DNA of 59,451 nt, the filler included. It is 5 parts of 5 records of this genome, joined end to end, with 100 filler letters (N's around TTAATTAATTAA, not from the genome) between each part and the next. Parts side by side here need not be neighbours in the genome. Positions count along the whole stretch, not along the records: positions 15,551 to 25,128 come from DRR378314_1543; 4 more parts are not named here. One strand, given 5' to 3'. Both the position numbers and the translations under genes were made by a program. Position 1 is the first letter of the stretch, and the number at the start of each line of letters is the position of its first letter. The notes below the pieces were generated by a model. It did not search any database and was not told the DNA's origin. It worked only from the letters and a program-made list of their open reading frames with translations. Of this stretch, positions 1-59,451 are shown piece after piece.

Positions 1-201
1 CGGGTAGCACTTCAGCGCCATGGCCAGGGTAAAAATGAACTCGCCGATCAGCAGCCAGCCCGTGAGCCCTGGACCAAACACAACCAAGGCAATGGGGTTG
101 ATGATCAGGAACAGGAGGATGGCCTGCTTATACCAGGCCGGTGCGTTACCCAGGAAGTTGTGGGTAAAGCCGGAAAGAACGGTTGTGGGCATTGCGGACA
201 T
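1..201 (-). CDS. nhaB: Na+/H+ antiporter NhaB, 5' part (truncated at window edge)
   Basis: Minus-strand translation [36 protein letters not shown]...[18 protein letters not shown] matches the NhaB N-terminal signature ([22 protein letters not shown]). Not in the ORF track because it has no stop codon. Confidence 0.9.
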
Positions 202-444
202 CTTCTGAGTAAACGGTTTGTTGGTATTGTGTGGCAGAAGGCCCGCATCTTCCTTGATATTTATGTAACCGGTAATCCCCCAAAGGTACAGGGTGAGTGC
301 CTATTTGGTCTTACTTGAAACAAGGAAGAGTGGCCGGACGACCACTCAAAAGAGTTTCGTAATATTACTTAAAAATAGAGCCGAAATCGACTCTATTTTC
401 AGCACTCAGTGTTTATTCCGCCCGCAATCACTTCCCACTCATGG

Positions 445-2547
445 TCAGAACCGGTACGAAACCGAGGCCGTCACATTGCGCTCTGCGCCGAAGTAACAGA
501 ACTCCAGGCTGTTATAGCAGGAGGCCACGTATTCCTTATCCAGCAGATTGTTCACGTTGAGCCGGGTGGACACGCCCGTCAGGCCGAGCTTACCAAGGTC
601 ATACCCCAGGGCCAGGTCTACCAGGGTATAGTCCGGCACCTTCTTGGTGTTGGCGTCGTCGGCGTAGATATCCGCTATGTGACGGACGCCCAGTCCGACG
701 TTGGCACCATTGAGCACCCCGCGTGAGAACCGATAGCCCGTCCACAGGGTCAGCTGGTGTTCAGGCACCTGACTGGCCGTGTTGCCCTCCCGATAGGCCT
801 CGGATTTCTCAAAGGTGACGTCGGTGTAGGCATAGCCGGCCTGGACATTCAGGTTCTCGGTCAACTGTGCCTTGGCTTCCAGTTCCACCCCCTGGGACTC
901 AATCTCACCGATGCTGCGATAGAAGATTTCCTGGGGCAGCTTGGTGGCCAGGTTTTCCTGGTTGATGCGGAACACAGAGAGCGTATACAGGTCCGTGGTT
1001 CCCACCGGCTGGTACCTCAACCCGGTTTCGATCTGCTTGCCCTCACTGGGCGCCAGCAGGTCGCCGTTTTCATCGGTATAAGCGCTGGGCGAAAACGACG
1101 TAGAGTAGGATATGTAGGGTGCAATGCCATTGTCGAACAGGTACAGCAGCCCCGCGCGGCCACTGAACTGGGTTTCGTCCAGTTCCGTCACAGCACCACT
1201 GTCACGATTGGTGTTCTCGATGTCCACCCAGTCGTGACGACCGCCCAGGGTCAGGCGCCAGCCGCCGGCAGCCAACTGATCCTGTAGGTAGACTCCGGTC
1301 TGTTTCTGCTTACGGAGATTGCGTTGTGGCGCGTACAAGGTAGAGGGCTCGGCTCCGTACTGCGGATCAAACGCGTCAATGTTCGGGAAGGCACCTGATG
1401 GCCAGACCACATCGTTCTCACGCTGCTGATAGTCCACGCCCACCAATACGGTGTGGTCCACCGCGCCGGTGGTCAGCTCGCCCTGGATCTGGTTGTCGAC
1501 AGTCACCGCCTGAAGGTCTTCATCGCCGCCGGAGTAGTAGCGAAGGAGTTCCGTGTCCGTGGCCCATCCATAAGCGTAGACCTGCTTCAACTCAACGTCC
1601 GAATCCAGATAACGAGCCTTCTGCAGGGCTGACCAGTTGCGGTTGATGCGGTGCTCCAGGTCGTAGCCCACCAATGTCATATCGCGTCGGAACAGATCGT
1701 AGTCCGGCTCGCCTTCAAAGAAGGTGTTGTCGATTTTCTGGCCGTTACGGGACTCTACCGTGCCCTCGTAGGGCAAACCACTGTGGTACCCACCCTCCGG
1801 ATCACGCTGAAGGTAGGCCAGCAGAGTCACGCTGGTCTCGTCGGTCATGTCCCAGGTCAGTGATGGGGCAATGGCGCGACGATCCAGTTCCACGTGGTCC
1901 TGTTGCGCGTCGGCGGCGGAGGCAATGCCGGTCAGCCGATAGGCCACCCGTTGCTCGTCATCCACCGGACCCGTCACGTCGAATGCAAAGCTGCGCTGGG
2001 CATTGTTACCCAGACTGACCCGGATCTCACCGGAATCCCTGAATTCCGGCCGTTTGCTGGTCAGCGCCACAATCCCGCCGGGTGACCCCTGGCCATAGAG
2101 GACCGAGGTGGGGCCCTTAACAATCTCGATACGCTCAAGGAACCAGGGGTCGATGGCAAAGGAGCTGTAGGAACCACCGTCGTTCATCACCCGCAGGCCA
2201 TCCAGATAGGTGTTGTTGATACTGCCATCGGAAAAGCCACGGAGGATCAGGTAGTCGTACCGGTTGGATGAGCCCACCTGGTTGGAACTCACGCCCGGCG
2301 TGTAGTTGGCGGCACGCTGCACGCTACGCGCGCCTTTCTCTTCCCAGTCCTCTCGATCAATCACGGAGACCGATTGTGGGGTTTCAATCACCGGGGTATC
2401 GGTTTTCGTGGCGCTGCGGGTCGCTGTGACGGTCAACGCGTCCAGCATCTGCGGCTCACCCTGTCCCTGGGCGGCGGTCATTGGTGCGCCAGTAACGCCG
2501 GCAACGGCCATGGCAACAGCCAATGACAAACGGGTGTATCGGAACAT
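445..2547 (-). CDS. TonB-dependent siderophore receptor, FoxA/FhuA-like (hydroxamate/ferrioxamine type)
   Basis: 700 aa with signal peptide, TonB-box-like DALTVTA, plug motifs ETPQSVSV and ERIEIVKGPTSVLYG, and C-terminal CYNSLEFCYFGAERNVTASVSYRF ending in Phe. Confidence 0.9.
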   Translation of the reverse strand: MFRYTRLSLAVAMAVAGVTGAPMTAAQGQGEPQMLDALTVTATRSATKTDTPVIETPQSVSVIDREDWEEKGARSVQRAANYTPGVSSNQVGSSNRYDYLILRGFSDGSINNTYLDGLRVMNDGGSYSSFAIDPWFLERIEIVKGPTSVLYGQGSPGGIVALTSKRPEFRDSGEIRVSLGNNAQRSFAFDVTGPVDDEQRVAYRLTGIASAADAQQDHVELDRRAIAPSLTWDMTDETSVTLLAYLQRDPEGGYHSGLPYEGTVESRNGQKIDNTFFEGEPDYDLFRRDMTLVGYDLEHRINRNWSALQKARYLDSDVELKQVYAYGWATDTELLRYYSGGDEDLQAVTVDNQIQGELTTGAVDHTVLVGVDYQQRENDVVWPSGAFPNIDAFDPQYGAEPSTLYAPQRNLRKQKQTGVYLQDQLAAGGWRLTLGGRHDWVDIENTNRDSGAVTELDETQFSGRAGLLYLFDNGIAPYISYSTSFSPSAYTDENGDLLAPSEGKQIETGLRYQPVGTTDLYTLSVFRINQENLATKLPQEIFYRSIGEIESQGVELEAKAQLTENLNVQAGYAYTDVTFEKSEAYREGNTASQVPEHQLTLWTGYRFSRGVLNGANVGLGVRHIADIYADDANTKKVPDYTLVDLALGYDLGKLGLTGVSTRLNVNNLLDKEYVASCYNSLEFCYFGAERNVTASVSYRF

Positions 2548-2569
2548 GAAAACCTCACTTGGATCTAAC

Positions 2570-2593
2570 GATAATTTAATGCGAATTATTATC
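2570..2593 (-). promoter_or_regulatory. Fur box upstream of the siderophore receptor
   Basis: Minus strand GATAATAATTCGCATTAAA matches GATAATGATAATCATTATC at 13/19 and lies ~25 nt upstream of the ATG. Confidence 0.65.
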
Positions 2594-2658
2594 TTTTAGA
2601 TCCAGGGTTAGATATTCAAGATGACAGATTTTGTATGCGAAATGACAAACCCGGCTAT

Positions 2659-3621
2659 TCAGAGGACATGTTTGGGGGAAACGCCGAAGTGGCGTCGGAA
2701 GGCGGTGGCGAAATTGGTGGCGTGACGATAACCCGACCGATGCGCCGCCTGCTGAACGGAGTAACCCTGCTCCAGGTAATGCCAGGCGAGATTCAGCCGG
2801 CACTTGCGCAGATACCCGAATACAGACAACCCGTAGGTTGCCCGAAACTTACTGCGCAAGCCGCTGGGGCTCATGGCCGCACGGCTGGCGAGCTCCGCCA
2901 GGGAGTAATCTTCCGTCGGGGCGAACTCCAGCAGTTGGCGAACCACTTCCAGTCGCTGGTGCTCCTGGGAGGATGCGCGACTTTGACGCCCAACCGCTTG
3001 CACCTGCTCGGGAAGGCCATAACCCACCAACTGTAAGGCCAGGCCTTCCAATACCAGGGTTTTCTGGAGTTCCGGCAGATGGGTGACAAGGGATTGTTCG
3101 ATGGCCGCTCTGAGTGACAACGGAACGTCCCACAGCACCACGGGATCCTGCACGCCCCTGAGCAGGGTTCGCAACGAGCCCTGTTCCCTCTGTGCAGGCA
3201 CCGGGGCGCCGGGATCAAAAGCCAACACAACGGTTTCCAACCGCTGGCCGGCGGGTTGATAGGCCTCCAGCGCATATTCCGGCCGCAGTTGCAGGCAGGC
3301 CGCCATGCCGCTGACCAGCTCTCGCTGGATAGCGCCAATGGACAGCCGAACACGCCCTTCAAGCACAATCACCATCAGCAGGGGCGCATGCCCCAGCGAG
3401 ATGGATTCGTAGCTGTGAAAAATCGTGAGATCGGAATGGGTGAAGCGAAACCCGGACGGCAGGAGGGTTTCATCGATCCGCCCCCGGGCGATGGTGGCAT
3501 CGCCGGCGGGAGCTTCATGACCATCAATATCAGGAAAGCGGTAGTCAATCCCGTACTCGCGGCCAAAGGCCAGGAAATCCTGCCTGCCGAACGGGGTTGC
3601 TTCGGCACCCTCGCCAAACAC
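2659..3621 (-). CDS. AraC-family regulator, PchR/FoxR-like
   Basis: C-terminal double HTH (SLAELASRAAMSPSGLRSKFRATYG...GYRHATNFATAFRRHFGVSPK). Lies directly upstream of the siderophore receptor. GTG start overlaps the dadA stop. Confidence 0.85.
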   Translation of the reverse strand: MFGEGAEATPFGRQDFLAFGREYGIDYRFPDIDGHEAPAGDATIARGRIDETLLPSGFRFTHSDLTIFHSYESISLGHAPLLMVIVLEGRVRLSIGAIQRELVSGMAACLQLRPEYALEAYQPAGQRLETVVLAFDPGAPVPAQREQGSLRTLLRGVQDPVVLWDVPLSLRAAIEQSLVTHLPELQKTLVLEGLALQLVGYGLPEQVQAVGRQSRASSQEHQRLEVVRQLLEFAPTEDYSLAELASRAAMSPSGLRSKFRATYGLSVFGYLRKCRLNLAWHYLEQGYSVQQAAHRSGYRHATNFATAFRRHFGVSPKHVL

Positions 3622-4865
3622 TAGCCGGCGGTACTCGCTGTCGTGCTCGACGACGCCGCATCAACCGCTTCCGCCACCAACTCAGCCGTGATCGCGGACA
3701 GGGTCCAGCCCAGGTGACCATGCCCGGTGTTATAGAACACCGTGGGCAAACGGCCCGGACCAACACGAGGCATCATGTTGGGCAGCATCGGGCGCAGTCC
3801 CGCCCAGGGCACAACACGCCGGGTACAGACTCCCGGGAAACACTGCTCAACCCAACGGGTGAGCGGTCGGATGCGATCATCCCGGATGTCGCGGTTGTAG
3901 CCACTGAATTCGGCCGTGCCCGCAACGCGGAAACGGTCATCCCCCAGCCGGCTGGTGACAATCTTGGTGGCGTCATCCAGCAAACTGACGGTTGGTGCCG
4001 CTTCCTGGGAGGCCTGGTCATCCAGCTCTACCGTGATGGAATACCCTTTCACCGGGTAAATATTGACCCGGTCACCCAGCTTGGCGGCCAGTTCCCGGCT
4101 ACCCACGCCGGCGCAGATGACCACACCGTCAAAGGTGTCACGGGTTTGCTCTTCCCCATCAAACGATGTCACCCAGGCATGAGACTGGTCCGCACTCAGT
4201 TCGGTCACGGAATGCTCGTAGCAGGTTTTGACACCAAGGCGAAGAATGGCCTCCGCCAGGCCATTGGTGAACTTATGGATATCACCGGTTGAATCGCTTT
4301 CGGTATAGAAACCGCCGTAATAGGTGCCGGCCAACGTGGGCTCGATGGCGCGCATTTCATCAGGGGTGACCGCCCGACGCTCCAGGCCTCCGGCGGCCAG
4401 TAATCTGGAAACATTTGCCGCATGGTCAAATCCGGCCTTGTCCCGGTATATATGGAGGATACCCTGCTTCTTCAGGTCGAAGTCGATACCCTCTTCCTGC
4501 GCCCAGGCAAACAGGTAGTCGCGGGCGGCAATCGCAAGGCGGGCGGTTTCGGTGGTGTTTTTCTCGTACTGGGGGATGGCCGCGATGAACTCGGCAAACC
4601 AGCTGAGTTTGTGCCAGGAAGGCTTGGGGTTAACCAATAGCGGCGCATCCCTGCGGGACATCCACTTAAGGCCCTTGATGATAGTCTGCCAGTTGTTCCA
4701 GACCTCGGCATTGGACGCCGATAACTGGCCACCGTTGGCAAAGGAAGTTTCCATCGCCGCGTAGCGGTGCTTTTCGTATACCGTGACATCCAGGCCACGC
4801 TTGGCCAGGGTGTACGCGGTGGTGATACCGGTAATGCCGCCGCCGATAACTGCAATTCGCTTCAT
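3621..4865 (-). CDS. dadA: D-amino acid dehydrogenase (FAD-dependent, DadA family)
   Basis: True start MKRIAVIGGGITG at 4865 with GGAGAG RBS. Carries ETSFANGGQLS, PVKGYSIT, WAGLRP and NTGHGHLGWTLS motifs. Confidence 0.88.
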   Translation of the reverse strand: MKRIAVIGGGITGITTAYTLAKRGLDVTVYEKHRYAAMETSFANGGQLSASNAEVWNNWQTIIKGLKWMSRRDAPLLVNPKPSWHKLSWFAEFIAAIPQYEKNTTETARLAIAARDYLFAWAQEEGIDFDLKKQGILHIYRDKAGFDHAANVSRLLAAGGLERRAVTPDEMRAIEPTLAGTYYGGFYTESDSTGDIHKFTNGLAEAILRLGVKTCYEHSVTELSADQSHAWVTSFDGEEQTRDTFDGVVICAGVGSRELAAKLGDRVNIYPVKGYSITVELDDQASQEAAPTVSLLDDATKIVTSRLGDDRFRVAGTAEFSGYNRDIRDDRIRPLTRWVEQCFPGVCTRRVVPWAGLRPMLPNMMPRVGPGRLPTVFYNTGHGHLGWTLSAITAELVAEAVDAASSSTTASTAG

Positions 4866-4932
4866 AATACTCTCCAGGGGCGCCCAGGGTTTCCTTTCTC
4901 CACAACAGGTCGACACCGCATGGTAGAAAGCA

Positions 4933-5137
4933 CCCCTTCCGTCTCTGGACCTGAGAGATTCACGCGCCGCTTCAACGGAACCGGCCGCTTGCTCCTTCGG
5001 TGTGCCGACGGACGCAGTCGCCGGCAACTCTTCGGAAAGTTTTCACGTCAGCGGTCCTTTTGCCTGAGAGTTTCCGGGGCAGTTGCTCCTTCGGCGCCGG
5101 GTGCACGATTGCGTGGCCCGGTCTCTCCCGCTGACAT
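4933..5137 (-). ncRNA. Tandem glycine riboswitch
   Basis: Two aptamers: GGGAGAGACC...GGCGCCGAAGGAGCAA...GGAAACTCTCAGGCAAAAGGAC and GAAGAG...CACCGAAGGAGCAA...AATCTCTCAGGTCCAGAGAC. Both sit in the 5' leader of dadA. Confidence 0.92.
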
Positions 5138-5240
5138 GTCTGGTTTGTTGTCTAAACCAATCTGCTTCGCACAATAGCAAATAAAGCCATTTTGCGACAC
5201 TGGCCCTGGTGATACTCGTGAATCATCTGGTTTTAATTCT

Positions 5241-5894
5241 TCAACGGGTGAACCCGGCGCCGACAAGGAGTTCCCACTTTACCCACTGCTCCTCGGTGAG
5301 GAACTGGCGGGCGTCATTCATGGCCGATTGTTGGATCGCTCGCGCCCGGGTGCTCTTTTCCGAGCGTTCCAGGTCCGGGGATTGATGCAGGCTGGACAGC
5401 TTGCCGCCCGCCTCGTTGCCAATATCCCGCAACATGTCCACCTGCGATGGATCGAGATCCAGCTGCTTCACTGTAGCCGGGCGGACCAGGGCGCGGATTC
5501 CGAAGGTCTGGATTTCAATTTGTTTCAGCCGCTCGAGCTGGGCGTCGCTGAGCACGTCCTCCAAGGCCTTGAAGGTCTCTCTGTTCACCGATACGAATAC
5601 TCTCGCCACCAAGGGCACCCGCTCTGCCTTGGTCGCTGGTGCCAGCGCACGCTCGAAATCTGCGCGATGGACCTCAACCACGCCATTGGACAGTGACTGG
5701 GCCGTTTTGGCCTCTTCAACGGACAGCCCCAGATGCTGGACAACCGCTGGGTCGTGCAACAGCCGGTTGAGGTGTCCGCGGTTGCCATCCGGACCCGGCG
5801 GGGCAGACATGACCCCAAAGGAGCACAGCAATGCCACCATGAGGAGGACCGGCTTGCCGGCGTGAAGCGCTTTACGGAAGGAAAAAGTGATCAT
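5241..5894 (-). CDS. Exported helical protein with Spy/CpxP-like LTxxQ repeats
   Basis: Hydrophobic N-terminal signal, then repeated LGLSVEE, LSDAQ, LDLDPSQ and LTEEQ segments. Immediately downstream of the signalling TonB receptor. Confidence 0.6.
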   Translation of the reverse strand: MITFSFRKALHAGKPVLLMVALLCSFGVMSAPPGPDGNRGHLNRLLHDPAVVQHLGLSVEEAKTAQSLSNGVVEVHRADFERALAPATKAERVPLVARVFVSVNRETFKALEDVLSDAQLERLKQIEIQTFGIRALVRPATVKQLDLDPSQVDMLRDIGNEAGGKLSSLHQSPDLERSEKSTRARAIQQSAMNDARQFLTEEQWVKWELLVGAGFTR

Positions 5895-5955
5895 GGGTGT
5901 ATCTCGCCTATATCAGTGTCAAAAAACGTTCAGTTAGTGGTCAATAATCCGGGGG

Positions 5956-8358
5956 CTAGAGAGTGAGATTGGCCGTAAGGAAGACGGATCTTGGCAAACC
6001 CTGGTTGGCGAAAACGCCGCTGGACCCCGAGACATACTCCTCGTCAAGCAGGTTTTCCACCGCCAGCCGGAGTTTCAGCCGACCTCTCTGCCAGCCCAGG
6101 CTTGCATCCGTGCGAGTGTAGTCGCGAAGGTCGAAGGAATTTTCATCATCACCGGCCCTATCTGCGGCGTGGACCACGCCAAGGCCGATGTCCCAAAGCC
6201 CAAGGTCGGTGGGCAAACGGTAGTTGAGCATGCCCGCGATCTTATGACGGGGAACATTCGCGGGCCGATTACCCTCATACAGCGTGGATGTGGTGTATTC
6301 CGCATCCAGGTAGCTGTAACCACCGGTCGCGCTGAGGTATTCCGTCAGTTGGCCAACGGCCTCCAACTCGAAACCGCGCACCTTCTGGTCGCCCGTCACA
6401 ATGGAGAGTGAACGGTCATTGGGGTCTGATTCCACCTGATTGCTCTGCTCGATCCGAAAGACGGACAGCGTCGTTGTCAGGTTGTCGTCCAGCCATTCAC
6501 TCTTGAGGCCAGCCTCAAGCTGCTCACCTTCCGAAAACGGCACAGGCTCACCCGACACCAGAGTGCCCACCTGAGGTGTCAGGGAAGTGGAATAACCCAG
6601 GAATGGATTGAACCAGGCGTTGTGGTTGAAAATCGCCCCCAGGGAATAGTCGATAGCCTCATCGTTGCCACCGCCGTCGTTGAACTCCGTCTCGACATCG
6701 CTGTATCTCAAGCCCCCGAAAATACTCAGTTTTTTCCCAACTTTCGCATAGTTCTGAACGTAGGTACCCCGCTCTTCGATGGTCCACTCGATGGTTCGGT
6801 TGTAGGGGCCTAGGTCTGGCACCGGTGAAAAGACCGGGTCCTGAGGATCAATCGACCCCCTCTGGCTTGTCTGGACCCTTTTGGTGTCGTAGCCCTCGTG
6901 ACGGGTGGTAAAACCGATCGTCGCGGTATTCTCGACAATGCCAACCCGATGGGTACCCTCGAATTCCAGTCGACCCTCTTTGTGGTCGAAGTCGGTCTCA
7001 AATTTGATGATGTCCCGGTCGATCAGTGCGCCCTTGTCCGGGTTTGTCCGGGTATTCGCCGTGTCCCATAGGGCTTCGATGTTGCTGTTGCCGTAGCTCG
7101 CCGCGAGTGTCGTAGACCAATGATCCGATATGGGATGTTCGATGCTGCCGGTGACAATGTGGTTGGCCTGTTCCGAATAGCTCTGGTCACTGACCAGGGA
7201 CGGGCCGTTGAGGCCGAATGAGCCGTCACTGAAGCGTATGATCCCCGGGTCCGCGATGTTCTCCTGCTCGCTGTATTCATAGGCGAGCGTCATGCGCGTC
7301 CCCGTGTCGGAGTACCAGGCAATCTGCGGTTTGAAGATCAATCGGTCGTCGTAACTGTTGGAATGGTTCTCGCCGGTGAAAGTCTGATTGGCCTCCTGCA
7401 CCGTTGTAATCAAACGGTAGGCCACGCCGGCATCACGGATAGGCCCTGTGGCATCCACGGTGCCCCGGCGGGTATCAAAGCTGCCGACCGTGACCCCCAG
7501 TTCCTGGCTGGCTTCAAGCTCCGGCTGTTTTGACCGGTAACTGACGATGCCGCCGGGTGACGCGGTACCGTACAAAAGCGATGAGGTGCCCTTGAGCACT
7601 TCGACGCGATCATAGAGAGACCGGTCGTAATGGTAGCGGCGTGCGGCAGGCCGATTCCCATCGATGTAGACGGAGTTGGCCCTGGAACCAAGGCTGCCTC
7701 CCCGTGTCGTCGACGATTGGAACCCCCGAATCGTGAAGGTGTTTGTCAGTGCACCTCCGGAGGCGCCGGGCGAGGCCCCCGGCACATACTGGAGAATGTC
7801 ATCAAGCCGCCGCACGTTGAGTCTCTCAAGCATTTCGGAAGACACAACGTTCACGGTTGCCGGTGTTTCGATAAGCGGTGCACTAATATTTGTTGCTGAA
7901 CTGGAACGCTCTGCGCGAAAGCCCTGCATGGAACCTACAGGAGTATAACTGTCTCCCTCGACGATCAACGGCGAAAGAGTTCGCATGCCTGTGTGCTCAA
8001 GAACGTAATCGCCATCCCCTTGTCGCCTGGCGACTGTATCTGTTCCCTGCAACAAAGCAGCAAAACCTTCATCCACCGTGTACTGCCCCTTCAGACCCTC
8101 CGACTGAATTTTATTGAATTCCGACGCATCAAACGAAATGGCCACACCTGCGGCCCCCGCAAACTGGCTGAGCACCTGGCTCAGCGGGCCGGCAGGAATA
8201 TCGAAGGTTTGCGCCTCTGCACTGTCGGTTTGCACAGAATTGTTCGCTTGCTGTGCATAAGCCGTGGAGGAAAGAGCCAGACCGCAGGCGGCAATCAGTG
8301 TGGAAAGACCAACCGCCAGGGCCAGTAGGTGAGGCCGGAAAAACAAGGTAGGGCGCAT
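5956..8358 (-). CDS. TonB-dependent receptor/transducer with N-terminal STN signalling domain
   Basis: 800 aa with signal peptide, STN (FDIPAGPLSQVLSQFAGAAG...SEGLKGQYTVDEGFAALLQGT), plug (DRVEVLKGTSSLLYG) and C-terminal barrel end (ENLLDEEY...PRSVFLTANLTL). Confidence 0.9.
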   Translation of the reverse strand: MRPTLFFRPHLLALAVGLSTLIAACGLALSSTAYAQQANNSVQTDSAEAQTFDIPAGPLSQVLSQFAGAAGVAISFDASEFNKIQSEGLKGQYTVDEGFAALLQGTDTVARRQGDGDYVLEHTGMRTLSPLIVEGDSYTPVGSMQGFRAERSSSATNISAPLIETPATVNVVSSEMLERLNVRRLDDILQYVPGASPGASGGALTNTFTIRGFQSSTTRGGSLGSRANSVYIDGNRPAARRYHYDRSLYDRVEVLKGTSSLLYGTASPGGIVSYRSKQPELEASQELGVTVGSFDTRRGTVDATGPIRDAGVAYRLITTVQEANQTFTGENHSNSYDDRLIFKPQIAWYSDTGTRMTLAYEYSEQENIADPGIIRFSDGSFGLNGPSLVSDQSYSEQANHIVTGSIEHPISDHWSTTLAASYGNSNIEALWDTANTRTNPDKGALIDRDIIKFETDFDHKEGRLEFEGTHRVGIVENTATIGFTTRHEGYDTKRVQTSQRGSIDPQDPVFSPVPDLGPYNRTIEWTIEERGTYVQNYAKVGKKLSIFGGLRYSDVETEFNDGGGNDEAIDYSLGAIFNHNAWFNPFLGYSTSLTPQVGTLVSGEPVPFSEGEQLEAGLKSEWLDDNLTTTLSVFRIEQSNQVESDPNDRSLSIVTGDQKVRGFELEAVGQLTEYLSATGGYSYLDAEYTTSTLYEGNRPANVPRHKIAGMLNYRLPTDLGLWDIGLGVVHAADRAGDDENSFDLRDYTRTDASLGWQRGRLKLRLAVENLLDEEYVSGSSGVFANQGLPRSVFLTANLTL

Positions 8359-8370
8359 GGTGACTCCTGG

Positions 8371-8422
8371 TTAAATGATTCGCATTTATCCAGTGGCCGA
8401 ACAGGCAAGCTGAAAAGTGCAA
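8371..8422 (-). promoter_or_regulatory. Putative iron-starvation ECF promoter plus Fur-like box for the transducer
   Basis: Minus strand TGCACTTTT...GTTCGGC (possible ECF -35/-10), followed by GATAAATGCGAATCATTTAA (Fur-like) just before the AGGAG RBS. Confidence 0.45.
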
Positions 8423-8473
8423 CTTCAAGCAAAATTCTTTGAATTTTTAGGCACTGACTTGTCAACGGCTAAT

Positions 8474-9475
8474 TCAACCGCCCGTCAATCGTACCCAGTA
8501 GCGAGTCAACCGAACTTCTTTTACCGGAAACGCCCGGGTAATGGCCGCCAGAGCGCGGTCGGTATCATCAATAGGAAAGGCGCCGGAAATTTTGAGTTGG
8601 GCGATGTCATCGTTGCAGGTGAGTAAGCCTTTGCGATAACGGCTCAGTTCCGCCAGCAACTCCCGCAAGGGCATATCCACTACCATCAGGCTGCCATGAA
8701 GCCAGCTCCCGGCGCTGGGATCGGCTGCACTGACGTTACCGAGATTGTCGGCCCAGAACCGCTGCCGCTGTCCTTTCTCCAGGCGTTGCGCAGGGCCTCC
8801 CGAGGCTGGCCGAACATTCACGGCCTTGTCCTGAACGGTTACCTCGGTGTGGTTGGAGGTGGTATGCACGATAAAACGGGTGCCCAGCGCCTCAATCCGG
8901 CCGTGAGGGGTATGCACCAAAAAAGGCCGTGCCGGATCTAGCTGGTCTGCTGCCGTTTCAATCAGGATTTCACCAGAGTGAAGTTTGATGCGGCGTTCCG
9001 CCTGGCCATAGCGCACATCCACCTGGGTGGCGGTATTCAACACCAGCGTGCCGCCATCCGGCAGGGTCAGGGTCTGGCGCTCGCCGGTAGCGGTGGTGTA
9101 CTGGGCCTGCTGCCACAGCCAGGGCTGGGCCTTCCAGGCCGCCAAACCGACGGGGGCGGCCACCACCACAACTCCAAGCCGTCGCAGGAGGTCCCGGCGG
9201 GAAAGTGACGCCCCCCGCAGAGCCGGCAAGGCGAGGTCTTTGGGAACGGTCTCAAAACCCGTCTGGACTTGCTCAACCTGATCCCAGGCAAGTTGGTGCA
9301 ACCTGTTCTGCTGAAGCCACGCTTGCCATTGTTCTCTGTCTGCGTCGGTAGCGTCTGGCGAGTGCAGATGGGCGTACCAGCGGGAGGCAGCTCGAATTGC
9401 CTGTTTCAACGCCTGCCGGTCTGCGCCCGAATCACTAACGGTTGTTACATTTCTGCTTGATGAAATATGACTCAT
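8474..9475 (-). CDS. FecR-family anti-sigma / transmembrane sensor
   Basis: AASRWY...WQAWL...HQLAWDQVE N-domain, SRRDLL plus TM segment, TATGERQTLTLPDGGTLVLNTAT, IEALGTRF and LKISGAFP. ATG at 9475 overlaps the sigma-factor stop (ATGA). Confidence 0.9.
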   Translation of the reverse strand: MSHISSSRNVTTVSDSGADRQALKQAIRAASRWYAHLHSPDATDADREQWQAWLQQNRLHQLAWDQVEQVQTGFETVPKDLALPALRGASLSRRDLLRRLGVVVVAAPVGLAAWKAQPWLWQQAQYTTATGERQTLTLPDGGTLVLNTATQVDVRYGQAERRIKLHSGEILIETAADQLDPARPFLVHTPHGRIEALGTRFIVHTTSNHTEVTVQDKAVNVRPASGGPAQRLEKGQRQRFWADNLGNVSAADPSAGSWLHGSLMVVDMPLRELLAELSRYRKGLLTCNDDIAQLKISGAFPIDDTDRALAAITRAFPVKEVRLTRYWVRLTGG

Positions 9476-10014
9476 AACCCCTGTTCCAGGCGGTACAGGC
9501 AACAGTGTTCCATGGCTTTTGCCATGTCATTTTTCACGGTGCGAAGTGATATGCCGAGCATGTCGGCAATCTGCTGGTAGTTTTTACCTTCCAGCAGGGA
9601 CAGGAAAAACGCCTCCCGAAGACGTGCACCCAGCCCGGCCAGCATCGCATCCAATTCCATCAAGGTTTCCAGAGTTACCGCGCGTTCTTCTTCAGAGGGC
9701 CATTGCTGTTCTGGCACCGAGGCGAGCGCTTCCAGGTACTGCCGTTCCAGGCTGCGCCGCCGGAATAGATCCACGGTCAAGCCTTTGGCAACCGTTACCA
9801 GAAATTTCCGGGGCTCTCGTAGGCCGTTCTGCAGGCGCGGTGAACGTATCACCCGAACGAATGTGTCCTGAGCAAGATCCTCGGCGTCGGTCAGATCACC
9901 CAGCCTGCCCCGAAGCCAACGCTCCAGCCAGCTGTGATGGTCCCGATACAGTCGGTCGAAGTCGTCAGTTGCGGTCAGCGTCATATCCGGCACGTTACAA
10001 CCTTGCGCCTGCAC
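9472..10014 (-). CDS. FecI-like ECF sigma factor (start may be ATG 9984)
   Basis: LYRDHHSWLERWLRGRLG..DAEDLAQDTFVRV (region 2) and FFLSLLEGKNYQQIADMLGISLRTVK (region 4). Confidence 0.92.
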   Translation of the reverse strand: MQAQGCNVPDMTLTATDDFDRLYRDHHSWLERWLRGRLGDLTDAEDLAQDTFVRVIRSPRLQNGLREPRKFLVTVAKGLTVDLFRRRSLERQYLEALASVPEQQWPSEEERAVTLETLMELDAMLAGLGARLREAFFLSLLEGKNYQQIADMLGISLRTVKNDMAKAMEHCCLYRLEQGL

Positions 10015-10024
10015 TCAGCGCACT

Positions 10025-10044
10025 AAATGATAATTATTCGCATC
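10025..10044. promoter_or_regulatory. Fur box upstream of the ECF sigma gene
   Basis: AAATGATAATTATTCGCAT contains the AATGATAAT half-site and sits directly upstream of the fecI-like start. Confidence 0.7.
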
Positions 10045-10296
10045 ATAAATTGGTTGTAATGTTAAAGCAAATAGACCCACGCCATGACCCGGCAGCGTGG
10101 TGTAAAACAGACACGAAAACACCACCGTAATCACCAGCAAGCCAACGGCCCGCTTTTTGGTTCAGTAACGGATCACCCACCAGGTGAAGTGGAAGGTGCG
10201 AACGGAGAACGGTGCTGTCAATGTCTGCTCCGGCTGATTACAGATCTCTCCTCCAATATGGGTGATACGGCGGTGTTGTGAATTTATGAAGTGAGC

Positions 10297-10770
10297 TCAG
10301 TGAAGCGTCCTCACCATGGTTACCCGGTTTCGTGCGGCAAATGGCAGGGATGGCCAGTTCAGGTAGTCAGCGAAAAAATCAGCATGGCGCCGGGGATCTA
10401 TAAGCACGGCAACACATTCCTGGATGTCCCAATGGTCCTCAGTGGCAGCCCGATAGCCCGGGTGTTCCAGACATTCCAGTGCCCGAAGAACCACCGCGTC
10501 CATACCGGCGCGGTTGCCACGATCAGACAGGGCTCGGGATACCAGAATGGCTGAGAGAGTCAGCTCGATATGCATACCGGCATCGTCCCGCGGTTCGTGC
10601 AGGCAGGCCAGGTCAAAAGCGCTGCCTGACAGGGAAATGACGTCTTGCCACTGCTCCATCTCACTGCAGGCGTGGGCATTCTCCATCCAGAACAGCCACA
10701 GGTCTTTGCGTTCGTTCAGCGGCAAGTCTGCGAATTGCTGACGGTGATTGGGGCACAGAAAATTCATCAT
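10297..10770 (-). CDS. Hypothetical Cys/His-containing protein, likely Fur-regulated
   Basis: Start MMNFLCPNHR at 10770 with GGAG RBS. About 157 aa, ending RTLH. Strong Fur box upstream. Confidence 0.7.
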   Translation of the reverse strand: MMNFLCPNHRQQFADLPLNERKDLWLFWMENAHACSEMEQWQDVISLSGSAFDLACLHEPRDDAGMHIELTLSAILVSRALSDRGNRAGMDAVVLRALECLEHPGYRAATEDHWDIQECVAVLIDPRRHADFFADYLNWPSLPFAARNRVTMVRTLH

Positions 10771-10795
10771 GCTCTCCTTGCTCAATCCTAGGGAT

Positions 10796-10814
10796 GATAA
10801 TAATTATCATTAGC
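10796..10814 (-). promoter_or_regulatory. Strong Fur box
   Basis: Minus strand GCTAATGATAATTATTATC matches the Fur consensus at 17/19. Confidence 0.85.
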
Positions 10815-10881
10815 GATTGATGCAAGAAGAACTGTTATCGTTTAACCAGGCTTGGCGGGTAATTTAGCCGGGCCACGAGAT

Positions 10882-12714
10882 CTACTCCACCGTTACACTC
10901 TTCGCCAGGTTTCGCGGCTGATCCACATCCGTACCTTTCAGCACGGCAACGTGGTAGGACAGCAGTTGTAGTGGCACGGTGTAGACGATCGGAGACGTGA
11001 TCGGGTGCACCGACGGCAGCGGCATCACATGGATGCCTTCCTGGGGGCGGACGTCAGCGGCCTGATCGGCAAACACAAACAGCTCTCCCCCCCTGGCGCG
11101 AACTTCCTCCAGGTTGGACTTCAGTTTTTCCAGCAGGTCGTTATTGGGCGCCACGGTGACGACCGGCATTTCGCTGTCCACCAAGGCCAACGGGCCGTGC
11201 TTGAGTTCACCAGCCGGGTAGGCTTCCGCGTGTATGTAGGAAATTTCCTTAAGTTTCAATGCGCCTTCGAGGGCCACCGGGAACATGGCACCCCGGCCCA
11301 GGAACAGGCTGTGATTCTTGTCCATGAAGGACTTCGACATTTCCGCGATATCGGCGTCCAGTGCCAGCACCTGATCGACCTGCCCGGGTAGCAGGCGGAT
11401 CGCTTCAACGATCTCCGCTTCCCGCTGCTCGTCCAGTCCGTTGTGCCGCGCCAGTGCCAGGGTGAAGATCAGCAGCGCGGTCAACTGGGTAGTGAACGCC
11501 TTGGTGGAGGCAACGCCAATTTCCGGACCGGCCTGGGTCATGATTACCAGGTCGGATTCCCGCACCAGGGAGCTGCCGGGCACGTTGCAGATGGCCATCG
11601 CAGCACGGAAGCCAGCCTTCTTCGCCTGGCGCAGGGCGGCCAGAGTGTCGGCGGTTTCGCCGGACTGGGAAATACACAGGAACAGAGTATCTGGCTGGAT
11701 CACGTGTTTGCGGTAGCGGAACTCGGATGCCACTTCCACGGAACAGGGCACGCCCGCCAGTTCCTCGATCCAGTACCGGGCCACCATGCCAGCGTGATAA
11801 CTGGTGCCGCAGGCGATGATCTGAACATGGCGAACGTTTTCCAGCAGGTTGCCGGCCTGGGTACCAAGCGCCTGTTCCAGCACGCGGGTGTTGGTTACCC
11901 GGCCTTCCGTGGTTGCGCGGATGACCCGCGGCTGCTCATGGATTTCCTTGAGCATGAAGTGGCGATACTCGCCTTTCTCTGCCGCATCCTGGCTGTGTTC
12001 AAAACGGGTAACCGCACGTTCCACCGGTTGCTTGTTGCGATCATGAATCTCAATGCGGTCGCGACGGATGTCGGCGATATCCCCTTCTTCGAGGAACATG
12101 AAACGGTCGGTGACCGGCAGTAACGCGAGCTGATCGGAAGCAATAAAGTTCTCGCCAATGCCGACGCCCACCACCAACGGACTGCCTTCACGGCAAACCA
12201 CCATATGGTCTGGCTCGTCAGCATGGATCACCGCCAGGGCAAAGGCGCCACGCAAGCGCTCAATGGCGCTGCTTACGGCTTCGTAGAGGCTGTTGCTCAG
12301 GCGGAACTGCTTTTCGATGAGGTGCGCAACGACCTCGGTATCCGTCTGGGAAGTGAACTCGAAGCCCTCCGCTTTCAGCTCTTCCCGCAGCTCCTGATAA
12401 TTCTCGATGATGCCGTTATGGACAATAGCCAGCCGCTCGCCGGACATGTGTGGATGGGCATTGATCTGGGAGGGCTCACCATGGGTGGCCCAACGGGTAT
12501 GGGCAATACCGGCAGCGCCCTCAAGGCCATTGCCAGTGATGGCATCAGCCAGAGCAGCCACCTTGCCCACTTCACGGGCGCGATTAATGGCTTGCTTGCC
12601 GTCAATCACGGCCATACCGGCGGAGTCGTAGCCGCGGTACTCCAGTCGGCGCAGGCCCTCGAGAAGAATTCCCTGAACATCCCTTTCTGATACCGCACCT
12701 ACAATGCCACACAT
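10882..12714 (-). CDS. glmS: Glutamine--fructose-6-phosphate aminotransferase
   Basis: MCGIVG start, [18 protein letters not shown] and C-terminal [15 protein letters not shown]. Confidence 0.99.
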
Positions 12715-12747
12715 GTCGCTGTCACCTGTCCGTTGAAATCGTTTAAA

Positions 12748-14112
12748 TCACTTTTTCGTCGGCCGTTCCCAGCCGGAAATATTCCGTTGTCGGGCCCGGG
12801 CAACCGCCAGTTCACTTTCCGCCACATCGCGGGTAATGGTGGAGCCGGCACCAATGGTCGACTCGGCGGCAACGCTGACGGGCGCCACGAGTGAGGTATT
12901 GGAACCTACGAATACATTGTCACCAATAACGGTTTTCGACTTATTCACACCATCATAATTACAGGTGATGGTTCCTGCACCCACATTTACGTTACGGCCA
13001 AGTGAGGCATCGCCCACATAACTGAGGTGGTTGATCTTGCTGCCCTCACCCACATCGGCTTTCTTGGTTTCAACAAAGTTACCCACCTTGGTGTTGGCCG
13101 CCAGCCGGGTGCCTGGCCGTAGACGGGCAAACGGTCCGATACTCGCGCCTGCACCCACTTCCGCACCATCAAGCAGCGAGTGAGCTTCGATGGTGGCCCC
13201 GGCCGCAATGTGGCTGTCCCGTATCACACATCCCGGCCCGATGCGGACACCGTCGGCCAGGGACACCTTGCCTTCAAACACGACATTAACATCGATCAGA
13301 ACATCCTGGCCCACGGACAACTCGCCGCGCACGTCAACCCGGGCGGGGTCGGCCAGGGTTGCCCCTTCAGTCATCAACCGGTCCGCTTCCCGGCGCTGCA
13401 CCCAGCGCTCAAGCTCAGCAAGTTGAAGGCGGTTGTTAACGCCCTGGACTTCGAACTCACTACCCGGCTGAGCAACGGCGATGTCCACGCCGCGGTCAGC
13501 GGCCATGGCGATGATGTCGGTAAGGTAGTACTCGCCCTGGGCGTTGCGGTTGGAGAGCTGTGGCAACCAATCTTTCAGGTGGCGCGCTGACACCGCCAGA
13601 ATGCCGGTATTTACTTCCCGGATCTGCCGCTGAACCTCGGTCGCATCCTTCTGCTCGACGATCGCGCACACCTTGCCGCTGTCATCCCGAAGGATACGCC
13701 CGTATCCGTCGGGCGTTTCCAGGTTCACTGTCAACAATGCGAGTGAACGATCACTTACCTGGGAAACCAATTTTTGGAGGGTTTCCTTTCTGGTTAATGG
13801 CACGTCACCGTAAAGAATCAAAACCCGCGCCTCATCCGGCAACCCCGGCAGCGCCTGAGCAACCGCGTGGCCCGTACCCAACTGCTCTTCCTGCAACGCC
13901 CAGGTGAGATCGTCGGCGGGGGTGATGTGCCGGACCGCTTCCGCACCATGACCAATCACGCCATGAATACCGGATGCGCCCAACTGGCGCGCAGTATCGA
14001 TAACATGGTGAAGCATGGGCTTGCCCGCCACCCGATGAAGAACCTTCGGTAGCGACGATTTCATTCTCGAACCCTGGCCAGCAGCCAGAATCACAACGTG
14101 AAGGGGAGTCAT
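12748..14112 (-). CDS. glmU: Bifunctional UDP-GlcNAc pyrophosphorylase / glucosamine-1-P acetyltransferase
   Basis: Start [19 protein letters not shown] at 14112. Carries QLGTGHAV, hexapeptide repeats, HLSYVGDA and [11 protein letters not shown]. Confidence 0.98.
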
Positions 14113-14155
14113 ATGAGTACCACGCTCCGGATCGGTAGCCAGTTTCAAAGCCTGA

Positions 14156-14225
14156 AAATAAAAAAACCGCACCCTTGGTTGCCTGACAACATTACGCTGT
14201 TCCCAGGCGACTCAGGATGCGGTTT
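14156..14225 (-). terminator. Long-stem intrinsic terminator after the atp operon
   Basis: Minus strand AAACCGCATCCT...AGGGTGCGGTTT followed by a T-rich tract, between atpC and glmU. Confidence 0.7.
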
Positions 14226-14253
14226 CGGTGATCGGCAGTCCCGAACAGAATGC

Positions 14254-14676
14254 TTAACGCATCTTGTTCCGCAGCTGCTGGATGGTTCGAAGCTGGGCAA
14301 CAGCTTCGGCCAACTCAGCGGCGGCACGGGAATACTCAAATTCACCACTTTGGTTGGCGAGTGCCTTCTCAGCTTCACGCTGAGCCTCGATCGCCGCTGC
14401 TTCGTCCACATCCTTGGCACGGACGGCAGTGTCCGCGAGCAGCGTCACCAGATTCGGCTGAATTTCCAGATAACCACCAGACACGTAGAGGATTTCTTCC
14501 TCTCCGCCCTGCTTGATTATCCGGATGGGGCCCGGTTTCAGCTGAGTCAGCAGAGGCGTATGACCCGGGGCAATACCCAGGTCACCTTCTGAGCCGGCTG
14601 CGATCAGCATTTCAACCAATCCGGAATAGATCTTTGTTTCGGCACTTACCACGTCACAATGCACGGTCATACCCAT
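14254..14676 (-). CDS. atpC: F1F0 ATP synthase epsilon subunit
   Basis: [23 protein letters not shown] and [10 protein letters not shown]. Follows atpD. Confidence 0.98.
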
Positions 14677-14723
14677 GTTGTTGCCTCTTTGATCGATCCG
14701 GAAACAAGCGCATGAGGCTTAGA

Positions 14724-15450
<727 letters not shown>

Positions 15451-15550
15451 NNNNNNNNNNNNNNNNNNNNNNNNNNNNNNNNNNNNNNNNNNNNTTAATT
15501 AATTAANNNNNNNNNNNNNNNNNNNNNNNNNNNNNNNNNNNNNNNNNNNN
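15451..15550. other. Artificial contig spacer
   Basis: 100 nt: N-run, TTAATTAATTAA (stops in all six frames), N-run. Confidence 0.97.
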
Positions 15551-18500
15551 TCGCAAGCGGAGATTGTCGTCCGAAAGATGCCGCAAAGCTCTCCTACGTC
15601 TTGCGCGCCAACGGGCCTTCAGGTGCGCTGGATCATACTGCTCGTTTCGATCTGCACAGTCGCGAGAAGGAAATGCAACGAAAGCACCCAGAGCGCGCAA
15701 AATTTAGAACAGCAATAAATAAAACTGCGTATCATGCACAAAAACCGGGAGGAACGCGATGGAATTTTCGAACATGGCGAGCAGCATGCCAGCGCGGCGC
15801 TACACGCTCAAACCGCGCGGCAACAGCCGCAGGCGCAACGGCGAGCTCGGCACGGCAAGCACGTCTCCACCTGCGCACCGCTTCTCGCCTCTTATTTCTC
15901 GCAATCTCCCAGGATGCGCTGCATTCGTTCATTTCCGCAAGTTTCAAGATGTTGGTATGTACTATTTTCAGGGTTCGCACCACCAGCACACCACTCCAGG
16001 CTGCGCAGCTGTAGCACCTGTTTGGACGCGACCGCACACGTACACACCGTAGGGAGTGCCGGGCGCCTCGGGCGGTGCAGCCGAAACGGCCACACCTCAG
16101 AACTGACCTTTGCGACTTGATAAGCACAGCGCTCCGCACCAGCCGGTAGCGTGTTTTGCGGTCCAGGGCTCTCCCAGAGAAGACGCTGAAGATAGTAGAG
16201 CAAAGACAGAGTGCAAGTTTCATGCGAACGCATTGTGCCGGCGTACGGAGCGGTTGCACGCGTTGGTTAGGCGACGGTGGGTCGGTGCGGAGCTAGTTTT
16301 TCGGCGCAGCGCGCAGGTAGCACGTTTCGCAGTCGCCGCGTTTCCATGCGCCAAGTTAAAAGCACCAGACAAAGCAGCGAGAGCTCACAAATACAGAGTA
16401 ATTCAAAACGCATCGAGTATCACTACGGACTGAACTTCAGCAGTGCAAAACAAGGCGAGCGAGCGGTTCGTGGTGCCCTCTCAGCTGAGCACGGCGCAGC
16501 GCAAGGGCTGGCCGAGGAGCGCTCGGTGCGCGAAACATCGCGGCAAGGCGTTCAATTTGCCGAGGACGTACCCCGCCGAATATTTCCCTCTCTAATGTAC
16601 TATATTCTTTGACTAGCAAAAATTTCAGCGTGCTAAGGAATTGCGCAAAGGATTAGGTGTGCGAAAGCGAGCACGGCGGAATGACGTGGCGATGCCCTGC
16701 GCGTGGCTTCCAAGGACACTGGTACTCGCTGGCGCAGTGACAGCTAAGGCCAGTGGCGCGTCGCTGGTGCCCGTGATCCGCGTTATCCAAGAAATCGAAG
16801 GCTCGCGAGCGTTCATTAATTTCTGGCCCTCACGCGTGCTACTCACTCGCAGAATGCAGCACTGTTGCCACTGCGATCGCTTCGCCCATTGTGCAAAGGG
16901 AAGCCGCGACCCTCGCGTCCTTTGCGCGCCTATTCTATCTTGGTTCGGGCGTGTCGCTATGCGCAGAACGGCTGAGCTGTGGGAGCGCTAGAAGAAGACT
17001 GACAGGAAGCGGCGTAAGCGAGACTGCCTTCGCAAGCCGCCTGAGCTTTGTGCGGGTCAGAAGTCTCGGCTGCCTTTCTTTGTGGATTGCTGTTGCTCAC
17101 TGCCTACAACCGCGTGCTGTTGGTGTGCTGACGAGAACTTGCGCGAACGGGGTGTCTTTAACGGACAAACCGGATATCTATGCGTGCTTTTCCGATGAAG
17201 TATATATCTCACAGTTGTTGGAATACACCCGAGCGTAAGCAGGCTGCTTTCTTGGCCTTTTTTTTTTTTTTGGTGCGAAGTTTGGTCGGGGAGCGCAGGA
17301 GGGTGCGAGCTTGCTCGCATGTATTTGCTGGAGGGTTTGGGCGCGCCATGCAAGCAACACCAAGATTCCTGGACTCCCTGCTGCGTGGCCTGGTTGCGTC
17401 TGATGTGCACGGCAGTTTCGCGAGTACTGCGTGCATAGCAAGCTTTGGCACACGCTTCCAAGCACGCTCAGCGCATCTTAGCAACGCGCCAACTATGTGA
17501 TTGGCCGGTCGAAAGGCAGAGGTGCGTTGCGGAGAGGAACGCGAAAGTCGGCAGGAGCTGGCCCGCGCGCACTCGTGCGAGCGCCAGCGGACGCCTCGGC
17601 GGTGATCGAGCGCGAGCAAATGTGCCATTGCACCCGGGAGCGCCGGAGCGCACTGCGGAAGGCGCCGGCGACAACCGCCTCGTCCTTCTCACTGCTCGCT
17701 GGCGCACCCAAGCCGCGCCTCGTCTCACGTGCGAGATGTGACAGCGCCACCTTTGCATAGAGAAGCGCGCGGGCCACCTGGCGCGCTCGACATGGATTTC
17801 CGGGTCAGAGACGTTTCCGCGTTTCGATTTTCCTTTTCTGCGGCGTTCTTAATCGTCTCGTTCCTTTGTGGGTGGTGCGCACTGCCACTTCTGCTTTGCG
17901 CGCTGCTACGTTTTCAGTCGCACCGATTCGACGGATCGGTTGCGAGTGGGTGCTTTTGGGTCGCTATGGGCACGACGACTCTGCTATACAAATTCGGTTA
18001 TGTGGACACGGAAGTAGGGTTGCGGAATACAATTGCGGAGTGCGGTTAGTTTTGCAATAGCACACTCGGCCATGCAACACTGGGTTCTATCTCTCGCGGT
18101 GCTCGCGCCGCAGTGGAGCAGTTCCAAGTTCCAGAGGAGGCCCAACGGCCCGACTTTGCGTTTCGTCGACCATTGATCTGGTACGCGGCTTTGTCGCCGG
18201 TCAGCGCTCCGAGGACGCAGTTCAAATTTTCCTTAGTGCTTGCGTCTCATTGCTGGCGTTGCACAAGCGGTGCAGTATTCTGTACTCTGGGGTGGTGGTG
18301 ACGTCTGCTGCGGCCCACCGTTGCAACCGGCTCCGCGCAGCCAGCACGCGCACCGCACACTGCCGAGCGCGTTCTCTTCTGCGCGCCAGTCTTGTCACTG
18401 CGCAAAGCAGCGCCGCCTCAACACCCTTGTCTCAGCGCTCATTTGTGCTGTGTAGCTTTGGTGCACGAATGTTAACTTCTTCGCTTTTGCGCGCCATTCT

Positions 18501-19973
18501 CTCTTTGTCTTTGTACGCACGCACGTTGTTTGCACGATGCGAGCAGTGCTGCGTCGCGCGCCTGTTGCTCTCTGCGGGCACTCGGTTGTCCGCGCTCGCG
18601 TTATCTTGCCCGCTCGTGCTCGTCGTGACGCTACTTGGCGGGTTAGTCGAGGCTGCAGAGTTGCGTCGACTGCGTTTTTCGTGCGCAGAACGCGAAAGCG
18701 AGGACGAGGTTCCTCTGTACTTCCCTTGCTTTGTGTTTCGTTTGATGTGCGAGTCAAAGAATAGCGCATTAGTCTCGCTTGCGGGTGCTCCGCGGGGAAA
18801 CCGTCAGGGCGATGTGTGTCGTTGGAGTCGGAGACTCCGCAACTGCTTTGGCGCAGCGAGCCGGCGCGGCCGTGGCGAAGAGTGGCGCTGGCGCATCCCC
18901 CCTTGCCTCGCTTTGCACAGCGTTTCTGTCGCGCAAGCGCCCGCACACAGCATGTGGTGCACCACACAATATATTTGTGCGCAAAAACATACCTCTCTGG
19001 ACTGCCGTGCGAGCGGTCAATTTGAGCTTGTTGGTAGGCTGGTGGTTGCTTTGTAGTGCTGCTGGGTGCGGGCGTTGAGGGAGCGTTTTGGTTCCCCTCT
19101 GGGTTTCTCGTGGGCGTTTGGTCGACGCGGTGATCGCCCTCTTTTTTTTTTTTTTGCTTTCTACATTTGTGGCGTGGGGTTCTGCGCGCGCCAGTTTCAC
19201 GCGCGATCGGAGACTGTAGGCTCTTGGTGCCCATCTGCGGTGTAATTGCATTTTCGCATCCCGATGTAGCCTTGTATTCGGAGCGTTGGGGAGATGGAGG
19301 GCCGGCGCGGCTGCTCAGAGTTTGTGTTTGCCTTTGGCAGTCCGGATCGGCCTGTTCTGTCGGCGCCCTCTAGCCTTGCGCGCCGTGTACCGCAGCTTAC
19401 CTGTGCGCCGGCTGGCACATGTTGCTTTCGAAGCGAGTCTTCTCACGACCGTTATTTCACTGCAGTGTCGTAACGATAGACGTAGACTTGGCATGTTGCA
19501 CTAATTCGTTGAGTAGTGCGCTGGGGTGCGTGCTGGCTTGCTGTGGAGCGTGCCTGCGCACCGCTGCTCTCGTCGCCTGCCCACGCCGCTAGGCGCTGGT
19601 ATAGCGCTCGTTCCGCGCGCTTGCTTGCTGTTGAGCTCCAGTGCTCTGCCGACGGGTCCGGGACGAGCGAGGACGCTGGACGGCCTCATGTTATAGTAAG
19701 CGCTTACGTGCTCTCCTACCTGCGACTGTTGTCTCGTATTCAATGTGCGATTTATAGGAACAGAGGGCAAGATCGGAGATTGGTTTCGTCAACGGCTTTC
19801 AGCGCTTGCGTTCCGCGGTTTTCGTTGCTGTTCGCTCGTGGCGTTCGCAGCGCGTTCCTCCTCCGGGTTACGCAGTCCACGTTCCGGACGAGCGCCCTTG
19901 ATCGGCAAATCGATTACGGAACGGCGAGGACGCTCGCGTGCTCTCTCGCTCGCTCTATCGTATTACTTCGTTG

Positions 19974-22900
19974 ATGGCTCCTACGGCTGAGCCGCCTTCG
20001 CCGGGCTCAGGGCCCCGCGTTCCGCGCTCGCCGCGCTCGCCGCGCTCGTTCCGCGACTTTGCGCGCGATGCGAGCGGGCTCGCCGTCGTTGGGCGCCTGC
20101 GCCCGGCGAAGCGCGGCGAGAAGCGCGGCTGGCGCGTTGAGGACGGAACGCGAATGCTGCTGGATGCGGCCAAGGGAAACGATGCGGACGTGTGGGGCGA
20201 GTACAGCGTGGAGCTGCCACAGCTCTTTTCTGCTTCTACTTCGAATAAGCAGTTTGTGAGCGAGGCGCGCGTGGAGGAGGTAGTGGCTGACGTTGCCGAC
20301 GGCCGGCACGTGGCGATCTTTGCGGCCGGAGGGCACGGCAGCGGGAAAACGCACACGCTCTTCGGAAACGGGTCGGTGGAGCCGAGCGATTGTCTCGGCA
20401 TCGCCGTTCGCACGGTTTTCCGCGAGGTTGAGGCGCTGCGCCGCGAGTACGAGAGCGTTGAAGTTTCGTGCGTGTTTTTCCGGGTCGAGCACAGCGGGCG
20501 TGTTCTGGATGTCCTGGGCAGCGCTTCGGCAAAGAATGGCAGCGCGCTGCCGGCTGTGGTGTCGTCGCCGCTGCTGCCGGAGATCCAGCGCATCGAGGTC
20601 AGCGACGAGGCGTCTTGTACCAAGGTGCTGAAGAACGCCTTTGCGTGGTTGAAGAAGAGCGTGAAAAAGGGGGTTGCGAATGAAGGCGTTGGCGATGTCG
20701 TGCGAATCTCGGTCAAGCGTGTGCTGAAAGCCGGCGACAAGCCCGGCATTGCATCGGTGTCGCTCGTGGATACCGTAGACATCGAAGACGAGGTGCAGAA
20801 TGACGGGGCTGCTGCTGCTGGAGACCCGAACATGGCGGCGAAAGCGCGCAAGGTAAGTGCATTGCTCTGTGCTTCTGGGCGCGACCCGATCGTGAGCAGC
20901 TGCTCCTTTGCCTCGCGCAGGGTTTGCCAATGCAGAGGGCGAGTCAGGTACTGCACATTGTGCGCTCCGCCATCTTCCTCTGTTGTGTCGCTGGAATGAA
21001 AGAAGCACTGGGCTATCAGAGCAATAAGGCGGACGGAGTAGCCTGTGTACACGCCGTGCATGCGCTGTTTTTGCGCGAGCGTTGAGCAAAGCGCGACGGC
21101 GTTCCAGTCGACGTTGCTGTCCGTTTGGTGGTATGGATTCCTTCCCCTCTGATGGATGCAATGGCTCCTTGTTGATTTTTGAACGATTTTGTGGTGCGCG
21201 TGTTCCGTGGTTTCTTTGTCAAGGTGGTTGATCTGCGCGCCGGAGCTGGGAAGACCAAGGTGTTGCGGCCGAAGCGCATGTCGCGCGACGACGGGGAAGG
21301 CGTTGTTGTCAGTGATATCGACGACACGTTTGTGGACGATACCACCGCTGAAGACGCGCCGCTGACGCGCATTCTCCGGCCGGTGTTTACGCGTTCAACG
21401 CGCTCGATGTTCATTTGCACGCTTTCCGACGCGCGGAATCACACACAAGTGACGAAGGAGACTCTCCAGGTCCGTGCGAGCACGCGGGGCTGTGGTGTCG
21501 GGCTTGCCAGGCTTGTGCACGTATATAGCGGCCGTTGTGTCGTCGCGCTTGCGCGAATGTGCACGAGAGAGAGGGTGAGAAGTTGCGACATGGATCGCTG
21601 TCTTACCGCCAACGCTTTCGCCCCGAAGCGCTCATTCATTTCCCGCTTCCCTCTTTCCGGAACCCTCTCCGCGTTGTACCGCTTTGCGTGGGAACGCGAC
21701 ACCTCGCGCGGGCACTGTTGCGTATTCCTCGCCCATGCCCTCGGTTAAGGGTTAGCCGCATGCTGACGCTCGCGTTGCGCGTGTTTCCCTGATGGGGGCG
21801 CAGGTCGGAGCGCGCTTGGCGATGCTGTCGCGCATCCGTGTGGAAGGGATCCAGGAAGACGAAGAGCCGGACGAGGACTCGTTTTTGCGCGAGTATCTCG
21901 CAGAGATCCAGCGGCTTCGTGACATGCAGGAAGAGCTGCATTTCTGGCTTCAGAATTCACGCGAGGCGCGCGTGTACCGGCGAGTGATTGCGTGGGTGCG
22001 CCAGCGACGGGCGTCGAATCCGCGCAAGTCGCTGCAGATATCGATGTCCGAGGAGCAGGACGCGCGGATGCGGCAGATCCTCGAGTCGCGGCGCGAGCGC
22101 GCGGCCGAGGAGACGCCGATTGCCGTGCTGGTTCGCGTGCGGCCGCTCAACACGCGTGAGCTGCTCCGCGGCGACACGCTGCCGTGGAAGTGGACGGACG
22201 ACTCGATGATTCTCAAAGACAACCGCGGTGACGAGAGCTCTCCGCCGGAGTCGCTGCTGCGCAACAACCCGAAAGCGACGGCGCAGCAGCAGCGCAAGCG
22301 GGTCGCCGCCGCGTCGAAAGCTGCGGCCGGCCAGGCGTCGGCAAAGTCCAAGTTTTACCGCGTGCAGCGCGTGTATGGACCGAAGCAGGAGACGTCTGAC
22401 ATTTACGGCGAGGAGATCCGCAAGAATGTCGATGCTGCTGTGCGCGGGATCAACACGACGATTTTCGCGTACGGACAGACGGCGTCGGGCAAGACGTTTA
22501 CGATGCTTGGCGACGGGACGCATCCCGGGGTGATCCCTCTCGCGCTGCGCGACGTGTTTGGGGCGATTTCGCGCACGCCGTCGCGCGACTTTGTGGTGCG
22601 CGTGTCGTATTTCCAGATCTACAACGAGGTGGTCTCCGACTTGCTGAACGAGAACGAGGAGACGCCAAAGATTGACATTCAGATGACGGACGGCGGGCTG
22701 ACGATTGGCGGGATGCGCGAGGAAGTGGTGACGTCGGCCGAGCAGGTGCTGCACCTGATCCACGCGGGACAGGCGCGACGGCAGATTGGCTCGCACGACA
22801 TGAACGAGTTCTCGTCGCGGTCGCACACTGTGTTCCGCCTCGTTCTCGAGAGCCGGATTCGCGCCGAAGACGACTCGCTTTCGATGCTGCGCATGGTTAC

Positions 22901-24995
22901 GGGCGGCACCGAGAACCGGCGGTCGCTGAACCCGAAGCTCGGCCCCGTGCGCGTGTCGACGATCAATCTCGTCGATCTGGCAGGCTCGGAGCGCGTCTCG
23001 CAGACGCACGCGACGGGCGAGCGGCTCAAAGAGGGCGGGTACATCAACAAGTCGCTGATGACGCTGGGAGCGGTGATCAAGGCGATTTCCGAGGGCAACG
23101 AGGCGCGCGCACCGTTCCGCGACTCGAAGCTCACGCGCATTCTGCAGCCGAGTCTGGGCGGGAACGCGCGCACAACGATCATCTGCACGCTGTCGCCGGC
23201 GTGGGAAAACGTTGGCGAGTCGCAGTCGACGCTGTACTTTGCGATGCGCGCGAAGCGCATTGTGAACCGGACGCGGGTGAACGAGACAGAGGGCGACGAG
23301 AAGCAGCTGGTGCAGTACCAGCGACAGAAGCAGGATCTTGTGCAGCGCGTGAAGTATCTGCAGAAATGCGTGCTCGCGTCGGACGCGTTTGCTGCGATGC
23401 AGGATCTGTACCGCCGCGTGCAGGAGCGGCGCGAGGCCATGCAGCGCGCCGCGCCGGTAATCCAGGCGCATGTCCGCGGCCACCAGCAGCGGAAGCGGTA
23501 CGCGGAGATGCGCGAGGCCGAGGAAGTGAAGGAAGCGAAGCGGCGGCAAAAGGCGGAGGAGAAGCGGCGGCGCGAAGAAGCCGAACTTGCCAAGCGCGAG
23601 GCCGCCGAGCGCGCGCGCGCCGAGAAGCGCGAGCGGGAAAAGGCGCGCGTCGCCGCCGAGCGCGAGAAGCTGCAGGCGAAACTGAAGCGCGGGCGCGAGG
23701 TGGCGGACGCCGCGGAGGAGCCGCGCGTCGAGGCTGCGCCGCCCGCGCCTGCGGCGATTCCGCGGCGACGCAAGACGCAGCGGCGGCGCGGCGAATGGGG
23801 CGTGCTGGTGACCACGGAAGATTTCCTCGACGAGTTCGAGGTTGTGTCGTCGCTTGGGTCGGGAACGTTTGCCAAGGTGAAGAAGGCGATTCACAAGGGG
23901 ACGCTCAAGGACGTTGCGATCAAGATTATGGACAAGAACAAGATTATCGAGGAGATGCAGATTGAAGACTATGTGCACGGCGAGATCAAGTGCATGCAGA
24001 CGATCCCGAAGCATCCTCACATTACGAATTTGCTCGAAGTGTTTGAGACCGACGAGAAAATTATTCTGATTCTCGAGTTTGCCAACGGCGGAATGCTGTA
24101 CGACAAGATGACGTCGAAGGAGCAAGGTGGGAAATTCCCCGAGGAGACCTCCAAGTTCTACTTCCAGCAGCTGATGCTTGGTCTTGCGCATTGCCACCGC
24201 CACGGCATTTGTCACCGCGATCTCAAGCCGGAGAACCTCTTGCTGCACAACAATGTTGTGAAGATCACAGACTTTGGGTTCTCGACGATCAAAGAGGAGA
24301 AAGGCAAGCACTCCACGCTGTGCGGGACTCCCGTTTTCCTTGCGCCTGAAATCATCGACACCATGGGCGGCGACAAGCCGTACGAAGGGTTCCCGGTGGA
24401 CATCTGGGCGTGCGGCATTATTTTGTACTCTATGATTACCGGCAAGGTTCCGTATCCCGGCGCCGACGTCTTTGCGATGATGAAGTCGCACATGACGCGC
24501 ACGCTGCAGTTCGGGCCCGAGTTTTCCGAGGGTGCAAAGGAGCTCATCACGCGCATGCTAGATAAGAATCCAACGACGCGCGTCACGGTCGAAGACGTCC
24601 TCAAGGACGAATGGTTCTGCTCCGGCCTGGACGCGACGAACACGTACGTAGCAAAGCACAACGTTGGCGTATTGACTTCGCTGCAAGAGGCCGAGGAAGC
24701 GGCCGCAAGCGCGGGCGATCCCGCGGCCGCCGGTTCAGGGGGCAAGCCGATGCCGAAGCGGCAGAGCGGACCCGCAGCAGCGCCCAAGGCTGCACCGAAG
24801 GCTGCACCCAAGGCTGCACCCAAGGCTGCGCCCAAGGCTGCTGCGCCGGCACCTGCAGCTGCGGGAGGCGCTGCCAAGACGGGTGCGGCGAGAAAGCCAG
24901 CAGGCGCGAAAACCACGCCCGCAAAGGAGACGCCACGGACGACGACTGCGAGGTGCGCTTGTTGCTCGCGCAGCTGGCTGGTAGCGATGGTGTAG
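19974..24995 (+). CDS. Spliced eukaryotic gene: degenerate kinesin motor, kinesin-7-like motor, IQ, ER/K helix, SNF1/CIPK-like kinase and AAPK tail
   Basis: Exons 19974-20852, 21224-21469 and 21804-24995 join through phase-0 GT-AG introns (AAG|gtaagt...aag|GTG and CAG|gtccgt...cag|GTC) into ~1,438 aa. Motor 2 has GQTASGKT, SSRSH and DLAGSE. Kinase has GSGTFAKV, VAIK, HRDLKPEN, DFG and GTPVFLAPE. The 3' end may instead splice at ~24953 to an exon beyond the contig. Confidence 0.8.
24777..24836 (+). repeat. Coding 12-bp tandem repeat, (AAPK)x5
   Basis: GCAGCGCCCAAG GCTGCACCGAAG GCTGCACCCAAG GCTGCACCCAAG GCTGCGCCCAAG. Confidence 0.9.
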
Positions 24996-25128
24996 AAGCT
25001 AGCGAGGGACGCGTGGCAGTTTCGTGCAGAGCCGTCGTATTTCTGAGGATGCGGGGATGCGTACTGCAAGTGAAAAGAAAGGAGGAAGGGTAGGCGTGTG
25101 CGATATCTGCGAAGGCCGCGCGTTTGCG

Positions 25129-25228
25129 NNNNNNNNNNNNNNNNNNNNNNNNNNNNNNNNNNNNNNNNNNNNTTAATTAATTAANNNNNNNNNNNNNNNN
25201 NNNNNNNNNNNNNNNNNNNNNNNNNNNN
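25129..25228. other. Artificial contig spacer
   Basis: N-run, TTAATTAATTAA, N-run. Confidence 0.97.
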
Positions 25229-25321
25229 TTTTTTTTTTTTTTTTTTTTGTTTTCTTTCGTTCGGAGCTCCTCACACGTGCTGGAGCGGCGCCTGCGCATC
25301 TGTTTGTATAATGCACTGCAG

Positions 25322-25735
25322 TATCTGATTGCCGCTGGATTTTCAATTATTGTTGATATAATCTGGCTCGCAACCACCGCCAAGGCGTACACGGATAACG
25401 ACTTTGATACTTACAAGGGAAGCGAGGGCAGGACAGGGCGATTTGCAGTCGTGATGACCGTGCTGCTCTTGATCTTCAAGGTATCGATCTCGGAGGCACC
25501 AATTCGCTCCAGGTGTCCGCTCGTTTACAGATACCCGATGCACGGTTTCAGAGAGGAGTACTGCACTCAGCATATAAGCTGTTTGTTCTACGCTCACGAT
25601 CGTAATCAATGTGCTCCGCTGCTGCTGTCTTCTTGCGCGCCGATGTGCAGGGTTTGTCCTCTTGGACAGTGTTCCGGCTGTATCAGCTTACAGAAGGTCG
25701 AACCGCGCCTACTGTGACAGCCGCCGCCCCCAACG
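25322..25735 (+). CDS. AGTRAP-like small membrane protein, internal exons (partial)
   Basis: Exons 25322-25480 and 25651-25735 splice to YLIAAGFSIIVDIIWLA...TGRFAVVMTVLLLIFK|GLSSWTVFRLYQ. This resembles AGTRAP (LDIVHI...TGRFGVGMAILSLLLKPLSCCFVYHMY). Confidence 0.55.
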
Positions 25736-26975
25736 GTACGCCGCACTTCTCTCGTGTGCGCCACTCACAGAGGCTGCGAGACTCAGTTTGTGGTTTGATA
25801 GCATCGACGAGAGCTGAGTCTCGCGCAGCGTTTACTCCATCGCTTCCCGAAAGAATGTGACACTTTCCGCCAGTCGAGCGTTTCAGATTCCTGTGCGCGT
25901 ACTCGCATGCCGGCACACCGCACTGCTGCTCGATGTATAAAACGGTGCTCGAGCTGTGCATGCGTCATGAACGCGTATTTTTTTCGATGGTGTTCCTTAG
26001 ATTGTAGTGGTTCTGTATTTTTGTGCCATTATGATATATATTTTGTGATTTCTGATGTTTCGTTGCCGATGTCGCGCTGTGCTATCCTTTCGCCGTGGCT
26101 GCGGTGATGCAGTCCTCCCTCCTGGCTCCTCTGTTGTGCCGCCTGGCGCTGATACGTATCCGGCACAGCCGATTGGGTAGTGGACGCGTGGCTCGCACTA
26201 TCTTTCAAGATTGTCGAATACATGTGTCAGAGCACAGATGCATTGGAGTTTAGGCTCAGGAGAAGCATGCCGTCTGTTCCCTCCTTCAACGGCATCGATG
26301 TCCTGGCAATGCCGTCGGTACAGCGCCTTGCTTTCCCGCCGCTTGCTGGTGGATGCGTGGCTCCCTTAGAAGCGCACACTGCGCTGCTGCTTTTGCTGAT
26401 GGAGAAATACAAATGTTCCTCTGCTGGTAAGCCGCTTGCTCCTATTATCATGTCGTTCGTATTGGAAAAGAACGCCTACTACGTTGTCATCTGTTCATAC
26501 TTTGCTTTACGATCGCTGCCACCATTTCTGGTACATAGTGTCGCGGTTGCCAGACACTGTCTGGCACCCACCATGGCACTGCGTTGCTGCGGCACGGACG
26601 TGCACTGTAGAAATTGTGATAGACTCTTTACAATAAATGTCCGATTGTACGGCCGTTTTCTTCAGCGGCCAATAGGAAACTATTACTGTGTGAGCGTGGC
26701 GTATCGTAAGGCATGCCGGCAACATCCTCGTTGTGCGCGCGCAAGATCCCCACGCCAATGCCGTCGTTCATTCTTTCTCTACCGATGTGCCAGACAAAGC
26801 TTTTATTTCTTGACAAAATGGAAGGAAAAAGGAATGACGTGTACAACAAACACGTCAACCAGCGCTGTTATTCGTGCGCGCGTCAAATCTTTCGCATTGC
26901 ATGCGACTGCGATGACGCTGCAGGAACCCTTCGCCTGCTGTGCTTTTTGCCACAGCACTGCGAACGGCGTCTTCT

Positions 26976-28480
26976 TTATTTCGCTAGGTCACTGCGTATA
27001 GATGTAATGAGGGACTGGCGAAGCTCTTTGATCGCTACTTCAACGGCGCTTGATACGGCAGCTGCAGCGGCCGGTGAGAGGTCACGGAGCGCCTCGTCCT
27101 CTCGTGCTTCTCGCTGGGCGCGTATCGCCTCTTTCTCTTTCCTGAGGCGCTCCAGCCGCTCCACTTCACTTTCAGCTGTAGCAAGCGGCTGATAGGACGG
27201 AGGAAATTCGACCACAGATTGAACTTGCTGAAAGTTGATACGCTCAATCGTGGCAAAGGCGAACACGAATTCCTTGTAGCTGTCAAGAAAGCTGTATTCG
27301 GAAAGGATGTCGGGAATTCACCGTCGAGATCGGATTCGAACAAGAAAGGCGTACCGCGGCACCACGCAGTGCGGCCGGACATGCAGGTGAGTGGTTCTCG
27401 TCGAGTACACGAAGGTGCAGTCACAACTTTGCTGAAAGCTTCAAATTCTTCTTGATTCAAGCCAAGAGAATGATACAGAGCGGAGCTTCTTGCATGCTAA
27501 GAGAGGCATATAATCAAAAGGGGGGATGGAGAACCGTATGAAGGCTCGCGATGGGTGCGTGCACCAAGAAACGCGGACTAGTCGACTCCGCCACCTTATT
27601 CCCGGAGGATCGCTATTGCGAAGTGCGATTCAATTCACTACCTGTACGACAGTGGTTCTTGTTTTCATTTTTCGATATATGTAGAAGAGAATGAATGCAA
27701 GAATTACCTTTTATCGTAGATGTTCGACATTTCTTCTGCGAATGTAAGCGGAAGTACCGTCATGCTGAACGGAGGGCGCTCGAGTGTGTGCCGAAGCACT
27801 AGCTCTTTGAAAATTTCAGCGCTGTAGTGATGAGCCAACGGCGCAGAAGAAAACGAAATCAAATCCCTTATCTTTCTTGTATAAAACCCCACTTTTGCTG
27901 TCGTGTTTGTGCGTCTTTTTTCGATTCTGTTGGTAGCGACGGGCTACCACGTAGCTGTAAGGCGCGCACGGGCAACAGTGCGTGTGCATGGCGGAAACAC
28001 GAGTAGAGTGAACGAAGCTTTCTTGACATTTGCGTGTCGGCGCACGGTAGCCTACCTCTGTAGTGTATCCAGTGCCTTGCTTATCGATACTTGATGACAT
28101 GTCAGCATGATTTCCAAGGCGCACGATGTTTGGCGTCCGTCAAGGTGTGCTTCGATACTTGCTGTCACGATGCGGGAAAGGAGCTCGACAAGCGCTTCCT
28201 TAGCGTCGCGTAGAGCGCACGGCCACCGCTCCTCCACGAGTTCACCAAGTCGTCTGGGAAAGAAATGTTGATAAAGAGCGGAATATTTCAGCGGAACCAA
28301 ATCTGATTTGCGCAGTATATCAACATTATTGATATGATAAGAGAATATGAATGCAACAAGACGCCCAGTGGTCACCAAGACAACGTACTGTCGTAGCGCA
28401 CCGTCGTCATCTCCTTGACACAGCTCCTCGATTTCCTGGGCTCCCAGGGCCTGTAGCGGCAGCGCGGTGCGAGCTAAAAG
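26976..28480 (-). CDS. CFAP119/CCDC189 (flagellar central-pair C1a-32, CLAMP-domain)-like protein, spliced, 5' end undefined
   Basis: In-frame GT-AG splicing gives ...GDDDGALRQ|RLGELVEE...HLDGRQTSCALEIMLTCHQVSISKALDTLQ|SAEIFKELVLRHTLERPPFS..., matching the family FKELLL.HSV.RPPFS motif. A coiled-coil last exon ends at 26976. Confidence 0.6.
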
Positions 28481-30576
28481 TTTCTCCTTTCCGTGAGAAG
28501 AATCGACCGGATAGCACCAAAGAAGACATATTTTAGAGGTGTTTTGGTATTTATTTTTTTGAATAAAGAGAGCAATGGCAAGGAATGGAATACAACTTCC
28601 TACGCGCTGCACTTGCTACGACGCACTGTGTGCCGGAGTTTGTGGCTGGCGAACGGTGCTGCGAGGGAAGGCTACGGAGCACCTCCAGCACAGGGTACTT
28701 TCATTTTGTATGCGCCCCGTGCACGTGTCCTTTATCGAACTGCAATTCACTGATAACTACGTAAGCTGAAGCCGATGTTCATAGTGCGTCCTCCAATGTT
28801 GGGGTTGAGAGGGAATTCCTGCGCGAACCTGTACGACGCAGCGCACGCCAGGGCCGCGGTGCAGCGGAGCATGTAGAATGGAAAGGGGAACCACGGAGCG
28901 CGCAGTGCTTCACGGCAAACGATATAGTGCACTTACACATACCACCGAGAATGGCTCAACAAGCTGCTTTTCTCCCATTCCACAGAGCAGATCTGAAGGT
29001 CTTTGTCAGATTACGGAGCCTGCTCAAAACTGCCCAGAAAATTGACTTCGCCGCCTGTCGCTTACGGCCCGAGGACTGTCGGCTTCCGAACCCCGCTCGC
29101 CGTTGGAAGTGGTACGGTGCCTCCAGCGCTCTCCGAGCAACGGGCTGCGATTCGCCGCCGAGACCCAGAATAGATGTTGAGACAAGTCGAGCTCAGAATA
29201 AGCGGCAAGTTGTGCTAAATGGCCGATGCAGTGGAGCGCAAATGCGCAGGGGCCGCGAGAGGAGCAAGGCGAGGGGTCTGGTAGGTGCAGTGTAGGGTGC
29301 GCGAGACGCTCGGGCGGGCAGTCCTCGTGCAGAGCAAGCAGCTCAAGCAGATGGAGACCTACTGCGCGGTTGTGCGGCAAACCTGCGCCGTGCTAGCCGA
29401 TGTGCACCCTACCACCGGTCTTTCGAGGAGTCTCCCGGTGGACTGCGGTTCCTCGCGCTTCGCTTGCAGTCAGGATACAGTATTTTTGGTAAAAAAAGTA
29501 GTGCATTGATTGCAAGTTTATTCCTGGTCTGTTGTGTGCTTGCGAGAGCACGGCTTCGATCTGCGTGCGAAAATGGCTTCCGATAGGTCAAGCTCCGCGG
29601 GTAGCTTGCCTGCTGAAGCAAGGTACTGTAGACGGGGAGGAGAAGCCGAACTCGATCACTAAAACTGACACACACGTGAAAGATTTTGCCCAGAGATGTT
29701 ACTTTCAGAGCTTGTATTTGAATGGGAGTACTTTTTCTTTGGCTAAAGCACGTGAAATTGTGATGATTCGTGTGTTTTGGCTACCCATTGCCGTCCTCTC
29801 TGCGCTCTCAGAGGCGTACAGGCGAGCACCGAAGAGCAGAACTTTGCGTCCCTGTAAGCGATGCCGTGCGCTGCCAGCTACAAAGCATCCCACCTAGCGA
29901 CGCACAAATCGAATTACAGAAGTATTTTTGTCTCTTTCGCGGGAGAAAGTACACGAATGATGGAAAGAGGGAAATCCGGTAATTCTGCTTTGGTGCGAAA
30001 AGTATGTTGCTCTCGAGCTGACCCGCGTTCCGCCTGCTCCACCGCTTCCGACTGCGCGTGGTTGTGCAGCGCGACTTCCAGTGTCCCTTCACTGAGCTCA
30101 TCTGCTGTCACTCCGAACCTGCGGAGACTCAATCTTCATCCCGAGACAATATTTGATGCTTCAAATGAGCGTATCCGGGAAGTATGTTATCGTGGTGGCG
30201 CTCGCTTACTGCAAAATCATACATCCCTATTTTGGAAGCACCTTGAGCAGCCTTGCGTCGCTGCTGCTGTTTGTCGCCGCTCCTGCCCCGAGCTCTGCCA
30301 CAACTGAATTGCTATCGCTGGGGAGGCGGTTTGCTTTGCTTTTTAGCTTGGCTTGCTGCGCACTTGTGGTTAATTATGGCAAGGTGCACAGGTTCATGAA
30401 TCAGTATGCTGTCGGCATTGTTTGCATTATTATTATTTTGCTTGCTGCGAGCATGGTGAGTGGGAGCTGCGTCTCTCTTCAGCGATTCTTTCAGACCTCG
30501 TCTCCACCATAGTTTCTCTCCTCCTAATTCGTTGCCCATCTTTCGTTTCACGCTCTCTTCTGTGCTGCAAATATAG

Positions 30577-33500
30577 GAGATTCTTGTGATTCTTGCACAG
30601 CATCTGAAATCTGAAGGATATACAGCAACCTATTGGACCCTCCAGGTACGTGTGGTGCAGCACTGCAGCGGAGGACGAGAGGCGAAGCCGGGCTGCGTGC
30701 CAGCGTGCGCGCGCGTGTAGGTGCGCCACATATTTCGCCGCCCCCCTCGTCTCACGGCGACACCGGACATTCCGCCCCGCGAAATACGTTACCAGGAAGA
30801 AGCAAGCTTACGTCAGAAAGAACGTCTTGCAGGCCGCAATCACGCCCGGAAGCTGCGAAAAGCAATTCTTGATGGCGATTGGGTGGAAGCGGAGCGTCTA
30901 TGCGTGAAGTACGTCGCCCAGCCGAGTGTTCGCTCTCACTGGTAACGAGTACGGTGCCTACGGACGTGCCATTGGGGCTGGAGCGCTCCCGATCCGCGTT
31001 CTCCTGCCCTACCTTTTCGAAATCCTACATTTTTGTATGAAATTCACCGAGGAGTTTCTAGTTCTCAAGTGACAGGTCCAGGTATTCGGCGCCCGCTTCC
31101 TTGTAGGCAGCTGCTCGGCGCGCGCTGAGGGAACGGAATTCTCCTTCACACTGCACCAACCCAGCTTACCTCCACGCGCGTGGTGCGCAATCTCCTGCAG
31201 ACCTCAGTTTCGCCAGAACAAAGGGTTTCTCTTTCAAGTCTATCGCCAACAATTTCTAGAGGTTATCGAGAGGCAAGAGTATCAAAAGGCGCTGACAATC
31301 TTGACGAAAAAGTTGAAGCCGCTCGAATCGTTCAGCGAGCTCCCTGACGAGGTTCGCGCCTCTCCATGCTCACGAGCTCACATGAACTGCAAATCTGATG
31401 CACTCGTTCCGCAGCATTTTCCTACCAGCGATGAATCGTTTGCTAGCATCGTAAGAAAACCCGGGTCTTTCGGGGAGATCCTAAGGAGTGTTTCTTTTAC
31501 TGTGTGTTATTTGGCGCTCCTCCATTGTGTTCCGGCTGACGACGATCTACGTGCGTGCGTACGAACTGTTTGTCGCGCGCCATTGTGCCTTTCCGCTGTT
31601 GGTTTTTGTACGCGCTAGATCCGTGAGTTGTCGTATTTGCTGACTTGCCGTACTGTGCGCGAGTCTGGTAGCTATTCGCACTGGCCTGGAACGCACGGCG
31701 GTCGCGAGGAGCTCGTGGCAAGCGCTGCTGTACTGAGCGATTCCGAGCGCGAAGCGTTCTCCCCTGTTGCGCAGGTACGTACTCGCGCGCCGTTGGCAGG
31801 AACGGCGCGTTCAGTGCAAGCAATGCCAAAAACCGTAGCAGGCTCTCTCCTGGGCGCATGTATGAAGAGATGCCTCTGCGCAGTCTTCCCCATAACGATA
31901 GAAGGAGTAACTGCGGTCGTCTTTCTCGCATTGAACATGCGCTATTTCCCTGTGCTCGCTCGAATGAACCAGTTCGCGTTGTGCGCAGTGAGTGAGCACA
32001 CCGGCGAAGAGATCTCGCTGTATTCCTCACACTTCGCATGCGACGACCACCACTGTAGTTCATTCTGTTGGCTGGTGAGACTCCTCCGCTTGGTGTAATG
32101 CCTGATAGTCAGTGTGCCCTTTTTCTGCTGCCCATTGTATTCTTTTCGCGCTCTGCCGCTCAGCTGGAGTCGGGTCGTCTCGTCAGCATGCTCAAGCAGG
32201 CGGTCGCGTACCAGGTCCACGCGAGCCGATACCAACCAGAGGTACCGTTGAAACTCATGAGAACGTTGCTATCCCAACTACAGCGTGCGTAAGTGGCGGG
32301 GCTTCGCGATGAGAACGAAAGGAAAGATCGAGAAACTCGGAGACTATCCCCAACACGCGGATTGATTCGCGCGTATTCGAGCTTAAGCGTTTCTGTTTGT
32401 TTGTCTGTTTGTTTGTCTGTTTGTTCTTTTGTTTTGGCTTGGCTGCGTCCCGGTTGACAAGTTCAGTGCGAACAGCGCGTTTCGTAGCTCATCCACAGGT
32501 TTCTACCTTTTGCTTGTTCGGGTCCTGTCAGGCTATCGAATGCAGCACATATTGTGCGAATCGAAAGGTCGAGCTCGGTTGCGCCAGAGCCTCCCTGCAT
32601 GCTTGCTGCTTGTTATGGAAAGAGCGTCGGTTACATCTTGATTTGGAACGAGAAACGCGTATCTTATTTCCTCCACCTGATTCTGCTTCGTGTACTCTTT
32701 CGTTCGTGTTTTGTTCCGCAGGGTCCAGTTGTGGCGTCATCAATTCTGGAGGATTTCCAGTGCTTTGTTTTGCCAAATCGCCCACGCGCAGTGTCAACAG
32801 TACACTCGTGCAGCGTTGATGCTCTTTGTTTCGCTGGGCAGAACGAGAGTCTCATCGTTGTGGGCAGCGCGGACGGAAGCTTGAGCGTGCACGATGTGGA
32901 GAGCGGCACATGTCTGCACTTTGAAGAAAAGAGTCACAAGTTGCGTTTCAAGTGCTGATAGGGCACACAGCGTAGGGGACGTGCGGGACGGGAAGCGACG
33001 GCGCGCTTTGTGCACATTAAAGTGGTTGAGGGCACAGGAAGGGAAGAGGCCATTTCGTTTCACCCCTTCTCCACCGGTTCCGTAGTGAGAAGAGTGTCCC
33101 TTCCCGCGCTCCCTCTTCACACCGTGACAGCGGTGGTAACTGAAGCTGGCATGTTTTTGTTTATTCAGTTTGTGCTAGCGTTGCCGCTGTCGTGCTCTTC
33201 GCGCTGTTATCTGGACGTCGCCTCCTTCTCGCCTGCCAGCTCGGCTGTGCGCCTTGTTAGCGTTAAGGGCTACGAGATGCAATAGTGAACTTCCCACCGC
33301 TCCTTTTTTCTTTCTTCTGCTGAGAATTCTCGTTGTCAATACTATCTCTCTTCGTGTAGGGCACGCGTGTGGGATGTGGCAAGTTCGCGCAGTGGCAAGC
33401 TCGTTGTGTCAGGTGGAAGCCACGGGCAGATACGGCTCTGGAGTGTTGAAACAGGTACGACGGCGCGCGCGGTGGCTTGCTGAGCAGCGTGTACCGCTCT

Positions 33501-35508
33501 CTCTTCCATGCATAGTTCTTGTCATATGTCATGAACGCGAAGAGCGACGTCAATCTGGCGACAGAGCGCGAGTCTGGTACTGGGCGAATACTCCGTTACG
33601 GACACACTCTCCGCTCTCGCTGTCGCGGACGATGGTGCCGAATATTCTCGACGCTAACGCGCATCGACTTCATACAGCTATTCAGATGTAGCGCTTTGTG
33701 CCCATCGGGTGCTTGAGAGAGTCGTGCAAAGGGAACGGTTTGTGGTTGTTTGTCGTCTGTGTATCCTCTGACGCTTCAGCTCTGTCTTTTGTGCAATGCA
33801 GCACGCGCTGATGTGAGCGCGGTGCGCGGTGGTGGCGCCGATTCGCCGCCGGTCCTGTTTGCGCCGGTGCGCTCGGTTGGCTCTTGCCGCGATGATATCT
33901 ACGCCGTGCACGTGCATCCGCACGAAAGTCATTTCCTAGCGGCCGGATGCGATACATGCGTCCGTATCTTTTCAAGGGATAGTGGAGAAGAAGTCCGAGA
34001 TTACAGGGGTACGCGCGTTGCGATTTCTTGTGTTGCACAGTGGACTACCGGGATTGGCGGCGCAGCTGCTTCGTCTTGAGCAGAGAAGCGCGTTGTGTCG
34101 CTTCGTTCACACAGAGATCACCACTGTTGGCGTTGTTCCTCGTTTCGCAGAATGAAACCAATATGCATACCGCTGTCTCCTGGCGGGAATCCATCGGTAC
34201 CCATGGCATAGCTTCGACTGTTGGCCATTAGGTTTCGTGTGTTTGAGCTCCTGAGCAATCTCGAGAGCTCGTTCTCTCTTTTCTCACTGCCGGATCCGCC
34301 GTGTTCTCGCTTTACATGCGTCACGGCGAGCTGGGTTTCTCTCAGTATCCATGACCTGTAAAGCTATGTATCTTTTACAAGAAAATGTTTTATTTTCTTT
34401 TTGTAGAAGGGCGTTGAGATGAGCTCGCATTCGCTGTAATGAGTATTTTGACTTGTGGGGCGCTCTCGCTTCCGCTCTGTTCCTCTGTCCACATCGCGAG
34501 AGATCGCGTGTTTGGAACGTGTCCGCCGACGCTTCATTCACCTTCTGCGCTCCTCGCCGTGCTCACATATGATGATACTGTCTCCGTACACTGCGTCGGT
34601 GCACAAATGCTGTCATCCCGACTTGCGCTTTGTGTACGTGTATGCTGCGTGCTTGCCGGATCAGGTCACTCAATGGCGGTTACATGCGCACAGTTTAGCC
34701 CGTCGGGGTCGATGGTGGCGAGCGGCGGGAAGGACCGCTCGATCCACTTGTGGGACATCGTGAGCGGGTCGTCGCTCACGGTTCTCCGCGGACATCTCGC
34801 CGACGTGTCTGGTCTCGCATTTGCGCGGTTTGGGACGAAGTTGGCGAGGTGCGCAATAGAACACGTCAGGACGTTTCCTTGAAATGAAAAGTTACACTCC
34901 CAGATTGCTCCATACATAAACATGTGCATTACCTCATTAGAATTGTATTGAATGCCGGTCTGGGGGTTTCGTTGCGCACTGTGGTCGCCATTGCGCATGC
35001 AGCTCTGGGAAAGACAACACTGTCCGGCTGTGGGATCTGCGCGAGCGCCGCGCGGTATCGCGCTTCAAGGGCCACCAGCACACGCTCAAGAGCTTCATTC
35101 GACCTTCCTTTGGCGCTGAGGAAAACGTAATTTTTTGTGGCAGCGAAGACGGCCGTATTGTAGCGTGGGACGTGCGGAACGAGCGCATTCTGAGGACGCT
35201 AAGTGGCCACAAAGGTCCCGTGTATCGCGCGGAATGGAACAGGTGCGACTGGGCCCGCCGCGCCTCACACGCACTTTGGGCTGTTCTTTGGCTTTCCTCC
35301 TTCTCCTCGCTGCGCTTTTGCTGTGTGCTCACCGTGTTACGCGCCGCTCGTCCTTTCTTGTGGGGTACTGACGTCTCGGCTGCGCTGTAGGAGCCAAACG
35401 GTGCTGGCTTCGTGCGCGCAAGACGGAGTGGTGAATGTGTGGGATTTCGTTCCGCCAGTGCCGCGCGACGACGGCGCTTCTCCTTCACCTCCTGCGTCGG
35501 AGACGTAG
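30577..35508 (+). CDS. LisH-CTLH-WD40 repeat protein, multi-exon, 5' end undefined
   Basis: LisH exon EILVILAQHLKSEGYTATYWTLQ (30577-30645), CTLH RKLRKAILDGDWVEAE and FLFQVYRQQFLEVIE, RLVSMLKQAVAYQ, and several WD repeats (GHSMAVTCAQFSPSGSMVASGGKDRSIHLWD, GHKGPVYRAEWN, LASCAQDGVVNVWD). Stop at 35508. Confidence 0.8.
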
Positions 35509-36345
35509 CCGCTGCCGGACGAACGAAAGCGTTCGCCACCTGTATACCTGTACAATACACAGCTGTGTGTCACTCCGTTGTCGCTTGCTGAGGCGACTGT
35601 GCGTGCGTTGAGGTGAACTGTGCCGCTCGCGTGTAAGGAGCAGCGATGGCCCCGCGTTCGGACTCGCGAGCGCCGGACGAGGGCGACCTGCACACCGGAC
35701 TCATACAAGCACACAGCGACCAACGAGTAGATTCCTTTTCTCCCCTCTCTCTGGTGTACATGTATCACCACATTCCGATATTGCGAAGTGTTCGCGAGAA
35801 AGGAGCCGAAACAGAAAAAAAAGTCTCCGTCTGTTGTAGCTGACGTTATCCTGCGGGACAAATTGCTGTGTAAGCTTTTCACTCATTGCGATCGTGAACA
35901 TGTCTTACAAAAGAGCATGAACAAAAATGCGATGTATTGATCACAGTTCGAGTGTAATACATACTGCGCGCGTGTGAGAGAGGAAAGCGAGACTCGTCAC
36001 CCCCTGCGCGATCTCCGGCGCTCTCACGAAGCAACTTTCCGCGATCGTGACCACCCATCTAGCTGGACACAAAGATGAGCTTTGGAGAAGGAAAAACAAT
36101 CAAACAAACAAGGAAACCTTCATGCCGCTTTGACGTCCGTGCAAACAGAACAAGAGGTGCAAGCTGAAACACTTCTTCTCCCCGAAGTTGTTGGTTTACA
36201 CGGTCAGTAGCTAAGGCGCACAGTGCGCAACGTGTGAGATAATCGACGTGGAAAAGCGCGGGACCGAGCTGTGTGTTCTCGTGTTTGTATCATTTCGATT
36301 CGATCGTCGGCGTAAATCAAGAAAGGGCACACACGACCGCGTCCT

Positions 36346-39300
36346 CTACTTTTTGAAGTGTGCTCGAGCTTCGAGGGTACAGTGCCTGTCGCAGGTTGAC
36401 CGCGTTCCATCGTTCTCCAGCTTGTCCAGTGCTTGCACCACCGCGTCATTGTACAGCTGGCGAACACGCTCGATCTGCAACGGGACACAAGCGATCGACG
36501 AGGAAAAGCATAACATATGCACCAGAACCGCGTGAATGCTCCATCATAAGCGCAACTTGGCGAGGAGAGGAACGCAACAGCACGTGATGATTGGATTATG
36601 TGGGATCGACTTCGAACTCTGCATCATTCTCCATAGGCGAGAAGCTCTTGTATCGCGCAGAGCAGGTCGAGGACGCGGCAGCGGAGAAACGGTTGGAAGA
36701 ACACGAGAGCAACAGAGAACCGAGGCAGAGAGACTTACTTTCCGATTGGCATCTGTAGGGTACACACGGTTCGTGAGCAGGATTGTCGAAACGCCGCGAA
36801 TAGGGTCGTTGCAGAGCTGCGTTCCTGTGTATCCGATGTGCAAAAACGTCTGTGGGGAGAGGTCGCCGCACGTGTGGTTCCAGCCTTCGTCGAATACGCC
36901 GTTGATGTTCGTGTTCCACCCGAGCGCGCGGCTACTCTGCTTCGGATTGTGGACCTACACGCGTCAACGCGCGACCGCAGCATTCAACACGGCATTAAAA
37001 GGCGGTGAGATGGTGGGGAGAATCTACAGTAGAAGCGAATAAGCGGGCGAGGGAATCAGATCCACTCAATACTGCAACGTGATTCCTGGCGAAACCAGTC
37101 TACACATCGACACAATACGATCGCGCTTAGCGCCTGAAAGAATCGCCTGTGCGATCGGATGCACCGCCTCTGCGGAGCTTTTGTCGATGGCACAGAGGCA
37201 CCAAAGAATGCACGTTTGCCTAATTTGCCCGTTTTGTGGCACCAATCCGGTGCTTGTAAACCGTTCTACTGTCAATCGCACCTTGGAGAACAGAGCCATG
37301 GTTTCAGCAGTGAGCAGACGATGCTCAAACATGACCTCTCGCGCAAGCAAAACGACATCATTGGCCGTCGAAAAAAGTCCCGCGTGGCCTATTATACGAG
37401 TAACCCAGCAGTAAAGAGAGAACCAACAAAGGTGAGATGAGAGACTTCGCGGCAACAAACTTCGGCAAAGTGCAAGTGCAGGATCGCCCGCTGGAGCGCG
37501 CGTCACAGACCAGCAACATCGGTGTGTTTCTGCGCGACTCTGCGCACGTGACGCACCGGAGATCCCTCCCATTGCATAGGCATTTCCATCTGACACTTGA
37601 CCCTGCGGCGTTCGGTGCAGATATGATCCGTGTGGGAGCGGGAGCGTCTCGTTCTCGCACGGCGCTGCGCGGGGCCTAACTCGTGCGTCTGCGTAGCTCA
37701 ACGAACGAGCGCGCGCATCCGCGGAAGCAATAGATCAAATGCGAGGGGAGCATGCGGGTGAGGAGGTTGCATTTTCTTGAAATAAGGTAAAGAATAACAC
37801 AGCAAGGGCCCTGTGTGTCTTGAGAGGCGACAGATGCACGTTTTACCAGCGTCGTGCGTCCACGGAGATCGGCAGGCGCCATCGCACAGGTTCTCGCGAC
37901 AATACGCGAACGCTCTCCCACCGACAAAGATACAAGATCGCTTGCTTCCCCGTTCAAGCTGTCCATTCCGCTCTCCTTGCGCTATCGTTTGCTTGCATCG
38001 CTTTGTGAGTGCCAAGATACTACGCGATCTACGTAAGCACATAGGCGCAGCGCAGCGAAAGTACACAAACAGTGCGGAGGCCGCCCTCCGCCAACGCGAA
38101 TTGCAGGCACAGCGCGCGAGCAGTAACCATCACCCTGTAGCATTGCGAGGGCACGGACCTGGTAGATATCCAGTATCGTGCATGCGCAGCGCTTCGAAGA
38201 CGCGTGTCCGCACAAAAGCCTCGTAGTAGCATGCGAGCGCGGCGCCTTGCGTGGGGAATCGGCACTCGTCGCGCAGCGCAGTGTCCGGGACCAGCCCGCG
38301 CGCTCGAATCCGCGCGCCGAGCGAGTACATAAGCGTTATGAAAGAAAGGTCACTGTACACGTATGTTTGTCCCACAGGGTGGGCGAGAGTCTGATTGAGG
38401 AGGCTGGCAATGATCATGGGCTCGCACGAAAAGGTCTCGCGCGGGAACTCGCGCTTCGTCTGCGCGCAGCCGAACGCGGCGTCCCAGTAGTTCGGCGAGG
38501 GATCCGGCGGGAATCCAGCATTGTGCAACAGCAGATTTTCAATCGTAATACGGCCTTTGCCCTGTGAAGAGAATTCCGATCCAAGAATATCGCTACAATA
38601 CGAATGGAAAACGCGGAGACATACGACTTGCGCGTTACGCACAGAGGAGGAGAATGGGAAGTTCGCGTGGAGTTCCGCGTGTCGACTCTGGGGCGAGCTC
38701 GCGCGGAAACGAAACCGCCGTCTGGCGCGCTGCGCCGCAGAACCACACAAAGCCCGGGGGGGGGGAGCACTCCCAAGCACTGGTGCCTACAACCCTCTCT
38801 TTGCCTAGCACTGCTTCGAGCGCGTCGCTGCATGGATCGCCAGAGCCCAAAGCAAGGCAGCGTGCGTGCGCACCTCACGCGCTCGTCCAGACGCAACTCG
38901 CCCTCCTGGTGCAGGAGCGCCGCTGCAGACGTGGCAGCGAGCACTGCAGCCGGCCAGAAGCGCAGCGACAGCGACCAGAAACGTGAGAACTGGGGAAAGA
39001 GAAGCCGCGAGTACCAGCTAAGCGACAAGGTAAAACAAGACACGCAACTTCGATATCTAGCGGAAACCGCTCCCGGAACGTAGTGGGGCGGAGAACGCGG
39101 GCCGCGTCGCGCTAGCGCGCGCGTACCTTTGGTAACGCTGGCCATGTCGAACAGCGTCGACTCGCGCATGCGTGGGACGTCCCCGCCATTCAGCGGCGGC
39201 GGATCGCCATACGTGTATCGTCCTACTGACCGCCGATAGAGAATACCTGCCAAGAAATCAGACGAGCGCAGTGCGCGCGTGCCGTGTCACGATAAGACCC

Positions 39301-39731
39301 TCGCGCAGGTGCCCGGGAGTTCTTCCAGGTGCGGTGTGACGCAGGTGGTCAACCCGCCAGTGACTACAATTCCAGCGCTAGCATCACAACGGCAGCAAAT
39401 AAAATTTAAACTTTTCTTTTCAGCAAAAGTCCGCAGCGGACCTCAGACACCCCTCACAGTATTGATAACACGCGAAGTGATATAAACCGGTCGACTACGC
39501 TAGGCACTCGGCGCGCCTCCACAAGAAAGGCGACAGCGCACCAACGCAGCGCTTCGTACCGTCCTTGTCAAGCACGACCGCCACAGCGCCGGGGAAAGCG
39601 GCATCCTGAACAGCGTCCACCAGAACGGAATCCACATTACCCCACACATCAGCGCAGACACTGCATTTTTCACCTATCACAACAGTTCCGAAAAGAAGAA
39701 TCGCCAGAACGACGCCCTCCCGGAGCCTCAT
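36346..39731 (-). CDS. Secreted serine hydrolase, beta-lactamase class C / AmiE(YbbE)-like, multi-exon
   Basis: Signal peptide MRLREGVVLAILLFG, AFPGAVAVV, SxxK (LFDMASVTK), YVYSDLSF, GQVSDGNAYAMGGISG|HAGLFST, HIGYTGT and ILLTNRVYP. Last exon IERVRQLYND... ends with TAG at 36346. Confidence 0.85.
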
Positions 39732-40162
39732 TGTCGCGCGCAGCTGCGAGCAACGTGCAGGCGGGGCGGGCGCTGTGCGGCCCGATTGGGCGCGCCGCCG
39801 GCGAAGAGGGGAAATACTCTGGGTAACCCTATTTTGTGATGTGCATCTCATTCATTGGTCAGCGCGCTCACGCCTGCAGCACAGAGTTCTCCACCTGCGC
39901 ATTTGTCGGGCACGCGGGAGGCCACACATGCGGCGACCACGGCGCAAACAGGAAGCAAGCAACCCCGTCGTCGTATTTGGGAAACTGCAGGGAGCGTACG
40001 TCGGACAGTGCCGACGCAAATAGAGAGCAAGCACAGCGCACAGCGAACTCGTAAGCCGGTGGTGCGACACGATCGGTGCTGACGGGAGACACGCCGCCGC
40101 CACGGATAATGCGGTGGAGAAGCCGCGGGCAAAGACAGGGCAAGAAACCAAATCCTCGCACA

Positions 40163-40262
40163 NNNNNNNNNNNNNNNNNNNNNNNNNNNNNNNNNNNNNN
40201 NNNNNNTTAATTAATTAANNNNNNNNNNNNNNNNNNNNNNNNNNNNNNNNNNNNNNNNNNNN
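40163..40262. other. Artificial contig spacer
   Basis: N-run, TTAATTAATTAA, N-run. Confidence 0.97.
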
Positions 40263-40316
40263 GGGAGCGAGGGGCCAGCCCCTCGCGCTCCCAGAGGTAT
40301 TTCTGAAAAGATGAAG
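40263..40316. repeat. Rhodobacteraceae-type REP-like palindrome at contig end
   Basis: Hairpin GGGAGCGAGGGGCCAGCCCCTCGCGCTCCC followed by GAGGTATTTCTGAAAAGATGAAG, just past the LysR stop. Confidence 0.6.
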
Positions 40317-40323
40317 GGGCAGG

Positions 40324-41217
40324 TCAGCGCGCCAGGAGACAGGTGTGCATGCGGCTTGCGGCCTCGGTCAGCGGGCGGTTGGCCTGATGGGCCAGGTGGT
40401 AGCCGTTGCGCGGGTGTGGCAGCTCTGGTGTCAACGGGACCAGCGCGCCGCTGTTGAGTTCAAAATCCAGCAGGTGGCGGCTACCAAGCGCGATGCCGTC
40501 GCCCTGAAGGGCGCGACCGATCGACTGCGCATAGGTGCGGCAGGGCAGTTGTTGCCATCCCGTCAGGTTGGGCAAGCCCGGCCAGTTCTGCCAGCTTGTC
40601 CAGTCCGGCGAGATCCGATCAAAGGTGAGGAGCGGCGGTGCGGTCGTCGGGTCCTGGTCACCCAGCGGGCGGCTTGGGTCGAGACGGGCGGCAAGGGCGG
40701 GGGCCGCGACCGGCAGCATCACGTCCTCGAACAGAAACGCGCTGGTCATCCCCTCCCAGCTGCCATTGCCATAGAGGATGGCAAGATCGTTGCCGCCATC
40801 CAGCAGCGCGCTGATCTGGTCGGTGGTGACCATCTCCACCGGCGCCGCCTCGGCGGACAGGCCAAAACTGCGCAGGCGCGGGGTGAGCCAGAACAGCGAC
40901 ACGGCGCTGTTGGCAGCGATCCGGACCGCCGCGTCGGGGCGCTGGGTCAGGTTGGAGAGGGTCATCTCGGCAAAATCCAGCAGCAGGCTGGCGTGATCGC
41001 GCAGGCTCTCGCCCTCTGCGGTCAGCTGCAGCTTGCGCCCGTCGCGGTGGAACAGGGCGCGACCGAGATGCGCCTCCAGCTGCTGGATACGCTTGCTGAC
41101 CGCGGTTTGCGACACCAGCAGCTCTTCTGCCGCGCGCGAGAAGTTCATGTGCCGCGCGGCAGCCTCGAAGAACATCAGCCCGTCCAGAGGTGGCAGGTTC
41201 CGGCGATAGTGTTTCAT
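40324..41217 (-). CDS. LysR-family regulator (GcvA-like)
   Basis: Start MKHYRRNLPPLDGL at 41217. HTH FEAAARHMNFSRAAEELLVSQTAVSKRIQQLE. Divergent from the M24 gene. Confidence 0.92.
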   Translation of the reverse strand: MKHYRRNLPPLDGLMFFEAAARHMNFSRAAEELLVSQTAVSKRIQQLEAHLGRALFHRDGRKLQLTAEGESLRDHASLLLDFAEMTLSNLTQRPDAAVRIAANSAVSLFWLTPRLRSFGLSAEAAPVEMVTTDQISALLDGGNDLAILYGNGSWEGMTSAFLFEDVMLPVAAPALAARLDPSRPLGDQDPTTAPPLLTFDRISPDWTSWQNWPGLPNLTGWQQLPCRTYAQSIGRALQGDGIALGSRHLLDFELNSGALVPLTPELPHPRNGYHLAHQANRPLTEAASRMHTCLLAR

Positions 41218-41320
41218 AACCATAGGTTGGGAAGGTGGCCGGGAATTTGGAATTTCACAAGGTCCGTGTTTCTGCGTCAGACTGATCCGCACATCACGCA
41301 TCTTGAGAAGGACCTGCCGC

Positions 41321-42613
41321 ATGGCAAATTTCGACTGGCACGCAGAACGCAGCGACCTGAGCGGCATTGCGCTCCTGGACCGGGCACCGGAGAGCGAGGG
41401 GATCGACCTGAAGGCCGTGCGCCTCTACCGGTTGGGGCAGCTGCGCAAGGAAATGGCAAAGCTCGGCGTCGGCGCGGTGATCCTGTCGGACCCGATCAAC
41501 ATCCGCTACGCCACCGGCACCCGCAACATGCAGGTGTTCTCGATGCGCAATGCGCCCTCGCGCTATCTGCTGTTGACCGAAGCCAAGACGATCCTGTTCG
41601 AATTCACCGGCTGCCTGCATCTGGCCGATGGATACGAGACGGTGGACGAGGTGCGCCCGGCGATGACCGCCTCCTTTGTGGCGGCGGGGCCGGAGATTGC
41701 CGAGCGGGAGCGCAAATGGGCCCGTGAAATGGGCGATCTGATTGTGTCTCTGGTGGGCAAGGGCGCCACCGTGGGCATGGAGCGGATGAACGCGGGCACC
41801 GCCATTGCGATGAAGGAGGAGGGCTTCTCCATCGTGGATGCGCAGGAGCCGGTGGAGATGGCCCGCGCGATCAAATCCGACGAGGAGATGAAATGCGTGC
41901 GGGCCTCGCTGCGGGCCACCGAGGTGGGGGTGCACAAGCTGCGCAACGCGCTGCGCCCCGGCTTGACCGAGAATGAACTCTGGTCGGTGCTGCATAAATC
42001 GGTGATCGAGCAGAATGGTGATTATTGCGAAACCCGGCTGCTGAACGCGGGCGAGCGCACCAATCCCTGGTTCCAGGAGACCGCCAACCACGTGATTGGC
42101 GAGAACGAGTTGGTGGCGCTGGACACCGATGTGGTGGGCTGCCACGGCTATTACTCGGATTTCTCACGCACCTTTCACGCCGGTCCGGGCAAGCCGACCG
42201 ACACCCAGCGGGCGCTCTACCAGACGGCGGTGGAACAGGTCTATCACAACATGGGCATCCTGAAGGCGGGCATGAGCTTTCGCGAATATGCCGATCAGGC
42301 CTGGGACATTCCGGCGCAATACTACGCCAACCGCTACTACCTGTCCTCGCATGGCTGCGGCATGACCGGCGAATACCCTTACCTGTACCACCACGGCGAT
42401 TTCCCGGATGCGGGCTATGACGGGGTGATCGAGGCGGGCATGACCATCTGCGTCGAGAGCTACATCGGCGAGGAGGGAGGCCGCGAAGGAGTGAAGCTGG
42501 AACAGCAGCTGCTGGTGACCGATAGCGGCATCGAGCTTTTGTCAGAATTTCCCTTTGAAGAGAGCCTGATGGACAGCGGCTACGATGCACCGTTTCCGTT
42601 GCCGAAAATCTAG
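41321..42613 (+). CDS. M24 metallopeptidase-fold protein, DddP (DMSP lyase)-like
   Basis: DPINIRYATGTRNMQV, ETRLLNAGERTNPWFQE, DTD...DFSRT, HGCG, CVE and KLEQQ, with AAGGA RBS before ATG 41321. Confidence 0.8.
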   Translation: MANFDWHAERSDLSGIALLDRAPESEGIDLKAVRLYRLGQLRKEMAKLGVGAVILSDPINIRYATGTRNMQVFSMRNAPSRYLLLTEAKTILFEFTGCLHLADGYETVDEVRPAMTASFVAAGPEIAERERKWAREMGDLIVSLVGKGATVGMERMNAGTAIAMKEEGFSIVDAQEPVEMARAIKSDEEMKCVRASLRATEVGVHKLRNALRPGLTENELWSVLHKSVIEQNGDYCETRLLNAGERTNPWFQETANHVIGENELVALDTDVVGCHGYYSDFSRTFHAGPGKPTDTQRALYQTAVEQVYHNMGILKAGMSFREYADQAWDIPAQYYANRYYLSSHGCGMTGEYPYLYHHGDFPDAGYDGVIEAGMTICVESYIGEEGGREGVKLEQQLLVTDSGIELLSEFPFEESLMDSGYDAPFPLPKI

Positions 42614-42750
42614 GCATTCCGGCCACAGAAAGGGGGGGGGGCGTCACCGGGCGTCTCCCCCGTGATATATATTCTGCAACGAATTTATGACAGGCTGAAG
42701 CTGTCGCAAAATAAAGAAATGCGACACCTCGTAACCTTTGGAGGTGTGTC

Positions 42751-43161
42751 ATGTTTCGAGTAAACCGCCTGTCAGCCGCGCTGATGGCAAGCCTGATCGG
42801 CGCGGCGGTTTTGCAGGCATCACAGGCAGACGCAGGCTGGAGCCGGGTTCCCGGCGGGCTGCGGTTGGATGGGGAGGTCAACGCCGTCGACTTTGGCGCC
42901 TTCCTGCACCACTTCGAGAACGCAATGCTGGAAGAGCCGCGCTATGCGCCCATCGCCATCTGGCTCGCCGGGTCCGGCGGGGATGACGCGGCGGCCCGGC
43001 GGATTGCCGAAATCCTGGCCGTGGCGCAGGATCAGGGCGTCAGGCTGGCGACGGTGATGGCACAGGGCCACGCCTGTGACGGCGCCTGTTCCATCTTGTT
43101 TGCGCTGGGAGACGAACAGATCGCCTCGGCCAGCGGCACCCGGCTTATCACCGGGCACTGA
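42751..43161 (+). CDS. Exported small protein with degenerate ClpP/crotonase-like (COG3904-type) motifs
   Basis: Signal peptide ending ADA, LRLDGEV, IWLAGSGG and CDGACSILFALG. GGAGG RBS. Confidence 0.55.
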   Translation: MFRVNRLSAALMASLIGAAVLQASQADAGWSRVPGGLRLDGEVNAVDFGAFLHHFENAMLEEPRYAPIAIWLAGSGGDDAAARRIAEILAVAQDQGVRLATVMAQGHACDGACSILFALGDEQIASASGTRLITGH

Positions 43162-43195
43162 AGGGCAGTAACGACATCTGGGGCCGCCACCGGGA

Positions 43196-43645
43196 TCAGA
43201 GGTTGCGGGTCATCAGCATGTAGCGGTCGCGCGCCTCGAACCGGGCGCGGCTGTAGAGTTTGACCGCGGACTCGTTCTCGCGGTCGACCTCCAGATGCAG
43301 TGCCCGCACGCCGGCCTCGGCAAGGGTGCGGGGCAGGGCGGAGAGCACTTCGGTGGCGATGCCGCGCCCGCGTACGGCGGGCCGGATGAAGAACTCGTCG
43401 ATCATCCCGTCGAGCCCGCCGAATTCCACCGACCAGGTGAAGGTCACGATGATATAGCCGATGGGCGCCCGCGCCGGCCCGATCAGGTAGATTGCGCCGT
43501 AGGGGATGCCTTCGAGCAGCGGCAACAGCGCGCCACGGCGTTGCGCGTCATTGCTGTCGATACCTTCCTCGGCGTGAAACCCCTGCACCATGGTCAGCAG
43601 TTTCTCCAGGTCGTCGGGGCGGGCAAGATGCAGCGCGGCGCTCAT
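43196..43645 (-). CDS. GNAT N-acetyltransferase
   Basis: IDEFFIRPAVRGRGIAT (acetyl-CoA motif) and LHLEVDRENESAVKLY. Confidence 0.9.
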   Translation of the reverse strand: MSAALHLARPDDLEKLLTMVQGFHAEEGIDSNDAQRRGALLPLLEGIPYGAIYLIGPARAPIGYIIVTFTWSVEFGGLDGMIDEFFIRPAVRGRGIATEVLSALPRTLAEAGVRALHLEVDRENESAVKLYSRARFEARDRYMLMTRNL

Positions 43646-44583
43646 AGCCGGCCCAGCCGTTCGGTGAGCAGGGTAAAGAGGCCGTCGGCGTCCAGCTCGT
43701 TCATGAACATTGCATTAGGCGCGCGGTCGGTCACGCCCCACCAGTCGGCCACGGTCATACCGAGGGTCAGGGGCGAGGTCACTTCTATTTCGACATTCAC
43801 GTGGCGACCAGAGAACAGATCCGGGCGGATCAGATAGGCGATGACACAGGGGTCATGCAGCGGGCCCCCTTCGGAGCCGTATTTCGCCACATCAAATCTC
43901 TCAAAGAAATCAAGCATCTCTGCGGTGAAGCTGCCAACCCGCGTGCCGAGGTTGCGGAACGCGTCGACCCGCGCGCGGGTGGTCAGCGCCTTGTGGGTCA
44001 CATCCAGCGGCATCATGGTGAGCGTCACGCCGGAGGCGAATACTTCGCGCGCGGCTTCGGGGTCGACGTAGATGTTGAACTCCGCCGCCGGGGTAATGTT
44101 GCCGACCTCGAAATAGGCGCCGCCCATCATGACGATCTCCATCACGCGGTCGATAATGTCGGGGGCGCGGCGGAAGGCGGCAGCGATATTCGTCAGCGGG
44201 CCCAGAGGGCAGAGCGTCACGGTGCCGGGCGCCTCGCTGCGCAATGTGTCGATGATGAAATCGACGCCATGCTGGTCCTGAAGCGGCATTGTGGGGTCGA
44301 ACAATTCCGGCCCGTCAAGCCCGCTGCGCCCGTGTACATGTTCGGCGGTGACCAGTGGGCGCTCCAGAGGAGTATCACAGCCGGCGTGAACCTTCACCTC
44401 TGTGCGGCCCGCCACCTCGCAGGTGATGCGGGCATTGGTCTGGGTGCGTGCCAGCGGCACATTGCCAGCCACGGTGGTGATTCCGAGAAGGTCGATCTCC
44501 TCCGGCGAACCCAGCGCCAGCAGTAAGGCGACGGCGTCGTCCTGCCCGGGGTCGGTGTCGATGATGATTTTGCGCGCGCTCAT
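43642..44583 (-). CDS. Nucleoside hydrolase (IU-NH family)
   Basis: Start MSARKIIIDTDPGQDD at 44583. Carries LGPLTNIA, AEFNIYVDPEAA and PLHDP. Confidence 0.93.
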   Translation of the reverse strand: MSARKIIIDTDPGQDDAVALLLALGSPEEIDLLGITTVAGNVPLARTQTNARITCEVAGRTEVKVHAGCDTPLERPLVTAEHVHGRSGLDGPELFDPTMPLQDQHGVDFIIDTLRSEAPGTVTLCPLGPLTNIAAAFRRAPDIIDRVMEIVMMGGAYFEVGNITPAAEFNIYVDPEAAREVFASGVTLTMMPLDVTHKALTTRARVDAFRNLGTRVGSFTAEMLDFFERFDVAKYGSEGGPLHDPCVIAYLIRPDLFSGRHVNVEIEVTSPLTLGMTVADWWGVTDRAPNAMFMNELDADGLFTLLTERLGRL

Positions 44584-44713
44584 TCGGGGTATTCCTCGGT
44601 CAGTTCGGCAAACCCTTGCAGCCCGGATAGAGGTTGTCCACCTGATGACCATGGACATAAGGAGTGAAACGCCTGATATTCGCGAAAATTCCTCCCCTGT
44701 GGCGTGAGAGAGA

Positions 44714-45595
44714 ATGGCACGGCAATATCATCTTCATCTGGGCGCGCATCGCACGGGGAGCAGTTCTTTTCAGCTCTGCCTGCATGAAAACCAGGAATCG
44801 CTCTGGCAGCAGGGGTATCAGATCGCCTTTCCCGCGCGGGACGGGGTCAGGGCCGGGCAGTTGGCGCTGCGGTTGCCAGCCCCGCGACATGACCAAAATG
44901 CGGTTCAAGAGCGGGCAGACGCGGCGCGGCGCCACCTGAACGAAGAGGTCGCGAAAGATCCAAATCAGCAGGTCATCCTGTCGGAGGAAAACACTCTGGG
45001 CAGCATGGTGCATTTTCAGAAGGCCACTTTTCACCCGGCCTCCAAACAGCGCCTTTCTGCGTTGCGTCATGCCATGGAAGGCCCCGCAGTTTCGGTTCTG
45101 TTTGTCGTGCGGGACTATGGTGCGTTCTTCCGGTCCTGCATTCGCAAGCGGATGGAAGAAACCTATGAGAGTGATTTTGATGCGGCAGCGGCAGCTTATC
45201 TTGCCATGAATCGCGGTTGGGTTGAGGTATTGCAGGAAATTCGAGATATCCTACAGCCCTCTCGCTTGGTCGTGGTCCGTCACGAAGACCGGTTCAAGCG
45301 TCTCGAATTGCTGCAACATCTGGTGCCTCAACTGGATGTCGGTCCACTGTCAGAGCCGAGGCGGTCGCTCAACACATCTGCGACGGACCGGGCCTTGCTT
45401 GAACTGCAGACGATCCACCGCAAGGGTGAAAAGCTCACGCGGATGGCGCGCCGCAAGCTGATCAAGGACTGGGCGCACGATCGGGAGACGCTCGGTTTGA
45501 CGGAGTTCACTTCACGTGAAAAGAAAGCGTTTTCAATCCGTTATGAAAGGGACTTGGGGCGGATTTCACAAGAGCCGGGCATGGTTCTGATTTAG
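44714..45595 (+). CDS. Hypothetical protein with sulfotransferase-like P-loop
   Basis: HLHLGAHRTGSSSFQ (PAPS-loop-like) and ILSEEN motif. Confidence 0.65.
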   Translation: MARQYHLHLGAHRTGSSSFQLCLHENQESLWQQGYQIAFPARDGVRAGQLALRLPAPRHDQNAVQERADAARRHLNEEVAKDPNQQVILSEENTLGSMVHFQKATFHPASKQRLSALRHAMEGPAVSVLFVVRDYGAFFRSCIRKRMEETYESDFDAAAAAYLAMNRGWVEVLQEIRDILQPSRLVVVRHEDRFKRLELLQHLVPQLDVGPLSEPRRSLNTSATDRALLELQTIHRKGEKLTRMARRKLIKDWAHDRETLGLTEFTSREKKAFSIRYERDLGRISQEPGMVLI

Positions 45596-45622
45596 GCGGT
45601 CGGATCTGGGCGTAGGCCGCGT

Positions 45623-46450
45623 TCAAGACTTCCTTCCAGCCTTTTCCTCGGCCTTCACCTCGTTCCAGAGCGCATCCATCTCATCGAGGTCACTGTCCTC
45701 GGCGCGCTTTCCGCGAGCGGCAAGTCCTGCCTCCACGCCCTTGAAACGACGGGTGAATTTTGCATTGGTGCGACGCAAGGCGGCTTCGGGTTCAACCCCA
45801 AGGTGGCGGCCAAGATTGGCCATCACAAACAACAGATCACCAAACTCCTCTTCTACCTCGTCTTGGGTCAGCTCCTCGCGGGCCTCTACCAGTTCGGCGG
45901 ATTCCTCGGCGATCTTGGCCAGCACGTTCTGCGCCGAGGGCCAGTCAAAGCCCACCCGCGCGGCGCGTTTCTGCAATTTGTAGGCGCGCAGCAGGGCGGG
46001 CAGGCCCACCGCCACGCCGTCCAGCGCGCCGGTCTCCGCCTTGGCAGCGCGTTCGGCGGCCTTGATCGTCTCCCAGTCCTGGGTCTGCTGGTCGGCGGAT
46101 TTTTCGCGGCTCTCATCGCCGAACACATGCGGGTGGCGCGACACCATCTTGTTGGACATGGTGGTGACCACATCCTGAAAATTGAAATATCCCGCCTCAT
46201 CCGCCATCTGGGCATGGAACACGGATTGGAACAGCAGGTCGCCCAGCTCGCCTTTCAGCTCGTCCCATTTTTTGCGCTCGATGGCATCGGCAACCTCATA
46301 GGCTTCTTCGATGGTATAGGGCGCGATACTGGCAAAGCTCTGCTCGATATCCCACGGACAGCCGCTTTCCGGGTCACGCAGCCGGCGCATGATCTCCAGC
46401 AAGCGTTCGATGCCTGCGGTCTCATCGTGGATCAGCCTGTCGTCGCTCAT
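45623..46450 (-). CDS. mazG: Nucleoside triphosphate pyrophosphohydrolase MazG
   Basis: True start MSDDRLIHD at 46450. Carries GCPWDIEQ, IEEAYEVADAI, GELGDLLFQ, RHPHVFG and EEEFGDLLF. Confidence 0.95.
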   Translation of the reverse strand: MSDDRLIHDETAGIERLLEIMRRLRDPESGCPWDIEQSFASIAPYTIEEAYEVADAIERKKWDELKGELGDLLFQSVFHAQMADEAGYFNFQDVVTTMSNKMVSRHPHVFGDESREKSADQQTQDWETIKAAERAAKAETGALDGVAVGLPALLRAYKLQKRAARVGFDWPSAQNVLAKIAEESAELVEAREELTQDEVEEEFGDLLFVMANLGRHLGVEPEAALRRTNAKFTRRFKGVEAGLAARGKRAEDSDLDEMDALWNEVKAEEKAGRKS

Positions 46451-46513
46451 TGCACCTGCCCGGGATTTCGTGTTCTGCTGCATCATCCCGACTATTTTAC
46501 AGGAGTCCACCCC

Positions 46514-47677
46514 ATGCCGGTCGTGAACCGCATCGCCGACTACAGCGAAGAGATGAAGACCTGGCGCCGTCATCTTCACCAGATCCCCGAGCTGGGGTTG
46601 GATACAGTGAAGACCGCCGCATATGTGGCTGAGATGCTTGAGACATTTGGTGTCGACGAGATCCATTCCGGCATCGCCCGGAACGGCATTGTCGCGATCA
46701 TCAACGGGCAGGGCGAGGGGTCGACCATCGGCTTGCGCGCCGATATGGACGCACTGCCGATCACCGAAGTGCGCGATCTGGAGTATAAGTCCACCGTGCC
46801 TGGCAAGATGCATGCCTGCGGTCATGATGGTCATACCACCATGCTGCTGGGGGCCGCGAAATACCTCGCGGAGACGCGCAATTTCAAGGGGTGCGTGGCG
46901 CTCATGTTCCAGCCTGCCGAAGAGATCATTGGTGGCGCGCAGATCATGGTCGAGGAAGGCGTGATGGAACGCTTTGACATCGCTGAGGTCTATGCGTTGC
47001 ACAATTCGCCGGGCCTGCCGGTGGGGCATTTCCTGACCACGCCGGGGGCGCTGATGGCGGCGGTGGATACTTTCACCATCAACATCAAGGGGCGCGGCGG
47101 TCATGGTGCGATGCCGCATGAGACCCGCGATCCGGTGATGGCGGCCTGTGGCATGGCGCAGGCGATCCAGACCATCGTCAGCCGCAACCACCACGCGACC
47201 GAGGATCTGGTGATCTCGGTCACCCAGATCCACACCGGCACCGTCGACAATGTAATCCCGGAAACCGCCTATGTGAACGGCACCATCCGCACCTTCAACC
47301 CGGAGGTTCAGAAGATGGTGATGGCGCGGTTCGACGAGATCGTGAAGGGCTGCGCCGTGGCTTATGGCGTCGAGGCGGAGCTGGACTATGAGGTTGGTTA
47401 TCCCGCGACCATCAACGATGCCCGGAAGGCCGGGTTTGCCACCGAAGTGGCGCGCGAGATTGCCGGTGCGGCCAATGTGGAGGGCGAGGCGGACCGGGAA
47501 ATGGGGGCGGAGGATTTCTCCTACATGCTGCAGGCGCGCCCCGGCGCCTATCTGTTCATCGGTCAGGGCGACACCGCCGGGCTGCATCATCCAGAGTATG
47601 ACTTCAACGACGAGGTGGCCCCGATCGGGGCGTCTTTCTTTGCCCGTCTGGTGGAGAAAGCACAGCCGCTGGCGTGA
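46514..47677 (+). CDS. M20D amidohydrolase (hippurate hydrolase-like)
   Basis: AGGAG RBS, start MPVVNRIAD at 46514. Carries LRADMDALP, MHACGHDGHT, FQPAEE and MGAEDFS. Confidence 0.93.
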   Translation: MPVVNRIADYSEEMKTWRRHLHQIPELGLDTVKTAAYVAEMLETFGVDEIHSGIARNGIVAIINGQGEGSTIGLRADMDALPITEVRDLEYKSTVPGKMHACGHDGHTTMLLGAAKYLAETRNFKGCVALMFQPAEEIIGGAQIMVEEGVMERFDIAEVYALHNSPGLPVGHFLTTPGALMAAVDTFTINIKGRGGHGAMPHETRDPVMAACGMAQAIQTIVSRNHHATEDLVISVTQIHTGTVDNVIPETAYVNGTIRTFNPEVQKMVMARFDEIVKGCAVAYGVEAELDYEVGYPATINDARKAGFATEVAREIAGAANVEGEADREMGAEDFSYMLQARPGAYLFIGQGDTAGLHHPEYDFNDEVAPIGASFFARLVEKAQPLA

Positions 47678-47767
47678 AGTGGCGGCGCGGCGCGGGCTTT
47701 CGGATGACAAGCCCGCCCGCATTCGCTAGGACGAGGGCCATAACCCGAGAAGAGGGAGCAGTCCGAG

Positions 47768-48733
47768 ATGGCGTTGGAAGACGCGAAGACACAGGTCGAT
47801 CAGGCCTTCACCCGCGAGGATCTGAAGGGCCTGAGCTTTGAGAACACCTTTGGCGGGGCGACGTCCTTTTTGCGACGCCGCTACACCAAGGATCTGAGCC
47901 ACGCGGATATCGCCGTTACCGGCATCCCCTTCGATCAGGCGGTGACCAACCGGCCCGGCACCCGGCTGGGCCCGCGCGCGGTGCGCGAGGCCTCGGCGCT
48001 ACAAAGCCCGGATGCGCCTTATGGCTGGGACATCTGCCCGGCCAGCGAGCTGGCGATCGTTGACTATGGCGATCTGGCCTTTGACTATGCCGATGTGCCG
48101 GCGTTCCCCGACAGGCTGACCGATCATATCCGGGGCATTCTGGCGACCGACACGGCTTCGGTGGCGATTGGTGGCGACCACTACGTCAGCTTTCCGATCC
48201 TCAAGGCCTATGCCGAGAAATACGGGCCGATCTCGCTGTTGCATTTCGATGCCCACAGCGACACCTGGGCCGATGATGATTTCAGCCGCGTCGATCATGG
48301 CACCATGTTCTACAAGGCGGTGAAATCCGGCATCATTGATCCGGCGACCTCGGTGCAGGTGGGCATTCGCACCACCAATGAGGACAATCTCGGCGTGCCG
48401 ACCATCGACGCGCCCACCGTGCATGAGATCGGCCCGGTCGAGACCGTGCGTCGTATCCGCGAGGTGTTGGGCGACAGACCGGTCTATCTGACCTTTGACA
48501 TCGACTGCCTTGATCCGGCCTATGCGCCGGGCACCGGCACGCCGGTCTGGGGCGGTCTGACCACGGCGCAGGCGGAGGCGATCCTGAAGGGCCTGCGCGG
48601 CATCAACATTGTGGGCGGCGATATCGTCGAGGTTTCTCCGCCGTTTGACACCACCGGCGCCACCGCGATCGCGGGCGCCCATGTGGCCATGAGTATTATC
48701 TGCCTTCTGGGCTGGAGGATGACAGAGCGATGA
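47768..48733 (+). CDS. speB: Agmatinase / ureohydrolase
   Basis: GGDH, DAHSD, DHGT, TFDIDCLDPAYAPGTGTP and DIVEVSPP. Confidence 0.85.
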   Translation: MALEDAKTQVDQAFTREDLKGLSFENTFGGATSFLRRRYTKDLSHADIAVTGIPFDQAVTNRPGTRLGPRAVREASALQSPDAPYGWDICPASELAIVDYGDLAFDYADVPAFPDRLTDHIRGILATDTASVAIGGDHYVSFPILKAYAEKYGPISLLHFDAHSDTWADDDFSRVDHGTMFYKAVKSGIIDPATSVQVGIRTTNEDNLGVPTIDAPTVHEIGPVETVRRIREVLGDRPVYLTFDIDCLDPAYAPGTGTPVWGGLTTAQAEAILKGLRGINIVGGDIVEVSPPFDTTGATAIAGAHVAMSIICLLGWRMTER

Positions 48734-49218
48734 GCGAGTTCAATCAACCCATCAGCGGCAACGATCTGGCGCGGTTTTCCGGTCCGGGCACCTATATGCG
48801 GCTGCCGCAGGCGACCTCTCTGGACGGTCTTGACGTGGCGGTGCTGGGGGTTCCGATGGACATCGGCACCTCCTGGCGGTCGGGCACCCGGTTTGGTCCC
48901 AAGCAGATCCGCGCCGAGAGCGCGATGATCCGCCCCTACAACATGACCACGGGTGCTGCGCCGTTCGATCACCTCAATATCGCCGATATCGGCGATCTGG
49001 CGATCAACACCTTCAACCTGCCGGAAAGCCTGCGCATCATCGAGGACAGCTATGATGCCATCCTCAGCGCCGGGGTGATGCCGGTGGCGATGGGCGGCGA
49101 TCACTCGATCACTCTGCCGATCCTGCGCGCGATCGCCCGCAAGCACGGGCCGGTTTCGGTGATCCATGTGGATGCGCATGCGGACGTCAATGATGAGATG
49201 TTCGGCGAGAAGGAAACC
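48730..49218 (+). CDS. Second ureohydrolase (agmatinase/guanidinobutyrase-like), truncated by contig end
   Basis: ATGA overlap with the previous gene. GTRFGPKQIRAES, GGDHSITLP and HVDAHAD. Confidence 0.85.
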
Positions 49219-49318
49219 NNNNNNNNNNNNNNNNNNNNNNNNNNNNNNNNNNNNNNNNNNNNTTAATTAATTAANNNNNNNNNNNNNNNNNNNNNNNNNN
49301 NNNNNNNNNNNNNNNNNN
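49219..49318. other. Artificial contig spacer
   Basis: N-run, TTAATTAATTAA, N-run. Confidence 0.97.
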
Positions 49319-49692
49319 GGAACGTAGGAAGGAAAGGCAAATCATTGGTGACCCCTGTGTGCTGAGCGGGAACTGCGGCTATTGGGCGCGCCATGGTGCG
49401 CTGCGTCGCGGCAGGAGGCGTGACTGTTGTCCATTTGCAATACTTGCGGCGCCGAGATGCTTGTATCCGTCTCTTCTCCTTCTTTTTCTACAGGTCAACT
49501 TCTGTACAAAACCAATGCTGTGACAGATGAAAAAATCATGCGCATTGAAACGTGTGCGTGCAGGCACGGACGTCGGTGACGCGGTCAGGGGCGAAGGAGG
49601 GAGGAGCGGCTTACCGAAGTGTCGCGACGCACATGCCGCTCTCAAGCGACCACAGTTTTGCTGTGCGGTCAATCGAGCCCGAAAGCACATAC

Positions 49693-52600
49693 TCGCATAT
49701 ATGGTCGAAGTGAACAGCCGAAATTTCTCCGCGGTGTCCGCTCAGAACAAACATACAGCTTTACAAGAGCGCGTGGACACAGCATTGCAGCTGCTAGTGA
49801 GCGAAAGAAACAGCGGTTTGGCCACCCCGAAGATGGCGCGGCGGCCACCTTGCCCTCGTTCGTCCCAGAATGATTGCGGTAGTGCAGACTAAGGCCGCCC
49901 GGGACATATGGACAGCGCGAACTTGAACCCAGCAGGCCCTTTGTGTTAATATCAAAGAGCAATATCGATTGATGATTATGAAGCGAACAATGCTTACGCA
50001 ATTGATTCCCCGCCGGATTCAAGATTGCATGTTTCCTCCTGCGCTACTACAGAGCATGGCATTATGTAGCATTCACGCGGTCGCGCTCTTTTCATGCCAA
50101 CGAAAAGGCTACGATGTTTCGAGCTTTCGCATTGCGATCCACACCTTCCTGTCTTTGCATCCCACACACGGCACGTGTGATCAAATGATCCAGTCACAAG
50201 CATGGAGCCGGTCGAATCAAACGCCACGCTGACAATTTCTGCAGAATGGCCCTGCGGATAGAAATGACCGGTAGAACGCGCGGATGGGATCGCCCGGGCG
50301 GACAAGGTCTTTCAACATTTGATCATCATTCCGGGATACTTGTCGAGTCGCCATTCCTCCTCGTGGAATGCTACTTGGAAGGAATACAAGACGGTGTAGA
50401 TGATCATCCTGATCACCAGTACCGCTGACTGCAATGTGTGGTTGCGATGAGTCCACGGCACGCGGGTTTGGTCGTGGATCGGGATGCATAATGGCAGAGG
50501 AATGCATACCTGGAGAACACAGATTTCCTCGCCTGTCTCGCTATCCCATAGTCGCGCGGTCCCGTCCATACTCCCTGTTGCTAAGGAAGCAGTCGACGGG
50601 TCATACGCTAGACACACTGAAAATACGAAACGTGATTGAAGGAATGAAATTATTACTTGCATTTGGTGTAGCATACGAGAGAGTCATAAACACGAGAAAG
50701 AACCTTGCCACTCGGAGGAGCGTGTCGTTTTGTGGTGGAAAGACGTTGCTCAGTGAAGCTTCTTGTGCCCCTGCGTGAGGGGGAATGTTTTGTTTACCAT
50801 TTGTTCGAGCTTCTTCGCTGCGAATATTTCTCCCTCGGCGTTCCGATCTTGTTCCTCACATGCAAATCATGCATGTACTTTTTCTATTCAGCGCGTTTCT
50901 TTGTTTTCTTTTGCGTGTGAACGCTGTGTGCTTCGATGCGAGAATGCCCGAAAGCTGTGTGAAGTCCGCGGTAAGGCGAGCGAAGCACTGTAGGAGCGCG
51001 TACCTATTTCGGCTGTGTGTCCAATGAGTGTATGCAGCAAGCTCCCTGTTTCAGCATCCCATATCTTGCACGTTTTGTCAAATGATCCCGTGATGACCTT
51101 ATCACTGCGTTGGATGTGTGTACATATTGGAATAATGATAAGCATGAGCTCTTGCTGTGACTAATGTGGTGGCCGCGGCTGCGGGATACGCACGGTGCGC
51201 TGCGGCTACTGGTTTCTGTTCGAATCTGCGCCGCTCCCCCCTTTCATCTGCACGTGCCAAATGCCAAGCATGCAAACCAGAATCTCCTTTTTTTTCACAC
51301 AAAGGTTAGCATTTCATCATACCCGTATGGATTGTTAAACTCGATTGTGTAGACCACGTTCTTGTGTCCTTCAAATGAAAGCAGCTCTTCGCCTGTGTTC
51401 GTTGACCACATCTTGCAAGTGCGGTCGTACGATCCGGTTATGAAGCTAGCGGGGTCCGGAGCCAGATGAGAACAAAGTGCTATGTAAGTACAAACAGAGC
51501 AGATTTTACGCCTCGATTCAGAAAACCATGTAACACATACAACGCGCATGCCTCCGTTACGCGACAAGCGTCAGGTTTGTGGCTGAAGATCTCAGTGGCC
51601 GACGTACCGCTCCCCGTGCTTGTCAAATGCGCAGTTTGTCAGCGGCAATATATGGCTTTTTAGGATCTTGTACAAATGAAAATTTGATACAGCCTCTGAT
51701 TCTTGCATATCTATCAATTCTGTACGAACGAAATAAGTCAAGAAGTACACAGTGTTGGTGAGAAACAATCGTTCACACCGTAGTCGAGCAAACTGCTTGT
51801 GTGTAAACTATTACGCGAATCGGAGCAGCAAACCCAGAGCTGAGCGCCCGAGACGGCAGCGCTCCGTCTGCGAATTTAGAGACGACGAAGACTGAGAGCA
51901 TCCCGTCGAACTCTCCGTTTAAAAAAGGGTCACTGGGAGATTTGCTTCCACTAGTCGTTTCGTATGCGTACTTTCAACCAGACTTCGCAGCTGTGGACGT
52001 CGACGGTCAGACAGCAGCGGCTCCTCCTGAATGATCTGATCGAGCAGTCCCTCGATGTCCATACTGCGAAGCATTGAAACGTCCACGACACAGCGATGCG
52101 GCTCTTATCATTTCAGCACATACACACAATATACCAGCTCACAATAACAATTTTTCAGATGGAAACATTAATGACAATAGAGACCGCCTGCCAGAACCGC
52201 GGGTGGAACACCGCAGCACAAGTAGGCGGCAGCATATATGAATGGTCCGAACAGCGGCGCCTGCGTGGCGCCGGCTGCTGTACTGTCCTGGCTGCTCGAG
52301 TTTGTCTTTCTGGTTTCGTGAATTTCACGTGTGCAACAACCATGAGATCAATTTCCTTTGTACGCTTTTTTCGGTTTGAGAATCAGACACTTGGAAGCCA
52401 GGGATAATCGCTCGCTGCCCGATTGCCGTAGAGGTGTGCGGGGCAAGTCGATGTGCCAGTCGCACCTACGGCTCAGGGAGAGCAAGTCAATCTGTTTCTG
52501 GCGCAGCTCTCCCTTGGACGTTTGACACTCCAGAATAATCCCTTCGTACACAAAGAAAAAAACATGGGAATAGCGAGGAGTTTTGTCAGTACAAAAGCAA

Positions 52601-52995
52601 TTCTCAATATTTACCGAGACGCGGGGACTAGCTGGATCCCACAGGAAAGCGAACCCAGGAGCGCATGGCCTGCATATTTGCAACACACGCGGGAACGCCT
52701 CGTGAGAGTAGCGACGCCGTTGACGACTTTCGCGCAAACGTCTGCGTACTGTCAACATTTCCCTTTTGTAAAAATATGACAAATATGTATGTGCTTGCAT
52801 GGAATTTATCGTGTTTTCTCTTGCAGTATCTAAAAGTACACCGGTGTTTTCACCTCGAGCCAATGATGGAAACAACCGGTGCCGCTTCGTGCACAAGATT
52901 GCTGCGCCAACGAAAGGAACGCTCAGTGCGATCTCTGCGCCACGTTGAATCTCACCGGGAGGGAAGTATCGGAGCAAAAAGCGTTTCAGCTTCAT
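49693..52995 (-). CDS. DAW1: Dynein assembly factor with WD repeats 1 (ODA16/WDR69), 9 exons seen, 3' end missing
   Basis: Spliced [34 protein letters not shown]|...IIQEEPLL...|[25 protein letters not shown]...[31 protein letters not shown]..., colinear with the DAW1 signature sequence. Confidence 0.93.
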
Positions 52996-53761
52996 TTTTT
53001 TCTATCTCGATCAATCGATTCTGAACGGTTTTCTTGCAATGGTATGTCAGGGGACAAGAGTCTACTATGTTGGAGTGACGTGGAGCACGGGGCGCCGAGT
53101 GGGAGGAAGTGCCGGCGAAGCGGCTCGCGGTCGGGGAGCAAGAGGACGGCCGCACGAGAGCGGGAAAACAGTGTCTCCGGTTTGCGCGCGAAGGCAGGCT
53201 CGACCTATCCGCCCGTTGACCGTTCCTTCGTCGATCCTCACGTGCCACCGCAAGCGCGTGCATGAAAATGGGTGCATTTTAAGCCCCACACACTTCAAAG
53301 AAACGCAAGTCGTGCGCAGATTCTGTTGCTCCGTCGTGCCCATCGTCGTGAGAGGGATACGCGATAAATGGGGAAGTGCGCGGAAGCGGAACTGCTCCCT
53401 CGCCCTGACGCACGTTGCGCTTTCAGCTGTCTTCCCTTGCCGCTGCGCATGCAAACGAGCGGTGGACAGAGGGGGATCCCACGCTGCGATCCCTTGTCCA
53501 CGCGTGCGGAGACGAAGCCGCGGGGGGGAAAGCCAGCGCCCAGGCGCGCACGCGTGACCCATTGTTCACGTCCCATAAAGTGCCGCAACGCGCGTGAAAT
53601 CTTCCTGTTGCCACGTTCCTCATCTTCGCGCGAGGTGTTCGATCCACAGAGCAAGAACCCGTCATTTGTGTCGTTTGGTACTGGTAGTAATTAGCGCTGC
53701 GCGCGTGGTGGTCTCACGTGGAGGTGAAGCTTGGTCTGCAGTGTATGTCCCTGCGCGTCGA

Positions 53762-56700
53762 ATGGGTGATGCAATGCATGTTGCGCACGGCAATGGCGAC
53801 AAATTCACCGACACAGAAAGCAGCACAGCAGAGGCGCTGCGAGTTTTTAACGAGGTATGGGTGTTGTCGTATGATTTACTACATTTATCTACAACGTATG
53901 TTTTTCGGGGATGGAAGGGAAAATAGTGTGCATGGATAGTAAGAAAAGCGGCGCGAAGCGCAGCCATGCGAGATCCTGCGCGAACTGCATAGTATGGCGG
54001 TGTAAAACATTGTGCAATGTGCGGTGTATGGGTTACGAGCGCGCTCGTCTGCGATCGGACGAAAAGTTATGCTTCCATCAATATTAAGATATACACGTAG
54101 CTTGTTTATCTTGTGCCTGGTAAATCACCGTACGGGTTTTGGTCCTACGCTTGGGCGAGGAAGCGGCGAGACTCAGTTTTTAAGGTGCAATGCTGCAGCG
54201 AGTTGCCGCGCAGGTCAGCGGCCTTGCAACGCTTCCACACCTGATCGTTGCCGGCCGTGTCGGAAATGGGATGTGTGGAGTTGCAGCAGTAACAATAAGT
54301 GAGATGCTGGACTGCTCAATTGTACGTGCGTCACCTTGCAGCTGCGGGAGGAAAATGAGCAATATGCACGAAACTTTGCTCTCCTGCAGCACAAGGCGCA
54401 GATGTTGCAAGAGGCGCTGTTCGCCAGTGAAGAGGCACTGAAGGACGTGCTGGAAGCCAAGGCTGAAGTAGAGGTATGGCAGCCAACCGTAGTCCCCAGA
54501 AATAGTGAGGTTTGTGTTCCCTTCTCGCGATATATGTAAGATGTACACACTGTTTGCAGCCACTTGTAGCTCATGACCAGTGTCTGGGGCGTTTGGGGAA
54601 AAGTTTGGGACCCCACGCTCCTCGCTGCTCATCAGGGTCCGTTCGCACTTCCGTAGTCTGATGTATGCTGCGTTCCGTCGGATTACTTTTATTTGCTCCA
54701 ACGCCTGCAGAGTACTGCTGACGAGACATTTCGACGATTGCGAGAGCAGTTGGAGGCTAAACGTGAAGAATTCGATTCCGTTCGGGCCCTGGTGGTAGAG
54801 CCAGGAGAAATCGAGAAACTCCGTCTGCAAGTACGGGCGCAACGAAACAGCACCTGTGGTGTTGCACGTGAACCATCTCCACCAACGTCGAGGCCAGCAA
54901 GCTCACCCGCGCTCTGCACTCATTCCATCATTCGTCAAAGAGGTCAAAAAAGATGGATATATTACCATACTCGATCAAAAGTGCCGCAAGGGGCACGAAT
55001 TTTTTTTGTTGCTCAGGATCATGAATACGTTGTTGTGCGAACCTCACACCCTTCATTTTTGCATACCTGAGCTCGGATGCTGTGCGCTCTTTCGTTGCAG
55101 CTAATTGACGAGCTTGAACTCCCAAACCAGCAAAGAATATCGGTACGCAAGAGAACATGACGTACATTCTGAGAACACTTTGCTGGATTACGTTATGTTG
55201 CATTGCAAATCGTACTGTGAGGTTGTGCTGTAGTGATGCGTGGGACTTCATTGTGGAGGTCTGGCCGGCTTGTTGGGTTCCGTGGCGTTTATTGTCGGGG
55301 CGATCGTGTAAGAGCGAGAGCGTATGTGATGAGCGTGGAATACGCCTCACCGTGATCCTTAGCGCCCGCCTGTACCTTGTGGCACAGGCTCTGGAAGAAG
55401 AGCTTCAGAGTATGAGAAAAGCGCACAACGAACGCGTCAAGGAGCTGGAGAACGAGGCCAGCAAGGAGCGCAGCAAGCACGAAAGGACGCGTCTTGAGCA
55501 ACTGCGTGCAATCCAGGTGAGCTATAGTGAGCGATCCTCGTACGGGTGCCTTGTATTTGAATCTTCAAGCTCTTTAGGAGAAACACAGCAAGAAAAATCG
55601 CTTTGTTATTATATGCTGCTCAATATGAGAAGTAGAATGCAGTGCGTACGAAGTTACGGTGCCTGGATCGGGAGGTATGAGCGGCATCTCCTCGCACTTC
55701 CGTGCGAGCATCCAAGTACGCTACGGCTGTCTTCTGAGAGAGAGAGAGGAAAAATCTTGTTCGACCGGTCATTGGCTGGCATTTGCGCTACAGATTCTTC
55801 AAGATCGTGCAAACGTGGCAGAAGAAAAATTATCGAAACTTCATGTCGAGTCACTCGAGGCAATCGAGAGCACGAATATCGTAGCATTGGAAAGCGACCT
55901 CCGCAGAGCGGAAGCGCGGGTACGGAGAAACGGTTGTCCACGATTCGACATTCTGCGTTGCAAACAGCTCATTCGTTACGCATCACGTTCTCCTGGACAG
56001 CCACCGCCGTTCGAAGCCTTTCATTGCTTGCGTTTCTTTCTATCTCTCTCATTAGGGTTGCGTACATTGCTAAAGTATTGCCGCTTGGATGAGCGCCTAC
56101 TCGTTGCTTCACGGGATACTGAGCTAACCCCCTCGACGCCTTTGGTGCAGGCGGATGCGGCTGAGCGCTCCGCTGCCGAGGCAGATCGACGAGCAGCGCT
56201 ACTCCAGCAAGAGCTGCATGCTATTCGTGAAAAGCAAGAAAGTGAACAGGAGCTGACTTTGTTAAAAATCAGCGAGCTTGAAAACGAGGTACGCTTCTAC
56301 GCGATGGGGATGCCGACGAGATACGGCTCCTGAACCTGTGACTGCACCGGAGCGCATACTTCATCCCCTTGTCGCGTATGGAGATCGGTTTTCCTTCGAG
56401 CTCTGCTCTATCTCTTCTGCTCCCGATAGTGCACCCCCACGTATTCTTGTCGCGGTGTTTCGGTAGTTGTTCTGTTAATGACGGTGTGATCGGGCTGCTT
56501 CCTTTTTCATATGTCTGGTGGCGAACACAAAGGTATCCAGTATGCGAACGGCTCGTGAACGCATGGAACGTGAGATGGTCCTTGCGCAGGATGAACTCGG
56601 AAAGCTACGCGAGCACGTGGAAAATGAAGCAGAGAAAGCAGCAGAATCCGAAGAAAAGGCTCATGTGCTTGAAATGGTACGCATAGTAATTTTGTACGTA

Positions 56701-59285
56701 GCAGAAAGTACGAGCGTCGGGCCAGCGCTCCCATTCGCTGCTGCCTTCAGCTCGCGGAGCACTCTCGCGCAAGGAATTCTACGAAGTGGTTGGAATGAAG
56801 CAACGGACACTCTGCGAGCTGCACCGCTCCCTCATGTCACTCCTGGATCTACTGCCTCGTTTGTAGCGTTTACATGATATTCAAGCAGCGCAAGCGAGCT
56901 CCTCTGAAGAGCGCGTTCGCTCATTGGAAGCGGAGTTGTCCTGTGCCAGGGCGGAAACAGAAGCTCTGCGAAAAGAGGTACGGTGTGGTGTAGCACACAG
57001 CATTCATGTCCATGGAGCGAAGCATCATGGTAGAAAAGCTGTCAAATGCTCATCATTTTGTAAGCTAGGGACCTGGTTCCACAGCAGTACGAAAAATTTC
57101 CATGCGCTGTGGGGTAAATTTCAATTTCTCGCCGACTTGGATTGTCATCGGCGGACGATGCGCGCTTCGTATTTCTCCACGTCCAGGTCCAGGCTACAGA
57201 GTTCCGTCTGCGCGAAGAATCTGATGCGTCATCGCGGGCCATTAGGTCTGTATGATACGTGTCCGGGAAAGGTCACTGCTTTCAATATCCATCTTGGTAG
57301 CATTGTACACGTGTTATTCGTTCAATCTTTCCGGGAGTCATATGTGTGAAGTATTCGCAATCGATTTGCGTGACAAGCAGCAACATATGTTGTTCACTCT
57401 GAGCCTAGCAATTTGCGTTTCTCTCGTGTTGCTGGAACTTGGAGGCCGATTCCTTTTACTGCTCTGTATCCCACATTCGCAAATTGCAAAGCTTGTGTGA
57501 GAGACAGACTTTGGGGGTTTCTGATAGAAAGATTTTGTTACATGAGGTCGATTTCTGATGCTGAGCGGACTGTCGTCGCCTGCAGAGCGCTAGAAGAAGA
57601 ACGAGCCGCCGAGCTTGAATCGATTCGCAAGCAGTTGGCAGCGTCGCATGATCAGAGCGCTGCTGCGTTGCGCAAGTCCGAGAGGGAAGCACGCGAGCTG
57701 CGTGAAAATCTTTCCGAGGAACACGAGCGCGAAGTTCGAAGACTCAAAGTTCGTTGCTGTGATATCCAATCTTTTGCACCTTTGAAACCGAAGCACCGTG
57801 TCAAGCACCGGAGTGGAGAGTGCGCCAAGAGTGAATGTCTTTCCAGGATGCGGATCCTGTTGCCAGTTATTTTTCTCACCCGCTTTGGACAGAACTTAGA
57901 TCGTACCAGATACGTCGGCAAGTTTTATCCCCATTGTAACCTCGTGTATTGTATGTAAGGAGTATTTGTTCACGTACATGGTGTCATGGTGCTCGATCCG
58001 TTCAGGGCGAGTTAGCAGATTCGGAACGGCGGCAACGCGCCAGCGCTGAAGCGCTCGAAAGTGCAAAGCGCAAGCATAAGCATGAAGTGGAAGCGCTGCA
58101 CGCGGCGAATCGAGAGTTAGAGGAAACGTACGTCCATAAGGTTTGCCCGCCAGTGGTGGCTTTGTGAATTTGAATGTTTGGGAGCGATGAAGCTGCTTCG
58201 CGTGTCGAGCACAGGTGTAGAACTCTGCGACATCCGGGAGCTGAACCGAGATTGAGCTTTTGCTTCACCAGCAGAAGAGAATAGAGGAAACATTGTATTC
58301 GCTTTATGACCAGTAGATAAGAAATTGCAGTGAAGCGTGTATTCATGTGTGATACTTCGGTATGCTGTTCTCCCTCCTTATTTTGCTTCTTTTTTTCGCT
58401 CTCGTGGCCAATCTTCACCTCAAGGCTGTCGACTGCACCTCCTGCGTGGAAATCAAGAATTACATCCCTAGAAGCTAGCGTTCGGTCACTCGAGGAAGAA
58501 CTGGCGACTGCGCGGGCTAAGCTTGGGGTACGTTGGGGGGTATCTCCTCCTTTCAAGAATGCCATACAAGGATGTAATCTCTTTTTGTGCGGTGATGAAA
58601 CTCCGACGAAGCTGGCATGCAATGCCAGCCGGCCGGGATCGCCTGTTCGTGCGACCTCTGACGTTGACAGACTCGATCGAGAGAGCCGTGTGCGTGTCCC
58701 GCGGCGCATGCGTTCACGCGATCATCCTATCTTTCATCATATGATGTAACCCTCACTGCTGCTATTTTGTTTCACGGATATTATGCTTGTAGGAAGTACA
58801 GGCGGAAAGCTCGGAGTGGGAGAGAGTTTCCACTCGCGCCGCAAAGAAGATGCGGTCCATCGTCGTGCAGGCGCGCAAGGTGCGAGTAGTACTCGGGCGG
58901 CTGCCTGCGACAGCGTCGCCGCGCTCGTGGAGAGAATGGCAATTTATGCAAGGAGCTGATGCGTCCTTCTTCTGTATTGCCGGTTCCATCTCACTTGTAG
59001 AATCAAGAAAAGCTGCGTGCGAAATGTGACCATCTTCAGACGTCAAATGCGGAATTGCGCGAAGAGCTCGAGAACACAAAGCGTCGCAGCGAGGACGAGC
59101 TGCACGCGCAGCGCTTGGCACAGACCGTGCCTGCCACACGCCGCTCCACTGCTGGGCAGGCGACCTCTGGCCAGCACGTTTATTCCGCCTCTCTCCCACT
59201 GCATTCTTCCGTACTGGCGCATGAACTTGAACAACTTCGTTCCAGAACAGGCGCTTTCATGGATGCTCTTCCGCGGGACGTGTAG
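53762..59285 (+). CDS. Long coiled-coil protein, CEP83 (CCDC41, centriole distal appendage)-like, multi-exon
   Basis: Spliced RVFNE|LREENEQYARNFALLQ...|...LREQLEAKREEFDSVRALVVEPGEIEKLRLQ|LIDELELPNQQRI|ALEEE... aligns with CEP83 [44 protein letters not shown]. Many more coiled-coil exons follow. The stop at 59285 is tentative. Confidence 0.6.
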
Positions 59286-59451
59286 CGCCGCCGGCATGGC
59301 ATGGGCCCCGGGCGCTCACCTTGGTGCACCTGTGTAGCAGCCTCGCCCAGGGCTCCGCAGTGCGCCGTTCCAGCTGTCAACCTTGATGTAACTACTCTTC
59401 GTGTACGCAGAAAGCTAGCAATAAATCATTGTATCATTGCGAGTGACTAAG

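What the first reader, a model, noticed from the sequence alone, without database searches (positions are those of the whole stretch)
19974..24995. Twin-head kinesin fused to an IQ motif and a protein kinase in one polypeptide
Seen: three ORF-track fragments (19938, 21179, 21792) join through two canonical phase-0 GT-AG introns into one ~1,438-aa frame. The order is kinesin-like domain 1 (~20080-21830), intact motor 2 (~22116-23267, kinesin-7/CENP-E-like MNEFSSRSH and RLKEGGYINKSL), IQ (~23448-23501), ER/K helix, intact Ser/Thr kinase (~23835-24617) and a basic tail. Motor 2 and the kinase share one uninterrupted exon, so that fusion does not depend on my splice model. Known: motor-kinase fusions are established for myosin III, while kinesins normally have one motor per chain and bind kinases in trans. 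Inference: a self-propelled, possibly calmodulin-gated kinase that is an intramolecular pseudo-heterodimer. I do not recognise this architecture from any named family.
Basis: partly seen in the sequence, partly recalled or inferred. Interest (0 to 1): 0.82.

Follow-up and report, generated by a model that had tools for sequence, protein, structure and literature searches.

The report
Kinesin motor fused to a kinase
One expressed gene of an unidentified eukaryote encodes a degenerate kinesin-like head, a complete kinesin-7-type motor, an IQ motif on a long charged helix and an intact Ser/Thr kinase, a combination my searches of very large protein collections did not find elsewhere.

Summary
An intron-less 5,200-nt contig from a public run joins 19757-20848 | 21220-21466 | 21801-24953.

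The single chain reads as follows:
- **Domain 1:** a kinesin-like domain with its P-loop kept, switch I lost, and switch II and the microtubule-binding elements degraded.
- **Motor 2:** a complete kinesin-7-type motor, closest to CENP-E.
- **Linker:** an IQ motif and an ER/K-rich stretch on one predicted 110-residue helix.
- **Kinase:** an intact CAMKL-type kinase, closest to CIPK, SNF1 and MARK.
- **Tail:** an Ala/Pro/Lys-rich segment.

Two corrections:
- The stop at 24995 lies in a fourth intron. The transcript continues 646 nt off the contig, so the true C-terminus is unknown.
- The window is five unrelated contigs glued with linkers. The gene lies on a 9.6-kb contig (15551-25128).

Four large protein searches found no kinesin-then-kinase relative. 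One reverse-order chytrid protein looks like a merged gene model.

Motility, calmodulin gating and the "intramolecular heterodimer" idea remain untested. I rate this a real, new domain architecture built from known parts.

The parts
18119..18180 (+). 5'UTR exon (at least 62 nt). Only its last 30 nt were placed.
   Evidence: a loose end of 62 letters lies before 19757. Its 30-nt consensus matches window 18150-18179 exactly, with 0 of 100 shuffles matching.
18181..19757 (+). 5'UTR intron, 1,577 nt, GT..AG
   Evidence: Searches show GT at 18181-82 and AG at 19756-57. One search shows the transcript contig resuming at 19757.
19758..20852 (+). Exon 1. The CDS starts at the ATG at 19974, with an in-frame stop just upstream of 19902. 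It encodes aa 1-293.
20853..21223 (+). Intron 1, 371 nt, GT..AG, phase 0
   Evidence: joint 20848>21220, skips 371, cut +4.
21224..21469 (+). Exon 2 (aa 294-375)
21470..21803 (+). Intron 2, 334 nt, GT..AG, phase 0
   Evidence: joint 21466>21801, skips 334, cut +3.
21804..24952 (+). Exon 3 (aa 376-1424 plus 2 nt). It holds motor 2, IQ, the ER/K helix, the kinase and the tail in one uninterrupted exon.
   Evidence: 3,153 nt of the transcript contig match with 0 mismatches.
24953..25128 (+). Start of intron 3. The donor GT is at 24953-54 and the intron runs off the contig end.
   Evidence: 646 further transcript letters are unlike the window; they are absent from the window; donor sequence and contig end.
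20079..21833 (+). Kinesin-like domain 1 (aa 36-385), spread over exons 1-3. It is a degenerate pseudo-motor.
   Evidence: a local kinesin HMM matches aa 35-222 (E 2e-16) and aa 337-381 (E 1.1e-5, across the exon 2/3 joint); hhalign probability 99.5 over 329 columns; full-length BLAST alignments to kinesins at 22-24% identity; the listed Atlas hits are kinesin clusters, best score 0.93.
20328..20351 (+). P-loop of domain 1 (GGHGSGKT, aa 119-126), with the GxxxxGKT pattern kept
21834..22106 (+). Helical linker or 'neck 1' between domain 1 and motor 2 (aa 386-476)
   Evidence: Composition only; its structure was not tested.
22110..23282 (+). Motor 2 (aa 478-868). It is a complete kinesin-7-type motor with P-loop GQTASGKT (22473-22496), switch I SSRSH (22812-22826) and switch II DLAGSE (22974-22991).
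   Evidence: Pfam E 2.7e-95, full profile. E 7.7e-117. CENP-E 1.3e-77; inside the clade of kinesin-7-named rows, SH-aLRT 99; motifs.
23283..23453 (+). Neck and short helical segment after motor 2 (aa 869-925)
   Evidence: helix over residues 6-41 of the modelled piece.
23445..23501 (+). IQ motif (IQxxxRGxxxR at aa 928-938)
   Evidence: PF00612, 22.5 bits against a cut-off of 20.3, E 8.5e-5; motif match.
23499..23714 (+). ER/K-rich helix (aa 941-1012)
   Evidence: 60% E/R/K, up to 72.5% in a 40-aa window, with 17 i/i+4 opposite-charge pairs; one predicted helix covers piece residues 43-152 (protein aa 902-1011), with 10-residue pLDDT block means of 79-98 (90 or more over most of it).
23835..24617 (+). 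Ser/Thr protein kinase domain of the CAMKL type. VAIK, HRDLKPEN, DFG and APE are all present.
   Evidence: Pkinase E 1.5e-70, profile 1-263 of 263. CIPK23 4.2e-61, SNF1 1.9e-54, MARK3 1.3e-50; motifs.
24666..24950 (+). Ala/Pro/Lys-rich low-complexity tail with five AAPK repeats. The protein continues off-contig.

Best explanation
This is a real, spliced and expressed gene of an unidentified GC-rich eukaryote. It encodes one polypeptide of at least 1,424 residues.

**Proposed mechanism (inferred)**
- The catalytic engine is the second domain, an N-terminal-type kinesin-7 (CENP-E-like) motor with every nucleotide-switch motif intact. By family rule it should be a plus-end-directed microtubule ATPase.
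- Through a roughly 110-residue helix carrying one IQ motif and an ER/K stretch, it carries its own active CAMKL-type kinase (close to CIPK, SNF1 and MARK). The kinase retains an activation-loop threonine.
- I infer that the motor places the kinase on or along microtubules. Phosphorylation of microtubule-bound substrates would then be spatially targeted in cis, doing what kinesin-7 motors otherwise do in trans with partner kinases.
- The IQ/ER-K helix would act as a semi-rigid spacer and a possible calmodulin or light-chain site.
- The first kinesin-like domain is a pseudo-motor. It probably binds nucleotide but has lost the gamma-phosphate sensor, so it is an accessory or regulatory head rather than a second engine.

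**Shown:** the gene model, the splice joints, the domain identities and the motif states.

**Inferred:** motility, direction, kinase targets, calmodulin binding, oligomeric state and the role of domain 1.
For: - **Transcript:** an intron-less 5,200-nt contig spans the 5'UTR exon, exons 1-3 and beyond, with 0 mismatches and GT..AG joints.
- **Frame:** it is continuous over 1,424 codons with no stop.
- **Domain 1 needs all three exons:** its last conserved kinesin segment (aa 337-381) is encoded across the exon 2/3 joint. The best switch II candidate spans the exon 1/2 joint.
- **Motor 2:** full-length Pfam match at E 2.7e-95. P-loop, SSRSH and DLAGSE are present. The best solved relative is CENP-E at 1.3e-77, against 8e-65 for the next family. 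In the quick tree it sits inside a 22-row clade (SH-aLRT 99) that holds all 10 rows I labelled kinesin-7 and excludes the KIF7, KIF17, kif3a, KIP3, K39 and kinesin-14 rows.
- **Kinase:** full-length Pkinase match at E 1.5e-70. VAIK, HRDLKPEN, DFG and APE are present. The 48 best solved relatives are all CAMKL-type (CIPK, SNF1, MARK, AMPK, SIK, BRSK, SNRK). A Thr sits two residues before the conserved Cys-Gly of the activation loop (alignment).
- **IQ:** above the Pfam cut-off.
- **Helix:** the long helix is predicted with 10-residue pLDDT block means of 79-98, mostly 90 or more.
Against: - Run X1 is only guessed to be RNA. It is a single run from a single study, held as contigs, so it cannot show transcript ends, isoforms or protein.
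- The C-terminus is missing, so further domains or regulatory elements are unknown.
- No ortholog was found. There is therefore no evolutionary conservation to show that the fusion or domain 1 is under selection.
- Only a short neck helix follows motor 2, with none of the long coiled-coil stalk typical of CENP-E, so the oligomeric state is open.
- The IQ match is short (19 residues, 2.2 bits above the cut-off) and lies in an Arg/Gln/Lys-rich helix, where such a pattern could arise by composition.
- No functional assay of any kind exists.
Confidence: 0.6

Rival explanations
1. The chain works as a monomer in which the pseudo-head (domain 1) and the active head (motor 2) form an intramolecular heterodimer, as in Kar3-Vik1 or Kar3-Cik1 but in one polypeptide. 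It would walk or dwell on microtubules while calmodulin on the IQ gates the kinase.
For: - Two kinesin-fold domains sit in one frame, separated by about 90 mostly helical residues.
- Only a short neck helix follows motor 2, then an ER/K-type helix. By recalled knowledge that kind of helix does not dimerise, which would fit a monomer.
- Domain 1 keeps a P-loop.
- In the 38-row tree domain 1 joins motor 2. The branch separating the pair from the other 36 rows has SH-aLRT 83.
Against: - Domain 1 has no recognisable switch I or alpha4/L12 microtubule-binding region, so microtubule binding by it is unproven.
- Its tree position rests on an end branch of 10 changes per column, which the tool flags as unsafe.
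- Its own motor 2 is only the 73rd-best phmmer hit to domain 1, and is not among the 112 BLAST subjects out of 521 sequences.
- Nothing here tests the oligomeric state or calmodulin binding.
Confidence: 0.15
2. A non-motile microtubule-anchored signalling scaffold. The kinesin domains would only tether the kinase to microtubules, as the kinesin-4 relatives KIF7 and Costal2 do for the kinase Fused in trans (recalled knowledge).
For: - One of the two kinesin domains is clearly degenerate.
- Motor 2 carries two large loop insertions relative to the family profile, at about aa 505-560 and 727-760 (alignment).
Against: Motor 2 keeps the P-loop, switch I, switch II and a full-length high-scoring match. 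This differs from motors known to have lost motility.
Confidence: 0.12
3. A young, lineage-specific fusion with little or no selected function. It would be a recent exon-shuffling or gene-merger product that is transcribed but dispensable.
For: - No ortholog or same-architecture relative appeared in the four protein searches.
- In a published survey of 1,624 kinesins, most of the 105 kinesin architectures were specific to one organism (PMC2867816, passages read).
Against: - At least 1,424 codons are open.
- All catalytic motifs of the motor and the kinase are intact.
- Splicing is precise and the contig has a depth figure of 80.6.
- Domain 1 is highly diverged from any kinesin (21-25% identity), which argues for age rather than recency.
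Confidence: 0.08
4. An artefact. This could be a chimeric assembly, or read-through joining two neighbouring genes (a kinesin-like gene and a kinesin-kinase gene, or a kinesin gene and a kinase gene).
For: - The window comes from a draft in which unrelated contigs, including bacterial ones, are mixed.
- Merged gene models with several kinesin or kinase domains do occur in databases.
Against: - Motor 2 and the kinase lie in one uninterrupted exon.
- The genomic contig (with introns) and the transcript contig (without them) are different molecules, and they agree at every base over 4,492 nt.
- Domain 1's C-terminal kinesin segment is encoded in exon 3 itself, so no gene boundary can lie between domain 1 and motor 2.
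Confidence: 0.04

Closest known systems
Kinesin-7 family (CENP-E; plant KIN-7/NACK; fungal Kip2)
   Same: Motor 2 has an N-terminal-type motor with all switch motifs. Its best solved relative is CENP-E. Its nearest named cluster representatives are plant KIN-7O and a Chlorokybus kinesin. It lies inside the clade of kinesin-7-named rows. By recalled knowledge, kinesin-7 motors work with kinases in trans: CENP-E with BubR1, and NACK1 with the MAPKKK NPK1. For CENP-E with BUB kinases I saw only the listing and abstract start of PMC6028960.
   Different: - The kinase here is covalently fused and is a CAMKL type, neither BubR1 nor a MAPKKK.
- There is no long coiled-coil stalk.
- A degenerate kinesin-like domain precedes the motor.
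- An IQ/ER-K helix follows the neck.
Myosin III / NinaC (kinase-myosin-IQ)
   Same: A cytoskeletal motor, IQ motif(s) and a Ser/Thr kinase sit in one chain. Myosin III clusters are the nearest Atlas neighbours by language-model features (score 0.89, a lead only). Myosin IIIa proteins also appear among the kinase-domain hits.
   Different: - The motor is a kinesin (microtubules), not a myosin (actin).
- The kinase is C-terminal here, whereas it is N-terminal in myosin III (recalled).
- The kinase is CAMKL-like here. By recall, the myosin III kinase is STE20-like.
- The likeness is analogy, not homology of the architecture.
Kar3-Vik1 / Kar3-Cik1 heterodimers (an active kinesin-14 head paired with a non-catalytic motor-homology domain; recalled)
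   Same: An active kinesin head is combined with a catalytically dead kinesin-fold domain.
   Different: - Those are two polypeptides joined by a coiled coil, with C-terminal motors. Vik1 lacks a nucleotide site altogether.
- Here both domains are in one chain, are N-terminal-type, and the dead domain keeps a P-loop.
- Pairing of the two heads is not shown.
CAMKL kinases: CIPK/SnRK3, SNF1/AMPK, MARK
   Same: These are the best sequence relatives of the kinase domain (4.2e-61 to 1e-46). Catalytic motifs and the activation-loop Thr are kept. MARK kinases act on microtubule-associated proteins (recalled).
   Different: No NAF/FISL, UBA or KA1 module was found by Pfam in the part of the protein that the window holds. 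The C-terminus is missing. No known CAMKL kinase carries a kinesin.
KCBP (calmodulin-binding kinesin-14 of plants; recalled)
   Same: A kinesin with a calmodulin-type regulatory helix next to the motor.
   Different: KCBP is a C-terminal-motor kinesin-14. It has MyTH4-FERM domains and a non-IQ calmodulin site, and no kinase domain. Its partner kinase KIPK acts in trans (PMC4265151, listing and abstract start only).

Membership tests
Kinesin superfamily, active motor (motor 2) | Full-length motor domain with P-loop GxxxxGK[ST], switch I SSRSH and switch II DxxGxE | tested here: met
   Pfam profile 2-327 of 327, E 2.7e-95. GQTASGKT, SSRSH and DLAGSE found.
Kinesin superfamily, active motor (motor 2) | Microtubule-stimulated ATPase and motility | not testable with these tools
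   Needs a biochemical assay.
Kinesin-7 (CENP-E/KIN-7) | Motor domain groups with kinesin-7 members in a phylogeny | tested here: met
   The result comes from the quick tree of 37 rows, because the careful search did not finish. Motor 2 lies in a 22-row clade (SH-aLRT 99) with all 10 rows I labelled kinesin-7, and it excludes the kinesin-2/-4/-8/-14/K39 rows. Caveats: every row was picked as a hit to motor 2. Labelling Dictyostelium K4 and Kip2 as kinesin-7 is from recall. One row named kinesin-II (Culex) also falls inside the clade. CENP-E is the best PDB hit.
Kinesin-7 (CENP-E/KIN-7) | Long coiled-coil stalk and tail cargo or kinetochore-binding regions | tested here: not met
   After the motor come a helix of about 36 residues, then an IQ/ER-K helix and a kinase. 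The C-terminus is off-contig, so the test is partly open.
Kinesin superfamily (domain 1) | Kinesin fold-level homology over the whole domain | tested here: met
   Local HMM E 2e-16 and 1.1e-5. hhalign probability 99.5 over 329 columns. BLAST alignments of about 370 aa to kinesins. The listed Atlas hits are kinesin clusters.
Kinesin superfamily (domain 1) | Catalytic switch I and switch II motifs | tested here: not met
   No SSRSH is present in domain 1. The switch II position reads VVDLRAGAG instead of DLAGSE. Profile positions of about 205-305 are not matched. Only the P-loop GGHGSGKT is kept.
Eukaryotic protein kinase, active | Lys of VAIK, Glu of helix C, HRD catalytic loop, DFG and APE | tested here: met
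   VAIK, HRDLKPEN, DFG and APE found. The helix-C Glu aligns with that of CIPK23 (alignment). Pkinase profile 1-263 of 263.
CAMKL group (AMPK/SNF1/MARK/CIPK) | Closest sequence similarity to CAMKL kinase domains, and an activation-loop Thr | tested here: met
   The best 48 PDB sequences are all CAMKL-type. A Thr lies two residues before the Cys-Gly-Thr-Pro of the loop. Its equivalence to AMPK Thr172 is recalled.
CIPK/SnRK3 | NAF/FISL motif C-terminal to the kinase | tested here: inconclusive
   Pfam finds no NAF in the 1079-aa frame. Up to about 215 further residues lie off-contig.
IQ calmodulin-binding motif | IQxxxRGxxxR consensus | tested here: met
   IQAHVRGHQQR at aa 928. PF00612 at 22.5 bits against a cut-off of 20.3.
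IQ calmodulin-binding motif | Binds calmodulin or a light chain | not testable with these tools
   No calmodulin reference is available to the complex tool. A binding assay is needed.
ER/K single alpha-helix | Long E/R/K-rich helix that is stable as a monomer | tested here: inconclusive
   60-72.5% E/R/K with 17 i/i+4 charge pairs. The monomer model gives one helix over protein aa 902-1011 with 10-residue pLDDT block means of 79-98. A monomer model cannot tell a single helix from a coiled coil.
Myosin III | Myosin head domain | tested here: not met
   No Myosin_head match. The resemblance is functional only.

The most novel reading that the evidence does not exclude
A self-contained, single-chain two-headed kinesin. 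A nucleotide-binding but hydrolysis-dead head and an active kinesin-7 head would pair within one polypeptide and move processively without dimerising. It would carry a Ca2+/calmodulin-gated CAMKL kinase on a rigid ER/K lever, making it a microtubule counterpart of myosin III and a natural 'walking kinase'.
Probability: 0.12. Interest if true: 0.88.

Novelty: new variant of a known kind. Interest (0 to 1): 0.62.

Why it matters
- **Kinesin-7 and kinases.** By recalled knowledge, kinesin-7 motors recruit or activate kinases as separate proteins: CENP-E with BubR1, and NACK1 with NPK1. A natural covalent fusion of a kinesin-7 motor with an active kinase is a 'Rosetta-stone' case. It links this motor family to CAMKL (MARK/SNF1/CIPK-like) signalling, and it offers a one-gene system for studying spatially targeted phosphorylation on microtubules.
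- **Head coordination.** A dead head and a live head in tandem in one chain, now backed by a spliced transcript rather than a gene prediction, is a ready-made test of how much a second, non-catalytic head contributes to kinesin stepping. It is also a template for engineered motors.
- **Unsampled diversity.** No relative closer than about 55-58% motor identity was found among roughly 15 billion predicted proteins. Motor architectures in poorly sampled eukaryotes therefore remain incompletely catalogued.

Tried and rejected
- **Own genome:** none is held for this window.
- **Metagenome contig scan for related loci:** the machine gave no answer three times, so environmental relatives and the missing 3' exon could not be sought.
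- **Scan of prokaryote genome contigs:** 81 pattern matches, 0 confirmed relatives.
- **Sequencing runs:** one holder was listed, and no listed holder is on record as RNA.
- **Complex prediction of 'neck 1' (aa 386-477) with 'neck 2' (aa 862-929):** no verdict, score 0.00. This is evidence neither for nor against binding.
- **Internal duplication as the origin of domain 1:**
  - Not supported by similarity ranking. Its own motor 2 ranks 73rd by phmmer and is absent from the 112 BLAST subjects of 521 sequences.
  - Weakly suggested by a tree with an unsafe long branch.
  - I leave this open.
- **Careful (bootstrap) tree:** it did not finish in the time limit, so the quick tree was used.
- **P0025 (Boothiomyces, 1,795 aa):**
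  - It is the only protein of 269 with both a motor and a kinase match.
  - It reads Rad21 N-terminus, then kinase (712-984), then a truncated kinesin (989-1218).
  - The order is reversed and it looks like a merged model, so I reject it as a relative of this architecture.
- **Top multi-stretch hits:** Pfam was run on 16 of the 150 proteins listed, and all 16 are multi-kinesin or multi-kinase proteins. The cluster look-up on 10 of the 150 names the three best-scoring multi-kinesin hits as beetle or mosquito proteins.
- **Literature:** eight searches found no paper describing a kinesin with a fused kinase or tandem kinesin motors in one chain.
- **Kinesin survey PMC2867816:** its main text has 0 occurrences of 'kinase'. 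Its list of all 105 architectures is in a supplementary file that I could not open.
- **Structure of domain 1:** not predicted, because the spliced protein is not a contiguous translation of the window.

Full report
**What the window is**

The 59,451-base window is not one molecule. It is five contigs glued by identical linkers of 44 N, TTAATTAATTAA and 44 N, at 15451-15550, 25129-25228, 40163-40262 and 49219-49318.

- Contig 1 (1-15450) is bacterial. It carries two TonB-dependent receptors, a FecR-type and an AraC-type regulator, a DAO-family oxidoreductase behind a glycine riboswitch, and GlmS- and GlmU-like genes.
- The finding lies wholly on contig 2 (15551-25128, 9,578 bp, 60.5% GC).
- Neighbouring contigs say nothing about its context.

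**Checking the observation**

- The 1079-aa frame 21756-24995 carries three matches:
  - a full-length Kinesin match (profile 2-327 of 327, E 2.7e-95);
  - an IQ motif above Pfam's cut-off (22.5 against 20.3 bits);
  - a full-length Pkinase match (E 1.5e-70).
- The exon-1 frame carries a partial Kinesin match (profile 28-197, E 7.7e-13).
- The proposed splice sites are canonical, and both introns are phase 0.

The decisive evidence is one public run, X1. Its type is guessed as RNA, and it is held as Logan contigs. Of the two X1 records that were laid on the stretch, one, of 5,200 nt, lies on 19757-20848, 21220-21466 and 21801-24953 with 0 mismatches and 0 gaps. It skips 371 and 334 nt at GT..AG with cut offsets of +4 and +3, which gives exactly 20852/21224 and 21469/21804.

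The window has the introns and this record does not. The two are therefore independent molecules that agree base for base, including across the motor-kinase stretch. The most economical reading is a spliced mRNA.

**Corrections to the gene model**

- **The C-terminus is off-contig.**
  - The same record continues for 646 letters after 24953 that occur nowhere in the window.
  - A GT donor sits at 24953-54.
  - The apparent stop at 24993-24995 is therefore intron read-through.
  - The in-window model is 1,424 codons with no stop, and the true C-terminus, up to about 215 more residues, lies off the contig.
- **There is a 5'UTR exon and intron.**
  - The record carries 62 letters before 19757.
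  - Their consensus maps to 18150-18179.
  - This defines a 5'UTR exon and a 1,577-nt GT..AG intron.
- An in-frame stop precedes the ATG at 19974.

**Anatomy (residues of the spliced model; window coordinates in the parts list)**

- **aa 1-35:** a Pro/Ser/Arg-rich N-terminus with three SP sites.
- **aa 36-385:** kinesin-like domain 1.
  - A profile built from 56 kinesin hits matches aa 35-222 (E 2e-16) and aa 337-381 (E 1.1e-5).
  - The second match runs across the exon 2/3 joint.
  - A global profile alignment gives probability 99.5 over 329 columns at 21% identity.
  - BLAST gives alignments of about 370 residues to kinesin motors at 22-24% identity.
  - The listed Atlas neighbours of the exon-1 part are kinesin clusters, best score 0.93.
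  - The P-loop pattern is kept (GGHGSGKT).
  - No SSRSH exists, and the switch II position reads VVDLRAGAG, across the exon 1/2 joint.
  - Profile positions of about 205-305 (switch I to alpha5) are not recognisable.
  - It is therefore a whole but degenerate kinesin-fold domain, a pseudo-motor.
- **aa 386-476:** a charged, largely helical linker.
- **aa 478-868:** motor 2.
  - GQTASGKT, SSRSH and DLAGSE are all present.
  - It has two loop insertions relative to the profile.
- **aa 869-1011:** a single-sequence AlphaFold2 model of aa 860-1045 has mean pLDDT 83.5.
  - It gives a 36-residue helix followed by one 110-residue helix (aa 902-1011).
  - The long helix has 10-residue pLDDT block means of 79-98, 90 or more over most of it.
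  - It carries the IQ motif (IQAHVRGHQQR at aa 928).
  - Its 72-residue ER/K stretch is 60% E/R/K, with 17 i/i+4 opposite-charge pairs.
- **aa 1045-1313:** the kinase. VAIK, HRDLKPEN, DFG and APE are present. The helix-C Glu and an activation-loop Thr align with those of CIPK23.
- **aa 1330-1424:** an Ala/Pro/Lys-rich tail with five AAPK repeats.

**Family assignment: motor 2**

- The best solved relative is CENP-E (1.3e-77). The next family, KIF3B, scores 8e-65.
- The nearest named cluster representatives are plant KIN-7O and a Chlorokybus kinesin at 51-52% identity.
- I built a tree from 40 named or environmental hits plus motor 2. Four partial rows were dropped: KIF17 turtle, KIF20B, KIN-7C and kif22 Boothiomyces.
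- The careful search did not finish, so the result comes from the quick tree of 37 rows.
- That tree puts motor 2 inside a 22-row clade with SH-aLRT 99.
- The clade holds all 10 rows I labelled kinesin-7. It excludes the rows named KIF7, KIF17, kif3a, KIP3, K39 and kinesin-14.
- Caveats:
  - The rows were all chosen as hits to motor 2.
  - Two of the kinesin-7 labels (Dictyostelium K4, Kip2) rest on my recall.
  - A Culex row named kinesin-II falls inside the clade.

**Family assignment: kinase**

The 48 best solved relatives of the 60 shown are all CAMKL-type:

- CIPK23 and CIPK24 (4.2e-61 to 1.1e-58)
- SNF1 (about 2e-54)
- MARK1-4 (about 1e-50)
- AMPK, SIK3, BRSK2 and SNRK

Pfam finds no NAF, UBA or KA1 module in the part of the protein that the window holds.

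**Origin of domain 1**

- Its best hits are CENP-E-type kinesins, such as a Volvox protein at phmmer E 9.4e-14.
- Its own motor 2 ranks only 73rd (E 6.7e-9). It is also absent from the 112 BLAST subjects among the 521 sequences searched.
- In a 38-row tree it joins motor 2 (SH-aLRT 83 for the separating branch). However, its end branch is 10 changes per column, which the tool flags as unsafe.
- Whether it arose by internal duplication is left open.

**Is the architecture known?**

| Search | Scope | Scored or listed | Kinesin plus kinase |
|---|---|---|---|
| | Word-seeded, 5.8 billion clusters, lengths 584-1861 | 331 at E<=0.001 among 7,993 scored; 120 listed | 1 (P0025) |
| | Same collection, lengths 1862-5000 | 158 among 8,000; 120 listed | 0 |
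| | Lengths 30-583, junction region only | 916 among 8,000; 120 listed | 0 (all kinesin only) |
| | Full HMMER scan, 1.84 billion representatives | 150 listed | see below |

- **P0025.**
  - It reads Rad21 N-terminus, then kinase, then a truncated kinesin.
  - The order is reversed, and it is probably a merged gene model.
- ** in detail.**
  - The best scores belong to proteins with several kinesin domains or several kinase domains.
  - Pfam on 16 of the 150 found 0 with both families.
  - The three best-scoring multi-kinesin hits are beetle or mosquito proteins by name.
- **BLAST check.**
  - I ran BLAST with the motor and the kinase against all 269 proteins fetched up to that point.
  - It found 218 with a motor match, 52 with a kinase match, and 1 with both (P0025).
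- **No close relative.** Nothing closer than 51-58% motor identity exists in these collections, and the window's own protein is not in them.
- **Limits.**
  - Only the top of each list is visible.
  - A fusion of more distant kinesin and kinase types could score below rank 150.
- **Literature.**
  - Eight full-text searches found no description of a kinesin with a fused kinase or of tandem motors in one chain.
  - The kinesin survey PMC2867816 reports 105 architectures among 1,624 kinesins, most of them specific to one organism.
  - Its main text never uses the word 'kinase' (passages read).
  - Its full list is in a supplement that I could not open.
  - The Atlas places the motor-IQ-kinase frame nearest to myosin III/NinaC clusters (0.89, a lead only). 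That is a fitting analogy rather than kinship.

**How it most likely works**

*Shown:* one spliced message and one open frame; a dead-looking kinesin head; a fully equipped kinesin-7 motor; an IQ-bearing long helix; and a fully equipped CAMKL kinase.

*Inferred from family knowledge:*
- N-terminal kinesin-7 motors are plus-end-directed ATPases.
- CAMKL kinases need activation-loop phosphorylation.
- IQ motifs bind calmodulin-type light chains.
- ER/K helices act as stiff spacers.

I therefore commit to a motor that carries its own kinase along or to the ends of microtubules. Phosphorylation of microtubule-bound substrates would then be targeted in cis, with the IQ/ER-K helix as a spacer and a possible Ca2+ input, and domain 1 as an accessory or regulatory head (confidence 0.6).

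It is not excluded, but nothing tested here supports it.

**Verdict**

This is a real, apparently unique domain architecture made of known parts, so I rate it a new variant of a known kind.

Its interest is moderate to high for motor and signalling biologists. That interest is tempered by three things:
- It is known from one unidentified organism.
- The C-terminus is missing.
- One-off kinesin architectures are common.

Noticed in passing
window 15451-15550, 25129-25228, 40163-40262, 49219-49318: Four identical artificial linkers (44 N, TTAATTAATTAA, 44 N) join five unrelated contigs with GC contents of 57.9, 60.5, 54.5, 62.6 and 51.9%. Features must not be read across them.
   Followed up: yes
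window 1-15450 (contig 1): Bacterial gene set in a window that also holds eukaryotic contigs. It has two TonB-dependent receptors (445-2595, 5956-8370, minus strand), a FecR-type sensor (8474-9526), an AraC-type regulator (2659-3660), and GlmS-like (10882-12747) and GlmU-like (12748-14211) genes. The draft is mixed or contaminated.
   Followed up: partly
window 5042-5140 (-) and 3621-5042 (-): A glycine riboswitch aptamer (Rfam RF00504, 73 bits, E 2.3e-13) lies directly upstream of a DAO-family FAD oxidoreductase gene on the bacterial contig.
   Followed up: no
window 40263-49218 (contig 4): Long uninterrupted frames for an M24 peptidase (41210-42613), an inosine-uridine nucleoside hydrolase (43642-44727, minus strand), an M20 peptidase (45596-47677) and an arginase-family protein (47744-48733). 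The contig is 62.6% GC and its origin (bacterial or intron-poor eukaryote) was not resolved.
   Followed up: no
window 34941-35387 (+), contig 3: An isolated WD40-repeat exon sits in a contig otherwise poor in long frames. It looks like an intron-rich eukaryotic gene. Contig 3 begins with a poly-T run at 25229.
   Followed up: no
window 21957-24557 (-): An 866-aa open frame lies antisense to exon 3. I read it as a shadow frame of a GC-rich coding exon, not a gene, but I did not test it.
   Followed up: no
window 23112-23143: A second contig of run X1 (2,270 nt) matches only these 32 bases with 1 mismatch, within the conserved motor segment. It is probably another kinesin transcript of the same sample.
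   Followed up: no
proteins P0121, P0123, P0124 (beetle), P0122 (mosquito), P0156: Database proteins with 2-7 kinesin-domain stretches in one predicted chain. P0156 also has a transposase HTH domain. Tandem kinesin domains therefore exist as gene predictions elsewhere, but I did not check whether any is backed by transcripts.
   Followed up: partly
window 15551-18118 (contig 2 upstream): About 2.6 kb upstream of the 5'UTR exon has no frame with a family match that I examined. No other gene was recognised on this contig.
   Followed up: partly
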